Positions 1 to 64,000 are shown, counted from the stretch's first letter. The stretch is 64,000 bases of DNA from Planctomycetota bacterium (GCA_046290465.1 JBKAGP010000001.1:5408001-5472000); one strand, 5' to 3'. Notes: generated from the sequence alone by a model not told the origin. A program made the numbers and translations.

Positions 1-694
1 GGAACAGCACGCGCTTGTTGCGCTGCGACTTGAGGAAGCGACGCAGCGGGCCGAGGTCGAGGTCCTGCGGTGCGACGCCGTCGCGGAACGTCTCGGCGCT
101 GATCTTCCACAGCTGCGCCTCGGCCGCCTCCTCGCTGCGGCCCTTGGGGTCCTTTTCGATCATCGCGTCGATGACCTTGCGGGCGCGTTCGTGCTCCTGG
201 ATCGCCTGCAGCTTCTGCATCAGCAGCTGCATCTGGGGCAGCGTCGCGGTGCCGGCGTCGACCTCCTTCTGCAGCGCCGGGATCGTCTCGGCGCCGTCGC
301 GCACGCGCTTCAGGGTCGCGGCGAAGTCGACGATCGTGTCGTAGCCGATCACGCTGTCGACGATCGCGCCGTCCGGGTTGACGAACAGCACCGTCGGCAC
401 GGTCTGGATCTTGTAGCGGGCCCAGGTCTCCTTGCCGGCGTCGTCGTTGCGGATGCCCATGCACAGGAAGTCGGTCATCGGCTCGCTGACCTGCTTGTCC
501 GACATCGTGCCGTCGAACATCGCCTGGCAGTTGCCGTGGTCGTCCTGCCAGCAATAGAGCAGCACGACGCCGGCAGGCTTGTCCTTGGCGGCAGTCAGGG
601 CGGCGGCGAAGTCCTTGTCCCACCAGGTCACCTGCGCGGGCAGCGCGGCGGCGAGGAACGAGACGAGGACGAACCCGAGGGCGTGGCGCGTCAT
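1..694 (-). CDS. Secreted thioredoxin-fold protein with helical C-terminal region (partial, runs off left edge; not in ORF track)
   Basis: Manual translation from ATG at 694: MTRHALGFVLVSFLAAALPAQVTWWDKDFAAALTAAKDKPAGVVLLYCWQDDHGNCQAM...YKIQTVPTVLFVNPDG. Signal peptide, Trx-like start and cis-Pro-like 'VPT' motif. The CxxC position reads HGNC. Confidence 0.7.
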   Translation of the reverse strand, partial: MTRHALGFVLVSFLAAALPAQVTWWDKDFAAALTAAKDKPAGVVLLYCWQDDHGNCQAMFDGTMSDKQVSEPMTDFLCMGIRNDDAGKETWARYKIQTVPTVLFVNPDGAIVDSVIGYDTIVDFAATLKRVRDGAETIPALQKEVDAGTATLPQMQLLMQKLQAIQEHERARKVIDAMIEKDPKGRSEEAAEAQLWKISAETFRDGVAPQDLDLGPLRRFLKSQRNKRVLF

Positions 695-771
695 GCCGAG
701 ATTGTGCCCTGCTCGTCACGAATCGGCCAGCGCGAGGACTCCGGAGGCCGCAGGCGGTATGCGTGGGGAAC

Positions 772-3267
772 ATGCGCCGCAACGTCACCGCGTGGATCGT
801 CGCCGTCACCCTGTCGCTGCCGATGTCGCTGCCGCTGGCCGCCCAGCAGCAGCAGGGCCAGGATGCGAAGACGATCGAGGGCTTCACCAAGGACCTGCGC
901 CACCTGCCGGGCTTCGTCGAGACCTACGTCGACCAGCAGAAGGCACGCATCTACCTGCACCTGACCTCGTTCGACGAGGACCTGCTGTATGCGACCGCGC
1001 AGGCGTCGGGTCTCGGCTCCAACCCGATCGGCCTCGACCGCGGCTCGCTCGGGCCGCAGCACGTGGTGCGCTTCCGCGACGCCGGCCCCAAGGTGCTGGT
1101 GACGGCGCAGAACCTGCGGTTCCGGGCGCTGTCCGACAACGAACGCGAACGGCTGGCCGTGCGCGAGTCGTTCGCGCCGTCGGTGCTGGCGGCGCTGCCG
1201 GTGGTCGTGCGCGAGACGGGCGGCGTGCTGGTCGACGCGACCTCGTTCTTCGTGCGCGACGCGACCAACGCGGCGCGGCGGCTGAGCGGCGACGGCAGCA
1301 CCTACCGGGTCGACGCCGAGCGCAGCGCGCTGTGGCTGGAGCGCACCAGGGGCTTTCCCGACAACACCGAGGTCGAGGTGCTGTTGACGTTCACGGCCAA
1401 CAAGCCGCGCGGTGAGGTCGCGACCGCGGCCGGTGGCGAAGCGGTGACGCTGCGCCAGCACCACAGCCTGATCCGGCTGCCCGACGACGGCTACCGGCCG
1501 CGGCGCTTCGACCCCCGCATCGGCTTCTTCGGGCCGTCGTTCCAGGACTATGCGGCGCCGCTCGGCGGCTCGATGCACCGTCGCTACATCGCGCGGCACC
1601 GCCTGCAGAAGCAGGATCCCGAGCAGGCCGTGTCGGATCCGGTGGAGCCGCTGGTCTGCTACATCGACCCGGGTACGCCGGAGCCGGTGCGTTCGGCGCT
1701 GAAGGAAGGTGCGATGTGGTGGGCCGAGGCGTTCGAGGCCGCGGGCTTCCGCGATGCGTTCCGCGTCGAGATGCTGCCCGACGACGCCGACCCGATGGAC
1801 GTGCGCTACAACATGATCCACTGGGTGCACCGGCGGACGCGCGGCTGGTCGTACGGCGCGAGCATCTCGGATCCGCGCACCGGCGAGATCATCAAGGGCA
1901 ACGTGCTGCTCGGCTCCCTGCGCGTGCGCCAGGACCTGCTGAAGTTCGTCGGCCTGCAGGCGCCGTTCGACGAAGGCCGCGGGGCGTGCGCGGCGTCGGC
2001 CTCGCCGGGCGCCGGCCACCTGACGTTCGGCGACGACGCGCTGGCGCAGAAGGTCGCGTTGATGCGGATCCGGCAGCTGGCGGCGCACGAGGTCGGCCAC
2101 ACGCTCGGGTTGTCGCACAACTTCGCGGCGAGCACCTACGGCCGCGCGTCGGTGATGGACTACCCGGCGCCGATGGTCGCGATCCAGGGCGAACGGCTCG
2201 ACTTCGGCGACGCCTACGACGTCGGCATCGGCGACTACGACAAGTGGGCGATCGTCTACGGCTACATGCAGTTCCGCGACGGCGCCGACGAGCAGCGCGA
2301 ACTGCAGCGCGTCGTCGAGATCGGCCTGCGCAAGAACTACGTGTTCCTGACCGACCAGGACGCGCGCGCCGCCGGCACCGGCCATCCGCTGGCGAGCCTG
2401 TGGGACAACGGCCGCGACCCGGTCGCGCAGCTCGAACACGAACTGCGCGTGCGCGCGATCGGCCTGCGTCGCTTCGGCGTCGCGGCGCTGCGGCCCGGGG
2501 TCGCGCTGGCGACGCTCGAGGACACGCTGGTGCCGCTGTACCTGCACCATCGCTACCAGCTGGAGGCGGCGGTCAAGGTGATCGGCGGCGTCGACTTCCG
2601 CCACGCGGTCAAGGGCGACGGCCAGGACGCGACCACGCCGGTGCTCGAGGGCACGCAGCGCAAGGCGCTCGAGGTGGTGCTCGGCACGCTGCGCCCGGAG
2701 TTCCTGCAGCTCGACCCGCGCATGCTGGCGCGCATCCCGCCGGCGCCGCCCGGCCATCCGTCGACCGCCGAACGGTTTCCGCGCAGCACCGGCCAGCTGC
2801 TGGACCCGGTGGCGATGGCGGCGGTGTCGGCCGAGCTGACGATCGGCGCGCTGCTGCAGCCGCAGCGCGCGGCGCGGCTGATGCTGCGCGGCGACGGCCA
2901 GGGCCTCGCGTTCGGCGACGTGCTCGACGGGCTGTACCGGACCGTGTTCGCCGTCGGCGAAGGGTCGCTCGCGTGGACGCCGGTGCAGCACGCAGTGCAG
3001 TCGGTCTACGTCGACCAGCTGCTGGCGCTGGCCGACAGCGGCCGCGCGCCGGCGGCCGTGCGCGCGCTGGTCGAGTACCACCTGGAGCACGTCGCGGCCC
3101 GCGCCAACGACTGGCGGGTCGACCACGCCAACCCGGTCGAACAGCGCGCGCACGCGACCGGCCTGTGGCGTCGGGTCGGCGCGTTCCTGGAGCGGCGCGA
3201 CCGGGAGCCGCGACGTTCGCCGCGGCTCGAGACCCCGCCCGGCTCGCCGATCGGCAGCGGGCGATGA
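772..3267 (+). CDS. Secreted zinc-dependent metalloprotease (DUF5117/DUF4953, Met-zincin-like)
   Basis: Signal peptide, HEVGHTLGLSH zincin motif, SVMDY Met-turn, and family motifs RRFDPRIGFF and DPRTGEII. Confidence 0.9.
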   Translation: MRRNVTAWIVAVTLSLPMSLPLAAQQQQGQDAKTIEGFTKDLRHLPGFVETYVDQQKARIYLHLTSFDEDLLYATAQASGLGSNPIGLDRGSLGPQHVVRFRDAGPKVLVTAQNLRFRALSDNERERLAVRESFAPSVLAALPVVVRETGGVLVDATSFFVRDATNAARRLSGDGSTYRVDAERSALWLERTRGFPDNTEVEVLLTFTANKPRGEVATAAGGEAVTLRQHHSLIRLPDDGYRPRRFDPRIGFFGPSFQDYAAPLGGSMHRRYIARHRLQKQDPEQAVSDPVEPLVCYIDPGTPEPVRSALKEGAMWWAEAFEAAGFRDAFRVEMLPDDADPMDVRYNMIHWVHRRTRGWSYGASISDPRTGEIIKGNVLLGSLRVRQDLLKFVGLQAPFDEGRGACAASASPGAGHLTFGDDALAQKVALMRIRQLAAHEVGHTLGLSHNFAASTYGRASVMDYPAPMVAIQGERLDFGDAYDVGIGDYDKWAIVYGYMQFRDGADEQRELQRVVEIGLRKNYVFLTDQDARAAGTGHPLASLWDNGRDPVAQLEHELRVRAIGLRRFGVAALRPGVALATLEDTLVPLYLHHRYQLEAAVKVIGGVDFRHAVKGDGQDATTPVLEGTQRKALEVVLGTLRPEFLQLDPRMLARIPPAPPGHPSTAERFPRSTGQLLDPVAMAAVSAELTIGALLQPQRAARLMLRGDGQGLAFGDVLDGLYRTVFAVGEGSLAWTPVQHAVQSVYVDQLLALADSGRAPAAVRALVEYHLEHVAARANDWRVDHANPVEQRAHATGLWRRVGAFLERRDREPRRSPRLETPPGSPIGSGR

Positions 3268-3364
3268 GCGGCATTTGCGCGTCCGTGCGCCCGGAGTCCG
3301 CGATCGGGCTTGTCTGCGCGCCCGCCATGCCCGAAACCCAACGCCCGACTCCGTGCCAACACCG

Positions 3365-4609
3365 ATGAATCGACCCGACTTCCGTCCGCTCCTGTTCGCC
3401 CTCGCCGCCGCCGCGCCCGTCCTGGGCCAGGACGGTGCCGCCGACGAACGCCAGCAGGCCGAGCCCCAGAACGGCCCGGCGATCGCCTACGTCGACGCGT
3501 TTGTCGGCCAGGAGGCGTTTCCGCAGCCGCTGTTCGTCGCCTACGACGCGGCCGAGCCGCAGTCGGCGTTCGTCGTCTGCCAGCCCGGCTTCGTCTACCG
3601 CGTGCCGCGTGACGGCGACGGCGGCGAACGCGAGACGTTCCTCGACCTCAGCGACAAGGTGCTGACCAAGAACTGGGAGGAGGGCCTGCTCGGCTTCCAG
3701 TTCGATCCGGACTACGCCGACAACCACCACGTCTGGACGTACTGGTCCGAGCGCATCGAGCCGCGCGAGGAGAAGCAGGCGCGCGGCAGCCGCAAGAGCG
3801 ATCGCCAGTCGATCATCGCGCGCTACACGGTTGTCGAACGCGACGGCCAGAGCGTCGTCGACGTCGGCAGCGAACTGCGGGTGATGGAGGTGTTCCAGCC
3901 GTTCGGCAACCACAACGGCGGCACCATCGTGTTCGGTCCGGACGGCATGCTGTACATCGCGCTCGGCGACGGCGGCCACAAGAACGACATCTACGGCAAC
4001 GCCGAGTCGCTCGCGATGCTGCTCGGCAAGGTGCTGCGCATCGACGTGCGCGGCGCGACCGTCGACGCGCCCTACCGGATCCCGAAGGACAACCCGTTCG
4101 TCGCCAGGGATGGCGCGCGTGGGGAGATCTGGTGCTACGGCCTGCGCAACGTCTGGCGCATGTCGTTCGACCGCGAGACCGGCAAGCTGTGGGCGGCCGA
4201 CGTCGGCCAGAACAAGATCGAGGAGGTCGACGTGCTGGTGCGCGGCGGCTTCTACGGCTGGAACTCGTTCGAGGCCAACCAGGAGTTCGACCTGCGGCGC
4301 AGCAAGGCGCCGACGCCGCCGGACCCGATCGCGCCGGTCGCGAGCTACACGCACCGCGAGGGCCTGTCGATCACCGGCGGCTACGTCTACCGCGGCAAGG
4401 CGATCCCGGGCCTGCGCGGTCTCTACGTCTACAGCGACTTCATCACCAAGCGCGCCTGGGCGTGCGACGCCGAGGGCCGGGTCGTCAAGCTCGCCAGCAC
4501 GCCGTTCCCGCCGTCGAGCTACGGCGAGACGCCGGACGGTGAGCTGCTGGTGACCTGCTTCATCCAGAAGAAGGGCAAGGTCTACAAGCTGGTCCCGGCC
4601 GGCGAGTAG
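3365..4609 (+). CDS. PQQ-dependent glucose/sorbosone dehydrogenase-family beta-propeller protein
   Basis: EEGLLG, NHNGGTIVFGPDGMLYIALGDGG, GKVLRIDV, YGLRNVWR and SITGGYVYRG motifs; signal peptide. Confidence 0.9.
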   Translation: MNRPDFRPLLFALAAAAPVLGQDGAADERQQAEPQNGPAIAYVDAFVGQEAFPQPLFVAYDAAEPQSAFVVCQPGFVYRVPRDGDGGERETFLDLSDKVLTKNWEEGLLGFQFDPDYADNHHVWTYWSERIEPREEKQARGSRKSDRQSIIARYTVVERDGQSVVDVGSELRVMEVFQPFGNHNGGTIVFGPDGMLYIALGDGGHKNDIYGNAESLAMLLGKVLRIDVRGATVDAPYRIPKDNPFVARDGARGEIWCYGLRNVWRMSFDRETGKLWAADVGQNKIEEVDVLVRGGFYGWNSFEANQEFDLRRSKAPTPPDPIAPVASYTHREGLSITGGYVYRGKAIPGLRGLYVYSDFITKRAWACDAEGRVVKLASTPFPPSSYGETPDGELLVTCFIQKKGKVYKLVPAGE

Positions 4610-4614
4610 GCGCG

Positions 4615-6027
4615 CTACCTGCCGGCCTTCTCGAGCTCGGCCAACAGCTTGCGGGTCGCCCGGTAGCGGTTGAGCCGGCCGAGGTAGACCGGGTCGTTCT
4701 GGGCTCCCTTCGCCGCGGCGGTCTGCAGCTCGATGGCGCGATCGATCCTGCCGTTGACGAACATCGCCAGCGCGACCGTGTCCTTGCTGCCGAAGTCGAT
4801 CGCGTCGCCCTCGACGCGCAGCATCTCCTCGCCTTGCGCCAGCGCCAGCGTGTCGAAGCGGCCCATCGAGTCGGGGCGGATGATCGTGTACCAGGCGTCG
4901 TTGTTGAGGCCGCTCGACGAGACGTCCTGCTTGCGGTACTCGACCATCAGCTTGGCTGCCGCCTCGTCCTCGCCACAGCGCTTCAGGAGCTTGTGGCGCG
5001 CGGCGTAGACCCACTTGCGGTTGCCGCCGTTGGCCTCGGCGTTCTGGATGGCGCGCTCGGCGACGTCGCGGTAGGGCAGCGGCACCGCCGCCTCCATCAG
5101 CGTCTCGGCGAAGATCAGCTGCTGCTCGGCCTGGCCGCCGAGCTTGTTGGGCAGCAACGCGGCGATGCGGCCGGCGAGCCGGTCCTGGCCGGCGCGCAGC
5201 ATGCCGCGCAGGTGCACCAGCTGGGTGAACGTGCCGTCGGGGGCGCCGGCGGCGACCGGCGCCATCGCCATCGCGACCTTCTTCGCGACCAGCGGGTCGT
5301 TGCGATCGCCGCGCAGCACCAGGTCGGCGAACCGTGACATCGGCACGGCTTCGTTGGACAGGCGAGCGATCGCGCGTTCGACCGCCTGCCGCGCCGCCAG
5401 CGGGTCACCCTTGCACCACCACTGGTTGAGCACCGCGGCGGCGTGCGCCCGGCCGCTGCGCGGGAACTTCTCGAGCACGTGCGCGACCTCGTCGTCGAAG
5501 TCGCCGCCGTCGGCAACCGAGCCGACCAGGTGCTCGACGACCTCGAGCGACGTGGTCGTGTCGGCGGCATCGAACGTGCCGGCGACGACCGCGTCGAGCA
5601 CGTCGACGAGGCCGTCGATGCCGCGCATGTCGTAGCGCACCTCGCCGTTGCGGCCGGTCAGCAGCGCGTGGCCGCCCATCGCCGACAGGTGCTCGATCGA
5701 GCGCGCGACGACCAGCCGTGGCTTGCCGGCGGCGACGCGGCCGGCGGCTTCGTCCGGCAGCGCGACCGCGAACGCGATGCCCTTGTCGCGAAAGCGCGCC
5801 TGCAGGTCGGTCAGGTACTGCACCTGGTCGGCGAACGGACCGCGTTCGTGATCGTAGATGGCGACCACCGTGTGGCCGGCGGCGGCCGCGCCTTCCTGCT
5901 CGTGCACGACCTGCAGCGCGACGCCGCCGATCCGCAGTTGGCGCGCGGGCTCGGCCTGTTGCGCGGGCAGCGCGGCGCAGCAGGTCGTGATGGCGGTCAG
6001 GACGACGGGCAGGCAACAGCGGCTCAT
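4615..6027 (-). CDS. Secreted protein with Cys-less TlpA/thioredoxin-like N-domain and TPR-like helical C-region
   Basis: Signal peptide. VVAIYDHERGPF...LQARFRDKG resembles TlpA without CxxC; LNNDAW...DTVALAMF...AIELQ is TPR-like. Confidence 0.55.
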   Translation of the reverse strand: MSRCCLPVVLTAITTCCAALPAQQAEPARQLRIGGVALQVVHEQEGAAAAGHTVVAIYDHERGPFADQVQYLTDLQARFRDKGIAFAVALPDEAAGRVAAGKPRLVVARSIEHLSAMGGHALLTGRNGEVRYDMRGIDGLVDVLDAVVAGTFDAADTTTSLEVVEHLVGSVADGGDFDDEVAHVLEKFPRSGRAHAAAVLNQWWCKGDPLAARQAVERAIARLSNEAVPMSRFADLVLRGDRNDPLVAKKVAMAMAPVAAGAPDGTFTQLVHLRGMLRAGQDRLAGRIAALLPNKLGGQAEQQLIFAETLMEAAVPLPYRDVAERAIQNAEANGGNRKWVYAARHKLLKRCGEDEAAAKLMVEYRKQDVSSSGLNNDAWYTIIRPDSMGRFDTLALAQGEEMLRVEGDAIDFGSKDTVALAMFVNGRIDRAIELQTAAAKGAQNDPVYLGRLNRYRATRKLLAELEKAGR

Positions 6028-6170
6028 GGGTCTCCTCGGCGTTCGTGTGCGAACCGCATCATCCCTTGGCAGCGGCGATCCCGCCACCCGCCGCGACCGG
6101 GCAAAAGGCATCCCAACGCGGGCTTCAGGTGCGCTCGTCGCCGCGACGATCCGTGCGCCGGAGGGAACCC

Positions 6171-9065
6171 TTGGGCAGCAAGATCCACAGCGTCGTCAGC
6201 CTGTTCGCGGCCGCGGCCGTCGTCACCTTCTCCGCCTGCAGCAGCGGCGGGGGGCCGTCGGCGCCGAGCAACCTGTCGTACTCGAGCAACCCGGCGATCT
6301 ACCCGATGGGCAGCGCCGCGCAGAACACGCCGTCCGCCGATGGCAGCTCGGTGGACAGCTACGCGATCAGCCCGGCGCTGCCGGTCGGCCTGACGTTCGA
6401 CACCGAGACCGGGCGCATCACCGGCACGCCGACGGCGATCACGGCGCAGGCGACCTACACGATCACGGCGACCAACGAGCAGGGCAGCGACACGGTCGAC
6501 CTGGTGCTGAAGGTCACCGATGCCCTGCCCGAGATCAGCTACGGCACCACGACGTTCGCGCTGACCGGCGGCGTCGCGATGACCCCGAGCACGCCGAGCA
6601 ACGCTGGCGGTGCGATCGTCGGCTTCACGATCTCCCCGGACCTGCCGGCCGGCCTGTCGCTCAACGCGACCACCGGCGAGCTGAGCGGCACGGCCACCGA
6701 GGTCGCCGCGAACGCCGTCTACACCGTGACCGCATCGAACGAAGGCGGTTCGGACACGGTGCTGTTGACGCTGGGCGTCAGCGCGCCGTCGCTGACGATC
6801 TCGGTCGCGCCGGCGAACGTCACGGTGGTCGGGGGCGCGACCGCCGGCTTCTCCGCGACCGCGTCGGGCACGGGGGTGCTGACCTACCAGTGGCTCGTCG
6901 ACGGCGCCACCATCGGCGGCGCGACCGGCACCAGCCACACGACGCCGGCGACGACCACGGCGGACGACGGCCAGCGGTTCCAGCTGCGCGTGACCGACAG
7001 CTTCGGCACGACCGTCACCAGCGACGCCGGCGAGCTCGGCGTGGTCGGCGGCACGTTCGCGGCCGGCACCGCGCTCGGCTCCGCGCACGGCCGCCACACC
7101 GCGACCGCGCTGGGCGACGGCGACGTGCTGATCGCCGGCGGCCAGGACGCGCTGGCGTCCGGCTACAAGACGACCGGCTTCCGCTACGACCACGCGACGC
7201 CCGGCTTCGCGGCGACCGGCCTGATGACGCAGACGCGGACCGAGCACCTCGCCGTCCGGCTGGCGGACGGTCGCGTGCTGATGACCGGCCACCGCTTCGG
7301 GCCGCCGACCGCGGCCGAGTGGTTCGATCCGGCCACCGACACGTTCGCCGCGACCACCGGCGCCCAGGTCGTCGCCCGCTACCTGCACACGGCGACGCTG
7401 CTGCCCGACGGTCGGGTGCTGCTCGCCGGTGGCGACAACGGCGGCGCGCTGTCGTCGGCGGAGCTGTTCGACCCGGCGACCGGCACGTTCGCGGCGACCG
7501 GCTCGATGACGGTGGCGCGCCGCTCGCACACCGCGACGCTGCTCAACGACGGCAAGGTGCTGATCGTCGGCGGTGGCGCGGCGGCGAGTGCGACGGCGGA
7601 GCTGTTCGATCCTGGGACCGGCACGTTCACCGCGACCGGCTCGATGGCGAACGCGCGGCAGCGGCAGTTCGCGGTCCTGCTGGGCGACGGCCGGGTGCTG
7701 GTCGGCGGCGGCGACAACGGCACCAACGTGATCGCGGCGGCCGAGCTGTACGACCCGGACACCGGCACGTTCGCGACGACGGGCAGCCTGGCGACGGCGC
7801 GCGACCGGGCCGCGGCGCACCTGCTCGGCAACGGCCGCGTCGTCGTGACCGGCGGCGAGGACGCCAGCGACGACCCGGTCGCGACCACCGAGGTCTACGA
7901 TCCGGCGACCGGCAGCTGGCTCGCGTCGGGTTCGCTCGGCACGGCGCGCGCGCGGCTGTCGCCGGCGCCGCTGCCCGACGGCACCTGGCTCGTAGCCGGC
8001 GGCGAGGGGGCCTCGTCGATGCTCAGCACGACCGAGGTCTACGATCCGGAGATCCCGGCACCCGGCACGTTCCGCAGCACGTCGGCGATGACCGGCCGCA
8101 CCCAGTTCGGGCTCAGCCTGCTGCCCGACGGTCGCGTGCTGGCGTCGGGCGGCACGCTGGTCGGCTTCTCGTCGGTGAAGACGACCGAGATCTACGATCC
8201 CGCCGCGGGCACGTGGTCGGCGACCGGCGACCTCGTCACCGGCCGCATCGACGCCGCCCAGGTGCTGCTGCCCGACGGCAGGGTGCTGGCCGCCGGGGGC
8301 CAGGCGTCGCTGTTCACGCCGACGGCGACCGCGGAGCTGTACGATCCGGCCACCGGAACGTGGACCGCGACCGGCTCGCTGACGGTGGCGCGCTCGTCGG
8401 CGCCAGCCGTGCGCATGGCCGACGGCAAGGTGCTGCTGTGCGGCGGCCTGCAGGTCACCGCGCCGACCGCGACCGCGGAGGTCTACGATCCCGCGGCCGG
8501 CACCTGGGCGACGACCGGGTCGCTCGCGACCGCGCGTCGCGCGCACGAGGTCGTGCCGCTGCACAACGGTCTGGTGCTGGTGATCGGCGGCCTCGATGCG
8601 TCCAGCGCGATGCTGTCGTCGTGCGAACTGTACGACCCCGCGGCCGGCACGTTCACGGCGACCGGTTCGATGGCGACGGCGCGCGCCGACGCGATGGCCG
8701 CGCGGCTGCGCGACGGCCGGGTGCTGGTCTGCGGTGGCGGCTCGCTGTTCTCGGTGCAGGCTTCGGCGGAGATCTACGATCCGGCGACGGGCGCCTGGAC
8801 GAGCACCGGCTCGCTGGTCAACGCACGCCGCACCGCGGCGATCGCGACCACGGCCAACGGCGACGTGCTGGTCGCCGCGGGCTACGGCAGCTCGCTGGTG
8901 GCGCTCAACACGGCCGAGGTGTTCGACGTCGCGTCGGGCACGTTCTCGCTGGTCGGCAACCTCGGCGTCGCGCGCCAGTATGCGTTCGCGATCGCGCTGC
9001 CGACCACCGGCCGCGTGCTGGTCGTCGGCGATCCGTACGACGGCACCGCCGAGCTGTTCCGCTGA
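6171..9065 (+). CDS. Lipoprotein with Ig-like (He_PIG-type) domains and many Kelch repeats
   Basis: TTG start after GGAGGG; lipobox FSAC; two LP.GL....TG.I/LSGT Ig motifs; more than 10 repeats of HTATLL.DGRVL..GG...AELYDPATGTF. Confidence 0.85.
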   Translation: MGSKIHSVVSLFAAAAVVTFSACSSGGGPSAPSNLSYSSNPAIYPMGSAAQNTPSADGSSVDSYAISPALPVGLTFDTETGRITGTPTAITAQATYTITATNEQGSDTVDLVLKVTDALPEISYGTTTFALTGGVAMTPSTPSNAGGAIVGFTISPDLPAGLSLNATTGELSGTATEVAANAVYTVTASNEGGSDTVLLTLGVSAPSLTISVAPANVTVVGGATAGFSATASGTGVLTYQWLVDGATIGGATGTSHTTPATTTADDGQRFQLRVTDSFGTTVTSDAGELGVVGGTFAAGTALGSAHGRHTATALGDGDVLIAGGQDALASGYKTTGFRYDHATPGFAATGLMTQTRTEHLAVRLADGRVLMTGHRFGPPTAAEWFDPATDTFAATTGAQVVARYLHTATLLPDGRVLLAGGDNGGALSSAELFDPATGTFAATGSMTVARRSHTATLLNDGKVLIVGGGAAASATAELFDPGTGTFTATGSMANARQRQFAVLLGDGRVLVGGGDNGTNVIAAAELYDPDTGTFATTGSLATARDRAAAHLLGNGRVVVTGGEDASDDPVATTEVYDPATGSWLASGSLGTARARLSPAPLPDGTWLVAGGEGASSMLSTTEVYDPEIPAPGTFRSTSAMTGRTQFGLSLLPDGRVLASGGTLVGFSSVKTTEIYDPAAGTWSATGDLVTGRIDAAQVLLPDGRVLAAGGQASLFTPTATAELYDPATGTWTATGSLTVARSSAPAVRMADGKVLLCGGLQVTAPTATAEVYDPAAGTWATTGSLATARRAHEVVPLHNGLVLVIGGLDASSAMLSSCELYDPAAGTFTATGSMATARADAMAARLRDGRVLVCGGGSLFSVQASAEIYDPATGAWTSTGSLVNARRTAAIATTANGDVLVAAGYGSSLVALNTAEVFDVASGTFSLVGNLGVARQYAFAIALPTTGRVLVVGDPYDGTAELFR

Positions 9066-11579
9066 TCAGCCCGGCAGCTGCACCAGCACGTCGCCCTCGG
9101 TCGCGCCGAGTGGCAGGTCGAACGGACCGACGCGCTGCTTGTCGCCGTCGAAGGTGACCTCGACGTCGAACGGCTCGAGCGGCGCCGGGAACACGTCGAC
9201 GCGCCCTTCGGCGTCGGTGGTGAGGCCACCGGGCATGTGGTAGCCGGTGCGCAGGATCCGGATGCGGGCGCCCGCGACCGCGCGGTCGTCGCGGACGACG
9301 CGCAGGCGTGCGCGCCGCAGCGGCACGTCGAGTGCGACCTCACGCTCGCCTCCCGGGGCGAGCGTCCAGCTGTCGGGCAGCACGATGTTGAGCCAGCCGG
9401 GGCCGGGCTGGGCCGGATAGGTCATGGCGAAGCCGTAGTCGCCGGCGGGCACCAGGCCCTCGAAGCGGCCGTCGTGGTCCGTCGCGATGCGCAGCATCAG
9501 GAACGAGCCAGGCCCGGTGCGCCGCAGGAAGCAGTGCACGTCGGCCAGCGGCTTGCCGCCGGCGACGATCCGTCCACGCACCCGGCCCGGCAGCAGCTGC
9601 GACACGTCGAGCTCGACCGTTCGGGTTTCGCCGTCGGCGAGCGTGACCTGCCCGGTCTTCAGCTTGACCTCGCCCTCGCGCACCTCGCCGGTGCGCAGCC
9701 AGTAGCGCAGCGACAGCGTGTAGCTGCCCGGCGACAGACCGCCGATCACGAACCGGCCCTCGTCGTCCGCGACCGCGGGCGGCGGCGGATCGCTGCCCTC
9801 GCGCGCCGCCAGCACCGCGACCGGCAGCTTGCCGCCGCGCGCGAGTTCCTGCAGCCGCGCGAACGCCGCAGGTGGCGTGAGGCGGCCGCGCACGACCGCG
9901 GCGCTCTGCACGGTGACGTTCGCGTGGGCGCGCGGCGCGACGACGTCCAGCGCCTGGACGTGGGGGGTGTGGGCGAGGCCGGTCACGCGCACGTAGCAGC
10001 GGCCGTGCGGAGCGCGCAGCGACGCGGTGCCGTCGTCGGCCGTGGGCGCGCGCGCCAGCACGACGCACGGCGTCTGCCGTCGGTAGCGGTCGAGGTCGCG
10101 CAGGTCGATCGCGGGCGAACTCGGCTTCGGCGCCTCGCCTTGGAGCGCGAGCAGCAGCTCGACCTGGCTGCCGGCGACGGGGCGGCCGTCGGCGGTGCGC
10201 ACCTGCACGGTGGTCGGCACCGGCGGCGGCGTGCGCACCTGTAGCTGGCTCGTCTCGACGCCCGACTGCACCGCGAACGGCGTCGGGGCCGAGATCGCCA
10301 GATCGCCGCGGCGCGGCATCGCCAGGACGGCGTGTGGGCCCGCCGGCAGGCGCTCGATGCGCGCCCGTCCGTCGGGGTGGTGGCCGCGCAGCGTGCGTCC
10401 TCCAACCGGCGTTAGCTTGCGTTCGCCGCGCAGCACGAACAGCGTGTAGTCCTCGACGGGCGCGCCCGCCTCGTCGACGACCTGGACGGCCTGAGCGCCG
10501 CGTTGCTGCATGACGACCGCGACGTCCCTGGCGCCCCACGCGACCCGTTCGCCGACGGCGGGCTGGACGCGGTCGTAGCGGGCCTCGGGGTCGCTGACCG
10601 ACAGCGCGGCGCCGGCCTTGCCGTTGTCGGGGATCGGTCCAGCGCGCCGGATCGTGAACGCGCCGGACGGGCCGCTGCGGCCGCGGCCGATGAAGCCCTC
10701 GCCCTGCACGCTGAGGCGCAGGCCGGCGATCGGGTTGCCGGCGGTGTCGCGCACCGTGCCGCGGATGTCGAACTGGGGATCCGGTCGTTCGACGACGACC
10801 CGCAGGTCGTACGAGGTCTCGTCGCTCAGCTTGACCGACCGTGGCGCGACCAGCGCGCCGGTGTCCTCGGCGCCGATGTACCACTCGCCGGGGTGCGCGG
10901 CCCTCGGGAACGCGAACCGTCCCGCGGCATCGCTGGTGGCGCGCAGCATCGAGCGGGTCTCGGTCGTCTGGCCGCCGTCGAGCGCGATGTAGACGAACAT
11001 CATGCTGACGTTCTCGACACCGACGCCCTGCTGGTCGACGACGATGCCCTTCACCGGGATGGCGCGCAGCATCGCGATGTCGCCGAGGTCGATGGTCTGC
11101 CCGGGCTGCGGCTGTGGCCACCGCGCGCTGCGCGCGCAGTAGCCGTCCGCGTGCACCCGCAGCGCGACCGTGTCGACCCAGTCGTCGTAGCCGATCTCGC
11201 AGCGAAACCTGCCGTCCTCGGCCGTGAGCGCGGCTGCCGGCGCGCCGTCCCACGCGGCGTCGCGTTCGGCGCGCGTCGCCTCGCGGCGCAGCTGCACCGC
11301 GACGCCGGCGAGCGGCGCGGTGCCGGCATCGACGCAGCGCCCGAGCAGCGTGAGGCGCGACGTGTCGGCGTGCTCCGGCTGGCGCGCGGTGGCCTCCACC
11401 TCCGTGCGCCCGAGCGGAGCGTCGTCACGTTCGCCCTCGGCGCCGGCGGGCGCGGCAGGCTGCTGCGACGGCCGCGGGCCGGAGTCCGGAACGGGGGCCG
11501 GAGTCGGGTCGCCGAACGCCAGCCAGAGCCCGAGCAACAGGGCCAGCAGCGCGACGACCAACACGAGGGGGCGGTGCAT
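9066..11579 (-). CDS. Membrane-anchored protein with repeated carboxypeptidase-regulatory-like (CarboxypepD_reg) domains
   Basis: N-terminal TM helix and repeated G.V.D..G.P..G..V...T...G.F beta-sandwich motifs. Confidence 0.75.
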   Translation of the reverse strand: MHRPLVLVVALLALLLGLWLAFGDPTPAPVPDSGPRPSQQPAAPAGAEGERDDAPLGRTEVEATARQPEHADTSRLTLLGRCVDAGTAPLAGVAVQLRREATRAERDAAWDGAPAAALTAEDGRFRCEIGYDDWVDTVALRVHADGYCARSARWPQPQPGQTIDLGDIAMLRAIPVKGIVVDQQGVGVENVSMMFVYIALDGGQTTETRSMLRATSDAAGRFAFPRAAHPGEWYIGAEDTGALVAPRSVKLSDETSYDLRVVVERPDPQFDIRGTVRDTAGNPIAGLRLSVQGEGFIGRGRSGPSGAFTIRRAGPIPDNGKAGAALSVSDPEARYDRVQPAVGERVAWGARDVAVVMQQRGAQAVQVVDEAGAPVEDYTLFVLRGERKLTPVGGRTLRGHHPDGRARIERLPAGPHAVLAMPRRGDLAISAPTPFAVQSGVETSQLQVRTPPPVPTTVQVRTADGRPVAGSQVELLLALQGEAPKPSSPAIDLRDLDRYRRQTPCVVLARAPTADDGTASLRAPHGRCYVRVTGLAHTPHVQALDVVAPRAHANVTVQSAAVVRGRLTPPAAFARLQELARGGKLPVAVLAAREGSDPPPPAVADDEGRFVIGGLSPGSYTLSLRYWLRTGEVREGEVKLKTGQVTLADGETRTVELDVSQLLPGRVRGRIVAGGKPLADVHCFLRRTGPGSFLMLRIATDHDGRFEGLVPAGDYGFAMTYPAQPGPGWLNIVLPDSWTLAPGGEREVALDVPLRRARLRVVRDDRAVAGARIRILRTGYHMPGGLTTDAEGRVDVFPAPLEPFDVEVTFDGDKQRVGPFDLPLGATEGDVLVQLPG

Positions 11580-11616
11580 GGCGGGATGATACGCAGCCGC
11601 GTCGTCGACGGAGAGT

Positions 11617-13068
11617 TCACCAGGCGCTGCTCCGGATCGGCACGTCGACGTGCGCGGCCCAGCTGCGGATCACCCGTTCGGCGTCATCGGGTGCGCGCGC
11701 GTTGCGGCGGCCGCGCGCCTGGAAGATCCGGCCGCGCCACCACTCGACGGTCGCGACGTGCTCGACCTTGCCACCGCGCAGCGCGCGGATCGAGAAGATC
11801 CGCGACTGCCCTTCGGCGCAGTCGCCGGTGTAGGTGTAGACGCAGTGCCCCATGGTCTGGCCCTCGTGCCGCAGTTCGGGGGCGCTGCACAGTTCGACCA
11901 CGACCCAGGTCTCGCGGCCGGTCGCGCCCTGCCGCTCTTCGCGGTAGCCCCCGAGCTCGCTGCGTTCCCAGCTGCGCCCGCTCTGGCTGCCGTCGACCAC
12001 GAAGCCGAAGCGGCGATGCCAGGCGTCGCTCTGGCGGCGCAGCGCGTCCGGGTCGCGGCCCGCCATCGTCAGGTTGGGTTGCGGCGGCGGCAGCCGCCGC
12101 CGCTGGCCGTTGGCGTCGACGCACGCAGCGCCGACGAAGCGCTGGTCGTACAGGTAGTCGACGATCGCGATGACCTCGTAGCGGCGCTCGAAGCGGTGCT
12201 GCACCAGGAACGCGACGACCGTTCGCCAGAAGTCGTCGTGCTCGAACGCGCGACCGAGCCGAGAGGCGCACAGCGCGCGGGCCAGCTCCTCGCTGCCGCC
12301 GAGGCCGCGGACCTGGCCGTAGCGCAACGCTGCGTCCGGGTCGAGGTCGTCGGGTGCCTGCTGGAACCAGTGCGCCATCCTGCGGGTGTAGGCGAGCGGC
12401 AGGTCGAGCGAGCGCACGCTGCGGCCGCGCGCGAGCCCGACGAACCAGCGCCGGTGACGGGCCGCGTGGTCGTCGCCCTCGTGCCAGCACGCCTGCAGCA
12501 GCCGCGGCGGTTCGAACTCGACGAAGCAGTGGCGGAGCAGGCTCTCGAGCATGCGCGTGCGGTTGTGGGTGGTCGGCCGCCAGGTCTCCGGATCCCGGCA
12601 GCGATCGCGCCAGTGGTCGAGCATGCGGACCAGCACGGCGAACGTGTCGTCGTCCGGTTCGAGCAGCTTCGGCGCGACCCGCAGCAGTCGGCGCAACAGC
12701 GCGCGCAGCAGGGTGCGGCGGCCGTCGTCCGTCGGTGTCTGCAGCGCCGCGTGCAACGGCGCGAAGCCGTTGTCCCCAGCCTCGCACTCTCCGCGCAGCA
12801 GGCGGCGCGTCGCGGCCTTCGGGTTGCGCGTGCGGCGGCCCTCGCGGGCACGTCGTTCGACGGCCACGCGGCGGGCGTGGCGCGCCTCGCGTCGCCGTTC
12901 GAACGTCGTCTTGCGGACGTGGTGGGGGAAGTGGTGGCGCCGACACCACTCGAGGTAGGTGGCGACGGAGGCGAAGCCGAGCAGCCTGACGTGTCGCTGC
13001 ATGTCGGCGGAGAGCTGGTCGAACGAAGGTCCGACGCGCGCCTTCTTGCGGCGCGACTTGCTGGCCAT
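11617..13068 (-). CDS. PcfJ domain-containing protein
   Basis: C-terminal EL...EL..EG..MGHCV..Y...C..G.S.IFS.R...ATVE...QARGR.N signature. Confidence 0.85.
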   Translation of the reverse strand: MASKSRRKKARVGPSFDQLSADMQRHVRLLGFASVATYLEWCRRHHFPHHVRKTTFERRREARHARRVAVERRAREGRRTRNPKAATRRLLRGECEAGDNGFAPLHAALQTPTDDGRRTLLRALLRRLLRVAPKLLEPDDDTFAVLVRMLDHWRDRCRDPETWRPTTHNRTRMLESLLRHCFVEFEPPRLLQACWHEGDDHAARHRRWFVGLARGRSVRSLDLPLAYTRRMAHWFQQAPDDLDPDAALRYGQVRGLGGSEELARALCASRLGRAFEHDDFWRTVVAFLVQHRFERRYEVIAIVDYLYDQRFVGAACVDANGQRRRLPPPQPNLTMAGRDPDALRRQSDAWHRRFGFVVDGSQSGRSWERSELGGYREERQGATGRETWVVVELCSAPELRHEGQTMGHCVYTYTGDCAEGQSRIFSIRALRGGKVEHVATVEWWRGRIFQARGRRNARAPDDAERVIRSWAAHVDVPIRSSAW

Positions 13069-13341
13069 GGTGATCTCTCGTGACTCGATCCTGGGCCCGT
13101 GACGGGCCGGGTCGCGCAGCTACCGACGAAGCGGTGGCTGCGCACCTCGCCCCCTGGCCGCCGGGTGGCGGCGTCGACGGGAGCGTCCTCTGGTGCCGAT
13201 GACGGCGTGCCGGCGGCCCGGCGCTATGGCGCGGCGGGCGCGACGGCGGTCTGCCGCCTTCAGGCGCGGACCGAGGAGGGATGGAGGAGGAACAGCATGA
13301 CTCTGCGTTGCGGCCGGCGTTCGCCGACCGATCGGCGCGGG

Positions 13342-13370
13342 ATGATGCCAGCGCCGGTCCCGCTGTGCAA
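13342..13370 (-). promoter_or_regulatory. Putative sigma-70 promoter for the PcfJ gene leader
   Basis: The minus strand reads TTGCAC-N17-CATCAT in the intergenic region. Confidence 0.45.
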
Positions 13371-13417
13371 TCCCCTCGCAGGAGATCGGCCAGCGGCAAC
13401 GACCCGCTCGGCGAGGA

Positions 13418-15724
13418 TCAGCGCGGCGACGGCTGCAGCAGTTCGCGGATCGCGGTCGCGAGTTCGGTCGCGAGCAGCGGCTTGCCGAGGACACGCGTCA
13501 CCCCCGACTCCAGCGCGCGCTCTTGCGCCTCGGTCTCCATGAAGCCCGAGCACAGCACGATCGGCAGATCGGCGCGCAGCGCGCGGACCCGGGTCGCGGT
13601 CTCGATGCCGTCGAGGCCGGGCATGTCGAGGTCGGTGACGACCACGTCGAACTGCGTCGGGTCGTCCTGCAGCGTCTCGAGGGCGCGGCGCGGATCCTCG
13701 ACGGCGGTGATGCGCAGGCCGAAGCGCTGCAGCCCGCGGCTGAGCACGCTCAGCAGCTTCGGTTCGTCGTCGACCAGCAGCACCCGCGCGTTCTCGACCG
13801 GATCGCGGTCCGTGGCCGGCTCGTCGGCGGCGGCGGCCTCGGCGGCCGGCGGCAGGTAGACGCGGAACGTCGTGCCCTGGCCCGGGGCGCTGCGCACGTC
13901 GATCGCGCCGCCGTGGTTCTTGACGATGCCGTGCACGACCGAGAGCCCGAGGCCGGTGCCCTGTCCCGACGGCTTGGTCGTGAAGAACGGCTCGAAGATG
14001 TGTTGCAGGGTGTGCGCATCCATGCCGGCGCCGTCGTCGCGGACCTCGACGATCGCGTAGTCCGCGTCGACGCGTTCGAGGTCCTCGCCGCCGACCTCGG
14101 GTGGCAGCGGGCCGGCGAAGGTCTGGAAGGTCACGTGCCCCTCGCCGTCGCCGATCGCGTGCCACGCGTTGGTGCCGAGGTTGACGAGCACCTGGTGCAG
14201 CTGCTCCGGATCGGCGGCGACGGCCGGGATCGCCTCGTGGATCTGGCTGTCGACGGCGACCCGCTGCGGGGTCGTCGAGCGCACCAGCCGCACCGCCTCC
14301 CGCGTGGTCTGGGCGAGGCAGACGCGCCGTCGCACCGGCGTCTCGTTGCGGCTGAACGCGAGGATCTGGCGGACCAGCGAGCGCGCCCGTTCGCCGGCCT
14401 TCTTGATCTCCTGCAGCGACTCGACCAGCTCGGGCGCCTCGGTCTCGAGCAGCGCGAGTTCGCAGTTGCCCGAGATGATGCTCAGGATGTTGTTGAAGTC
14501 GTGCGCGATGCCGCCGGCCAGCGTGCCCATCGCCTCCAGCCGCTGCAGCGTGCTCATGCGCTGCGCCAGCTCGACGCGCTGGTCCTCGTCCTGCTTCTGG
14601 GCGGTCACGTCGACGTGGCAGCCGAAGAACCGCAGCGGCTTGCCGTCGCCGTCGCGCACCGCCTCGCCGCGCACGTAGATCCAGCGGTAGCTGCCGTCCT
14701 TGTGCCGGAAGCGAAACCGCGTCTCGTAGACGCTGCTCTGGCCCTCGACGTGCTGCTGCACCGCCGCCATCGCGGGCTCGAGGTCGTCCGGATGCACGCG
14801 GCTGCGCCACTCCTCGAAGTCGTCGGCGATCTCGTGCGGCTGGTAGCCGATCTGCGCCTTCCACTCGGGGCTGAAGTGCACGCTGTTGGTGGTCAGGTCC
14901 CACTCCCAGAAGCCGATCTGGCTGGCGCGTGCGGCGACGTCGAGGCGCAGCTGGTTCTCGGCCAGCTCCAGCTGGTAGCGGCGCCGTTCGCTGATGTCGC
15001 GGTTGAACGTGACGACGCAGGTGCGCCCCGCGATCGTCGCCCGGCGGGCCGAGATCTCGGTCGGGAACTCGCGTCCGTCGCGGTGCCGGTGCAGCGCCTC
15101 GAAGTGGATCTCGCCGTCGCGCATCAGCTGCGCGATGCGCTGCTGCACCAGCTCGGCGTCGCGCGGGGCGTCGAGGTCGCCGATGTGCATCTGCAGCAGT
15201 TCGTCGCGGGTGTAGCCGTGCATGGTCGCCGCGAGCGTGTTGGCGTCGAGGATCTTGCCGGTCTCACCGGGCTCGGTCGACAGCAGGAACACCGCGTCCG
15301 GGGCCGCTTCGAAGAACTGCCGGTAGCGCTCTTCGCTCGCCTGCAGCGCCGTCTCCGCGATCCGCGCCTGGGTGACGTCCTCGTGCGAGATCAACGCGCA
15401 GCGGGTGGCGTCGAGCACGAGGATCTGGCCACGGACCTGCAGGCGCCGGGTCTCGCCGCCGGTCGACGTCGTGACCTCCTGGTCGAAGTGGTCGACGGAG
15501 CCGTCGAGCAGCCGCCGCAGCGAGCCCAGCAAAGCGGGGTCGGCGAGGCCTTGGCAGGCTCTCGCGTAGCTGTCGCCCTTGTCGTGAGCGCCCGGGATCG
15601 GCGCGTCGCAGCGGCGCCATGCGTCGTTGACCCAGGCGATCACACCCTGGTCGTCGAGCAGGCACGCCTGGCCACTGCAACGTCCGGACTCCTGGTTCGT
15701 CCGATCGTGATTCGAGGTGCTCAT
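13418..15724 (-). CDS. Multi-PAS hybrid sensor histidine kinase/response regulator
   Basis: PAS/PAS_3 motifs (VHPDD, RFRHKDGSYRW), H-box GGIAHDFNNIL, NLGTNA, D.GAGM, FFTTK, GTGLGLS, and a C-terminal receiver (VLLVDDE, TDLDMP, K-P). Confidence 0.95.
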   Translation of the reverse strand: MSTSNHDRTNQESGRCSGQACLLDDQGVIAWVNDAWRRCDAPIPGAHDKGDSYARACQGLADPALLGSLRRLLDGSVDHFDQEVTTSTGGETRRLQVRGQILVLDATRCALISHEDVTQARIAETALQASEERYRQFFEAAPDAVFLLSTEPGETGKILDANTLAATMHGYTRDELLQMHIGDLDAPRDAELVQQRIAQLMRDGEIHFEALHRHRDGREFPTEISARRATIAGRTCVVTFNRDISERRRYQLELAENQLRLDVAARASQIGFWEWDLTTNSVHFSPEWKAQIGYQPHEIADDFEEWRSRVHPDDLEPAMAAVQQHVEGQSSVYETRFRFRHKDGSYRWIYVRGEAVRDGDGKPLRFFGCHVDVTAQKQDEDQRVELAQRMSTLQRLEAMGTLAGGIAHDFNNILSIISGNCELALLETEAPELVESLQEIKKAGERARSLVRQILAFSRNETPVRRRVCLAQTTREAVRLVRSTTPQRVAVDSQIHEAIPAVAADPEQLHQVLVNLGTNAWHAIGDGEGHVTFQTFAGPLPPEVGGEDLERVDADYAIVEVRDDGAGMDAHTLQHIFEPFFTTKPSGQGTGLGLSVVHGIVKNHGGAIDVRSAPGQGTTFRVYLPPAAEAAAADEPATDRDPVENARVLLVDDEPKLLSVLSRGLQRFGLRITAVEDPRRALETLQDDPTQFDVVVTDLDMPGLDGIETATRVRALRADLPIVLCSGFMETEAQERALESGVTRVLGKPLLATELATAIRELLQPSPR

Positions 15725-15800
15725 GGGAGCCGGGCCCAATGTAGCGCGGCCGGGGCGCTGGCCATCACGGCTTTCTTCCGGCTGCTACATTGGTCGAACC

Positions 15801-18272
15801 ATGCTTCGCTCGTCGCAACGTCTCGTCCTCGCCGCCGCGCTGCTCGTGGCCGCCGTTCCGTGCCAGACCCCGGACGTCGCGGGGCTGCAGCGATCGCTGC
15901 TCGAGGTCCGCGTCTCGGGTCCGGCCCAGCTGCTGCAGCTGCTGGCGCTCGACCTCGACCTCGCCGGCTGCCGCACGCCGCTGCTCGGCCAGCGGCGCAT
16001 CGAGGTGATCGGCCGGCCGGGCGATCTCGCGACGCTGCAGCAGGCCGGCATCCCGTGCCGCGTGGTGGTGCCGGACCTGATGGCGCAGCACGCGGCAGCG
16101 CTCGCCCAGCACGCGCTGCCGGTCGAGGACACGCTGACGCCGCCGATCGGCCAGGGCGCGATGGGCGGCCACTACACGCTCGCCGAGATGGAGGCGATCC
16201 TCGACGACTTCCACAGCAACCATCCGAACCTGTGTTCGCAGAAGGTCAGCATCGGGCAGTCGATCGAGGGCCGCGACATCTGGATGGTCAAGATCAGCGA
16301 CAACGTCGGCGTCGACGAGAACGAGCCGGAGGTGCTCTACGACGCGCTGCACCACGCGCGCGAGCCGCTGTCGATGTCGACGACGCTGCTGTTCATGGAC
16401 GAGCTGCTCGACGGCTACGGTGTCGATCCGGAGGCGACGTTCCTGATCGACGAGCGCGAGCTCTACTTCGTGCCGTGCGTCAATCCGGACGGCTACGAAT
16501 ACAACCGCGCGATCGCGCCCAACGGCGGCGGCATGTGGCGGAAGAACCGCCGCGACAACGGCAACGGCAGCTTCGGGGTCGACCTCAACCGCAACTACGC
16601 GACCTGGTGGAACGCGCCGAACGGCGGCAGTTCGAGCAGCCCGTCGAGCGACCTGTATCGCGGCACGGCGCCGTTCTCGGAGCCGGAGACGGCGGCGGTC
16701 GAGGCGTTCTCGGCGACGCGCCAGTTCGTGCAGGTGTTCAGTTCGCACAGCTACACCGACGTGCTGCTGCGGCCGTGGGCCTACCAGCTCGGCGACCCGC
16801 AGAACGTCGCGGCCTACGACGTGCTCGGCGCGTTCATGGTGCAGGAGAACGGCATCCAGCACGGTCGCTGGGGCTCGCTGCTCTACATCTCGTCGGGCAC
16901 GTCGATCGACCATCACCACGCGGTGCGCGGTTCGTATGCCTGGACCGCGGAGCTCGGCCGCGCCAACGAGGGCGGCTTCTGGCCGGTGGGCGCGACCATC
17001 GAGGCGATCGCGCGCCGCCACCAGCGCATGTTCCGGAAGGCGGCGCTGACCGCCGGCGCGGCGTTCCGCATCGACGGCGTCGCGATCACCGAGGCGACCG
17101 GCGGCAACGGCAACGGCGTCGTCGAGCCGGGTGAGACCGGCGAGGTGGTGGTTCTGGTCGACAACGTCGGCGCGGCCGCAGCCGCGCTGACGGTCGAGCT
17201 GCTGACGCCCGATCCCCAGATCGTGCTCGGCACCAACCTGGTCGCGCTCGGCGGGCTGCCGGAGTTCGCCAGCGCCGGCAACCAGGCGATGCCGCTGACG
17301 TTCGACGTGCCGGCCGGCTACGTCGGCGCGGTCGCCCCGCTGGTGCTGCGCGTCCGTGGCGACGGCCGCACGCAGGAACAGGTGGTCGACGTCGCGCTGC
17401 TGCCGACGCGACGCTGCGTCGACGACGACTTCGAAGTCGACCGCGGCTTCGTGCGCGCCAGCGGCGGCACCGCGACCACGGGCATGTGGGAGCGGGCCGT
17501 GCCGCAGCAGACGATCTGGAACGGGCAGGTGATGCAGCCGGGCACGCAGACGACGGCCGGCGGTTCGCAGTGCTGGGTGACGCAGGCCAACCCCGGCACG
17601 TCGGTCGGCAGCTTCGACGTCGACGCCGGCTACACCGACCTGCACACGCCGCCGGTCGACCTGTCGCACCTGGCCGCGGCGAGCGTGGCGTTCGACCTAC
17701 ACTACGCCGAAAGCACCTCGGACGACGCGCTGCAGGTCGACGCCAGCCTCGACGGCGGTGCCACCTGGCAATCGCTCTACGCGAGCAACAGTTCGACCGG
17801 TGGCTGGCAGCGCCTCGAACTGCCGCTGCCGACGCCGCTGACCGACGAAGTGGTCGTGCGGGTGCGCGCGCAGGACCTGGCGCCGTCGCTGGTCGAGGCC
17901 GCGGTCGACGGCTTCGAGATCGTCGCGCCGGCGCCGGACGGCGCGGTCACGCTGCTCGGCAGCGGCGTGCTCGGGACCAGCCTGCGCGTCGGCATGACCG
18001 GTCCGGCCGGTGGGTTGGTGCTGCCGGTCGGCGCGCTCGGCCTCGGCCCGGGGCTGACCGCACCGGGCGTGGCGGGCACGCTGCTGCTCGATCCGGGCAC
18101 GGTCGCGCTGTTCCCGCTGCAGCCGATGACGGCCAGCAGCTTTGCCGCGATCGAGCTGCCGCTGCCGGTGCAGGGTGGCCTGATCGGCGTGCCGATCGCG
18201 TTCCAGGCGGTGGTGGTCGACGGCGGCAGCATCGCCTTCGGCCGCAACGCGCCGGTGGTGACGCTGCAGTAG
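15801..18272 (+). CDS. Secreted M14 zinc carboxypeptidase (carboxypeptidase T-like) with accessory C-terminal domains
   Basis: HHARE, NPDGY, WRKNRR, GVDLNRNY, YRG..PFSEPET and SHSY motifs; signal peptide. Confidence 0.93.
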   Translation: MLRSSQRLVLAAALLVAAVPCQTPDVAGLQRSLLEVRVSGPAQLLQLLALDLDLAGCRTPLLGQRRIEVIGRPGDLATLQQAGIPCRVVVPDLMAQHAAALAQHALPVEDTLTPPIGQGAMGGHYTLAEMEAILDDFHSNHPNLCSQKVSIGQSIEGRDIWMVKISDNVGVDENEPEVLYDALHHAREPLSMSTTLLFMDELLDGYGVDPEATFLIDERELYFVPCVNPDGYEYNRAIAPNGGGMWRKNRRDNGNGSFGVDLNRNYATWWNAPNGGSSSSPSSDLYRGTAPFSEPETAAVEAFSATRQFVQVFSSHSYTDVLLRPWAYQLGDPQNVAAYDVLGAFMVQENGIQHGRWGSLLYISSGTSIDHHHAVRGSYAWTAELGRANEGGFWPVGATIEAIARRHQRMFRKAALTAGAAFRIDGVAITEATGGNGNGVVEPGETGEVVVLVDNVGAAAAALTVELLTPDPQIVLGTNLVALGGLPEFASAGNQAMPLTFDVPAGYVGAVAPLVLRVRGDGRTQEQVVDVALLPTRRCVDDDFEVDRGFVRASGGTATTGMWERAVPQQTIWNGQVMQPGTQTTAGGSQCWVTQANPGTSVGSFDVDAGYTDLHTPPVDLSHLAAASVAFDLHYAESTSDDALQVDASLDGGATWQSLYASNSSTGGWQRLELPLPTPLTDEVVVRVRAQDLAPSLVEAAVDGFEIVAPAPDGAVTLLGSGVLGTSLRVGMTGPAGGLVLPVGALGLGPGLTAPGVAGTLLLDPGTVALFPLQPMTASSFAAIELPLPVQGGLIGVPIAFQAVVVDGGSIAFGRNAPVVTLQ

Positions 18273-18297
18273 CCGCGCGGCTCACTTGCCGCGCAGC

Positions 18298-21228
18298 TTA
18301 CTTGCCGCGCAGTTCGGCCAGCTGCTGCTCGAGTCCGCTCAGCTCCTCGACCAGCTGCTCGTAGCGCTGGTAGGCGTGGTTGCCGGGGCGCTGGTCGGCG
18401 CGGTTGATCATCGAGCCGAGGTAGCGGATCTGCGACAGCAGCATCTGCTGGGGATAGGTCTGGCGCGCGTTGTTCAGCCGCGCCGCGATCGCGTCGAGTC
18501 TGGCGCCGCGCTCCTCGGACATCTGCGCGCGGGACAGGCTGCGCACGTCGCCGGCGAGCTTCGAGGCGCGCTGGCTCAGGGCCTGCACCTTCTCGACCAG
18601 GTCGATCTGCGCCTGCAGGTCGGCGCGCGTGATGCCCTCGGCCTTGACCCGCGGGTCGAGCTCGAGCGTGACGCGCTGGGCGCTCTCGCCGCCGTCATGG
18701 ATCAGCCGCAGCTCGTAGTCGCCCGGCAGCACCAGCGTGCTGCCCTCGCCGCGCAGGTTCCACACGTAGCGGTGGAAGCCCTTGCTGGCCGACAGGCCCC
18801 GACCTCGGCCGCCGCGGCGGAACGGGCCGCGCATGCCCTGGTCGCGGCGGCCGTTGCTGCCGCGTTCGCCGCTGGCGCGCACGGTGCGCACCAGGGTCGG
18901 GGTCGCCGTCGACAGGTCACGGATCTCGAGGCGCAGGCCCTGCACGTCCTCGGGCAGCACGTAGTGCACGTTGCAGCCCGAGCCCGACAGGCGCGAACGG
19001 ACCGTTCGCCGCGGTTCGAACATCGTGACGGTGCTGGCGTCGTAGCTGCGCAGGCCGCGCAGCGCCGATACGTCGTCGAGGATCCAGAACGAACGCCCCA
19101 TCGTCGAGAGCACCAGGTCGTCCTCGTGCACCAGCATGTCGGTGATCGGCGTGACCGGCAGGTTGAGCTGGAACGGCCGCCAGCTCGCGCCGGCGTCGAG
19201 CGAGACGTAGAGGCCCCATTCGGTGCCGAGGTAGACGACGTTCTGGTCCTGCGGGTCCTCGCGCACGACGCGCGTCGGGCAGTTGTCGGGCAGGCCGTTG
19301 GCGAGCCGCTTCCAGCTCTTGCCGAAGTCGGTGGTCTTGTAGACGTGCGACGACGGATCGCCCAGCTGGTAGCGCAGCACGCACGCGTAGGCCGTGCCGG
19401 CGTCGGCCCACGACGGTTCGATCGTCTGCACGCGGCCGCCCTTCGGCATGCTCGGGGTGACGTCGGTCCAGTTGCGGCCGTCGTCGCGGGTGACGTAGAT
19501 CGGCCCGTCGTTGGCGCCGGTCCAGATCACGCCGCGCTGCACCGGCGACTCGGCGATCTCGTAGAGCGTCGAGTAGTACTCCTCGCCGGTGATGTCGCGG
19601 GTGATCGGGTAGCCGCTGTCGACCTGCTTGTCGGCCTCGAACGCGGTCAGGTCCGGCGAGATCGTCTGCCAGGTCCTGCCGTCGTCGCGGGTGCGGTGCA
19701 GGTATTGCGAACCGTGGTAGACCGTGCCGGGATCGAACGGCGAGATCGAGATCGGCGCGACCCGCTGGAAGCGGTAGCGCAGGTCCTTCGGGTTGTGGCC
19801 GTAGAGGCTCTCGGCGCCGACGTAGTACTGCTGTTCCTGGCCGGTGCGGTGGTTGTAGACGCCGAAGCGGCCCTTGCAGTTGGCGTAGACGATGTCGTGG
19901 TCGTCCGGCTTGGGCACCGCCGGACCGGTCTCGCAGCCGCCGACCGACTCCCAGAATGAACCGACGCCGCCGGTCGCCGAATGCGGCGAGCGGCTCGGCA
20001 CGCGGATCGTGCTGTTGTCCTGCTGGCCGGCGTAGAGCCAGTACGGGAAGCGGCCGTCGACCGCGATCTGGTAGAGCTCGGCGGTCGGCTGGTTGGTCTG
20101 CCGCGACCAGGTCGCGCCGCCGTCCATCGTGACGTTGGCGCCGCCGTCGTTGCACTGCACCATCACCTTCGGGTTGGCCGGGTGGATCCATACCTCGTGG
20201 TTGTCGCCGTGCGGCGTGAAGCGCCGCCGCCAGCGCTTGCCGCCGTCGCTCGACTCCTGGTAGCCGGTCGCGCTGGCGAACAGGTGGTCGGCGTCGGTCG
20301 GGTCGCAGTCGAGGTTGCAGTAGTAGAACGGGCGATCGAGGATGCCGCGCTGGTTCGACACGAACGCGAAGGTCTCGCCGGCGTCGTCACTGCGGTAGAG
20401 GCCCGGTCGATCGAGTGCCTCGATCAGCACCCACAGCCGGTCCGGCTGCGCCGGCGACACCGCCAGGTCGCTCTTGCCGACCACGCCGGTCGGCAGGCCG
20501 CCGCCGAGCTGCTGCCACGCGTTGCCGCCGTCGGTGCTGCGCCACACGCCGCCCTGCGTGCCGCCGGACTTGATCGTCCACGGCTTGCGCTCGGCTTCCC
20601 ACATCGACGCGTAGATCACGTCGGGGTCGGCCGGGTGGAACTCGAGGTCGACGGCGCCGCAGGTCGACGAGACGCGGAACACCCGCTCCCAGCTGCTGCC
20701 GCCGTCCTTGCTGCGGTAGACGCCGCGTTCGTCGTTGGGTGCGAAGGCGTTGCCGATCGCGGCGACGAAGACGACGTCGTGGTCGGTCGGGTGGATCAGC
20801 ACCGCGCCGATCTGGCCGGTCTGCTCGAGGCCCATGCACCGCCAGGTCTTGCCGGCGTCGGTCGACTTGTAGACGCCGCGGCCGGGGATCACGTTGCTGC
20901 GCAGGCCGTCGGAGCCGGTGCCGACCCAGACCAGGTCGCCGTCGTCGTGGGCCACCGTGATCGCGCCGATCGACGGCGTCGAGAAGAACCCGTCCGAGAC
21001 GTTGCGCCAGCTGTTGCCGAAGTCGGTCGTCTTCCAGACGCCGCCGCCGGTCGCACCCATGTAGAAGGTGCCCATCGTGGTCGCGTCGCCGCAGACCGCG
21101 GTGACCCGGCCGCCGCGCGACGGGCCGACGTTGCGGAACCGCAGTTCGGACAGGTCGGGCAGCTGTTGGGCCGCGGTGGCGGCCGCCAGCACGGGCAGGA
21201 CGAGGGACGCGAGGATCGGGTGCTTCAT
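18298..21228 (-). CDS. Secreted BNR/Asp-box (VPS10/sortilin-like) beta-propeller glycosyl hydrolase-like protein
   Basis: FRNVGPSRGGRV start, repeated S.D.G.TW Asp-boxes, and NDGG and GQQDN motifs. Confidence 0.9.
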   Translation of the reverse strand: MKHPILASLVLPVLAAATAAQQLPDLSELRFRNVGPSRGGRVTAVCGDATTMGTFYMGATGGGVWKTTDFGNSWRNVSDGFFSTPSIGAITVAHDDGDLVWVGTGSDGLRSNVIPGRGVYKSTDAGKTWRCMGLEQTGQIGAVLIHPTDHDVVFVAAIGNAFAPNDERGVYRSKDGGSSWERVFRVSSTCGAVDLEFHPADPDVIYASMWEAERKPWTIKSGGTQGGVWRSTDGGNAWQQLGGGLPTGVVGKSDLAVSPAQPDRLWVLIEALDRPGLYRSDDAGETFAFVSNQRGILDRPFYYCNLDCDPTDADHLFASATGYQESSDGGKRWRRRFTPHGDNHEVWIHPANPKVMVQCNDGGANVTMDGGATWSRQTNQPTAELYQIAVDGRFPYWLYAGQQDNSTIRVPSRSPHSATGGVGSFWESVGGCETGPAVPKPDDHDIVYANCKGRFGVYNHRTGQEQQYYVGAESLYGHNPKDLRYRFQRVAPISISPFDPGTVYHGSQYLHRTRDDGRTWQTISPDLTAFEADKQVDSGYPITRDITGEEYYSTLYEIAESPVQRGVIWTGANDGPIYVTRDDGRNWTDVTPSMPKGGRVQTIEPSWADAGTAYACVLRYQLGDPSSHVYKTTDFGKSWKRLANGLPDNCPTRVVREDPQDQNVVYLGTEWGLYVSLDAGASWRPFQLNLPVTPITDMLVHEDDLVLSTMGRSFWILDDVSALRGLRSYDASTVTMFEPRRTVRSRLSGSGCNVHYVLPEDVQGLRLEIRDLSTATPTLVRTVRASGERGSNGRRDQGMRGPFRRGGRGRGLSASKGFHRYVWNLRGEGSTLVLPGDYELRLIHDGGESAQRVTLELDPRVKAEGITRADLQAQIDLVEKVQALSQRASKLAGDVRSLSRAQMSEERGARLDAIAARLNNARQTYPQQMLLSQIRYLGSMINRADQRPGNHAYQRYEQLVEELSGLEQQLAELRGK

Positions 21229-21340
21229 GGTGCGCGTTGGGAGAACGACGGGCCCGACGATAGGCGGGCTCGCAGCGACCGGCGGGGCGGATTCGTAACA
21301 AGCCCATCGCGTTCGCCCGTTCGGTCCCGTGGCGGACCGT

Positions 21341-21850
21341 TCACTCCCGCGGCGGCTTGTCGGCGATCCGGTCGACGAACGCGCGCAGCTCGTACATGTC
21401 CTCGCTGCCGAGCCCCTGGCCGATGAAGGCGGCGCCGTAGGTGAACAGCGCCAGCGCGACCGCGATCGGGGCCGCGACGAACGCCCACGGGGTCTGGTCG
21501 AGGATGATCTGCGCGCCGCCGTAGCTGACGCCGGCGATCGCGACGATCGTCAGCGTCAGGTAGATGGCGACGAAGCCGGTCCACACCGGACTGCTCGGAC
21601 AGAAGCGACCGTGCAGCACGTAGCCGTCGTCGCGTCGCTCGACGTCGAGGTGCAGCGCCGGGCTCCAGAAGTGCCGGTCCGGCTCGTGGCGTCGCAGGAT
21701 CGCGCCGCCGCCGGCGATGCCGTCGCCGAACATCGAACCGCGGCACGGCGCCTGCCCGCGCGTCAGCGCCAGGTCGAGGGCCTTGAAGAAGTCCTCGCCG
21801 GTGCCGGGGAGGTCCCGCGCGAAGCGGGGGCGCATGCGCGGCGTCGTCAT
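21341..21850 (-). CDS. Hypothetical membrane protein (two C-terminal TM helices)
   Basis: MRPRF...FWSPALHL...LHGRF.P...VWTGF followed by two hydrophobic helices; coding-like codon use. Confidence 0.65.
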   Translation of the reverse strand: MTTPRMRPRFARDLPGTGEDFFKALDLALTRGQAPCRGSMFGDGIAGGGAILRRHEPDRHFWSPALHLDVERRDDGYVLHGRFCPSSPVWTGFVAIYLTLTIVAIAGVSYGGAQIILDQTPWAFVAAPIAVALALFTYGAAFIGQGLGSEDMYELRAFVDRIADKPPRE

Positions 21851-21965
21851 GGCAGGATTGTGCGGCGAGCGGCCCCGCGCGCGATCCGGACGATGGCGTA
21901 TACGCGCGAACCTTCGCGCGGGATTTCGTAACAGGGCCGCCGCCGCATCGACCTAAGCTGCTCCC

Positions 21966-23735
21966 GTGCTCCGAACGCTCCTCGCCCGCATCGCCCCGCA
22001 GAACGACGGCTGGCTGGCCGCGTTGTTCGGCGCCGGCACGGCCGGGGTGTGGCTGCCCGGGTCGCTGTTCGTCGGCACGTTCATCACCGAGGACCTGTCG
22101 TGCGTCGCGGCCGGGATCTTCGCCGCCGAGGGCCGCATCGACATCGTCACCGCGACGATCGCCTGCACGCTCGGCATCTGGCTCGGCGACATCGGCCTCT
22201 ACCTGATCGGCTGGCTGACCGCGCGCGGCCTGCTGCGCTGGGGCTGGGCGCGCCGCAAGATGGACCGGCTCGGCAACAGCTCGTGGCGGACCGCGTTCGA
22301 ACAGCACGGCAACAAGATCCTGTTCACGTCGCGGTTCCTGCCCGGCACGCGGGTGCCGAGCTACCTGGTCGCCGGTGCGATCGGCTTCTCGCTGCTGCGG
22401 TTCGCGACCGTGCTCGGCATCGCGGTCGTCATCTGGACGCCGCTGCTGGTCGGCGCCGCCGCGATCTCCGGCAAGGTCGTGCTCGACGTGCTCGAACAGT
22501 GGGGTGCCTACGCGTGGATCGCGGTGCCGTGCGCGCTGCTGGTCGCGTGGCTGGTGCTGCGTCTGCTGACGCTGCTGACGTCGTGGCGCGGCCGCCGGCT
22601 GCTGCTCGGGCGCTGGCGGCGAATGACGCGCTGGGAGTACTGGCCGCCGCTGTTCGTGTTCCCGCCGGTGGTGCTCGACCTGGTGCGCACCGCGATCGTG
22701 CATCGCACGCCGGCGGTGTTCACCGCGTGCAACCGCGGCATCCCGTTCGGTGGGCTGTTCGGCGAGTCGAAGGGCGACATCCTCGACCTGCTGCACGGCG
22801 ACGTCGGCGACGTCGGCGACGGCGGCGTGTCGGTCGCCGGCTACCGACGCCTGCGTCACGGCGCCACGATCGACGAACGGATGGCCGAGGTCCGGCCGTT
22901 CCTGGCTGCCGGCCGCTGCGTGCTGAAGCCCGACCAGGGCGAACGCGGCGCCGGCGTCGTGGTCGTGCGCAGCGAGGACGAGGCGCGCGTCTGGCTCGAG
23001 AGCTGCCCGCACGACGCGATCGTGCAGCAGTTCGTCGACGGCGCCGAGTTCGGCATCTCGTGGTGCCGCGACCCGGAGACCGGCCGCGGGCAGATCCACT
23101 CGATCACCCACAAGGTGCTGCCGGCGGTCGTCGGTGACGGCGAGGCGAGCCTCGAGGAGCTGATCCTCGGCGATCCGCGCCAGGTCGCGATGGCGCCGTT
23201 CCACCTGAAGAAGCAGGCGGCGCGGTTGCAGTGGGTGCCGGCCGCGGGCGAACGGGTGTCGCTCGGCGACCTCGGCACGCACGCGCGCGGGGCGACGTTC
23301 TACGACGTTCGCAGCCTCGCGACGCCGGCGCTGCACGCGGCGTTCGATCGCTACCTCGGCGACGTGCCCGAGGTCGACTTCGGCCGCTTCGACGTGCGCG
23401 CCCCCGACCGCGAGGCGGTCGCCGCAGGGCGCGGCATCCGCGTGCTCGAGTTCAACGGTGTGACCGGCGAGGCGACCCACGTCTACCAGCCGGGCTATCC
23501 GTGGTGGCGCGGGGTCCGCGACATGATCGCGCACCTGCGGCGGGCGAGCCGGATCGGGGCGGCCAACCGGCGGGCCGGCCACCGGCCGGCCACGATGCGG
23601 CAATTGTTCTCGGTGCTGTTCGATGCCTGGCGCCGGCCGGCGTTCGAATACGACGCCGCCGGGAGCAGGTCGGCGGAACCGGGCCCGGGCGGGGCCGTAT
23701 CCAACGCCCTTCCTCGAGACGCTCGCGGCGCTTAG
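21966..23735 (+). CDS. DedA/VTT membrane domain fused to an ATP-grasp (D-Ala-D-Ala ligase-like) domain
   Basis: N-terminal TEDL...GD..LY..G and SRFLPGTR (DedA); then WEYWP, KPDQGERGAGV, GRFDVR and VLEFNG (ATP-grasp). Confidence 0.85.
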   Translation: MLRTLLARIAPQNDGWLAALFGAGTAGVWLPGSLFVGTFITEDLSCVAAGIFAAEGRIDIVTATIACTLGIWLGDIGLYLIGWLTARGLLRWGWARRKMDRLGNSSWRTAFEQHGNKILFTSRFLPGTRVPSYLVAGAIGFSLLRFATVLGIAVVIWTPLLVGAAAISGKVVLDVLEQWGAYAWIAVPCALLVAWLVLRLLTLLTSWRGRRLLLGRWRRMTRWEYWPPLFVFPPVVLDLVRTAIVHRTPAVFTACNRGIPFGGLFGESKGDILDLLHGDVGDVGDGGVSVAGYRRLRHGATIDERMAEVRPFLAAGRCVLKPDQGERGAGVVVVRSEDEARVWLESCPHDAIVQQFVDGAEFGISWCRDPETGRGQIHSITHKVLPAVVGDGEASLEELILGDPRQVAMAPFHLKKQAARLQWVPAAGERVSLGDLGTHARGATFYDVRSLATPALHAAFDRYLGDVPEVDFGRFDVRAPDREAVAAGRGIRVLEFNGVTGEATHVYQPGYPWWRGVRDMIAHLRRASRIGAANRRAGHRPATMRQLFSVLFDAWRRPAFEYDAAGSRSAEPGPGGAVSNALPRDARGA

Positions 23736-23748
23736 GCTGCGCGCCAGG

Positions 23749-24333
23749 ATGATGGCGCCATCGACAGACGGAACCGACCAAGGCATGACGGGCGACGACA
23801 CGACCGGCGACGACACGACCGGCGAAGACATGACCGGCGCGGTCTGCGCTTCCCTCGAAGCGCTGGCCGCGCACGTGGCGGCGCTGCCGGCCGACGCGTA
23901 CGCCGAGACCACCCCGGAGCTCGCCGGCTCCAGCATCGGCATGCACGTGCGGCACTGCCTGGACCACTACGCGACGCTGCTGCAGGGCCTGCGCACCGGG
24001 CGCTTCGACTACGACCAGCGCGGCCGCGCCGTCGACGTCGAGTGCGATCGCGAGTGCGCGGCGAGGTGGGCCCGTTCGCTGCGCGACGACCTGGGGGCGA
24101 TCCTGCGCGACACTGACCTGACCAGCGCGGTCGACGTGCGCACCGCGTCGACGCCGAACGGCCAGGTCGACTGGCAGCGCTCGTCGGTCGGCCGCGAGCT
24201 GCAGTTCCTGGTCAGCCACACCGTGCACCACTCGGCGATGGTCGCGGCGAGCTGCCGGGTGCGCGGCTTGCCGGTGTCGGCCGACCACGGCGTGGCGCCG
24301 TCGACGCTGCGCCATCGCGCCGCCACCTCCTGA
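23749..24333 (+). CDS. DinB/YfiT-family metal-binding protein
   Basis: SIGMHVRHCLDHY, DYDQR, REL.FL.SHTVHH and GVAPST motifs. Start is uncertain (23749, 23785 or 23830). Confidence 0.85.
   Translation: MMAPSTDGTDQGMTGDDTTGDDTTGEDMTGAVCASLEALAAHVAALPADAYAETTPELAGSSIGMHVRHCLDHYATLLQGLRTGRFDYDQRGRAVDVECDRECAARWARSLRDDLGAILRDTDLTSAVDVRTASTPNGQVDWQRSSVGRELQFLVSHTVHHSAMVAASCRVRGLPVSADHGVAPSTLRHRAATS
23785..23839 (+). repeat. 15-bp tandem repeat (about 3.7 copies) encoding (M/T)TGDD
   Basis: ATGACGGGCGACGAC ACGACCGGCGACGAC ACGACCGGCGAAGAC ATGACCGGCG. Confidence 0.85.
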
Positions 24334-24366
24334 TTCGACGGCTCGCCCTTCCCGGGCAGGCCGTCC

Positions 24367-25497
24367 TCAGTCTCTGGCTTCGCGGTGATCGCTGGCTTCG
24401 CGATCGCGCCACGGTTCGTCGGCGCGGATCCTCGCGGCGAGCGTGTCGCGGTTGTGCTGCGACAGGCCGGCCAGCATGTGCTCGACGGCACCGCGGTGCG
24501 CGGCTGCGACCGGTCGGCCGGCGAGGTGCCGTTCAACGTGCCCGATCAGGGCGTCGTCGGCGCCGGCCGTGCGCCAGGCCGTGACCGCAAAGCCGTGGCG
24601 CGTGCCGCCTCCCAGCAGCGCGTCGCGATCGGTCCGCGACTCGTCGGTGTCGATCGCCCGCAGCTGCGCGAACAGCCGTTCGAGTGCGGCACCGGGAGCG
24701 CCGGGCTCGAGCGGCTCGGCGCGCAGGTCGGCAACCCGCGCCAGCTCGTGCATCTGCCACAGGTAGTCGATCTCGCCGCCGATGCGGTAGGCGGAGCACA
24801 GTTCGAACACGTGGTCGTGCACGGCGTGCATCGGAAAGCGCGGCGTCCGTCGCCGATCGATCGCCGGCTGCACGTCGGGGGCGCCCAGCTCCGCGTCCGG
24901 CAGGGTGCCGCCCGGCGGCAGCGCGAACGCGACGCGGGCCGCGAGCAGGGCGCCGCGCAGGGCGGCATCCTCGTGCCACGAGACGATCCGGTGCAGCTCG
25001 ACGAACGACGCCACCGCCGCCTGCTCGCCGACGTCGATCCAGGCGTTGGCGAGTGCCAGCACGCCGCGAGGGTCGGCCTCCGGCCAGCGTGGTGTGGTGC
25101 GCATCGCGCAGCGCAGCAGCTGGCGCAGCCGGTGCTCCGTCAGCAGCCCGCGCGGCAGCCGGCACGGCTCCGCGCCATTGCGTTCGACGACGACGCCGCG
25201 CGCGTCGATGTGCACCTGCCCGAGCGTCGGCAGCGTGCCATGGCCGTCGGTGCCGTAGCACCACTGCACGACGCCGCGGCCGGCGTCGCCGCGGCTGCGC
25301 GCATCGACGATGTCGTCCGGTGGGCCGAGCAGCTCCAGCACGCGCTCGTAGCGGTCGCCCTCGGCGAGCTGCGCCATCGCCGCGGCGAACTGCCAGCGAT
25401 CGGGCAGCGGCACGGCCGCCGTCGGTGTCGGCCTGGCCGCGCAGCCGGCCCAGACGGAGATGGCCAGCAGGGACAGGATGCGGGCTGCAGCGGTCAT
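24367..25497 (-). CDS. Hypothetical lipoprotein
   Basis: Lipobox WAGC; V.ELLG.PD segment resembles SmpA/BamE-like domains; fills the gap between neighbours. Confidence 0.6.
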   Translation of the reverse strand: MTAAARILSLLAISVWAGCAARPTPTAAVPLPDRWQFAAAMAQLAEGDRYERVLELLGPPDDIVDARSRGDAGRGVVQWCYGTDGHGTLPTLGQVHIDARGVVVERNGAEPCRLPRGLLTEHRLRQLLRCAMRTTPRWPEADPRGVLALANAWIDVGEQAAVASFVELHRIVSWHEDAALRGALLAARVAFALPPGGTLPDAELGAPDVQPAIDRRRTPRFPMHAVHDHVFELCSAYRIGGEIDYLWQMHELARVADLRAEPLEPGAPGAALERLFAQLRAIDTDESRTDRDALLGGGTRHGFAVTAWRTAGADDALIGHVERHLAGRPVAAAHRGAVEHMLAGLSQHNRDTLAARIRADEPWRDREASDHREARD

Positions 25498-25583
25498 GCC
25501 GCGATGCTACCTCGTCGCGGCAGCGGCGGGTGTTCGCGGGCGGGATGCTCGGCTGGCGGCGAGGCTTCGGCGATACTGCGGCG

Positions 25584-26159
25584 ATGCCGTTCATCCGACA
25601 GGTTTCCGACGAGGAGGCGACCGGCGACTGCCGGCGCGAACTCGAGGCCACAAGGCAGCGCGCGGGCCGGGTCTGGAACATCGTGCGCATCATGACCCCC
25701 AACCCGGCGGTGTTGCGCGCGTCGATGCAGCTCTACCAGGCGGTGATGTACGGACCGTCGCAGCTGTCGCGCCGGTAGCGCGAGATGCTGGCGGTCGTCG
25801 TCAGCAAGGCCAACGGCTGCACCTATTGACTGCGCAGCCACGCCCACGACCTCCGTGCCGAGGTCGGTGACGAAGAAGGGGACGAGTGGGTCGAGGCGTT
25901 GGCGCGGGACTGGCGCGAGGTCCGGCTGGCACCGGCCGACGCGGCGCTGTGTGCGTTCGCCGACAGGTTGACGGCGAGCCCTTCGTCGATGGCGCAGAAC
26001 GACGTCGACGCGCTGCGCGCGGTCGGCTGGTCGGACGCCGCGATCCACGACGCGAGCCAGGTCGTCAGCTACTTCAACTACATCAACCGCATCGCCGACG
26101 CGCTGGGCGTCGAGCTCGAGACGTTCGTGCGCGCCTGGGGCGAAGGCGGGCCCGGCTAG
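25584..26159 (+). CDS. AhpD/carboxymuconolactone-decarboxylase-like peroxidase-related protein, probable selenoprotein (CTYU), with an additional in-frame TAG
   Basis: One frame: MPFIRQV...LSRR(TAG 25776)REMLAVVVSKANGCTY(TGA 25827)LRSHAHDL...VSYFNYINRIADALGV. The TGA occupies the second Cys of the CxxC..H motif. Confidence 0.85.
25845..25869 (+). promoter_or_regulatory. Putative bacterial SECIS hairpin
   Basis: CAC-GACCTC-[CGTGCC]-GAGGTC-G-GTG; the loop begins 24 nt after the TGA and has G at its second position. Confidence 0.7.
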
Positions 26160-26160
26160 C

Positions 26161-26775
26161 TCAGGCCGCGCGGCTGCGGCCGAACAGGCGCGGCAGGAAG
26201 CGGCCGGTGCGCCGGTAGTACGGTGCGTACCGGTCGTGTTCCTGCAGCAGGCGGGCCTCCTCGTCGCGGGCGCTGCGCCGGTAGTACCACCACAGCATGA
26301 CCAGGTTGGCGACCAGCCAGACGGAGCCGGTCGCCAGCGCGAGACCGAGCAGCACCAGCTGGTTGGCGGTGTAGATCGGGTGCCGGATGCGCGCGTACGG
26401 TCCGGCCGTGACGATCGCGTGCGGCACGTAGCTGTCGTAGCACGGACTGTAGTGGCGGCCGAGTGCGCGGCGCGACAGGGCGAACATCAGGTAGCCGGCC
26501 GCGGCGACCGCCATGCCCGCGTAGATCGCCACGGGCGAGCGGTGCACGACCAGCCAGACGGCGTGGGGCGACAGCAGCGCGCCGAGGCCACAGACCAGCG
26601 TCGACGTCCGGATCCACGCGTAGACGGCCGCGAAGCCGCGCGGCGAGGGCATCGCCTCGCGGCTGCCGTCGGCGTAGTCGCGCGCCGCGTGGTCTCGCCG
26701 GTAGCTGCGCGCGGACAGCGCGCACAGCAGCAGCAGGAACGCCGCGGCGATCCACTCGTGCACGGAGGCGCTCAC
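26161..26775 (-). CDS. Isoprenylcysteine carboxyl methyltransferase (ICMT/PEMT)-family membrane methyltransferase
   Basis: LGRHYS, IVTAGPYARIRHPIYT, EEARL and Y..Y...TGRFLP motifs; GTG start overlaps the upstream TGA. Confidence 0.88.
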   Translation of the reverse strand: MSASVHEWIAAAFLLLLCALSARSYRRDHAARDYADGSREAMPSPRGFAAVYAWIRTSTLVCGLGALLSPHAVWLVVHRSPVAIYAGMAVAAAGYLMFALSRRALGRHYSPCYDSYVPHAIVTAGPYARIRHPIYTANQLVLLGLALATGSVWLVANLVMLWWYYRRSARDEEARLLQEHDRYAPYYRRTGRFLPRLFGRSRAA

Positions 26776-27296
26776 GCGATCGCCGCCTCGGCGTCCTCGA
26801 TCATGAAGATCGGCACCGTCGCGTGGATCTGCATCGAGCCCACCCGGGTGTCGACGACGGCGCGGCGGGCGCCGTTCGGCAGCCGCTTGACGCTGCGCAG
26901 CCACAGCTGCTGCACGAGGTCCTGCTCGTCCGCGATCAACGTCGGGATCTTCACGTCGATCTTGGTCGGCCACATCTTGAACTGCTCGGGGCCGTGCGGG
27001 TCGTAGTCGAGGTCGAACTCGCGGCACAGCGCCAGGTAGAGCATCTTCTGCGTGTGCGCGAGCGCGGTCAGGAAGATCAGGTGGCTCGGGCTGGCGAGCA
27101 TCGTGCTGTGGTAGGTGCGGTCGAAGTGCGCCTCGACGTAGCCGGGGCCGACGCGGTATTCGCGCACCTTCATCACTTCTTCCACCGGGCGGTCCGGCAT
27201 CACGTTGAAGCTGCAGCGGCAGTCGTGCAGCTCCTGGATCACCTCGAGGTCGAGGGCGGTCTCACAGTTGGGCATCGGGTCGTGCTCCTGGGTCAT
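26772..27296 (-). CDS. Hypothetical protein, possibly hot-dog fold (thioesterase/dehydratase-like)
   Basis: 174 aa. Beta strands, then a central helix (SHLIFLTALAHTQKMLYLAL), then more beta strands, loosely like FcoT/AfsA hot-dog proteins. Translationally coupled to the ICMT gene. Confidence 0.55.
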   Translation of the reverse strand: MTQEHDPMPNCETALDLEVIQELHDCRCSFNVMPDRPVEEVMKVREYRVGPGYVEAHFDRTYHSTMLASPSHLIFLTALAHTQKMLYLALCREFDLDYDPHGPEQFKMWPTKIDVKIPTLIADEQDLVQQLWLRSVKRLPNGARRAVVDTRVGSMQIHATVPIFMIEDAEAAIA

Positions 27297-27380
27297 GGTT
27301 CTGGCCCCAGGAACGACGGGTGGCGCCGAGGTCGGCCAACCTTGCCGCAAATCGGTCGCGGCGCCGCGCTCGGTCCGCGC

Positions 27381-28994
<1,614 letters not shown>

Positions 28995-29001
28995 CGGCCG
29001 C

Positions 29002-29541
29002 TCAGTTGGTGCGAACGTGGAAGCGGTCGTGACCGGGACTCTCCGACTCGAGCTGCTCCACCTGGATCTCGACCTCGAAGCGGCGTGCCAGGCCCTTCAG
29101 CAGGCCGAGCACCATCGGCGAGAGGCCTTCGCGCTCCGATCGGTAGTGCAGGATGCTCGAGCCGTCGTCGAGCGGTTCGCGCTCGAAGCTCGGCGGGATC
29201 AGCTTCGGCATGGTGCCGCCGATGCGCGCGTGCATCGAGTCGAGGTTCTCGAGGAAGTCCTCGAGCGTGTTGCCCATCATCGCGAGCAGGTCGCCGTAGC
29301 CCTCCTCGATCGTGTAGGCCGTCCAGTACTCGCCGAACGCCTCGAGCACCGCTGCCGGCTCCATCTCGAGTTCCTGCGAGGCGGCCCCGACGAGTGCGTA
29401 GGTGATCGCGTCGTCGTACGCGTCCATGGCCACGAAGTTCGGCTCGCTGATCTCGGCGCGTTCGCAGATGCGCGTCCAGGTCGGCTCTCCGAACTTCTCC
29501 TTGATCAGCCCTTCGACGGCACGATTCACGAGTCCATACAT
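29002..29541 (-). CDS. H-NOX heme nitric-oxide-binding protein
   Basis: MYGLVN start, Y.D..T, FGEYW, proximal His in LDSMHA, PPSF and the YRSER (YxSxR) heme motif. Confidence 0.96.
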   Translation of the reverse strand: MYGLVNRAVEGLIKEKFGEPTWTRICERAEISEPNFVAMDAYDDAITYALVGAASQELEMEPAAVLEAFGEYWTAYTIEEGYGDLLAMMGNTLEDFLENLDSMHARIGGTMPKLIPPSFEREPLDDGSSILHYRSEREGLSPMVLGLLKGLARRFEVEIQVEQLESESPGHDRFHVRTN

Positions 29542-29681
29542 GGTGATCTCGCTATCGGGTTTTCCGTACCGTCGGGTCAAACCGACGATGCGGCGGAGCA
29601 TGGGGGAGTTCCCTAGGCCGGTGTTCGAACAGGCCTAGCCGTGGGCGGTTCCATGCCGCGCAGATCTCGCCGTGGCGGGCC

Positions 29682-30641
29682 TCAGCGCGGCGTCGATTCG
29701 ATCCACATGCGCTGGAGCTGGCGCACGTTGCCCGGCGTGTCGCGGTAGGCGGTGCGGTTGTGCGCGAGCCTGCGGTTGTTGACCCACAGGATCTCGCTGC
29801 GTTCGAGCTGGAACCGCATCACGTTGTCCTCGCTCTCGAGCAGGCGGTCGAGTTCGTCGAGTGCCTCGAGTTGCCGCGGGGCGAGCGGCTGCTCGGCGCG
29901 ACGCTGGCCGGTCTCGATCCAGTAGCGCATGTAGCGGAACAGCAGGCCACCCGGACGGTCGCACAGCTGGAACACCGGGAACCGGTTGCGCAGCAGGTTG
30001 GCGAGGTTCTTCTCGCGGCCGGGCGTGACGACGTCGCGGATCAGCGGACGCTCGAGCAGCGCCGCCAGCTCGGGGGCGCGGTCGCGCAGCTGGTGGTAGG
30101 CGCGCACCGCGTTGCTGACGAGGCTCTCGCCGCCGTTGTGGCTCGGCTGTTCGCACAGCAGGCCGACGAAGTCCGGCACCACGTCGACCGAGCTGCTGTC
30201 GGTATGGAAGCTGGTCTCGGCGTTGGTCATCGAGACCGGGATCGCCTGCTGCTCGTGCGAGCCGCCGCGGTCGACGACCGGGTAGAGCCGGCCGTACTGC
30301 AGCATCGGTTGGCCGAGCGCGCACCCGTAGGCGGTGTAGAAGCAGCGCAGCTGCTCCTCGTCGAGGCCGAGCTGCTCGATGCCTTCGAGCACGACCAGGC
30401 CGCAGCCCGACTCGAGCTCGGTGCGCACCTCGTCGGCGAAGCGGCGCAGCTCGGGCCACTGCTCGGGCTGCCAGGAGAAGTCCGCCGCCGCCGTCCCGGG
30501 AGCCCCCGAGACGAACACCAGGATTTCGTTCGACACCCCGGCCGGCAGGCAGCGTCGCCAGCGAGCGCTACCCTGCAGCTGCGGGGCTGACCAGAGCCAC
30601 TCTGGCTCGAGGGAAGGGATCGGGACGACGGCGGCGGTCAT
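29682..30641 (-). CDS. TauD/TfdA-family Fe(II)/2-oxoglutarate dioxygenase
   Basis: FHTD (HxD), GLLC...GGES and NN...AHNRTAY...R facial-triad and 2OG motifs. Confidence 0.92.
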   Translation of the reverse strand: MTAAVVPIPSLEPEWLWSAPQLQGSARWRRCLPAGVSNEILVFVSGAPGTAAADFSWQPEQWPELRRFADEVRTELESGCGLVVLEGIEQLGLDEEQLRCFYTAYGCALGQPMLQYGRLYPVVDRGGSHEQQAIPVSMTNAETSFHTDSSSVDVVPDFVGLLCEQPSHNGGESLVSNAVRAYHQLRDRAPELAALLERPLIRDVVTPGREKNLANLLRNRFPVFQLCDRPGGLLFRYMRYWIETGQRRAEQPLAPRQLEALDELDRLLESEDNVMRFQLERSEILWVNNRRLAHNRTAYRDTPGNVRQLQRMWIESTPR

Positions 30642-30654
30642 GTGCGAGCTCCGG

Positions 30655-31410
30655 TCACTTCTGGATCTGGAAGGCAAGGTGCAGCGGCAGATCGCGGAGC
30701 GGGCCGAACCACTCGGGGTCCAGCGCCAGGTGCTCCTCGGTCGCGCGCAGTTCGCTCAGCTTGGGCATGCGTTCGAAGCCGGCCGCTGCGAGGCCGGTCA
30801 TGTAGTCCTCGAGCGTCTTGTGCACGCTGCGGACCGGAACGCTCTTGCCGTCGCGGCGCCAGATCTTGCCTTCGAACTGGCGGTCGCGGCCGGAGAAGTA
30901 ACCCTTGCCTTCGGGCTCGAAATAGAACGGGGCGACCTTCTCCCCCAGGAACGCGAGCGACGGGTGCGGCACCGCGAACACGAAGCGCCCACCCGGGCGC
31001 AGCACGCGGTGCACCTCGCGCATCACGTGGCGGGTGCGGTTCAGGTCGATGTAGTTGAACAGGAACACGGCGACGCACAGGTCGCGGCTCTCCGACGCGA
31101 TCTCCGAGAGGTCGCTGGCGTCGCCGGCCGAGTAGGTGATGCCGAGGCCTTCGCGCTGCTCGCGCTGCTGCGCACCGCGGATCATCTCCTCGGAGACGTC
31201 GATGCCGTGGATGCGGCCGGCGCCTCGCTCCTTGAGCTTGCGCGCGAAGTAGCCTTCGCCGCAGCCGAGGTCGAGCACGTCGAGGCCCTTCACCGGCTGG
31301 CACCACTCGAGCAGGAACGGCCGCGCGGTGAAGTCCGACAGCAGGATCGGCTCGGTGCGCTGCCAGTCGTCGCTGGCCTGGTCGTAGAGCTGTTGGGTCG
31401 AGACGCTCAC
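30655..31410 (-). CDS. Class I SAM-dependent methyltransferase
   Basis: VLDLGCGEG, GIDVSEEMI and RVLRPGGRF motifs; GTG start overlaps the upstream stop. Confidence 0.93.
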   Translation of the reverse strand: MSVSTQQLYDQASDDWQRTEPILLSDFTARPFLLEWCQPVKGLDVLDLGCGEGYFARKLKERGAGRIHGIDVSEEMIRGAQQREQREGLGITYSAGDASDLSEIASESRDLCVAVFLFNYIDLNRTRHVMREVHRVLRPGGRFVFAVPHPSLAFLGEKVAPFYFEPEGKGYFSGRDRQFEGKIWRRDGKSVPVRSVHKTLEDYMTGLAAAGFERMPKLSELRATEEHLALDPEWFGPLRDLPLHLAFQIQK

Positions 31411-32240
31411 GCCCGCACCTCCGTCTCGTCGCCGAGGATCGTGCGGTAGAGGTCGTCCCAGAACTCGCAGCGCAGCTGCAGCGCGGTCAGCATGCCGCTG
31501 CGCAGCTCGGCGAATCCGCCCGGCGCCTGCGCCAGGTCCCTGGCGATCTCGAGCAGGTCCTGCTGGTGCTGGTCGTCGACCAGGCAGTGCAGCTCGAAGA
31601 ACACGAACTCGTGGCGGCGCAGCTTGCCCATCGACAGGATGCCTTCGATCAGCTGCTCGTAGACCGGACGCACGATGTGCTCGGTGCCGAGGCCGAGCGC
31701 GCCGACGGCCTGCGCCGGCGTCGCGCGACGCAGGAAGTTCTCGAAGCGCTCGCGCCAGCGGCGCGCGGCGGGGCGCGGCTGCTGCAGTTCGCGGTCGGCG
31801 ATGCCCATCGCGTCACAGAAGCGGCGGAACAGCTTCGGGTGCGGCACGCCCTGCACGGTGCGCGGGTCGATGCCGACCTTGCGCAGCTCGTCGCACTCGT
31901 CCTCGCCGAGATGGCCCTGCTCCTCTTCGAGGTTGTGGGCCAGCAGATGGCGGTGCTCCTCCGACTCGAGGCGCGAGATGACCGCCTTCAGGTAGCGCGG
32001 GAACCAGGCCGCGTAGCCGCTGTATTCGACCGCGTAGGTGCGCAGCGCCGCGACCGGGTCGCGGAACTCGCAGCGCGAGAACCGGGTCAGGAACGGGTGG
32101 TGCACGGCGGGGTGCGCGAGCGACTCCTGGACGAGGGCTTCGACTCCTTCGGGGCGCTGCAGGTCCGTTGCGGGTGCGGTGCTGATCGTGGTCATGGCTG
32201 GCGGCTTCTGGTTTGTGGCGCCATGGGACTGGGCTTCCAT
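31407..32240 (-). CDS. Heme-oxygenase-like diiron oxidase (HDO; CADD/TenA/PqqC-like iron-containing redox enzyme)
   Basis: HPF, NLEEEQG...PH..LF, GTE and FF.LHCLVDDQH provide the E/H/E/H-x3-D-x2-H diiron ligand set. Start is 32240 or 32195. Confidence 0.9.
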   Translation of the reverse strand: MEAQSHGATNQKPPAMTTISTAPATDLQRPEGVEALVQESLAHPAVHHPFLTRFSRCEFRDPVAALRTYAVEYSGYAAWFPRYLKAVISRLESEEHRHLLAHNLEEEQGHLGEDECDELRKVGIDPRTVQGVPHPKLFRRFCDAMGIADRELQQPRPAARRWRERFENFLRRATPAQAVGALGLGTEHIVRPVYEQLIEGILSMGKLRRHEFVFFELHCLVDDQHQQDLLEIARDLAQAPGGFAELRSGMLTALQLRCEFWDDLYRTILGDETEVRA

Positions 32241-32403
32241 GGCTCGGGGCTTCCACGCGCCGTCTCGGGGGGGAATCCGGCGACATCAGCAACTATGCGA
32301 AGACCTTAAGAAGCCGCCCTTGCCACCGCTGGTTCGCGGGTGCGAAGTGCTTGTCGCGAAAGGGGTTTGGAGCAATCTCCGAAAATCGGTCGATAGTCCC
32401 GGG

Positions 32404-34788
32404 ATGAGCCGTCCGCCCCTGCTCCCGGTTGCCCTGTTCGCGATGGTCGCGGTCGCCGGGGCCTGCCTGCTCGCTGGCTGGATCGCGCCGTTCGCCGTCG
32501 CGCCCGATGGGGGCGGCGTCGCCCCTCCGAGGCTGGCGTCGGGGCCCCGGCCCGAGGCCGCGGCCGAGCCGCTGCAGCGCGCGCTCGCCCGGCCGGCGCC
32601 GACGCTGGCCGGTCGCTGCGTCGACTGGGACACGGGCGCGCCGATCCCGGGCAGTGAGGTCGCCGTCGTCGGGGGCGCGTCGGCGTATTCCGACCTGGCC
32701 GGCAACTGGCGCATTGAGTCCGCGGACGATGCGTGGGCGGTGCGCGTCCGCGCGGCTGCGTCCGGCTACCTGCCGGTCGCGCGCACCTTCGACCTGCCGC
32801 ACCGTGCCGCGATCGAGATCCCGCTGCGCCGCGCGGGTCGGGTCGAGGGCCTGCTGCTGCACGCCGATGGCGCCGCACCGGTCGGCGCGGTCGTGCGCCT
32901 CGCCTACCCGTCCGCTGCCGAGCGGAACGACGGCTGGGACGAACCGCACGCTCGGTCCGCGTCGGTCGCCGCCGACGGCACGTTCGGGTTCTTGCGCGGC
33001 GTGCCGCGCGGACCGGTGACGGTGTCGGTCGACGGCGCGGCGCCGCTCATCGGCACGGCCCGACACGTGGTCGAGGCGCACACCTTCCTCGACCTGCGCT
33101 GCCGCGCGGTCGCGATCGGCGAGGTGATCCGCGGCCTGGTGCTCGGTGCCGACGGCGCGCCGGTGCCGGACGCGCTGGTGCACGCCCGCGTCGACGGCAT
33201 GCCGATCGCCGCGGGGCGCACGGACCGCAGCGGTCGGTTCTGCCTGCTCGGCGAACGGCCGCACGACCGTCCGTGCTCCCTGACGGCGACGTGCACGCGC
33301 GGGGCACACCTGCAGGAGGGCCATCTCGACGGGGTCGCATGGGGCAGCGCCGGCGTCACGCTGCAGCTCGAGCCGGGCGGTGCCGTCGCGCTGCACGTGC
33401 ACGACGCCGCCACCGGCCAGCCAATCGAACGCTACGCGGTCCAGTGCGTGCGCGTGTCGGGCGTGCGTTCGGCCCGCGGCGGCGAGCCGCGCGCCGACGG
33501 GCGGCATCCCGGTGGCTGGTCGGCGCTCAGGGGGCTCGCGCCGGGGGACCATCGGCTGGTCGTCTGGCCCGACGATGCGCGATGGTTGCCCAACCTGCCG
33601 ACCGCGTTCGCCGTCGAGGCCGGGTCGCCGCGCGAGCTGCGCCTGGCGCTGCAGCCGGCGCGGCCGTGCCGCGTGCTGGTCGTCGACGGCGCCGACGTGC
33701 CGGTCGTCGGCGCGCGCGTGCAGCTGCTGGTGCCGGGCGAGCACGAGCTGGTGCGCGACCACCGTGACCTTTTGCGCAGCGGCGCCAGCCGCAGCCGCCT
33801 GACGGTGCGGGTCGCGACTGCGGCGACCGGCGCCGACGGCGTGGCGACGTTGCGCTGGTTCGACGATCCCGAGCCGCGCACGCTGCGCGTCGACGGCGGC
33901 GGCGTCGTGCCGTTCGAGATGACGGGCGTGCGGCTGACGCGCGATGGCGTGGTCGTGCGTGCCGCGCCTGCCGGCCTCGTCGACCTCCGGCTTCGCGGCG
34001 TGTCCGGTTGGAACGTCGTCGCGACCGGCGCCGACGGCTCGGTGTCGCCGCCGCCGTGGAGCGGCCCCTGCACGATCGGCGACGATGGCCGCGCGACGCT
34101 GCGCCTGCCGGCCGGGCGCTGGGACCTGAGCGTCACCGCGACGCACCGAGGCCGCCGCCGAACGGTCTCGCTCCGGCAAGGGCTGCGGGTCTGCGCCGGC
34201 GAGCGCGTCGCGGTCGAACGCGACCTGCGCGCCGCGATCGTGCCGGCGACCTGGACCACGCGGGTCCTGTTCGACGGGCAGCCGCTGCGCATCGTCGAAC
34301 TGGAGCGCGGCGAACGCGGCCCGGACGGCGATGTGCGCTCGGTGCACGTCGAACGCGTCGCGCTCGACGAGCATGGCCGCTTCGTCGGTGCGGCGCTGCC
34401 ACCCGGGTGCTACGCGCTGCACGCGCCGTGGACGTGCGCCGGCCAGGACGTGCGCGTGCCGTTGACGGGGTGGGTCGAGCTCGGCCCGGCCGCGCGCCGC
34501 GACGACGACGCGATCCAGGTGGCGACCGGCCGCATCGACCTCGAGCTGGCCAGCCCCGATGGCGGCGTGCCGAGCGGCGGCCTGCTGGTGCTGCGCGGCG
34601 ACCACGGCTGCACGCTGGTCGCGACGCCGGACGACCGCGGCCGGGTGCGCGCGGCGCGCGTGCCCATCGGTCGCTACCGGCTCACCTGGCGCGGCCAGGC
34701 TGCCGTCGTCGACGTCGGAGTGGTCGAGGTCGTCGAGCAGGGTGGCCGCCGGTCGGCGGCCGCGGATCGCCGCATCGTGCCGCTGTGA
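32404..34788 (+). CDS. Membrane-anchored carboxypeptidase-regulatory-like repeat protein (similar architecture to 9066-11579)
   Basis: N-terminal TM; GRCVD, 'VAWG', 'GRHPGG' and repeated G.V...DG.PV..A motifs shared with the 9066 protein. Confidence 0.7.
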   Translation: MSRPPLLPVALFAMVAVAGACLLAGWIAPFAVAPDGGGVAPPRLASGPRPEAAAEPLQRALARPAPTLAGRCVDWDTGAPIPGSEVAVVGGASAYSDLAGNWRIESADDAWAVRVRAAASGYLPVARTFDLPHRAAIEIPLRRAGRVEGLLLHADGAAPVGAVVRLAYPSAAERNDGWDEPHARSASVAADGTFGFLRGVPRGPVTVSVDGAAPLIGTARHVVEAHTFLDLRCRAVAIGEVIRGLVLGADGAPVPDALVHARVDGMPIAAGRTDRSGRFCLLGERPHDRPCSLTATCTRGAHLQEGHLDGVAWGSAGVTLQLEPGGAVALHVHDAATGQPIERYAVQCVRVSGVRSARGGEPRADGRHPGGWSALRGLAPGDHRLVVWPDDARWLPNLPTAFAVEAGSPRELRLALQPARPCRVLVVDGADVPVVGARVQLLVPGEHELVRDHRDLLRSGASRSRLTVRVATAATGADGVATLRWFDDPEPRTLRVDGGGVVPFEMTGVRLTRDGVVVRAAPAGLVDLRLRGVSGWNVVATGADGSVSPPPWSGPCTIGDDGRATLRLPAGRWDLSVTATHRGRRRTVSLRQGLRVCAGERVAVERDLRAAIVPATWTTRVLFDGQPLRIVELERGERGPDGDVRSVHVERVALDEHGRFVGAALPPGCYALHAPWTCAGQDVRVPLTGWVELGPAARRDDDAIQVATGRIDLELASPDGGVPSGGLLVLRGDHGCTLVATPDDRGRVRAARVPIGRYRLTWRGQAAVVDVGVVEVVEQGGRRSAAADRRIVPL

Positions 34789-35047
34789 GCCACGCGCGGC
34801 CGCGGGTCGTGCGGCGGCGATCCTGCGCAAGGGCCTAGGGGTTCTCCGCGTGCTTTAGTACGCGACACGAAGTCGCGGGCTGCGCAGCCGACGCGCGCCA
34901 ACGCCCGCTGGCAGCGGCGTTGCTGCGGTCCCGGATCGAGAACGTGAGCGCCCTGGCGAGCCTCGTCGGCGGCCCTGGCTGCGGGGCCTCACCGATATCC
35001 CAGGTCGCCGGGAGGTTCCGGCAACACCCGGGAGCAGACGCCAGACC

Positions 35048-35383
35048 TTGCACGCGCTTCGAGCCTTGACCCTGGCCTTCGTGGCCATCCTCACCTTCGC
35101 AACCAGCGCTTCGGCGCAGTCGTCGTCGCAGCCGCGACTCGACGTGCCCAAGCTGATGAACGCCGGCAAGTCGGTTTCGATCGGCTACACCAACCCCGCG
35201 ATGGCGGGGCAGACGGTGATCATCGAGGTCGACAACGGCATGCGTCGCGAGACGCAGACCGCCGTCATCGAGATCCACCTCGACGCCAAGGGACGCGGCT
35301 CCGCGACCTGGACCGTGCCGCAGTGGTTCGGCGCGAACTTCAACGCGCCCGAGGCGGCCGAGCAGCACGCGACCATCGTCTGA
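35048..35383 (+). CDS. Small secreted hypothetical protein (Ig-like beta strands)
   Basis: TTG start, signal peptide ending ASA-Q, GGGAG upstream. Confidence 0.65.
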   Translation: MHALRALTLAFVAILTFATSASAQSSSQPRLDVPKLMNAGKSVSIGYTNPAMAGQTVIIEVDNGMRRETQTAVIEIHLDAKGRGSATWTVPQWFGANFNAPEAAEQHATIV

Positions 35384-35398
35384 CCGCGCGCCGTCCGG

Positions 35399-36217
35399 CT
35401 ACCGCTGCGCGAACGCGCGGATGCGCTGCAGCTGCGCCTGGTTCTGCGCCATCAGTTCTTGCGGCTCGCCGGCCGCGGCGATCGCCTTGAGCGCGCGCAC
35501 GCCGTAGACGATCTGCTCGGTCAGCTGGTCGACCGACGAGAGCCGCGCCGACAGGTCGCCGTCGGATGCGAGCGCCTGGCTGCCGAGCAGCTGGTGCTGC
35601 ATCGCGAACGACGAGATCGCAAACGGCTGGTCGTCGTCGACCGCCGCGCGGATCATCGCCAGCCCGCGCTCGGCGCCGGCGGCCATCGCCGGCTCGGCGG
35701 CGACGTCGCGCAGGATGCCGATCGACTCGATCACGTCGAAGTAGACACGGCCCTGCGCCGCGCTGCGCGCGTCGAGGTCCTGCTGCGCATCGGTCAGGAT
35801 CGCGATCGCCTCCTGGAACGGCAGGCTGGTGGTGGTGTGGCGCAGCACCAGGGCGCTGACCGCGATCGCCGTGATCGCGCCGGCGGCCAGCAGGAACTTC
35901 GGCGCCACCAGCAGCGCGGCGGCGGCCGCGAGCAGGCCGCGCCAGCTCGACAGGTCGTGCACCTTCGCCTGCGGCGCTCCGTGCCCGATGCCGGTCGCGT
36001 CGGCGACGGCGGTGACGTCGGCGACGATCGCGTCGACCATCGTGTCGGCCAGCGGCTCGGCCTCACCCTGCTCGTCCAGCTCGGCGAGCAGCTGCTCGGC
36101 GTCGGTCAGCTCGTCGGCCGACGGGGCCTGCGCCTCGTCGGAGGCCTGCTGCAGACGCTGCCAGTACTCGTCGTCGTCGATCAGGTTGCGGTCCACGTTG
36201 CTCGGATCTCGGGTCAT
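35399..36217 (-). CDS. Putative membrane anti-sigma factor / hypothetical protein
   Basis: ATGA overlap with the upstream ECF sigma; acidic N-terminus and central TM segment. Confidence 0.55.
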   Translation of the reverse strand: MTRDPSNVDRNLIDDDEYWQRLQQASDEAQAPSADELTDAEQLLAELDEQGEAEPLADTMVDAIVADVTAVADATGIGHGAPQAKVHDLSSWRGLLAAAAALLVAPKFLLAAGAITAIAVSALVLRHTTTSLPFQEAIAILTDAQQDLDARSAAQGRVYFDVIESIGILRDVAAEPAMAAGAERGLAMIRAAVDDDQPFAISSFAMQHQLLGSQALASDGDLSARLSSVDQLTEQIVYGVRALKAIAAAGEPQELMAQNQAQLQRIRAFAQR

Positions 36218-36846
36218 GCGATCTGGCTCCGTTCGCCGGTGGGTTCGAAGCCGCGTTCGCTCAGTACGCGGCGCAGCGTCTTGCGGGCGGTGTTGCGGGA
36301 CACGTAGATGGAGTTCTTCGACGTGCCGAGCTCGGCAGCCAGTTCGCCGGCGTCGGCGACGCCGCCGCAGCGCAGGTCGGCCTCGATCACGCCGCGCTGC
36401 ACGCGCGGCAGGGCGTCGATGGACTCGCGCAGCGCCAGCAGGAACGGCGACGTCGAAGCTCCGCTCGCGCCGTCGCTCGGCTGGCCGGAGGCCGGCGCCG
36501 CCCGTCGCTCGATGTCCTGGTCCAGGACCTCGGCGCTGCGGCGCTGCCGCTGGCGCAGGATCTCGTTGCCGGCGTTGCGCGCGATCGTGAAGAACCAGGC
36601 GCGCAGCGTGCCCTTGGCGGGGTCGAAGGTGTCGGCCGAACGCCACGCGCTGTAGGAGGCGGTGGAGACGGCTTCGTCGATCTCGATCTGGGTCAGCATG
36701 GTTCCGAACGTCTTCTGCAGCGCCCGCCGCACGGTCCCCCCGTGCACTTCGAGCAGGCAGCGCAGACCGGTTCCGTTCCGCTCACGGAGCTGGCGGGCGA
36801 TCACCTGGTCGTCGACGGGGGTCGTGCTGGGGTTGCTCGAGGGCAT
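36214..36846 (-). CDS. ECF sigma-70 family RNA polymerase sigma factor
   Basis: Region 2 (FDPAKGTLRAWFFTIARN) and region 4 (IDALP...ELAAELG.S...IYV.R..AR..LR). Confidence 0.88.
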   Translation of the reverse strand: MPSSNPSTTPVDDQVIARQLRERNGTGLRCLLEVHGGTVRRALQKTFGTMLTQIEIDEAVSTASYSAWRSADTFDPAKGTLRAWFFTIARNAGNEILRQRQRRSAEVLDQDIERRAAPASGQPSDGASGASTSPFLLALRESIDALPRVQRGVIEADLRCGGVADAGELAAELGTSKNSIYVSRNTARKTLRRVLSERGFEPTGERSQIA

Positions 36847-37005
36847 CGTCCAAGGCCGCAGGGCCTCTTCCATCCGGGACTATGCAGGCACCTTAAACGC
36901 GCGCCCGAAAAACCTTCGGCGTCGCGGGCGCGCCGCCCTGGCCGACGCCGGCCGGCGTGCCCGCATTTGCGTTGCCGGCGCGCGGTCGCCACACTGCTCG
37001 TCCCG

Positions 37006-40157
<3,152 letters not shown>

Positions 40158-40161
<4 letters not shown>

Positions 40162-40709
40162 CTGCGAAGCAGCAGTTCGAACGTCTTGCGCAGGCGTTCT
40201 TGTGCCCGCAGCGACGCCTTCTGTGTGGCGGCGTAGCTGATGCACAGACGCTCGGCTTGTTCGTCGAGAGGGACCTGCTCGCTGTGCATCTGCACCAGTT
40301 CGCGATCGCGATCCGGCAGCGACGCGAGCGCGCGCGTCGCGAGCTGCAACAGCTCGCGCCGCTCGGCGAACGTGCCCGGGCCGGTGCGCGTGCTCGCCGG
40401 GAGCCGGACGCCGGTGCGGCCCTGGGAGACCGTGTAGCGCAGCACCTTGCCCGAGCGCCGCTTCAGCGACGTCCAGTAGTCGTGGCGGTCGGCCAGATGC
40501 GCGCGCGCCAGCGTGAACAGCCAGGCCACGAACTCGGGGTCGCTGCGGTACTCGAACCGGCCGCGTTGCTCGAGCGCGCGGACCTCGATGCCCTGCCGCA
40601 GATCGTCGACGCCTTCGAAGCCGAGCAGGGCGCCTGCGTGGCTTCGTACGAACGCGTTCAGGCGACTGCGGTTGCGGTCGAGCAGGGCTTCGAGGGTGGG
40701 GGGTGGCAT
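40158..40709 (-). CDS. ECF sigma factor (planctomycete kinase-associated type)
   Basis: DDL.Q, F.AWL...AR, GPGT, LASLP.RDRE and A.RL.IS......RA..RL motifs. Confidence 0.8.
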
Positions 40710-40825
40710 GGTGTCATCCGACGGGCGCCGCACGGGTCGCGGTCGCGCAACGATGCGTTCGACCCTTGATGGCCGATTGCATCATAGTCGTTCGCCTCGT
40801 GCTTCCTGCCCGGTAGCGGTCGCCG

Positions 40826-43471
40826 TCACTCACGCGGCGCCCACACCAGGCGGAAGCCGGTATGCAGGCCGGCGGCTCCGGCATCGAGCGCACGTACGGC
40901 GTCGATGGCGAACGCGTCGGGGTGGCTGTCCTGCCACGATCCGCCAGCCAGCGGGCGAAGGGTCTGGCCTTCGTCGAGGAAGTCGTTGCACCACTCGGCT
41001 GCGCTGCCGGCCATGTCGAGTGCGCCGTACAGCGAGACGTCGAACGGGTACGAACGGATCGGCTCGAGGGTGGCGGTCGGGCGCGCGAATCGACCCTTGC
41101 ACCAGTGCGGCGAGAAGTAGTTTCCGAACGGATAGCGGCGGAACGACGGCGTGTTGACGGCGCCGGCGGCACGGCGCCACTCCTTGCGGGTGGGCAGGCG
41201 TGCCTCGTACGAAACGTCGAGGATGCGCAGTTCGTGGTTGCGGTTCCACCAGCGTGCGTAGCGCGCCGCGTCGTGCCAAGACACACCGACCACGGGATGG
41301 TCGTGCTCGGTCGTCGCCGGCAGTTCGTGGCTGCCGTGCTCGCGCTCCGTCCAGGGCGTGCGGCCGAGCGGCCGCGGTGGTTGCGCCAGCCGCTCTTCCG
41401 GGTCGCGCGAAGAGCTGTTGAGGAACGTCAGATACTCCCCGTTGGTCACTTCGCGTTCCTGCATGAAGACGCCCGGCCAGCGCCCGCGTGCGTCGGAGAC
41501 CCGGACGAATCCGGCAGGGGTCGTGCCGAGCGGCAGCATGCGGCCGCCGTATTCTCGGTGCAGGGCGCGTTCGGGTTCGCGGTACGGGACGACGACCGGC
41601 AGGGTCACCGTCTCGTGCTCGGGCATGCGGAGCTCGATGATGTACTCGCCGCGCTCGATCGGCAGCCGCGCGATCGGAGCCTTGCCGAGCAGGCTGGTTT
41701 CGTCGGGCCAAGGGATCCGGATCATGCGTCGGTCGCCGGCGAGGGCCTGCACTGGCTGCAGGGGTTCGTCGCGGCCGAGGTCGGCGGCTTCGACCGAACG
41801 GAACATGTGTACCTCGGCGCCAGGTGGGTCGCTGACGATGGAGATCTCGACGGCGCCCCGCATGCGGCGACGCTCGTCACCGTCGTGGTCGTGCAGCTCC
41901 GCCTGCTGCCGACAGAACGCGAACAGTGCGCGCCAGTCGAGCGAGGTGCGGTGATCCGTCCAGCGTTCGAACCAGAACCGTGCCCAGACCTCGTCGCCTT
42001 CGCGAGAGTCGGGATCGAGCTCCTCGGCGAGGTGCACCTTCTGGGCCAGCACCGCGAACAACGCATCCGTCGAACCCCAGTGCACCTCCCGGTTGATGCT
42101 GTGCCGCTGCAGGAACGCGAGCTCGTCCTCGCTCAGGAAGCGTTCGAGCCTGGCCTTCTCCAGCTGGTAGGCGCGGTCGGCGGCGATGCTGAACGCGGCG
42201 CGGCGTTCGCGGTAGGCGTTGATCTCGTCGCGCGCCTCCTGCAGCAGGTTCGCGGCCTGCTGGCGGCGATGCTGCTGGTCGCGGCGTTGCTCGATCCACT
42301 GCAGCACGACGACGAGCACGAGTGCTGCGGCCATCGCGGCGGCGGTCAGGACCGTGCCGCGGTTGCGGCGACACCATCGCGAAAGGCGACGTCCGCGGGA
42401 TGGCGGCGATGCGGCGACCGGACGCAGCTCGAGCACGGCGAGCAGGTCGCCGGCGAACGCCTGCATCGTCGCGTAGCGGTCGTCCGGCGAGGCCTCCATC
42501 GCCTTCTCCACGACCAGCGCAAGGTCGCGCGCGATGCCCGGATTGCGCTGGCGCACCGCCGGTGGTTCGCGGTGGCTCGCCTCCGCGGCGATCGACTCGA
42601 GCGTCGTGCCTTCGTATGGCAGGCAGCCGGTGAGCGCTTCGTAGAGGACCACGCCGAGCGAATAGATGTCGCTGCGGTGGTCGACTGCATCGCGTTCGCC
42701 GCGACGCTGTTCGGGCGATGCGTACTGCGGGCTCCCCGCGAACTCGATCGTGCGCGGCGGACCGTGCTCGAGCAGGTCGCGGGCGAGGCCGAAGTCGAGC
42801 AGCACCGCACGATGTTGCGGATCGATACGGATGTTCGACGGCTTGACGTCGCGATGCACGATGCCTTCGCCGTGGGCGATCTGGAGTGCCGTGGCGATCT
42901 CGTGGCACCACCGCACCGCGCGATCGACGCGCACCTGGTCGGTCGCCAGCACCTCGTCGAGGCTGCGGCCGGGCACCAGCTCCATCACCAGGAACCGTAC
43001 TCCGTGTTGCTCGCCGCTGCTGAACAGCGTGACGATGTGCGGATGCCGGAGCCGCGCCACGGCGCGTGCTTCGAGCTCGAACCGCTGGCGCGCGGTCGGC
43101 GAGCCGAGCAGGTCGCCGCGCACGACCTTGAGTGCCACGAGGCGTTGCAGCGACGGTTGTTCGGCGAGGAACACGGTGCCCATGCCGCCTTCGCCTAGCT
43201 GCTTCAGCAGGCGGAACTCCCCCAGCATCTCGCAGGGGAGGCCGTCGTCGGCCGGCAGCAGTCGTCCGTCGCCTTGCGTTCCGTCGTTTGCCCGCGCATC
43301 TCCGCCGAGCTGCTCGCAGATGCGTTCCAGCGCGGCGCGAAGCGCCGGGCCGGCGCCGTGGCGTCCGCAGAACGCCGCTGGCGGTTCGACGTCGCCGGCC
43401 AACGCACGGTCGAGCCATTGGTCGAACAGCGCGTCTTGGTCGGATGGGGGCGGCGAGGAGGACGAGGGCAT
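40826..43471 (-). CDS. Ser/Thr protein kinase with TM, PEGA-like and C-terminal FGE-sulfatase (SUMF1) domain
   Basis: LGEGGMGTV, VALK, HRDVKPSN, DFGLA, YASPEQ, SDIYSLG; later EVTN.EY..F, HPVVGVSW.DA, RLPT..EW and DMAGSAAEW. Confidence 0.93.
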   Translation of the reverse strand: MPSSSSPPPSDQDALFDQWLDRALAGDVEPPAAFCGRHGAGPALRAALERICEQLGGDARANDGTQGDGRLLPADDGLPCEMLGEFRLLKQLGEGGMGTVFLAEQPSLQRLVALKVVRGDLLGSPTARQRFELEARAVARLRHPHIVTLFSSGEQHGVRFLVMELVPGRSLDEVLATDQVRVDRAVRWCHEIATALQIAHGEGIVHRDVKPSNIRIDPQHRAVLLDFGLARDLLEHGPPRTIEFAGSPQYASPEQRRGERDAVDHRSDIYSLGVVLYEALTGCLPYEGTTLESIAAEASHREPPAVRQRNPGIARDLALVVEKAMEASPDDRYATMQAFAGDLLAVLELRPVAASPPSRGRRLSRWCRRNRGTVLTAAAMAAALVLVVVLQWIEQRRDQQHRRQQAANLLQEARDEINAYRERRAAFSIAADRAYQLEKARLERFLSEDELAFLQRHSINREVHWGSTDALFAVLAQKVHLAEELDPDSREGDEVWARFWFERWTDHRTSLDWRALFAFCRQQAELHDHDGDERRRMRGAVEISIVSDPPGAEVHMFRSVEAADLGRDEPLQPVQALAGDRRMIRIPWPDETSLLGKAPIARLPIERGEYIIELRMPEHETVTLPVVVPYREPERALHREYGGRMLPLGTTPAGFVRVSDARGRWPGVFMQEREVTNGEYLTFLNSSSRDPEERLAQPPRPLGRTPWTEREHGSHELPATTEHDHPVVGVSWHDAARYARWWNRNHELRILDVSYEARLPTRKEWRRAAGAVNTPSFRRYPFGNYFSPHWCKGRFARPTATLEPIRSYPFDVSLYGALDMAGSAAEWCNDFLDEGQTLRPLAGGSWQDSHPDAFAIDAVRALDAGAAGLHTGFRLVWAPRE

Positions 43472-43564
43472 CGCGAACCAGGAATGTAGCGCAGTTCGCG
43501 GATTTCCTGTCTGCGTCCGCAGCGGCCCCCGATCCAGCACGCAGACCTACCGAGGATTCCGACC

Positions 43565-45172
43565 ATGCTCCGCATCTCCTTCGTGGCCGCCCTGCTGGCC
43601 TGTTCGGCGCTCGCCCAGAGTCGCCCCTTCAACTTCGCGACCACCAACAGCCCTGCCGCGCCGTTCGCCAGCGGCGGCTATGGCGACAACATCACGGGCA
43701 TGGGGGATGTCGATGACGACGGCTTCGAGGACTACGCGGTGGTCGCGCCCGGCGCGGCGATGCCGCTCGGCGGGCTCGACCCGTTCGGTGTGATCTACGT
43801 GCACAGCGGCCGGGACGGGGCGCTGCTGGTGACCATGCTCGGCGACCAACTCGGTGCGGATCTCGGCAAGGCGATGGTGTCGCTCGGTGACGTCAGTGGT
43901 GACGGCGTGCCGGACCTGTGTGTCGGTTCGCCGAGCCACGACTTCGCGTTCGGTAATGCTGGCCGGGTGACCATGTACTCCGGCGCCGACGGTTCGTTGC
44001 TGTGGAGCAGCGACGGCGACGGACAGGGGCTCGAGCGGGGCACCTGCCTCGCAGCGATGCCCGACATCACCGGCGATGGTGTGCCCGACGTGCTCGCCGG
44101 CGAACCTGGATACAGCGTCGGCGGCCTCGGCCGTGGCCGCGCCGTGTTCCTCAACGGTGCGACCGGTGCGACCGCCGGTGAAGCGATCGGCCCGCTGGCG
44201 CTGTCCTCCTTCGGCACGACCTCGGTCGGTTCGACCAGCCAGCTCGCCGTGTTCGTCGGCGACGCAGTCGGTCGCGTCTACATGGTGCCAGCGCCAGTGG
44301 CGGGTCTCGCCGCGCCGACGCTGTTCCGCGACAAGCCGCCCGGCAGCCACGTCGCCGCGAACCTCGCCTTGGTGCCGAAGGTCTCCGGTGGGCTTCGCGT
44401 CGCGATCGCGCTGACGTCGGCCGACGTGAACGGCAACAACTCCGGCGCGTTGTGGCTGCACGAGCTCAGCGGCTTCGAGTTGTTCGAGCATGCCGGCGCC
44501 GTTCCGATCGCGTCACTCGGCGCGTCGGTCGCCCGATGCCACGACCTCGACGGCGACGGTGAGGACGAGGTCATGGTGACACGCGGCAACGGCGGTGCGT
44601 TGCCGGCCGTCGTCGAGGTGTTGCGGCAGGACGGCTCCATCCAGGAGACCATCACGACGACCTGTGCCGGTGCGCCGACCCTGTGGTCGATCGACGACAC
44701 CACCGGCGATGGCCGTGGTGAACTGATGATGGCCTACGCATCGGGCCTGTGTGGGCTCGCCGAAGCCTGGCTGTTCGCCACCGGTCTGGAGGTCTGCGCA
44801 GCGTCGTCCCCGGCGGGTGTCACGGCGTCGAGCACGATCGACTTCGGCGCGGCCCGGGCCGGCCAGGATTACTGGCAGCTGTTCTCGATCACCGGCACCG
44901 AGCCGGGCTTCGTCGGTGCAGGCTGGCCGCTGGTGCCGCTGAACATCGACGGCATCACGACGCTGGCGGATAGCCTGTCGGGGACGCCCGTCGCGCCCGA
45001 CACCGCGGGCGTGCTGGATGCATCGGGGCGCGCGACGACGACGCTGGACGTGCCGGCGTCGGTCGCCCCGTTCCTGTCGGGGCTGCCGTTCCAGACGGTG
45101 GCGGTCGTGCTCGATGGCACCGGGCTCGAGATCGTCGCGACCACGAACCCGGCCGGTTGGGTGATGCCGTAG
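43565..45172 (+). CDS. Secreted FG-GAP/integrin-alpha-like repeat protein
   Basis: Signal peptide; repeated GDV.GDG.PD..VG.P motifs and SG.DG.LL. Confidence 0.85.
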   Translation: MLRISFVAALLACSALAQSRPFNFATTNSPAAPFASGGYGDNITGMGDVDDDGFEDYAVVAPGAAMPLGGLDPFGVIYVHSGRDGALLVTMLGDQLGADLGKAMVSLGDVSGDGVPDLCVGSPSHDFAFGNAGRVTMYSGADGSLLWSSDGDGQGLERGTCLAAMPDITGDGVPDVLAGEPGYSVGGLGRGRAVFLNGATGATAGEAIGPLALSSFGTTSVGSTSQLAVFVGDAVGRVYMVPAPVAGLAAPTLFRDKPPGSHVAANLALVPKVSGGLRVAIALTSADVNGNNSGALWLHELSGFELFEHAGAVPIASLGASVARCHDLDGDGEDEVMVTRGNGGALPAVVEVLRQDGSIQETITTTCAGAPTLWSIDDTTGDGRGELMMAYASGLCGLAEAWLFATGLEVCAASSPAGVTASSTIDFGAARAGQDYWQLFSITGTEPGFVGAGWPLVPLNIDGITTLADSLSGTPVAPDTAGVLDASGRATTTLDVPASVAPFLSGLPFQTVAVVLDGTGLEIVATTNPAGWVMP

Positions 45173-45182
45173 CGGCGAAGGC

Positions 45183-45593
45183 CTACTCGGCCTTCAGCAG
45201 CTTGTCGATCTGCGACTGGATCGCCGGCTTCTTCTGGGTGTGACCGTCCTGCTTCCAGAGGACCTTGTCCTGGGCGTCGGTGATCACCATGCCGTGCTTG
45301 TCGAAGCCCAACTCCCGGATGTGCTCGGCCGCGCCGGGCGCGGTCGTCAGGAGGACCTCGAATTCCATCTTGCCGTCGTACTGTTCCGCGAGCTCATTCA
45401 CGATGCGCTCGACTTGGCCACAGAGGAATCAACCCTCGATGTTGTAGTACGTCAGCGTGAGCCTGCGAGCAGGCTGCGCGGGAGCTTCCGGCTTCGCGGT
45501 CGGCTCGTCGGCCGGGTTGTCGGTGACGGGTTCGCTGGTGCACGACGCGACGAACGCGAGCAGCAGCGCCCCGGAGAGGAGGTGCTTGATCAT
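45183..45593 (-). CDS. Thioredoxin-fold lipoprotein, probable selenoprotein (UxxC: U-F-L-C)
   Basis: ORF-track fragments 45429-45728 and 45183-45401 are in one frame: MIKHLLSGALLLAFVASC...LTLTYYNIEG(TGA 45431-45429)FLCGQVERIVNELAEQYDGKMEF... The TGA is at the first Cys position of a Trx CxxC. Confidence 0.88.
45389..45411 (-). promoter_or_regulatory. Putative bacterial SECIS hairpin
   Basis: The minus strand reads CGAGC-G-CAT-[CGTGA]-ATG-A-GCTCG; the loop is 26 nt after the TGA; TTCC/GGAA can form a lower stem. Confidence 0.68.
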
Positions 45594-45898
45594 CGTGGCA
45601 GGATACCGGGCCGCGTGCCGCGGCGCGTGCGTTGTTCGCCGCCGCGGCGATCGCGGCTCGGCCGCGCGGGCGTCAGCGGCCGCCGGCTTCGTCCTGGGCC
45701 AGCAGCGAACAACCCAGCAGCGAAGCACAGAGTGCCAGCAGGCACGGCAGCAGTCTCGTCGTCATCTCGTCTCTTCCTCGTGAGCCGAAATCGGTATCCC
45801 CAGTGCCGCGAATCCGCAGGTTTTCCGGTCGCTCCGATCGTGCGGTGCCCCCGTTCGTGGTTGCATGCTGCGATATGGCCCCGACACTGGAGTCCACG

Positions 45899-46351
45899 AT
45901 GCACAAGACCCTGTTGACCGCCCTGCTCGCCGTCGCGCTGCCGACGACCTCGCTGTTCGCCCAGGAAGACGCCAAGCCGGCGACGCCGCCGATCAAGGCG
46001 GAGATGAAGAAGTTCGACAAGGCGCTCGACGCCGTGATCGACTTCCTCGAGAAGCCGTCGGACAAGGCGCCGATGAAGGAGGTCGCCGCCGCGCAGGCCG
46101 CGCTGCAGGAGTCGAAGCAGCACCCGCCGCGCATCACCGAGCAGCAGCCGAAGGAGAAGCAGGCCGAGTTCGTGCGCAACTACCGGCTCGCGATGAACAA
46201 GATGCTGCGTTCGATGCTCGACCTCGAGGACGCGCTGCTCAACAAGGACTACAAGGCCGCCGAGAAGGCCGTCGACGAGATGGTTGCGCAGAAGAAGACC
46301 GGCCACCGCACGTTCAAGGGTCGCCGCCGTCGTCGCTCGTCGGGCAAGTAG
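45899..46351 (+). CDS. Cytochrome b562-like periplasmic four-helix heme protein
   Basis: Signal peptide; Met early in helix 1 (IKAEMKK) and His near the C-terminus (KKTGHRTFK) match b562 axial ligands. Confidence 0.75.
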   Translation: MHKTLLTALLAVALPTTSLFAQEDAKPATPPIKAEMKKFDKALDAVIDFLEKPSDKAPMKEVAAAQAALQESKQHPPRITEQQPKEKQAEFVRNYRLAMNKMLRSMLDLEDALLNKDYKAAEKAVDEMVAQKKTGHRTFKGRRRRRSSGK

Positions 46352-46424
46352 TCGGCCCGAATTGCATCCGGGGAACCGTTCCCCGGGGCGAAACACGCTG
46401 CGCGACGCGCCCGTTGCGACGTGC

Positions 46425-46901
46425 ATGCGTGACCTGCCTGACCCGTCGCCCGACACCCCGACGCTCGCCGGACTGCGCGCGTCGTTCGACCGCCTCGAGC
46501 CGACGTCGAAGCCGCGATGGGGGCGCATGAACGCGCCGCAGATGCTGCTGCACTGCCGCACGTTCGTCGACCTGTGTCTCGGCCGGGTGCCGGTCGGGCT
46601 GCCGGTCCGGCTGCTTGCGCGCCTGCTCGGTCCGATGTTCCTCCGGCGCATGCTGGCGAAGTCACCGAGGCAGGCGCCCAAGGACCTGACGACGCTGAAG
46701 CCGCTGCGCACCGGCGACGCGCAGGTCGACCTCGACGGCGCGCGCCGCGATCTCGCCGCGCGCTTCGACGAACTCGAAGCGCTGCCGGCCGAGCACCGCC
46801 ACCCGCTCTACGGCCGCATGCGCAAGCAGGACGTGATCGCGCTGGTGCGCCACCACACCGCCCACCACGCCAACCAGTTCGGCCTGCTGCCCGACGCCTA
46901 G
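46425..46901 (+). CDS. DUF1569 / DinB-like protein
   Basis: P.WGRMNAPQML.HC, HPLYG.M and HH.AHH..QFG motifs. Confidence 0.85.
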   Translation: MRDLPDPSPDTPTLAGLRASFDRLEPTSKPRWGRMNAPQMLLHCRTFVDLCLGRVPVGLPVRLLARLLGPMFLRRMLAKSPRQAPKDLTTLKPLRTGDAQVDLDGARRDLAARFDELEALPAEHRHPLYGRMRKQDVIALVRHHTAHHANQFGLLPDA

Positions 46902-46949
46902 CGGGCAAAGCCCCGTCCGCATGCGTACACGCCGCTTCTGCGATCACGG

Positions 46950-47283
46950 TTGGAAGCCAGGCGATCCTGCCGCGCAGCCGTTCCTGTTCCTGGATGCGCG
47001 CGTCGAGCGCGTGCAGGTGTCGGTCCAGCACGGCCAGCAGTTCGCCGTCGGGTCGCTCCAGGCACGCCGCGACCTCCTGCAGCGACAGGCCCAGCTGCTT
47101 CAGCGACGCGATGCGCTGCAGCCGGAGCAGGTCCTTGGGCAGGTAGTAGCGGTGTCCCGCGGCCGTGCGTCCGGACGGACGCAGCAGGCCGAGCTCGTCG
47201 TAGTGGTGCAGCGCGCGAACGGACAGTCCGGTCGCCCTGGCCACGTCGCCGACCTTGAAGCGGGTGGGTTGGCTCGGGTTCAT
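46950..47283 (-). pseudogene. MerR-family (TipA-like) regulator, apparently C-terminally truncated
   Basis: KVGDVARATGLSVRALHHYDELGLLRPS.RT.AGHRYY...LQRI..LKQLGLSL.E. The resemblance ends near 46950 and the frame runs on without a stop antisense through the DUF1569 gene to 46249. Confidence 0.7.
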
Positions 47284-47289
47284 GCGCAG

Positions 47290-47320
47290 ATGGTCCGACC
47301 TCACGTCGCGTGAGGAGCAA
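47290..47320 (-). promoter_or_regulatory. MerR-type promoter/operator (19-bp spacer) for the MerR gene
   Basis: TTGCTC-N19-GACCAT with the palindrome CCTCACG-N3-CGTGAGG (47299-47315) across the spacer; ATG is 6 nt after the -10 box. Confidence 0.85.
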
Positions 47321-47593
47321 GCGGGAAACGAGCGAATAGCGTAGCCTGGGGCGCGCGGTGCCCGGGATCGAGCCGGCGCAGGTCGTGGTACACGCCAACG
47401 GGGACGTCACCCCGCTCCTCGTCACGTTCTGATGCGCTGCGACGGGTCGGTTGTCCCCAGGCTGCTCACACACGTTCCCCAGCCGCGTCCGGCGCGCCGC
47501 AGCCGTCCGGCGACGAGCACGCAAGCTCGGGCTTCAACCGGCCAGGAACCGCTGGTATGGTCCAATCGAACCTCTGCTGAGGAACGGTCAAAC

Positions 47594-48220
47594 ATGGTCA
47601 ACACGCTCCTTTCGTCCGCGCGCGGCCTCGTCAGCTGCGCCGCGGCGTGTGGTCTGCTGCTGCTCGCCGGCTGCAAGACTCCCAACCCGGTCGACGTCGA
47701 CGCGACGTTCGTGACCACTTCCGAGTTCACGACGCAAAGCCCGTCGATCCTGTCGCTGCTGCCGATCGAGGATGGCACCAAGGACGGCTCGGCCGCGCGC
47801 CACCTGACCTACCTCCGTCAGGAGATCAACCGCCAGCTGCCCGACCGCCTGTACGCGCCGACGCGCCAGACCTGGGTCGATGCGTCGCTGCGCGGCGCGG
47901 TGCCGGCGGGCGAGTCGATCCTGACCCCGGCGACGCTCGCGAGCCTCGCCCGTTCGGGCAAGGACGACGCGGTGCTGGCCGTGCGCGTGGCCGAGTGGGA
48001 CGAGTCGGCGCTGATGTCGACCCGCAAGGTGCGCTTCCAGTTCGAGGCCGCGATGGTGGCCAGCGACGGCACGCCGCTGTGGAGCGGCACGATCCAGGGC
48101 CGCGTCAAGGCCGGTGGCGCCGGCGCGGCGCCGCTCGGGCGGGACGCCTCGGCGCGCAGCTGCGTCGAGCTGGCCGTGCACGAACTGCTGCTCCGTCTGC
48201 CCGATCGCAGCGTCCGCTGA
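47594..48220 (+). CDS. Lipoprotein (DUF799/GNA1162-like)
   Basis: Lipobox LAGC; P.ILSLLP...DAVL.V.V.EWD...G..LWSG pattern. Confidence 0.65.
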   Translation: MVNTLLSSARGLVSCAAACGLLLLAGCKTPNPVDVDATFVTTSEFTTQSPSILSLLPIEDGTKDGSAARHLTYLRQEINRQLPDRLYAPTRQTWVDASLRGAVPAGESILTPATLASLARSGKDDAVLAVRVAEWDESALMSTRKVRFQFEAAMVASDGTPLWSGTIQGRVKAGGAGAAPLGRDASARSCVELAVHELLLRLPDRSVR

Positions 48221-48314
48221 GACCGGATCGTCGGGGCGCCCGATCGGCTGGAATGGCCGGATTCGGCTCGGCCCGAGGGCTCCGGATGTCCGATGCACCT
48301 GGATGCCGGCGCAC

Positions 48315-48351
48315 TTCCCACGAGGACGTGGGTTTCCCACAAAGACGTGGG
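48315..48351. repeat. Two tandem palindromic 18-mers upstream of rpsO
   Basis: TTCCCACGAGGACGTGGG (48315-48332) and TTCCCACAAAGACGTGGG (48334-48351); each is CCCAC-N6-GTGGG. Confidence 0.8.
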
Positions 48352-48367
48352 GAAATGGGCGCCGCGC

Positions 48368-48397
48368 TTGCGGCCGGGGTAGGCACGTCGCTATCCT
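48368..48397 (+). promoter_or_regulatory. Putative sigma-70 promoter of rpsO-pnp
   Basis: TTGCGG-N18-TATCCT. Confidence 0.4.
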
Positions 48398-48523
48398 GCT
48401 GCCGCATTAACGGGCCAACTGGGCCCGAAACCTGCTCGTCCGGATCCGCCGGGCGGGCCGACCACGCCTCCGGAAGCCCTGTTCTGGAGCGTTGGTTCTG
48501 AAACCCTCAACGAGGACACAGGG

Positions 48524-48793
48524 ATGACCATCGAACGCGATACCAAGAAGCAGATCATCTCCGACAACCGCCGTCACGATACCGACAGTGGTTCGCCGGA
48601 AGTGCAGATCGCCGTGCTGACGGCTCAGATCAAGGAACTGACCGCGCACATGCAGCGCCACCCGAAGGACTACCACAGCCGTCACGGTCTGCTGGCCAAG
48701 GTCAACCGGCGCAACAAGCTGAGCACCTATCTCCGTCGCACCGACCCGAAGAAGCACGCCGAACTGGCCGCCAAGCTCGGCCTGCGTCGCTGA
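48524..48793 (+). CDS. rpsO: 30S ribosomal protein S15
   Basis: DSGSPEVQIAVLT..I..L..H...HPKD.HSRHGLL..V..R..L..YL...LGLRR; lies upstream of pnp. Confidence 0.98.
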   Translation: MTIERDTKKQIISDNRRHDTDSGSPEVQIAVLTAQIKELTAHMQRHPKDYHSRHGLLAKVNRRNKLSTYLRRTDPKKHAELAAKLGLRR

Positions 48794-49138
48794 ATCTCTC
48801 GGCCGACGAGCTCGAACGCGATCGATCTGCCTCGGGGTTCGCCACACCCCAGGAGACCCTCCTTTCGAACACATCGCGATCCTGCCGGCAGATGGCCGGG
48901 GGTCGCAACGACAGAACCCGATACCGCCACCGCCGCATCGTTTGCCGGTGGCCCCTCGCGCCAGCGACCGGAGATCCCGTCGCGGCGCCTCGCGATCCGG
49001 CCGAGATGACGCCGGTCGCACCAGCTGGCGAAGCGGGCAGGAGGTCCGCATCCCGATCGTGAGCCCCAGGTAGGGGCTGATCGGGGTTCGTCGGCGCTTC
49101 GACAACAGATCAAGAAGCAGAGAGAACCAAGAACCCAA

Positions 49139-52100
49139 ATGGCAACCAAGAAGAGCGCCGACGGCGCGAGCGCGACCAAGAAGACGCGCAGTTCCACCAC
49201 CCGCAAGGCCACCGCGCGCAAGACCACGAAGAAGGCCACCAAGAAGGCCTCCAAGAAGAGCGCGAGCAAGAAGGCGGTTGCGCCGGCCAGCGGCCACGTC
49301 GTCGTCGAGCGCGAGATCGGCGGCCGCACGCTGACCCTCGAGACCGGCCGCCTGGCCAAGCTCTCGGACGGCGCCGTGCTGGCGCGCTACGGCGACACGG
49401 TGGTGTTCGCTGCGGCCAACAGCAGCAAGGCCCCCGACTTCATGGACTTCTTCCCCCTGACGGTCGACTACCGCGAGAAGATGTCGGCTGCGGGCGTGAT
49501 CCCCGGCGGCTTCTTCAAGCGCGAAGGCCGGCCGAACACGAAGGAGATCCTGACCTGCCGGATCATCGACCGCTCGATCCGGCCGATGTTCCCCGACGGC
49601 TTCCGTCGCGACGTGCAGGTGCTGTCGCAGTGCATCGCCAGCGACCGGGAGAACGACGGCGACATCCTCGCCGCGATCGCGAGCTTCGCCGCGCTGGCGG
49701 TCAGTTCGCTGCCGCACGGCCGTTCGCTCGGCATGGTACGGATGGGCTACGTCGACGGCGAACTGGTCGTCAACCCGACCTGGACGCAGCTGCAGAGCGA
49801 GGAGAACAAGCTCAACCTGACGGTCGCCGGCCACTCGGACGCGGTCGTGATGGTCGAGGCCGGCGCCAAGGAAGTGAAGGAAGACGTCGTGCTCGAGGCG
49901 CTCGCCAAGGCGCACGAGGTCATCAAGGTCGTCGTCGAGATGGTCGAGGAGCTGGCCGAGAAGGCCGGCAAGCCGAAGATGGAGTTCGACGCTCCGGAGG
50001 CCGACGCCAAGCTCGAGGCCAAGATCGAGAAGGCGCACGGCAAGGCGCTGCGCGCCGCGCCGCTGACGCTCGGCATCAAGCAGGAGCGCCAGGCCGCGAT
50101 CAAGGAGGCCAAGGCGGCCGCCGAGGCCGACTTCGCCGCGCCGGCCGACATGGACGAGGCCGAAGCGAAGGCGCACAACAAGAAGGTCGGGGAGATCATC
50201 GGCAAGCTCGTCAAGCAGGGCGAGCGCGAGTCGATCCTCGACAAGGGCGTGCGTGCCGACGGCCGCGACACCTCGACGGTGCGTCCGATCACGATCGAGG
50301 TCGGCGTGCTGCCGCGCGTGCACGGCTCGGTGCTGTTCACCCGCGGCGAGACGCAGGCGCTCGGCGTCGTCACGCTCGGCGGCACCGATGACCAGCAGAT
50401 CATCGACGGCCTGATGCCGGAGCCGCGCAAGCGCTTCCTGCTGCACTACGCGTTCCCGCCGTTCTCGGTCGGGGAGACCAAGCGCATGCTGGCGCCCGGT
50501 CGCCGCGAGATCGGCCACGGCGCGCTCGCCGAGCGCGGCCTCGAGCCGCTGCTGCCGAGCCTCGAAGAGTTCCCCTACACGATCCGCGTCACCAGCGAGA
50601 TCATGGAGTCGAACGGCTCGTCGTCGATGGCCACGGCCTGCGCCGGCACGCTGTCGATGATGGACGCCGGGGTGCCGATCAAGCAGCCGGTCGCGGGCAT
50701 CGCGATGGGCCTGGTGATGGAGGGCAAGGACTATGCGATCCTGTCCGACATCCTCGGCAGCGAGGACGCGTGCGGCGACATGGACTTCAAGGTCGTCGGC
50801 ACCGGGCGCGGCATCACCGCGCTGCAGATGGACATCAAGTGCGAGGGCCTGACCCGAGAGATCCTCGCGGAAGCGCTCGAGCAGGCCAAGGAAGGCCGTC
50901 TGCACATCCTGCGGGAGATGCTCAAGGCGCTGCGTTCGCCGCGCAAGCAGCTCAGCCCGAACGCGCCGCGACTCGAGTCGGTGCAGGTGCCGAGCGAGAA
51001 GATCGGCCTGATCATCGGCCCCGGCGGCAAGAACATCCGTTCGATGCAGGAGGAGTACGAGGTCAAGATCTCGATCGAGGACAGCGGCCTCTGCACGATC
51101 ACCGGCGTCAACGGCGAGAAGGTCGACAAGTGCCTCGAGCACATCAAGGCGATGACCGCCGAGGTCGAACTCGGCACCGTCTACACCGGCCGCGTCACGG
51201 CGATCAAGGAGTTCGGCGCGTTCGTCGAGATCCTGCCGGGCCAGGAAGGCCTGGTGCACGTCAGTGAGCTCTCCAACGAGTTCATCCGGGCGGTCACCGA
51301 CGTCGTGCGCATCGGCGATGAGGTCGAGGTCAAGGTCATCGCGATCGACGACTTCGGCAAGGTCAAGCTGAGCCGCAAGGCGCTGATGGAGCCCGCCGAG
51401 GGCGGCGCCGAAGGTGGGGACGAGGGCGACGAAGGCCCGCGTGGCCGCCGCCCGCGTCGCGACGACGAAGGCGAGGAGCGTCCGCGTCGCTCGCGCGAGG
51501 AGCGTGGCGATCGCGGCGATCGCGAAGAGCGCCGGCCGCGCCGTAGCCGCGAGTGGGACGAAGAGGGCGAAGGTCGCGAAGAGCGCCCGGCCCGTGGTCG
51601 CGGCCCGCGCCGCGACGACGAGGTCGAGGATCGTCCGCGCCGCCCGGCGCGCGACGAGGACGGGGAGCGCGAGGAGCGCCGCCCGCGCCGCGGTCGCCGT
51701 GACGATCGCGACGACGAGGTCGAGGCCCGCGACGACGCGCCGCGCCGCGGCCGTCGCCCGCGTCGCGACGACGAAGGTGAGGATCGCCCGCGCCGTCCGC
51801 GTCGCGACGACGAAGGTGAGGATCGTCCGCGCCGTCCGCGTCGCGACGACGAAGGTGAGGATCGTCCGCGCCGTCCGCGTCGTGACGACCAAGGTGAGGA
51901 TCGTCCGCGCCGTCCGCGTCGCGACGACCAAGGTGAGGATCGTCCGCGCCGTCCGCGTCGCGACGACGCCGGGGACGACCGTCCGCGCCGCTCGCGTCGC
52001 GACGACGACGAGGATCGCCCGCGCCGCCCGCGCCGCGATGACGCCGGGGACGACCGCCCGCGCCGCGACGACGACGACGATCGCCCGCGCCGTTCGCGCC

Positions 52101-52372
52101 GGGACGACGAGGGCGACGAGCGCCCGCGCCGTTCGCGTCGCCGCGACGAAGGTGAGGATCGCCCGCGCCGTCCGCGCCGCGACGACGAAGACGAGCGCCC
52201 GAGCCGCCGCGGTGGCCGCAGCTCGTCGATGCCGATGGCCGAGTTCGACGAAGGCGGCAAGGAAGCCGGCTTCGGCGGCGAGCCCGAGCTGGAGTCGATC
52301 GACAGCGTGATCGGCGATGGCGAGGAGCGTCCGCGCCGCGGTCGTGGCCGCCGCCCGCGCCGCCGCGACTGA
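49139..52372 (+). CDS. pnp: Polyribonucleotide nucleotidyltransferase with Lys-rich N-extension and long Arg/Asp-rich C-tail
   Basis: DFFPLTVDYRE, GFFKREGRP, RREIGHG, SNGSSSMA, GDMDFK, KH (IIGPGGK) and S1 (FGAFVEI..G.EGLVHVS) motifs. Confidence 0.98.
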   Translation: MATKKSADGASATKKTRSSTTRKATARKTTKKATKKASKKSASKKAVAPASGHVVVEREIGGRTLTLETGRLAKLSDGAVLARYGDTVVFAAANSSKAPDFMDFFPLTVDYREKMSAAGVIPGGFFKREGRPNTKEILTCRIIDRSIRPMFPDGFRRDVQVLSQCIASDRENDGDILAAIASFAALAVSSLPHGRSLGMVRMGYVDGELVVNPTWTQLQSEENKLNLTVAGHSDAVVMVEAGAKEVKEDVVLEALAKAHEVIKVVVEMVEELAEKAGKPKMEFDAPEADAKLEAKIEKAHGKALRAAPLTLGIKQERQAAIKEAKAAAEADFAAPADMDEAEAKAHNKKVGEIIGKLVKQGERESILDKGVRADGRDTSTVRPITIEVGVLPRVHGSVLFTRGETQALGVVTLGGTDDQQIIDGLMPEPRKRFLLHYAFPPFSVGETKRMLAPGRREIGHGALAERGLEPLLPSLEEFPYTIRVTSEIMESNGSSSMATACAGTLSMMDAGVPIKQPVAGIAMGLVMEGKDYAILSDILGSEDACGDMDFKVVGTGRGITALQMDIKCEGLTREILAEALEQAKEGRLHILREMLKALRSPRKQLSPNAPRLESVQVPSEKIGLIIGPGGKNIRSMQEEYEVKISIEDSGLCTITGVNGEKVDKCLEHIKAMTAEVELGTVYTGRVTAIKEFGAFVEILPGQEGLVHVSELSNEFIRAVTDVVRIGDEVEVKVIAIDDFGKVKLSRKALMEPAEGGAEGGDEGDEGPRGRRPRRDDEGEERPRRSREERGDRGDREERRPRRSREWDEEGEGREERPARGRGPRRDDEVEDRPRRPARDEDGEREERRPRRGRRDDRDDEVEARDDAPRRGRRPRRDDEGEDRPRRPRRDDEGEDRPRRPRRDDEGEDRPRRPRRDDQGEDRPRRPRRDDQGEDRPRRPRRDDAGDDRPRRSRRDDDEDRPRRPRRDDAGDDRPRRDDDDDRPRRSRRDDEGDERPRRSRRRDEGEDRPRRPRRDDEDERPSRRGGRSSSMPMAEFDEGGKEAGFGGEPELESIDSVIGDGEERPRRGRGRRPRRRD
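51755..52200 (+). repeat. 39-bp coding tandem repeat (DRPRRPRRDDEGE) in the pnp C-tail
   Basis: About 5 near-identical copies of GATCGTCCGCGCCGTCCGCGTCGCGACGACGAAGGTGAG, followed by degenerate copies. Confidence 0.92.
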
Positions 52373-52510
52373 TCGGAACCCCGCGGCGCGCTGTCGAGCG
52401 CGCCGCCGACTGGGCCGCCCGGGCGATGCGCATCAGCGCATCCCGGGCCCGATCCTCAGGCCGGTCGCTTGTCGGCCAGGCCACTTCGCGACTAGCATGC
52501 CGCGACCTCG

Positions 52511-55500
52511 ATGGTCCGCATGCTGCTCACGACGCTGCTGGTCACCGCCCTGGCGGGGACCAGTTCTGGCCAGAACACCTCCGATCCGCAGGGGCCGGAA
52601 TTGGTCGCCAGCCGTTTCACCCCGGTCGTCGACGGCGACCTGGCGGATTGGAAGGCCTTTACTGGGAACGGCTTCGGGCGTGACCAGATCTTCGAGGGCG
52701 CCGACAAGTGGAAGAGCGGCAAGGACCTCTCGGCCAATTTATTGGTCAGCTGGGACAACAACCGGCTCTACCTCGCCGGCACGGTCCGGGACGACCAGTT
52801 CGCCGCAGACGAACTCGCCGCGCAGCGTCAGGTCGACTGCATCGAGGTCCACGTCGGCGGCGACACCCGCGACGCGGCGACCCGCACCGAGCGCAGCGTG
52901 CTGCGGCTGTTCCCGATGCAGGCGCACCGGCCGTGGGCGTGGGGCGGCGGCCAGCGCGCGGCCGTCGGTGAGGAGCCGGTCCAGCAGATCACCCAGCTGG
53001 CCGGCCTGACGGTCGTCGGCAAGCAGCTCGACGCGACCTCGTACCAGTTCGAGGCGGCGATCCCGTTCCATCACTTCCCGAACCTGCGCCCCGGCACCAC
53101 CAGCTTCGGGTTCGATCTGGCCCTGCGCGACCACGACCTCGCCGGAGGTGGCGGCGGCACGTCGATGTCGTGGAGCCGCACCGACCCGTTCTTCGGGCCG
53201 CGCAACGCGGTGCTGCGGCTCGGCGAGCCGGGCCTGCTGGCGCCGACTGTCGAGCCGCGGCCGCTGCTGTCGGGCGAACTGCTGGTCGATCTGCCGTACC
53301 TGCTGGTGCCGCTGCTCGCGCTGGTCGCGCTGGTGCTGCTGTTGCGCGGCTGGGCGCGCATCCGCGGCCGGGTGCGCTGGCTGCGCAGTGCGCTGGTGGT
53401 GGTCGGGGTCACGACCTTCCTGGTCGGGCTGTGGCTGCCGTCGCTGATGACGTCGTGGCGCGCCGACGAGCAGCGCCAGCAGCTGGCGGCACGGCTCGGC
53501 AACCTGCAGGCCATGCTGCCGTTGCTCGAGGGCGGCTCGCTGAAGAGCTACCGCGGCGCCAGCCGCGACCGCGCCGTCGTCGACCTCGTCAGCGGCCGCG
53601 GCATCACCCGCCAGCGCTACACGACCTACCGGTCGCTGGTCGACATCGCGCCCGAGCAGTTCGGGCCGCCGGTGCGTTCGTTCGACGGCCTGCCGGTGCG
53701 CTGCTACTGGCTGCCGCTGCCCGAGGAGCGCACCGAGAGCTTCCAGTTCGACCGCGAACTGCAGGGCAACAAGCTGTTCCTGGTGGTGGCGCGCCCGTTC
53801 GCGCCGTCGATCGCGCTGACCACCGATCCGCTGCCGCCGGCGGTGCTCGACATCGAGCTCGACTACGGCGAGGAGAAGGTGCAGCAGCAGATCTCGCTCG
53901 ACCTGCCGTTCGACGACGCGACGTCGCTCGGCCGCGACTTCTGGGAGGCCGGCATCGTGCAGCTCGAGCTGTCGGGCCAGCTGCGGTCGGCGACGCTCGG
54001 CTGCGCCGGCAACCCCGACGTGCGCCTGGTCGGCATGTCGCTCGAAGGTGCCGAGGTCGGCTCGGTCGAGCCGCTGTCGCTCGGCAAGCCGTCGCGCGAC
54101 GGCGTGCTGACCGATCTGCGCGGCGCCTACCCACAGGACGCCGGCCTCGAGCTGGCGCCGGGCGCGGTCGCCAAGGTCACGATCCCGGAGGACGTCGAGT
54201 CGCCGGAGAAGATGTGGCTGTTCTACCGCGCGGTCTACCCCGGCCTGCCGGCGTCCAACCCGGGCTCGCGCGTCGCCGAGGTCGTGCTGCACTTCCGCGA
54301 CGGCCGCCAGAAGCAGACCCACGTGCTCGAGCACCAGGTCTCGATGTTCTACGAGCTGGCGGTGCACAACACGCGCGATGACCCGCCCGAGGAGTCGGCT
54401 GCGTCGATCGCGCTGACGTGGGTCGACGACACCCAGGAGCGGCACGTCAACGTCGGCTACCCGCTGCTGGAGCTGCCGACCGACACGTCGGTCGAGGCGA
54501 TCGAGTTCAAGAACCTCGCCGACTACCGCATGCGGTTCCGTTCGGTGGTGTTCGTCAACCAGCGCGCGGTCGCGCCGCAGGATCCGCCCGACTCGCCGCT
54601 GGTCAAGAAGGGCAACCAGCGGTTCCTGAGCGAGGCGGCGCTCGCCGAACTCGACGACCTGGTGGTCTCGATCTACCGCACCGGCGAACTCAGTGAGTCG
54701 ACGCTCGGCCTCGAGCAGCGCGTCGACGTGCAGACGCTGCCGCGCTCGGTCGGCTCGGCCGAGTCGACCGAGACCGCGTCGCTGCTGCCGAGCGGCGGCC
54801 GCCGTCTGTCGCTGTTCGCGCCGCTGCGCGGCGACGGTTGGGACGGCGCGGTGCTGGCGGTCTCGGCGACCGACGACCAGTGGGCGGCGTCCGAGCAGTC
54901 GGGCAACCGCATGGGGCTGCTGCTGTGCCTGTTGAGCACGCCGTTCCTGCTGGTGCTGCTGAGCGAACTGCTGGCGGTCGTGACCAACCTGCGCTTCCGC
55001 CTGATGACGGTGCTCTCGGTCGCGTCGCTGGCACCGCTCGGCCTGCTGTCGCTGGTGCTCGTGCAGGTGCTCGAGAGCGGCCACGAGACCGAACTCGAAG
55101 GCAGCGTGCGCGCCACCGTGCGCAGCGCAATGGCGCAGCTCGAGGACCAGAAGGTGCGGGTGCAGCAATCGGCGCAGCAGTGGCTGCGCGACCTGGCGAC
55201 GCTGGCCAACGAGAAGCTCGAGGGGCTGCCGCAGCAGCCGCAGGGCCAGGAGCAGGGCATCTCGATCGCGTCGTTCTCCGACGAGCTGCAGGCGCTGCTG
55301 TCCGGCCAGCTGCCGCCCGAGTGGGGCGGCGGCTTCCTGCGGCTCGAGTGGCAGCAGCCCGGCGAAGGTGCGGCCGCGCCGCTGGTGCTGGTCTCGGGCG
55401 ACGACCGCATGGTGCAGGCGGAGGCGCCGGCGCGCCTCGATCCGGGCCTGTTCATGCAGTGGGGGCGGTTGATGCTCGGCGTGCGCGCCGAGCAGGTCGT

Positions 55501-58336
55501 GCACGGCGGCACGCTGTCGCTGACCGCCGGCCGCCCGATCGACGGCAGCCTGCTGGGCGCGCTGGCGCCCGGGCGCGACCTGCTGTTGACCGACGTGCGC
55601 GGCTACCCGCTCGCGGCCAGCGACGGGCGCGAACGCGCGCAGCGGCTGGTGCAGCACGCCTACGACCCGCCGACGATGGCCGAACGCGAACGCGCGGTCG
55701 CGACCGTCGAGGAGACCCGCCAGCCGGTGATCGTGCGCGAGTCCGGGCCGACCGGCGACCAGGTGGTCGGCGCCGAGGTGCTGCGCGACCTGCAGGAGAC
55801 GCCGCGCGCGCTGCTGGTGGCGGCGATGCCCGACGAGCGCGCGACGCTCGAACTCGCGATCGGGCGGATCCCGGTGCGCGCGTTCTTCCTGCTGGTCGCC
55901 GGCTCGCTGGTCGTGCTCGCGGCGTTCTTGTCGTTCGTCGTCAGCGGCCGCATCAGCCGTCCGATCGAGCGGCTCGAGAAGGGCGCGCAGGCGCTCTCGC
56001 GCGGCCAGTTCGACACCCGCGTGCCGGACGACGAGGGCGGCCAGGTCGGTCGCCTGACGCGCGCGTTCAACCAGATGGCCGAGGACCTGCACGGTCGCCT
56101 GCGCGACCTGCAGGCGCTCAACCGCACGATGGGGGAGCTCGCCGCAGAACACGACGAGGCGCGCGCGATCGAGGTCCTGCGGCGGTTCTGCGCCAACCAC
56201 ACGGCCGCCGACGCGGTGGTCGCGACGATGCTCGACGACAGCGGCACGGCGCTGGTCGTGCACAGCGACGGCGAGGTCGTCGGCGAACGGATCGAGCTCG
56301 GCGGCTTCGCGATCGTCTCGCTCGGCGGCCCGTTCTGTGCGCGCGCTCGCAGCGGCAGCCTGCCGCCGCCGTGGAGCGACGCGCTGCCGCAATCGGGTTC
56401 GGTGCTCGGCTTGCCGATCGTGTTCGCCGGCCAGACGCGTGGCGTGGTCCTGCTCGGCTTCGACCTGGGCCACCCGTCGCCGGTCGACCTGGAGCTGTTG
56501 ACGACGGTGGTCGCGCAGGCGGCGTCGGCGTGTGAGCGATCGCAGCTGCAGCGGCTGGCGGTGCAGGATCCGGTGACCGGAGCGTTTGCGACCGACTACT
56601 TCCGTCGCCGCGTCGTCGACGAGGTGTCGCTGGCGCAGCACGGCGGCCATCCGTTCGCCCTGCTCGCGTTCCGCGTCTCCGAGCGCAACCGCAGCGCGCT
56701 GCGGCTGCAGCGGTTCGCCCACCTGCTCGGCGAACGGGTCGCCGACCGCGGCGTCGTCGGGCACGGCGAGGGAGGTCGCTTCTACGTGGCGCTGCCGGGT
56801 GTCGATCGCAGCGACGCCGAACTGGTGCGCCAGGGCGTCGCGGCGGACTGGCGCGAGGAGGGGCGGCGCGACGGCATCGAGGCCGGTGGCGCCGCGTTCG
56901 GCAGCGCGGTCGTGGTGTTCCCCGAGGAGGCGGCGTCGGCCGAGTTCCTGTTCGAGGCGGTGCGCGCACAGCTCGCCAAGGATCCGGTGCGCGACGCGGT
57001 CGAGGCCGAGTCCGACGCCAGCCTGCTGCGCGCCGGCGTGACCGCGGTCAGCGCCGCGATGCGTCCGGTCTACGGCACGCTGCGGCGCGTCGCGCCGACC
57101 GACCTGCCGATCCTGCTCGAGGGCGAGACCGGCGTCGGCAAGGAGGTGCTGACCAACCTGGTGCACCGCTGGAGCCGCCGCGCCCGCGGGCCGCTGGTCA
57201 AGGTGCACTGCGCGTCGCTGTCCGAGACCCTGCTCGCGAGCGAACTGTTCGGCCACGAGCGCGGCGCGTTCACCGGCGCGGACCGACGCAAGGTCGGCCG
57301 CTTCGAGCAGGCGAGCGGCGGCACGCTGTTCCTCGACGAGGTCGGCGAGATCCCGCTCGACGTGCAGGTCGCGCTGCTGCGAGCACTGCAGGAAGGCGAG
57401 ATCGATCGCGTCGGCGGCACCGAGCCGGTCCAGGTCGACGTGCGCGTCATCGCGGCGACCAACCGCGACATGAAGCAGATGGTCGCGGACGGCCGGTTCC
57501 GGGAGGACCTGTACTATCGCCTGCAGGGCATGGTCGTGGTCGTGCCACCGCTGCGCGACCGCCGCGAGGAGTTGCCGCCGCTGGTCGAGCGGTTCCGGCA
57601 GGAGATCGTCGCCGACGGCCACGCGCCGGCGCGCGAGCTGTCCACGGGTGCGCTCGACGAGCTCTACCGGCAGGAGTGGCCGGGCAACATCCGGCAACTG
57701 CGCACGACGGTGTTCCGGGCGCTGGTGCTGGCGCGTGGGGCGGTCGTGCGCCAGCACGACGTGCTGGCGGCGCTCGCGGGCGGGGCGGCGGCTCCGGAGC
57801 TGCCGGATGCGGTCACGGTCCCGCCCGCCGAGCCGGTGGCTCCCGGCGGGTCGGCCGAGTCGGGCCCGGTCATCGAAGGGGCGGCCGCCGAAGAACCGCT
57901 GGCCGGGACCGCGCCGCCGGCCGGGATCGCCGTCGAGCCCGCTGGTGCGGAGGCGCCAGCGAGGATCCCGCGCCCTGCCGGGGATCCCGACGGTGCGGCC
58001 CCCGAAGTGTCGCGCAATCCGGCGGTCGAGGCCAAGGCGGTCGAGGTACCGCGGCCGGATGCGACGGTTCCGGATCGCGAATCCGGTGTGGCCGAATCCC
58101 ATTCCGAGCCCGACCCGGCCGATCTCTCGCCACGTCTCAGGGGGCTGCTATCCCTGATCCGGGAGCGGGGCCGATGCACCACGCAGGAGCACATGGCCAA
58201 TTCGGGAGTGTCTCACCGGACGGCGCTGCGTGACCTGCAGGCGCTTGTCTCGCAGGGGTTTATCGAGCGTGTCGGGGTTCGTCGGGGAGCCTGGTATCGG
58301 CTTTCGGCCGGCGTGACCGATTCTGCGTCCGATTGA
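52511..58336 (+). CDS. Giant membrane-bound sigma-54-dependent activator (CBM9-like, TMs, HAMP, GAF, degenerate GGDEF-like, AAA+, HTH)
   Basis: Signal peptide; VDGDLADW...WD..RLY...V.DD (CBM9-like); TM helices; RPIERL...L.RAFNQMA (HAMP); [39 protein letters not shown] and WPGNIRQL; C-terminal wHTH ([13 protein letters not shown]). Confidence 0.9.
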
Positions 58337-58455
58337 ATCCACAGCGTGGCCAGTTCTGTCCACATCTCGCCAAGGGTGTGGCCATTACTTTTTCTGAAGT
58401 CGTAGAAGCCTTTCCCGCAACAGGTTGGCGGAGGATTCGTCCGATTGGCCGATTG

Positions 58456-58472
58456 CAGGCCCGAAGCTTGCT
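58456..58472 (+). promoter_or_regulatory. Putative sigma-54 (-24/-12) promoter
   Basis: CAGGCCCGAAGCTTGCT gives GG-N10-GC with TTGC at -12; about 100 nt upstream of the ATG at 58575. Confidence 0.6.
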
Positions 58473-58574
58473 CATCCGGCATGCAGCGATTGGCCGAATC
58501 TCCAACCGGGTCAGCGGCCGCCGAACGCCACAGCACCACGCAACGCGAACCACGCAACGCCACGCGACACAGTC

Positions 58575-58955
58575 ATGCGCACCAACCTGATCGTCAGCTT
58601 GTTCCTCACCACCTTCCTGGCCGCGACGGCTTCTGCCCAGGTCTCCCTGAAGAAGAAGGCGGTGGTCTACGTCGGCAGCGCAGCCAATACGTCCGCGCCC
58701 GCCACGCTGGTCGCGAAAAAGGTGCGCTCGGCCACTCCTGAGTGGAAGAAGATCAAGAGCGACGGGATCGACCCGGACTCGGCTCGCGGCAAGCAGCTGA
58801 TCACCAAGATGAACAAGCGCATCCGCAAGGCGGTCAAGGCAGTCGCCGACAGCGAGAGCCGCGACATGGTGACGCGCAAGATGGACCTGCGGGACGACCA
58901 GGGTCGCGAGGTCGTCGACCTGACCGATCTGGTCATCGCCGAGATCGAGGCGTAG
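58575..58955 (+). CDS. Small secreted basic protein, OmpH/Skp-like
   Basis: Signal peptide ending ASA-Q; C-terminal IRKAVKAVA.....DMV...VDLTDLVIAEI resembles the Skp core. Confidence 0.55.
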   Translation: MRTNLIVSLFLTTFLAATASAQVSLKKKAVVYVGSAANTSAPATLVAKKVRSATPEWKKIKSDGIDPDSARGKQLITKMNKRIRKAVKAVADSESRDMVTRKMDLRDDQGREVVDLTDLVIAEIEA

Positions 58956-59041
58956 GGCGGTCGTCGGGGAACCCGGTTTGCGCAGTTGCGAGGCGCCGAA
59001 AGCCTCGCGCAGATCCTTCATCTGCTCCACAATCTCCGTCC

Positions 59042-60529
59042 GTGCCACGTCTCGATCTTCTCTGGCCCGCGCTGCGCACGGGGGCCTGGGCCTCGGCGCT
59101 GCTGGCGTTGGGTTGCGTCAACGCCGGCCCGCCCAAGCGTGTCGCCGAGACCCGCGTCGAGGGCGCGGTCTTCGGTGGTTCGCGGAGTGCCGGCCCGGTC
59201 GCCTGGCGGCTCGGCGACGACCACAAGCTCGACTCCGCCTCCTATCGCGCGGCCAGTGCTTCGCCGCAGGACCCGCAGGGTCAGGACCCGGAGACGGCCG
59301 AACAGCGCGATGCGCGGCTGCGTCTCGAGTTCGGCAGCAACGTGCTGATCAGCGCCGACGGCTCGGTCACCAAGCAGTTCTTCCTCGCGGGCGACCTGGC
59401 GCAGACGTTCCTCAAGCTGATCGCGGAGATCACGCCGGAAAAGCCGCCGGTCGACGGCCGGCAGCCGCAGCCGGTGCCCAAGCCGGGCACCAAGATCGGC
59501 GGTCCGGCGGCGACCAGCATCCTCGGCCGCATGCTGCGCGAGCACACCGTCGAGGTAACGTTCGTGCCGGACTTCGAGGTCCTGAGCGGGGCCAAGCTGG
59601 TCGATCAGACCAACAAGGCGTCGGTGATCACCGGCGAGCCGCCGAACTGGAAGTACAAGGACGCTCCGACCGTGTCGCTGGCGTTGGTCACGGCGCAGCC
59701 GGCTGGCCTGGCCGCGTTCGAGGCGGCGCTCGACCTGTTCTACAGCAGCATCCCGCAGGTCGAGATCAGCGTGCTGGTCATCGAGTACAACACCGGTGAC
59801 GCGCTGTCGTTCGGCGTCGCGCAGCTCGACGAGAACACGCCGATCCTCAACAACCTGACCAGCAGCCAGCTGGTGCGTTCGTACTCGTCGGCGTTCCCGG
59901 CCAGCCAGCCGATCGTCGGCACGACGCCGGTGGCCGACATCGGCCGGTTCGCGCTCGGCGGCATCCACGACGCGTGGGAGCTCAACGCGCTGATCGAGGC
60001 GCTCGAGGCCAACAACCTCGCCGACATCACCAGCTCGCCCAAGATGGTCGTGCGCAACGGCGGCGTCGCGGCGATCTCGACGCTGACGCAGGTGCCGTTC
60101 CCGAAGGCGAAGTTCTCGCAGCTCGGTTCCGAGGTCGCGACCGACATCAGCTTCAAGCCGGTCGGCGTGCGGATGAACATCATCCCGGTCATCGCCGGCA
60201 CCGACTCGGTGATCCTGCAGGTGTTCGCCGACGTGTCCGCGATCACCAGCTTCGCCGATACGACGCCGATCGTGACGCCGGTGACCAGCCAGCGCAGCGC
60301 CGTGACGACCGTCTACCTCAAGGACGGACACACGCTGGTGATCGGCGGGCTCAAGTCGAAGACCCTGTTCGAGAGCGAGACCAAGGTCCCGATCCTCGGC
60401 GACATCCCGGTGCTCGGCTTCCTGTTCCGCTCGACGTCGACGGTGCGCAACGAGACCACGGTCGAGTTCCACATCACGCCCCGGATCGTCGAGGACCGCG
60501 GCTCGCCGACGATCGGCACGCAGTTCTGA
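59042..60529 (+). CDS. Type II/III secretion system secretin (short GspD-like), lipoprotein signal
   Basis: PQVEISV..IE, SSPKMVV.NG..A.I, G.TLVIGGL, KVPILGDIPVLGFLFRS and ITPRIV motifs; lipobox ALGC. Confidence 0.88.
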   Translation: MPRLDLLWPALRTGAWASALLALGCVNAGPPKRVAETRVEGAVFGGSRSAGPVAWRLGDDHKLDSASYRAASASPQDPQGQDPETAEQRDARLRLEFGSNVLISADGSVTKQFFLAGDLAQTFLKLIAEITPEKPPVDGRQPQPVPKPGTKIGGPAATSILGRMLREHTVEVTFVPDFEVLSGAKLVDQTNKASVITGEPPNWKYKDAPTVSLALVTAQPAGLAAFEAALDLFYSSIPQVEISVLVIEYNTGDALSFGVAQLDENTPILNNLTSSQLVRSYSSAFPASQPIVGTTPVADIGRFALGGIHDAWELNALIEALEANNLADITSSPKMVVRNGGVAAISTLTQVPFPKAKFSQLGSEVATDISFKPVGVRMNIIPVIAGTDSVILQVFADVSAITSFADTTPIVTPVTSQRSAVTTVYLKDGHTLVIGGLKSKTLFESETKVPILGDIPVLGFLFRSTSTVRNETTVEFHITPRIVEDRGSPTIGTQF

Positions 60530-60620
60530 GTCGCGGTCGGCGCGTGGGCGCCGGCTGGCAAGAGCCCGATCATCAGCGGCTCGACCATCAGGTGCCCAGC
60601 ATCAGGGCTCCATCGTCATC

Positions 60621-61745
60621 TCAGAAGCCGGGGTGCGCCGCGATCCCCTGGCTGCTCGCAGCCGCGAGCGTGCTCAGGTCGAGGCCGAACGCCTGCGTGA
60701 ACACCGTCGGCAGGCCGGGCAGCACGGCCGGGATCGGCAGTGGAACCACCAGCGGTCCGGCGCCGGCAGCCGCGATCGTGACCACCGGATCGACCAGCAG
60801 CGGGCAGCCTGCGAGCGGCGCGAACACGGTGCCGACGTCCAGCGGCAGGGGCGCTACACCGCCGAGCGCGCAGCGGTCGAGGCCCACCGCCAGCACCACC
60901 AGGCTCGCGCTCGCAGGCGCCGCGCGCAGCGCGAACGTGGAGTTGCCGAGGGTCGGCGTGCCGATCGCGGTCAGCTGCAGGCTGCCCGGTGCGCCGCAGC
61001 CGGGGCCGGTGTTCGAGTCGAACGTGCCGACTCCGGCGCGCGGAGCGGCCGCCAGCGCCTGTACCTGGTTCGCGTTCCACAGGCCGTCGATCCACAGGAA
61101 CTCGTCGATGTCGAGCGGCGACGGGCTCGAGCCGCTGTCGTCGCGCGCGCCGATGGTGAAGTTGCTGCCGCTGATCCACGCCGGTGCGCCGAAGAACGCC
61201 GGCTGTTCGGGCACCCCGTTGATGTAGAAGGTCGCCTCGACCGAGCCCGAGTCGACGACGCAGGCCAGGTGGGTCCAGCCGGCGTTGAGGTCGGCGGTCA
61301 GGCTGGCGTTGGTCACCGCCACCGCCGGAAAGCCGTCCAGCGTCACCCGGCCGGTGCTGCCGATGTACATGCGCAGCTGGCCGCCGGTCGCGCCGAACAG
61401 GTAGCCGAACGGGATCGTCGTCGGGTTGCCCTGGTGGTTGCGCAGCCACATCGCGAACGAGAAGTCGCCGGTCGGCGCGTCCGGCACCCAGCCGGTGTCG
61501 ACCCGCACGCTGGTCTGGCCGGGGATGCTGCCCGAGAGCCCCTGGCCGAAGGCTCCGGTCAGGCGGCCACTGCCGGCGGCGGCGCCCTGCGCGGTCAGCG
61601 TGCCGCGCGCGCTGCCGGGTGCCAGCCCGATCACCTCCGAGCCGCAGCCCTCCTCGAAGCGGAAGTGCAGCACCTCCTGCGCGCCGAGCGCGGCGCAGGC
61701 CAGGGTGGTCGCCAGCAGAAGCCTCGCCGATCGTCCCGTTCGCAT
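60621..61745 (-). CDS. Secreted LamG/concanavalin-like domain protein with C-terminal domain
   Basis: Signal peptide; FSFAMW, WTHLACV.D, FYING and IDEF motifs. Confidence 0.8.
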   Translation of the reverse strand: MRTGRSARLLLATTLACAALGAQEVLHFRFEEGCGSEVIGLAPGSARGTLTAQGAAAGSGRLTGAFGQGLSGSIPGQTSVRVDTGWVPDAPTGDFSFAMWLRNHQGNPTTIPFGYLFGATGGQLRMYIGSTGRVTLDGFPAVAVTNASLTADLNAGWTHLACVVDSGSVEATFYINGVPEQPAFFGAPAWISGSNFTIGARDDSGSSPSPLDIDEFLWIDGLWNANQVQALAAAPRAGVGTFDSNTGPGCGAPGSLQLTAIGTPTLGNSTFALRAAPASASLVVLAVGLDRCALGGVAPLPLDVGTVFAPLAGCPLLVDPVVTIAAAGAGPLVVPLPIPAVLPGLPTVFTQAFGLDLSTLAAASSQGIAAHPGF

Positions 61746-61877
61746 CGCGCCGACGATAGCAGGGTTTGCATGGTGGTGGCCCTCGGCTGGCGGTAGCGGC
61801 GATTTCGGTGGCGGCGATTCGCGGTCCCCGCGCCGCCAGCGGGAAGGAACGGCTAGGATCTCCGTCGGAAACCAGCC

Positions 61878-63524
61878 ATGTCGAGCCTCCACAACCGTGC
61901 CCGCAGCCGATCCGCCGCTGCCACCGGTGCCGCCAGCGATCCGCAGGCCGGCGTCGCGCTGGTGATGGCGATGATCTTCTCGATCCTGCTCTACATCCTG
62001 GTGGCCGAACTGGTCGTCTCGAGCCGCATGGTGCGCGCCACGGGTGAGAACGACGCGCTGCTGGCCAGGATGAACACCCAGATGCTCTATGAGCTGGGCG
62101 AGGCCGAGGACAAGCTGCTCGCGGACATGGCGAGCGCGACGGCCGAGGGCGAAGGCGGCGCGATGCCCGGCGGCGGCGGCGGCGCGCTCGGCGAGGCGCT
62201 GGGCTCTGCGCCGGCCGGCGGCGAGGGGCTCGGCGAGGAGGGGGCCGAAGAGGACCCGACGACCAAGTGCGATTCGAGCCGCGATGCGTGGTTCGAGCCG
62301 AGCGGCCACCCCGACAACGACCTGACCACCTACGTCTGGATCGAGGACGAGAACCGCAAGTTCAACCTGCTGTCGATCTGGAGCCCCGACGAGGAGTTCG
62401 CCCAGGAGTCGCGCGAAGGCCTGGTGCGCCTGATCGACACGCTGCGCGAGGACACCGAGTGGGACGTGCCGTCGACCGACGCGTCGCTGATCGTGCAGGA
62501 GATCGTCGAGTGGGCGCGCCGGCCGGCCACCGAGGCGATGCCGGTGCCGCCGCTCAAGAGCATGAAGGAGGACGACCGCGACTTCGCGATCCCGCTGCAC
62601 CTCGACGAGCTGATGATGCTGCCGTCGGTCGACGCGGAGCTGTTCTTCGACAAGGCGATCGACCAGAAGGTCTACCTCGGCCTCGAGTCGGTGCTGACGA
62701 TCTGGACCGCGCAGATCCAGGACCCGGGCAACCCCGAGAAGCTCGCCCGCCAGCGCGCGATCGCCGAGGCCCGCGGCCAGCGCGCGCCGCAGGGTGAGGG
62801 CGAAGGCGAAGGTGCCGGCGCCGAAGGTGGCAACGAGGCCGGCAACGAGGCCGGCGCCGAGGGCGACGAGCCGCAGCAGCCCGAGGGCATCGGCATCAAG
62901 GTCAACGTCAACACCGCCACCCGGCCGGTGCTGCGCGCGCTGTTCCCCGAGGACATGGTGCCCGATCGCGTCATCGACGGGATCATCCGCTACCGCAACG
63001 AGATCGACGAGGAAGCGACCGACGAGGCGTCCGACCAGCAGGCCGAGGAGACCTCCGACTTCGGCGACATGATGCTCGGCGACCAGCCGCTGAAGCGGTT
63101 CTTCGAGACGCTCGAGGACCTCGAGCAGGTCGAGGAGTTCGCGCAGATCCCGGATCCCGAGGTCAAGTCGAAGATCATGACCCGGCTTACGGTCAACTCG
63201 GACGTGTTCTCGATCCACCTGGCGTCGCTCTACAAGCGCAACGAGAACGAGAACAAGCGCATCTTCCTGCTGCGCCGGGCGCGCTCGATCGTGCGCCGCA
63301 TCGACGACGGCGAGGAGGGACAGATCCTGCCGATCGTGCCGTACGAGGAGCGCATCGGCCTGCGGGTGCAGCCGGTCGACATGCAGGACGAGATCCTGCA
63401 GGACTGGACGGTCACCTACATGGACATGGACCAGTTCTCGCAGGAGGAACGGGCGTGGAACCCGTTCCTGATCGACTTCTACCTGCCGCCCGACGTGCGC
63501 GAGAACTTCTACTCCAACCGCTGA
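61878..63524 (+). CDS. Type II secretion system GspK-like pseudopilin
   Basis: Prepilin G/VALVMAMIF hydrophobic helix; IEDENRKFNL, LDEL..L..V, KVNVNTA...VLRAL and LTVNSDVF motifs. Confidence 0.85.
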   Translation: MSSLHNRARSRSAAATGAASDPQAGVALVMAMIFSILLYILVAELVVSSRMVRATGENDALLARMNTQMLYELGEAEDKLLADMASATAEGEGGAMPGGGGGALGEALGSAPAGGEGLGEEGAEEDPTTKCDSSRDAWFEPSGHPDNDLTTYVWIEDENRKFNLLSIWSPDEEFAQESREGLVRLIDTLREDTEWDVPSTDASLIVQEIVEWARRPATEAMPVPPLKSMKEDDRDFAIPLHLDELMMLPSVDAELFFDKAIDQKVYLGLESVLTIWTAQIQDPGNPEKLARQRAIAEARGQRAPQGEGEGEGAGAEGGNEAGNEAGAEGDEPQQPEGIGIKVNVNTATRPVLRALFPEDMVPDRVIDGIIRYRNEIDEEATDEASDQQAEETSDFGDMMLGDQPLKRFFETLEDLEQVEEFAQIPDPEVKSKIMTRLTVNSDVFSIHLASLYKRNENENKRIFLLRRARSIVRRIDDGEEGQILPIVPYEERIGLRVQPVDMQDEILQDWTVTYMDMDQFSQEERAWNPFLIDFYLPPDVRENFYSNR

Positions 63525-63529
63525 GCGCG

Positions 63530-64000
63530 ATGCCGAGGCCGGCCGACCCGACGCTGCGCGAACGGCTGATCGCGGCGGCGACCGCGGAGTTCGCCGAGGG
63601 CGGCTATTCGGGCTCGACGCTCGACGCGATCGCGACGCGCGCCGGGGTCACCAAGGGCGGCCTCTACTTCCACTTCGCCGGCAAGGAAGAGCTGTTCTTC
63701 GCGGTGCTCGACCACTGGCGCGAGCACCGGCGGCGCGAGCTGCAGCTGCAGGGGCCGTCGGGTGACGGTGCGGCTGGCGCGCTGCGTTCGTTCCTGGCCG
63801 GCTACCTGTCGTTCCACCTGCGCGAGCCGGCGGCGACGCACCTGCTGCGCGTGCTGTCGACCGAGCTGCGCGGCCGCTTCACCGCGCGGCTGCGCGAGGA
63901 CGACCGCCAGGAGCAGCGCTGGTTCCGTGCGCAGGTGCGCGAACTGCTCGAACTCGGGGCGCGCGACGGCACCCTGGCCGCGGGCGATCCGGCGCTGTCG
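63530..64000 (+). CDS. TetR/AcrR-family transcriptional regulator (partial; not in ORF track)
   Basis: MPRPADPTLRERLIAAATAEFAEGGYSGSTLDAIATRAGVTKGGLYFHFAGKEELF. Confidence 0.92.
   Translation, partial: MPRPADPTLRERLIAAATAEFAEGGYSGSTLDAIATRAGVTKGGLYFHFAGKEELFFAVLDHWREHRRRELQLQGPSGDGAAGALRSFLAGYLSFHLREPAATHLLRVLSTELRGRFTARLREDDRQEQRWFRAQVRELLELGARDGTLAAGDPALS

Follow-up and report, generated by a model that had tools for sequence, protein, structure and literature searches.

Five adjacent genes, encoding an HDO enzyme, a SAM-dependent methyltransferase, a TauD-type oxygenase, an H-NOX protein, and an HNOBA hybrid histidine kinase, form a conserved unit, and the coupling of the three enzyme genes (hereafter, the trio) with the H-NOX/kinase pair is real and apparently undescribed. 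The unit lies in a 64,000-nucleotide stretch of a Planctomycetota bacterium genome (GCA_046290465.1 JBKAGP010000001.1:5408001-5472000; the whole stretch is referred to as the window). In our interpretation, the five genes would make up a metabolic module gated by a signal, in which the trio would be a regulated or co-deployed output and not the NO source of the cell; we give this reading a probability of about 45%. The locus points to a predicted new gas-linked small-molecule pathway.

An ORF check places seven minus-strand genes where the earlier note had them, with the gaps and overlaps that it gave (Table 1), and third-position GC is 0.89–0.96 in those of the seven ORFs measured. The revised HDO start agrees with the orthologues and with P0001. 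The grouping of all seven holds in part: five genes are syntenic in relatives, and the hot-dog-like and PEMT/ICMT-like genes are a separate conserved pair outside the five-gene module. The hot-dog-like gene stands beside the module in none of 40 relatives; in G435 it lies at 2.28 Mb and the trio at 5.63 Mb, and in L121 and L122 the two genes of the pair adjoin each other, away from the trio. The 174-aa protein has no Pfam match, and its nearest clusters by language-model features (0.90–0.95; leads only) are thioesterase, AvrD, AfsA, and FcoT, all of which we take to be hot-dog-fold families. The ICMT-like protein matches PEMT (E 1.4e-11) and ICMT (E 1.5e-05) in Pfam. A 171-aa gene 3′ of the kinase gene in L030 was considered as a hot-dog homologue and rejected for want of similarity. 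NRPS and PKS domains are absent from the scanned ORFs of the window, as previously stated. The stretch is found in metagenome runs labelled algae, aquaculture, and marine. No RNA run is among the listed runs that contain it; in one run, presumed to be RNA, five short contigs lie on the H-NOX, TauD, methyltransferase, and HDO genes, none of them spanning the 140-nt spacer.

Table 1. Features of the locus, in positions of the window
Feature	Position	Strand	Remarks
HDO gene	31407–32240 (longest ORF); 31407–32195 (from likely true start, 32195)	minus	262 aa from likely true start
SAM-methyltransferase gene	30655–31410	minus	251 aa; 4-nt overlap with HDO gene
TauD-like gene	29682–30641	minus	319 aa; 13-nt gap after methyltransferase gene
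TauD/H-NOX spacer	29542–29681	minus	140 nt
H-NOX gene	29002–29541	minus	stand-alone; 179 aa
Hybrid histidine kinase gene	27381–28994	minus	537 aa; 7-nt gap after H-NOX gene
Hot-dog-like protein gene	26772–27296	minus	174 aa; 84-nt gap after kinase gene
PEMT/ICMT-like membrane methyltransferase gene	26161–26775	minus	4-nt overlap with hot-dog-like gene
Promoter-like motif TTAAGGT-N5-GCATAGT	32292–32309	minus	52 nt before HDO longest-ORF start
Second motif copy	36879–36896	minus	immediately 5′ of ECF sigma gene
ECF-type sigma factor	36214–36873	minus	219 aa; Sigma70_r2, E 1.2e-09
Candidate membrane anti-sigma factor	35399–36217	minus	putative start 36217 (ATGA overlap with sigma gene)
CarboxypepD_reg-domain protein	32404–34788	plus	divergent from HDO operon; PF13620, E 2.5e-24; presumed start

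The window HDO matches PF14518 (E 1.2e-18), contains only PF14518/PF03070 domains, and is modelled by AlphaFold as an all-helical protein (pLDDT 91.8) with a predicted seven-helix haem-oxygenase-like fold. The top Foldseek matches of the model are CtCADD, BesC, UndA, and HrmI, and FlcD is also matched, all with probability 1.00; TM values against the CADD and BesC structures are about 0.68–0.82. Residues E91, E92, H119, E172, H203, D207, D208, and H210 are unchanged across 16 HDO homologues, and H119, H203, and H210 together with E91/E92, E172, and D207/D208 are the putative metal ligands; the H-x3-D-x2-H spacing presumably fits the CADD pattern. The enzyme would be expected to carry out O2-dependent di-metal chemistry on a small substrate. 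When a 16-sequence HDO profile is compared with all PDB sequences, CADD (E 8.6e-14) and BesC (E 5.9e-12) are recovered and SznF is not recovered at E ≤ 10, nor is SznF among the Foldseek matches listed for the model. The NCBIfam CADD model scores the window HDO at 55.9 bits, against a cut-off of 200. According to the available part of PMC13108848, there are more than 10,000 HDO enzymes, the reaction is known for about a dozen, and CADD and BesC catalyze C–C cleavage or pABA formation, not N-oxygenation. The analogy to SznE/SznF drawn in the earlier note is thus limited to the fold: in addition to the profile and Foldseek results, the 262-aa HDO has no cupin domain and the window cluster has no cupin gene. 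Separate cupin genes follow the HDO gene in many loci of distant relatives, and the nearest PDB chains of these cupins are gentisate dioxygenase and oxalate decarboxylase.

The methyltransferase is a class I SAM-dependent enzyme (Methyltransf_25, E 5.9e-24; also Methyltransf_11/31 in Pfam); no NCBIfam model scores over its cut-off, the matches being to generic class I models only, and the nearest PDB chains are 3bkw and ToxA (8rdl). In related loci its gene is always paired with the TauD gene. The TauD-like protein matches PF02668 (E 3.3e-33) and is a TauD/CAS-type Fe(II)/2-oxoglutarate oxygenase (model pLDDT 90). Its facial triad (H146-x-D148...H294) is unchanged in 28 homologues, as are R296, R307, and R311, among which is the candidate 2OG-binding Arg. 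The nearest structures are TtnM (7n7v), FrbJ, BBOX1, TmpA, and AsnO. The nearness of FrbJ and TmpA raised a phosphonate pathway, which was dropped since the closest structure is that of TtnM, a polyketide hydroxylase; with this neighbor, the substrate class is not readable from structural likeness.

The H-NOX protein matches HNOB (PF07700, E 3.5e-47), and its closest solved structure is the Nostoc Alr2278 H-NOX (E 9.3e-52), with sGC β1 at E 1e-31. H104 aligns with the Nostoc H-NOX His, the Y-x-S-x-R motif is present as HYRSER, and H104, P116, and R137 are unchanged in 15 H-NOX sequences. Nostoc and sGC H-NOX domains bind NO and CO, not O2. The window protein is predicted to be a haem sensor of this sGC/Nostoc type, with putative selectivity for NO. 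The kinase has the Pfam domain order HNOBA–HisKA–HATPase_c–receiver, and orthologues with 54–60% identity follow the H-NOX gene in L014–L018; the H-NOX/kinase pair is kept in all five related loci that reach that far. The locus has neither an Hpt gene nor a DNA-binding response regulator, and all nine Hpt matches in the genome lie elsewhere, so that no path from the kinase to the trio promoter is visible.

That the trio stands beside H-NOX in relatives beyond chance is borne out by gene-neighbourhood comparison. Of 19 informative loci (a 20-row planctomycete HDO clade plus L032), 14 have H-NOX at a distance of 6 kb or less from the trio; many loci come from related MAGs, so that the counts are not independent. 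The H-NOX gene is co-oriented and downstream in the window, L021, L022, L023, L027, and L030, divergent and adjacent in L031, L032, L034, L035 (Saltatorellus ferox Poly30), and L070, and divergent at about 5 kb, as a diverged subtype, in L025, L026, and L029. Linked H-NOX proteins belong to at least four lineages in the tree, in three gene arrangements; one orthogroup has nine of its 11 members linked to the trio, and the H-NOX proteins of L032, L063 (Saprospiraceae), and L025/L029 are placed outside it. Among the 401 Planctomycetota genomes sampled, 42 have H-NOX, and HDO, methyltransferase, and TauD genes are all missing from each of the 20 other H-NOX loci. A literature search found no link of H-NOX with heme oxygenase-like enzymes, no description of the cluster, and no description of an HDO and cupin with H-NOX.

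The promoter-like motif TTAAGGT-N5-GCATAGT has only two sites in the 6.59-Mb genome, one before the HDO gene and one before the ECF sigma gene. The same motif type occurs 5′ of HDO in L014/L021, L015/L022, L016/L023, L017/L030, L025, L026, L029, and L031, and also 5′ of the ECF orthologues in L014, L025, L026, and L029, giving a double occurrence in four other genomes. ECF sigma orthologues (49–56% identity) occupy the same position in L014/L021, L025, L026, and L029. The candidate anti-sigma gene is co-conserved with the sigma gene, and its product contains a hydrophobic stretch and has no Pfam family. The CarboxypepD_reg protein has a signal-peptide-like N terminus, and its gene is the conserved divergent neighbor of HDO in L021, L022, L025, L026, L028, and L029. 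As this rare motif is common to the trio promoter and the ECF gene only, control of the trio by the ECF sigma/anti-sigma pair is probable; the motif suggests that trio expression depends on the sigma factor rather than on the kinase, a point against the signal-gated reading.

The motif connects the trio with the ECF block instead of the kinase, which also favors the possibility that all three blocks (trio, H-NOX/kinase pair, and ECF sigma/anti-sigma/secreted-protein genes) are co-regulated neighbors with separate functions and no chemical link, a stress or habitat island turned on by shared conditions, for example on algal surfaces. The H-NOX-like gene of L025, L026, and L029 lies beyond the ECF block, about 5 kb from HDO; each module is found alone elsewhere (L103 and L104 have H-NOX/kinase orthologues without the trio, and the genome of L024 has the trio with no H-NOX found), and the labels of the metagenome runs fit such a habitat. 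We nevertheless consider a mere island unlikely: the adjacency outlasts the change between divergent and co-oriented arrangements, spans at least four H-NOX lineages, and includes one Bacteroidota genome, a recurrence that would scarcely be expected unless the pairing itself were under selection.

Within the 140-nt spacer there is an imperfect palindrome (29613–29638), and CCGATAG (29552–29558) lies 10 nt before the H-NOX ATG; CCGAT[AG] precedes the H-NOX start in six of six co-oriented loci. Across the genome, 49 of 175 CCGATAG sites lie near starts, compared with 17 of 175 for the reverse complement and 12–25% for other stop-containing words. This enrichment is only modest, and CCGATAG was set aside as a general promoter element; it is kept as a hint of a separate promoter for H-NOX. 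No terminator-like hairpin is present in the spacer, and a scan for sigma-70-type promoters and terminators gave no promoter and one terminator-like site, inside the methyltransferase gene, no more than in shuffled sequences.

The layout of the window clade favors a different explanation, in which NO, an NO-releasing compound (N-nitroso or diazeniumdiolate), or another haem ligand is made by the trio from a methylated amine or amino acid and is sensed by the H-NOX/kinase pair in an autocrine, NOS-independent manner. Producer-sensor loops, agr and com among them, have the sensor co-transcribed with the synthase, and here the sensor genes lie 3′ of the enzyme genes on one strand without an intervening hairpin. 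NOS (PF02898) is absent from the window, as the earlier note stated, and also from the whole genome (G000; 94% complete, one contig), in which the family search gave no match while Bacillus subtilis and Deinococcus radiodurans controls scored. With no NirK over the cut-off and only one partial NirS-like match (29.5 bits), the genome yielded no canonical NO source of its own. HDO enzymes include N-oxygenases. The available part of PMC11705231 describes an SznF N-nitrosourea intermediate that breaks down to NO, and HamA (9vwb), proposed there to act with the cupin HamB in diazeniumdiolate signal biosynthesis, is a weak structural match of the window HDO (Foldseek rank 32, E 1.3e-04). Distant HDO members with a cupin gene recall the HDO-plus-cupin make-up of SznF, and a bacterium with both NOS and H-NOX is known (PMC4436077, in part).

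NO production by the trio is possible, but several observations make this explanation doubtful. The HDO shows no link to SznF in sequence, neither CADD nor BesC, its nearest relatives, is an N-oxygenase, and the window cluster lacks a cupin. The linked H-NOX is an ordinary protein of the Nostoc/sGC type, two members of its orthogroup are unlinked, and the CCGAT[AG] element hints at an H-NOX promoter of its own. The earlier note held that occurrence of the trio without H-NOX in most genomes would speak against such a system, and this is partly the case: no H-NOX gene is nearby in 31 of 45 loci that have a methyltransferase and/or TauD gene beside HDO, among 80 loci fetched; HDO relatives number at least 295. 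In a sister clade (seven loci), the HDO carries at its N terminus a fused cNMP-binding domain whose phosphate-binding cassette is intact, and H-NOX was found in none of the seven genomes searched; such a fusion suits a regulated enzyme more than a signal synthase. Since whole clades have the trio and, in the genomes searched, no H-NOX gene, the product of the trio does not need an H-NOX receptor. Among Bacteroidota, the trio is accompanied by cupin, GNAT, and reductase genes, and in L063 an adenylate/guanylate cyclase gene adjoins it. A fuller version, in which the trio is a NOS-independent route to NO or an NO-releasing metabolite, the H-NOX/HNOBA kinase is its dedicated receptor, the loop is switched by ECF, and the sister clade carries cNMP-gated versions, appears improbable.

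The wiring of the trio to a cNMP-binding domain or a cyclase in other lineages fits its role as a signalling output, and the divergent arrangement of L031–L035 and L070 is the usual layout of a regulator and its target. H-NOX proteins act through the binding of partner enzymes, and known partners include kinases, diguanylate cyclases/phosphodiesterases, and chemotaxis receptors. The H-NOX protein or the kinase receiver domain might accordingly bind HDO and switch its activity, much as the N-terminal sensor domain fused to the sister-clade HDO would. We regard this as very improbable: the evident partner of H-NOX is the HNOBA kinase, whose gene follows after 7 nt, and no H-NOX–HDO fusion was found, nor any HDO relative of 460 aa or more at E ≤ 1e-10, both of which are weak evidence.

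In the preferred reading of a signal-gated module, two separable gene modules would be held together by selection in this planctomycete lineage. The first would be an O2-dependent pathway comprising a CADD/BesC-like di-metal HDO, a class I SAM methyltransferase, and a TauD/CAS-type oxygenase, which most likely methylates, hydroxylates, and oxidatively remodels a small metabolite, putatively of the amine or amino-acid type. The second would be the sGC/Nostoc-type H-NOX haem sensor with its HNOBA hybrid histidine kinase. Binding of a diatomic gas to H-NOX, most likely NO of external origin, would change the kinase/phosphorelay output, and this signal would be tied, in the presumed direction, to the timing of trio activity. 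Preservation of the catalytic and haem-binding residues in the enzymes and the sensor also speaks for this reading. The ECF sigma/anti-sigma pair probably turns the trio on, and the trio may use or remove NO.

The locus joins two questions, those of the NO source and outputs of H-NOX systems and of orphan HDO pathways. The NO source of most H-NOX bacteria, and likewise the metabolic outputs, are stated to be unknown in the available part of PMC4436077. The link could represent metabolism under NO control, consumption or removal of NO, or its production; either direction, if true, would provide a new kind of H-NOX partner and the first signal-gated HDO. Because Saltatorellus ferox Poly30, a named strain with a complete genome, has the system, direct testing is feasible.

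Among known systems, the pABA synthases CtCADD/NePabS and the 4-chloro-allylglycine synthase BesC are nearest to the window HDO by profile and structure. Identity is only about 19–21%, however, and the window HDO is accompanied by methyltransferase and TauD genes instead of folate or Bes genes. The trio can be likened to TmpA/TmpB and PhnY/PhnZ, in which a TauD-type hydroxylase and a di-iron oxygenase cleave a small methylated amine in two steps; TmpA and BBOX are among the closer relatives of the window TauD-like protein, whereas the second enzyme of those pairs is an HD-domain protein and here is an HDO. SznE/SznF similarly encode a methyltransferase together with an HDO of the His/carboxylate di-metal fold, although the window cluster has an extra TauD-type oxygenase and lacks sugar or other tailoring genes. 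HamA/HamB (fragin/valdiazen), as far as the available source describes them, place a small HDO in a diffusible-signal pathway; the likeness in the cupin is confined to distant subfamily members, and the window locus, unlike HamA/HamB, lacks both an NRPS and an AurF-like N-oxygenase. The Pvf and Mgo clusters are grouped with HamA/HamB as diffusible-signal pathways. Silicibacter sp. TrichCH4B, a bacterium associated with a photosynthetic microbe, has both NOS and H-NOX, so that NO maker and sensor could coexist; the available part of PMC4436077 presents it as the only characterized bacterial make-and-sense case. In the window, which has no NOS, the trio, unrelated to that enzyme, would be the candidate maker. 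Shewanella HnoX–HnoK, Vibrio HnoX–HqsK/HahK, and Silicibacter H-NOX–HK have a stand-alone H-NOX gene followed by a kinase gene, as here. Compared with those bacterial H-NOX kinases, the window kinase has an sGC-type HNOBA segment and a receiver, and, unlike known bacterial H-NOX systems, its H-NOX/kinase pair is repeatedly joined to an HDO–methyltransferase–TauD operon.

The seven co-oriented ORFs on the minus strand of the window have exactly the junctions first described, and Pfam bears out the earlier note's domain calls for six of them: a haem-oxygenase-like di-metal oxidase/oxygenase (HDO; PF14518), a class I SAM methyltransferase (MT), a TauD-family oxygenase, an H-NOX protein, a hybrid kinase with the order HNOBA-HisKA-HATPase-receiver (HNOBA being an sGC-type segment), and a PEMT/ICMT-like protein. 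The remaining 174-aa protein matches no Pfam family; its language-model features, which provide leads only, adjoin thioesterase, AvrD, AfsA and FcoT clusters, and resemble those of AfsA-, AvrD- and FcoT-type hot-dog enzymes. None of the seven genes reaches an NCBIfam equivalog cut-off. The host genome is a single contig of 6.59 Mb, G+C in the window is ~70%, and those close protein homologues that are named carry Planctomycetota labels.

The proposal that all seven genes form one module holds for five of them. Strong HDO orthologues (E <= 1e-99) are present in 6 of 40 related genomes, and the five loci on sufficiently long contigs all preserve HDO-MT-TauD-H-NOX-kinase in that order, with 54-80% identity (the sixth contig stops within TauD and is uninformative past that gene). 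The hot-dog-like and ICMT-like genes were detected at none of these six loci, and the hot-dog-like protein is found in none of the 40 relatives. Its homologues occur in other Planctomycetota, adjoining an ICMT-like gene far from the HDO-MT-TauD trio; one complete chromosome carries this pair at 2.28 Mb, with the trio at 5.63 Mb. Because the pair is missing at orthologous loci and stands far from the trio elsewhere, the region is best described as a cassette of five genes beside an unrelated pair. The latter two genes overlap, are conserved as a pair and travel alone.

The neighbourhood search for the trio beside H-NOX suggested in the earlier note shows the arrangement to be recurrent. The HDO alignment was scanned against one genome per prokaryote species, yielding 295 relatives; among the best 80 loci, MT and/or TauD adjoin HDO in 45, and tblastn detects H-NOX in 11 of those 45. 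The Pfam H-NOX model, applied to the genomes behind 55 loci, adds three (L025, L026, L029) in which a diverged H-NOX-like gene with a kinase lies ~5 kb upstream (two of these were scanned, scoring 59 and 48 bits). In the HDO tree, all H-NOX-linked loci but L063 fall within one 20-row clade (support 99/99); L032 was omitted from the tree because of a stop inside its match, and is still counted with the clade. Within this clade, with the window among its members and L032 counted in, H-NOX lies within 6 kb in 14 loci, a count drawn, like the other linkage counts, from loci that share ancestry, are mostly MAGs and include two contigs with doubtful non-planctomycete labels. Contigs L020 and L028 are too short to judge. 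H-NOX is not nearby in five clade loci: L024 comes from a genome lacking H-NOX, L033 and L037 have H-NOX elsewhere in the genome, L038 has it 17 kb off on the same contig, and L047 has an HDO match in two pieces without adjoining MT or TauD. As background, an even draw of 401 Planctomycetota genomes contains 42 with H-NOX, and none of HDO, MT and TauD turned up in the 20 other H-NOX loci retrieved.

The linked sensors span at least four lineages of the H-NOX tree (FastTree). The first is an orthogroup of 11, nine linked to the trio and two (L103, L104) unlinked; the others include L032, the Saprospiraceae locus L063 and the very distant L025/L029 pair. Gene order also varies by sub-clade: the window group is co-oriented, and L031, L032, L034, L035 (Saltatorellus ferox Poly30, with the trio at 8.0-10.5 kb of the locus) and L070 are divergent. 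As judged from these trees, adjacency appears to have re-formed with different sensor lineages, which argues for selection on the pairing, and the coupling of trio and H-NOX is probably functional.

HDO and H-NOX of L070, labelled Paracoccaceae, both group with their Saltatorellus ferox counterparts (support 100/100 and 97, respectively), and the HDOs of L024 (labelled Pseudomonadales) and L029 (labelled Brocadiaceae) sit inside the planctomycete clade; these MAG taxon labels look unreliable.

The 140-nt spacer between TauD and H-NOX contains no terminator-like hairpin. A CCGATAG element lies 10 nt ahead of the H-NOX start, and CCGAT[AG] precedes H-NOX in all six co-oriented loci, with only modest genome-wide enrichment of this word near starts. 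The spacer also contains an imperfect palindrome, CTAGGCC-TGTTCGAACA-CC-GGCCTAG, which the five related spacers do not share. Upstream of the HDO operon lies TTAAGGT-N5-GCATAGT, a motif with just two copies in the 6.59-Mb genome, the other being before an ECF sigma gene. TTAA itself is very rare in this genome (136 sites vs ~3300 expected from base composition), with TTAAG at 96 sites and CTTAAG at 12; codon bias alone or restriction-site avoidance may account for the scarcity. Next to the HDO operon is a conserved block in which the sigma gene is accompanied by a candidate anti-sigma, a CarboxypepD_reg protein and a small protein that looks secreted; four other genomes also have the motif ahead of HDO and ahead of the sigma orthologue. 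Auto-regulation is common among ECF sigma genes; since the motif stands before both genes, the sigma factor probably drives the trio, which suggests a two-promoter ECF regulon comprising the HDO operon and the sigma gene. The gap between the motif halves is shorter than is usual in promoters of the sigma-70 family, and the motif could therefore be a transcription-factor site instead. A plain co-regulated island, in which the enzyme and sensor modules have no chemical link, is a lesser possibility.

In loci with divergent genes, the H-NOX/HDO intergenic regions share an inverted-repeat-like ATTCC...GGGACA...GGAAT, a candidate operator unlike the TTAAGG motif found in the window clade. Elsewhere in the window, one ORF encodes an unusually large enhancer-binding protein and another a Ser/Thr protein kinase fusion.

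Coordinates of features in the window and in compared loci (L, genomic loci; P, protein homologues; G000, genome of the window)
Feature	Location	Strand	Remark
Seven co-oriented ORFs	26161-32240	minus	
Hot-dog-like and PEMT/ICMT-like pair	26161-27296; L121, L122	minus	
Spacer palindrome	29613-29638		
Motif copy 1	32292-32309	minus	before HDO operon
CarboxypepD_reg protein	~32404-34788		
Small secreted-looking protein	35048-35383		
Candidate anti-sigma	35399-36217		
ECF sigma gene	36214-36873		
Motif copy 2	36879-36896	minus	before ECF sigma gene, 4.6 kb from copy 1
Ser/Thr kinase fusion	40826-43540	minus	FGE-sulfatase (formylglycine-generating-enzyme-like) domain
1941-aa ORF	52511-58336	plus	CBM9-like domain, HAMP, sigma-54 activator AAA+, DeoR-type HTH
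Second H-NOX, then histidine kinase	G000:C1:4998869-5001065 (L012, L120)		
Shared inverted-repeat-like element	L034:1753-2057, L035:7709-7995, L070:3815-4107		divergent intergenic regions
cNMP-HDO fusions	L036:7515-8735, L042:4125-5351, L052:7479-8735		then MT and TauD
Further cNMP-HDO fusions	P0101, P0103, P0104, P0106, P0109, P0114, P0116, P0119		
Bacteroidota clusters	L058:7191-12311, L074:7243-12310, L079:2116-7293, L067		GNAT-HDO-cupin-MT-TauD-ferredoxin-reductase

The predicted HDO model is confident and structurally closest to CtCADD, BesC, UndA and HrmI; its invariant residues include three His and no fewer than three carboxylates. Searching PDB sequences with a profile retrieves CADD and BesC, and does not retrieve SznF. 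According to a 2026 review, characterised HDOs number only about a dozen, and identical ligand sets support very different reactions (PMC13108848); the ligand set therefore does not predict the reaction of this HDO. The TauD protein retains H-x-D...H and is nearest to TtnM, FrbJ, BBOX1, TmpA and AsnO, from which no substrate class follows. H-NOX aligns over its full length with Nostoc Alr2278 H-NOX (E 9.3e-52) and sGC beta1, and both the proximal His and Y-x-S-x-R are present. Elsewhere in the genome, at a locus lacking the trio, lies a more distant second H-NOX gene (114.7 bits) with an Hpt match ~1.5 kb downstream.

The earlier note proposed that the trio makes NO or an N-oxidised signal, which the adjacent H-NOX/kinase senses. 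The enzyme genes do come first with the sensor genes downstream, and the genome has no canonical NO source: the absence of NOS extends from the window to the whole genome, no NirK exceeds its cut-off, and a NirS-like match is only partial (29.5 bits). NRPS and PKS domains are absent from the window ORFs scanned. Published HDO pathways include precedents for N-oxygenation and NO release (PMC11705231), and for most H-NOX bacteria the NO source is stated to be unknown (PMC4436077). Against such a loop, no sequence feature specifically indicates N-N or N-O chemistry, and we consider it unlikely.

The trio also occurs in genomes and clades without H-NOX, so the enzymes are independent of it. In a well-supported sister clade (L036, L041, L042, L043, L045, L052, L057), a cNMP-binding domain with an intact phosphate-binding cassette (G-E-x-A-F-I-D-x-R-P-R-[SAVT]-A) is fused at the HDO N terminus, and none of the seven genomes has an H-NOX match; this fusion would be a candidate cNMP-gated HDO. 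In ten more genomes of the phylum sample, all from one family, HDO matches that are just as close lie in 353-417-aa open frames, and none of the ten is among the 42 H-NOX-positive genomes of that sample. Bacteroidota carry, whole or in part, the set GNAT, HDO, cupin, MT, TauD and FNR-type reductase. HDO is followed by a cupin in cyanobacteria, Myxococcota and others, and such pairs occur in many distant relatives (L039-L099), including Trichodesmium (L091) and Cyanobium (L093); the cupin is closest to gentisate dioxygenase and oxalate decarboxylase, not SznF. Judged by gene content, the trio enzymes are repeatedly joined to signalling devices.

We favour, at a probability of roughly 0.45, a signal-gated enzyme module in which the trio would be the regulated or co-deployed output of the sensor and may use or remove NO, because these enzymes come with a cNMP sensor domain in a different clade, several lineages place the trio divergently from the sensor genes, and some genomes have the trio without H-NOX. 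Gating directly at the protein level is very improbable. The literature searched, which covered few subscription-journal papers, contains no description of the trio-H-NOX union, the cNMP-HDO fusion or the two-promoter ECF motif; all three, including the repeated union of parts, appear undescribed, and the individual parts of the cassette are of known kinds.
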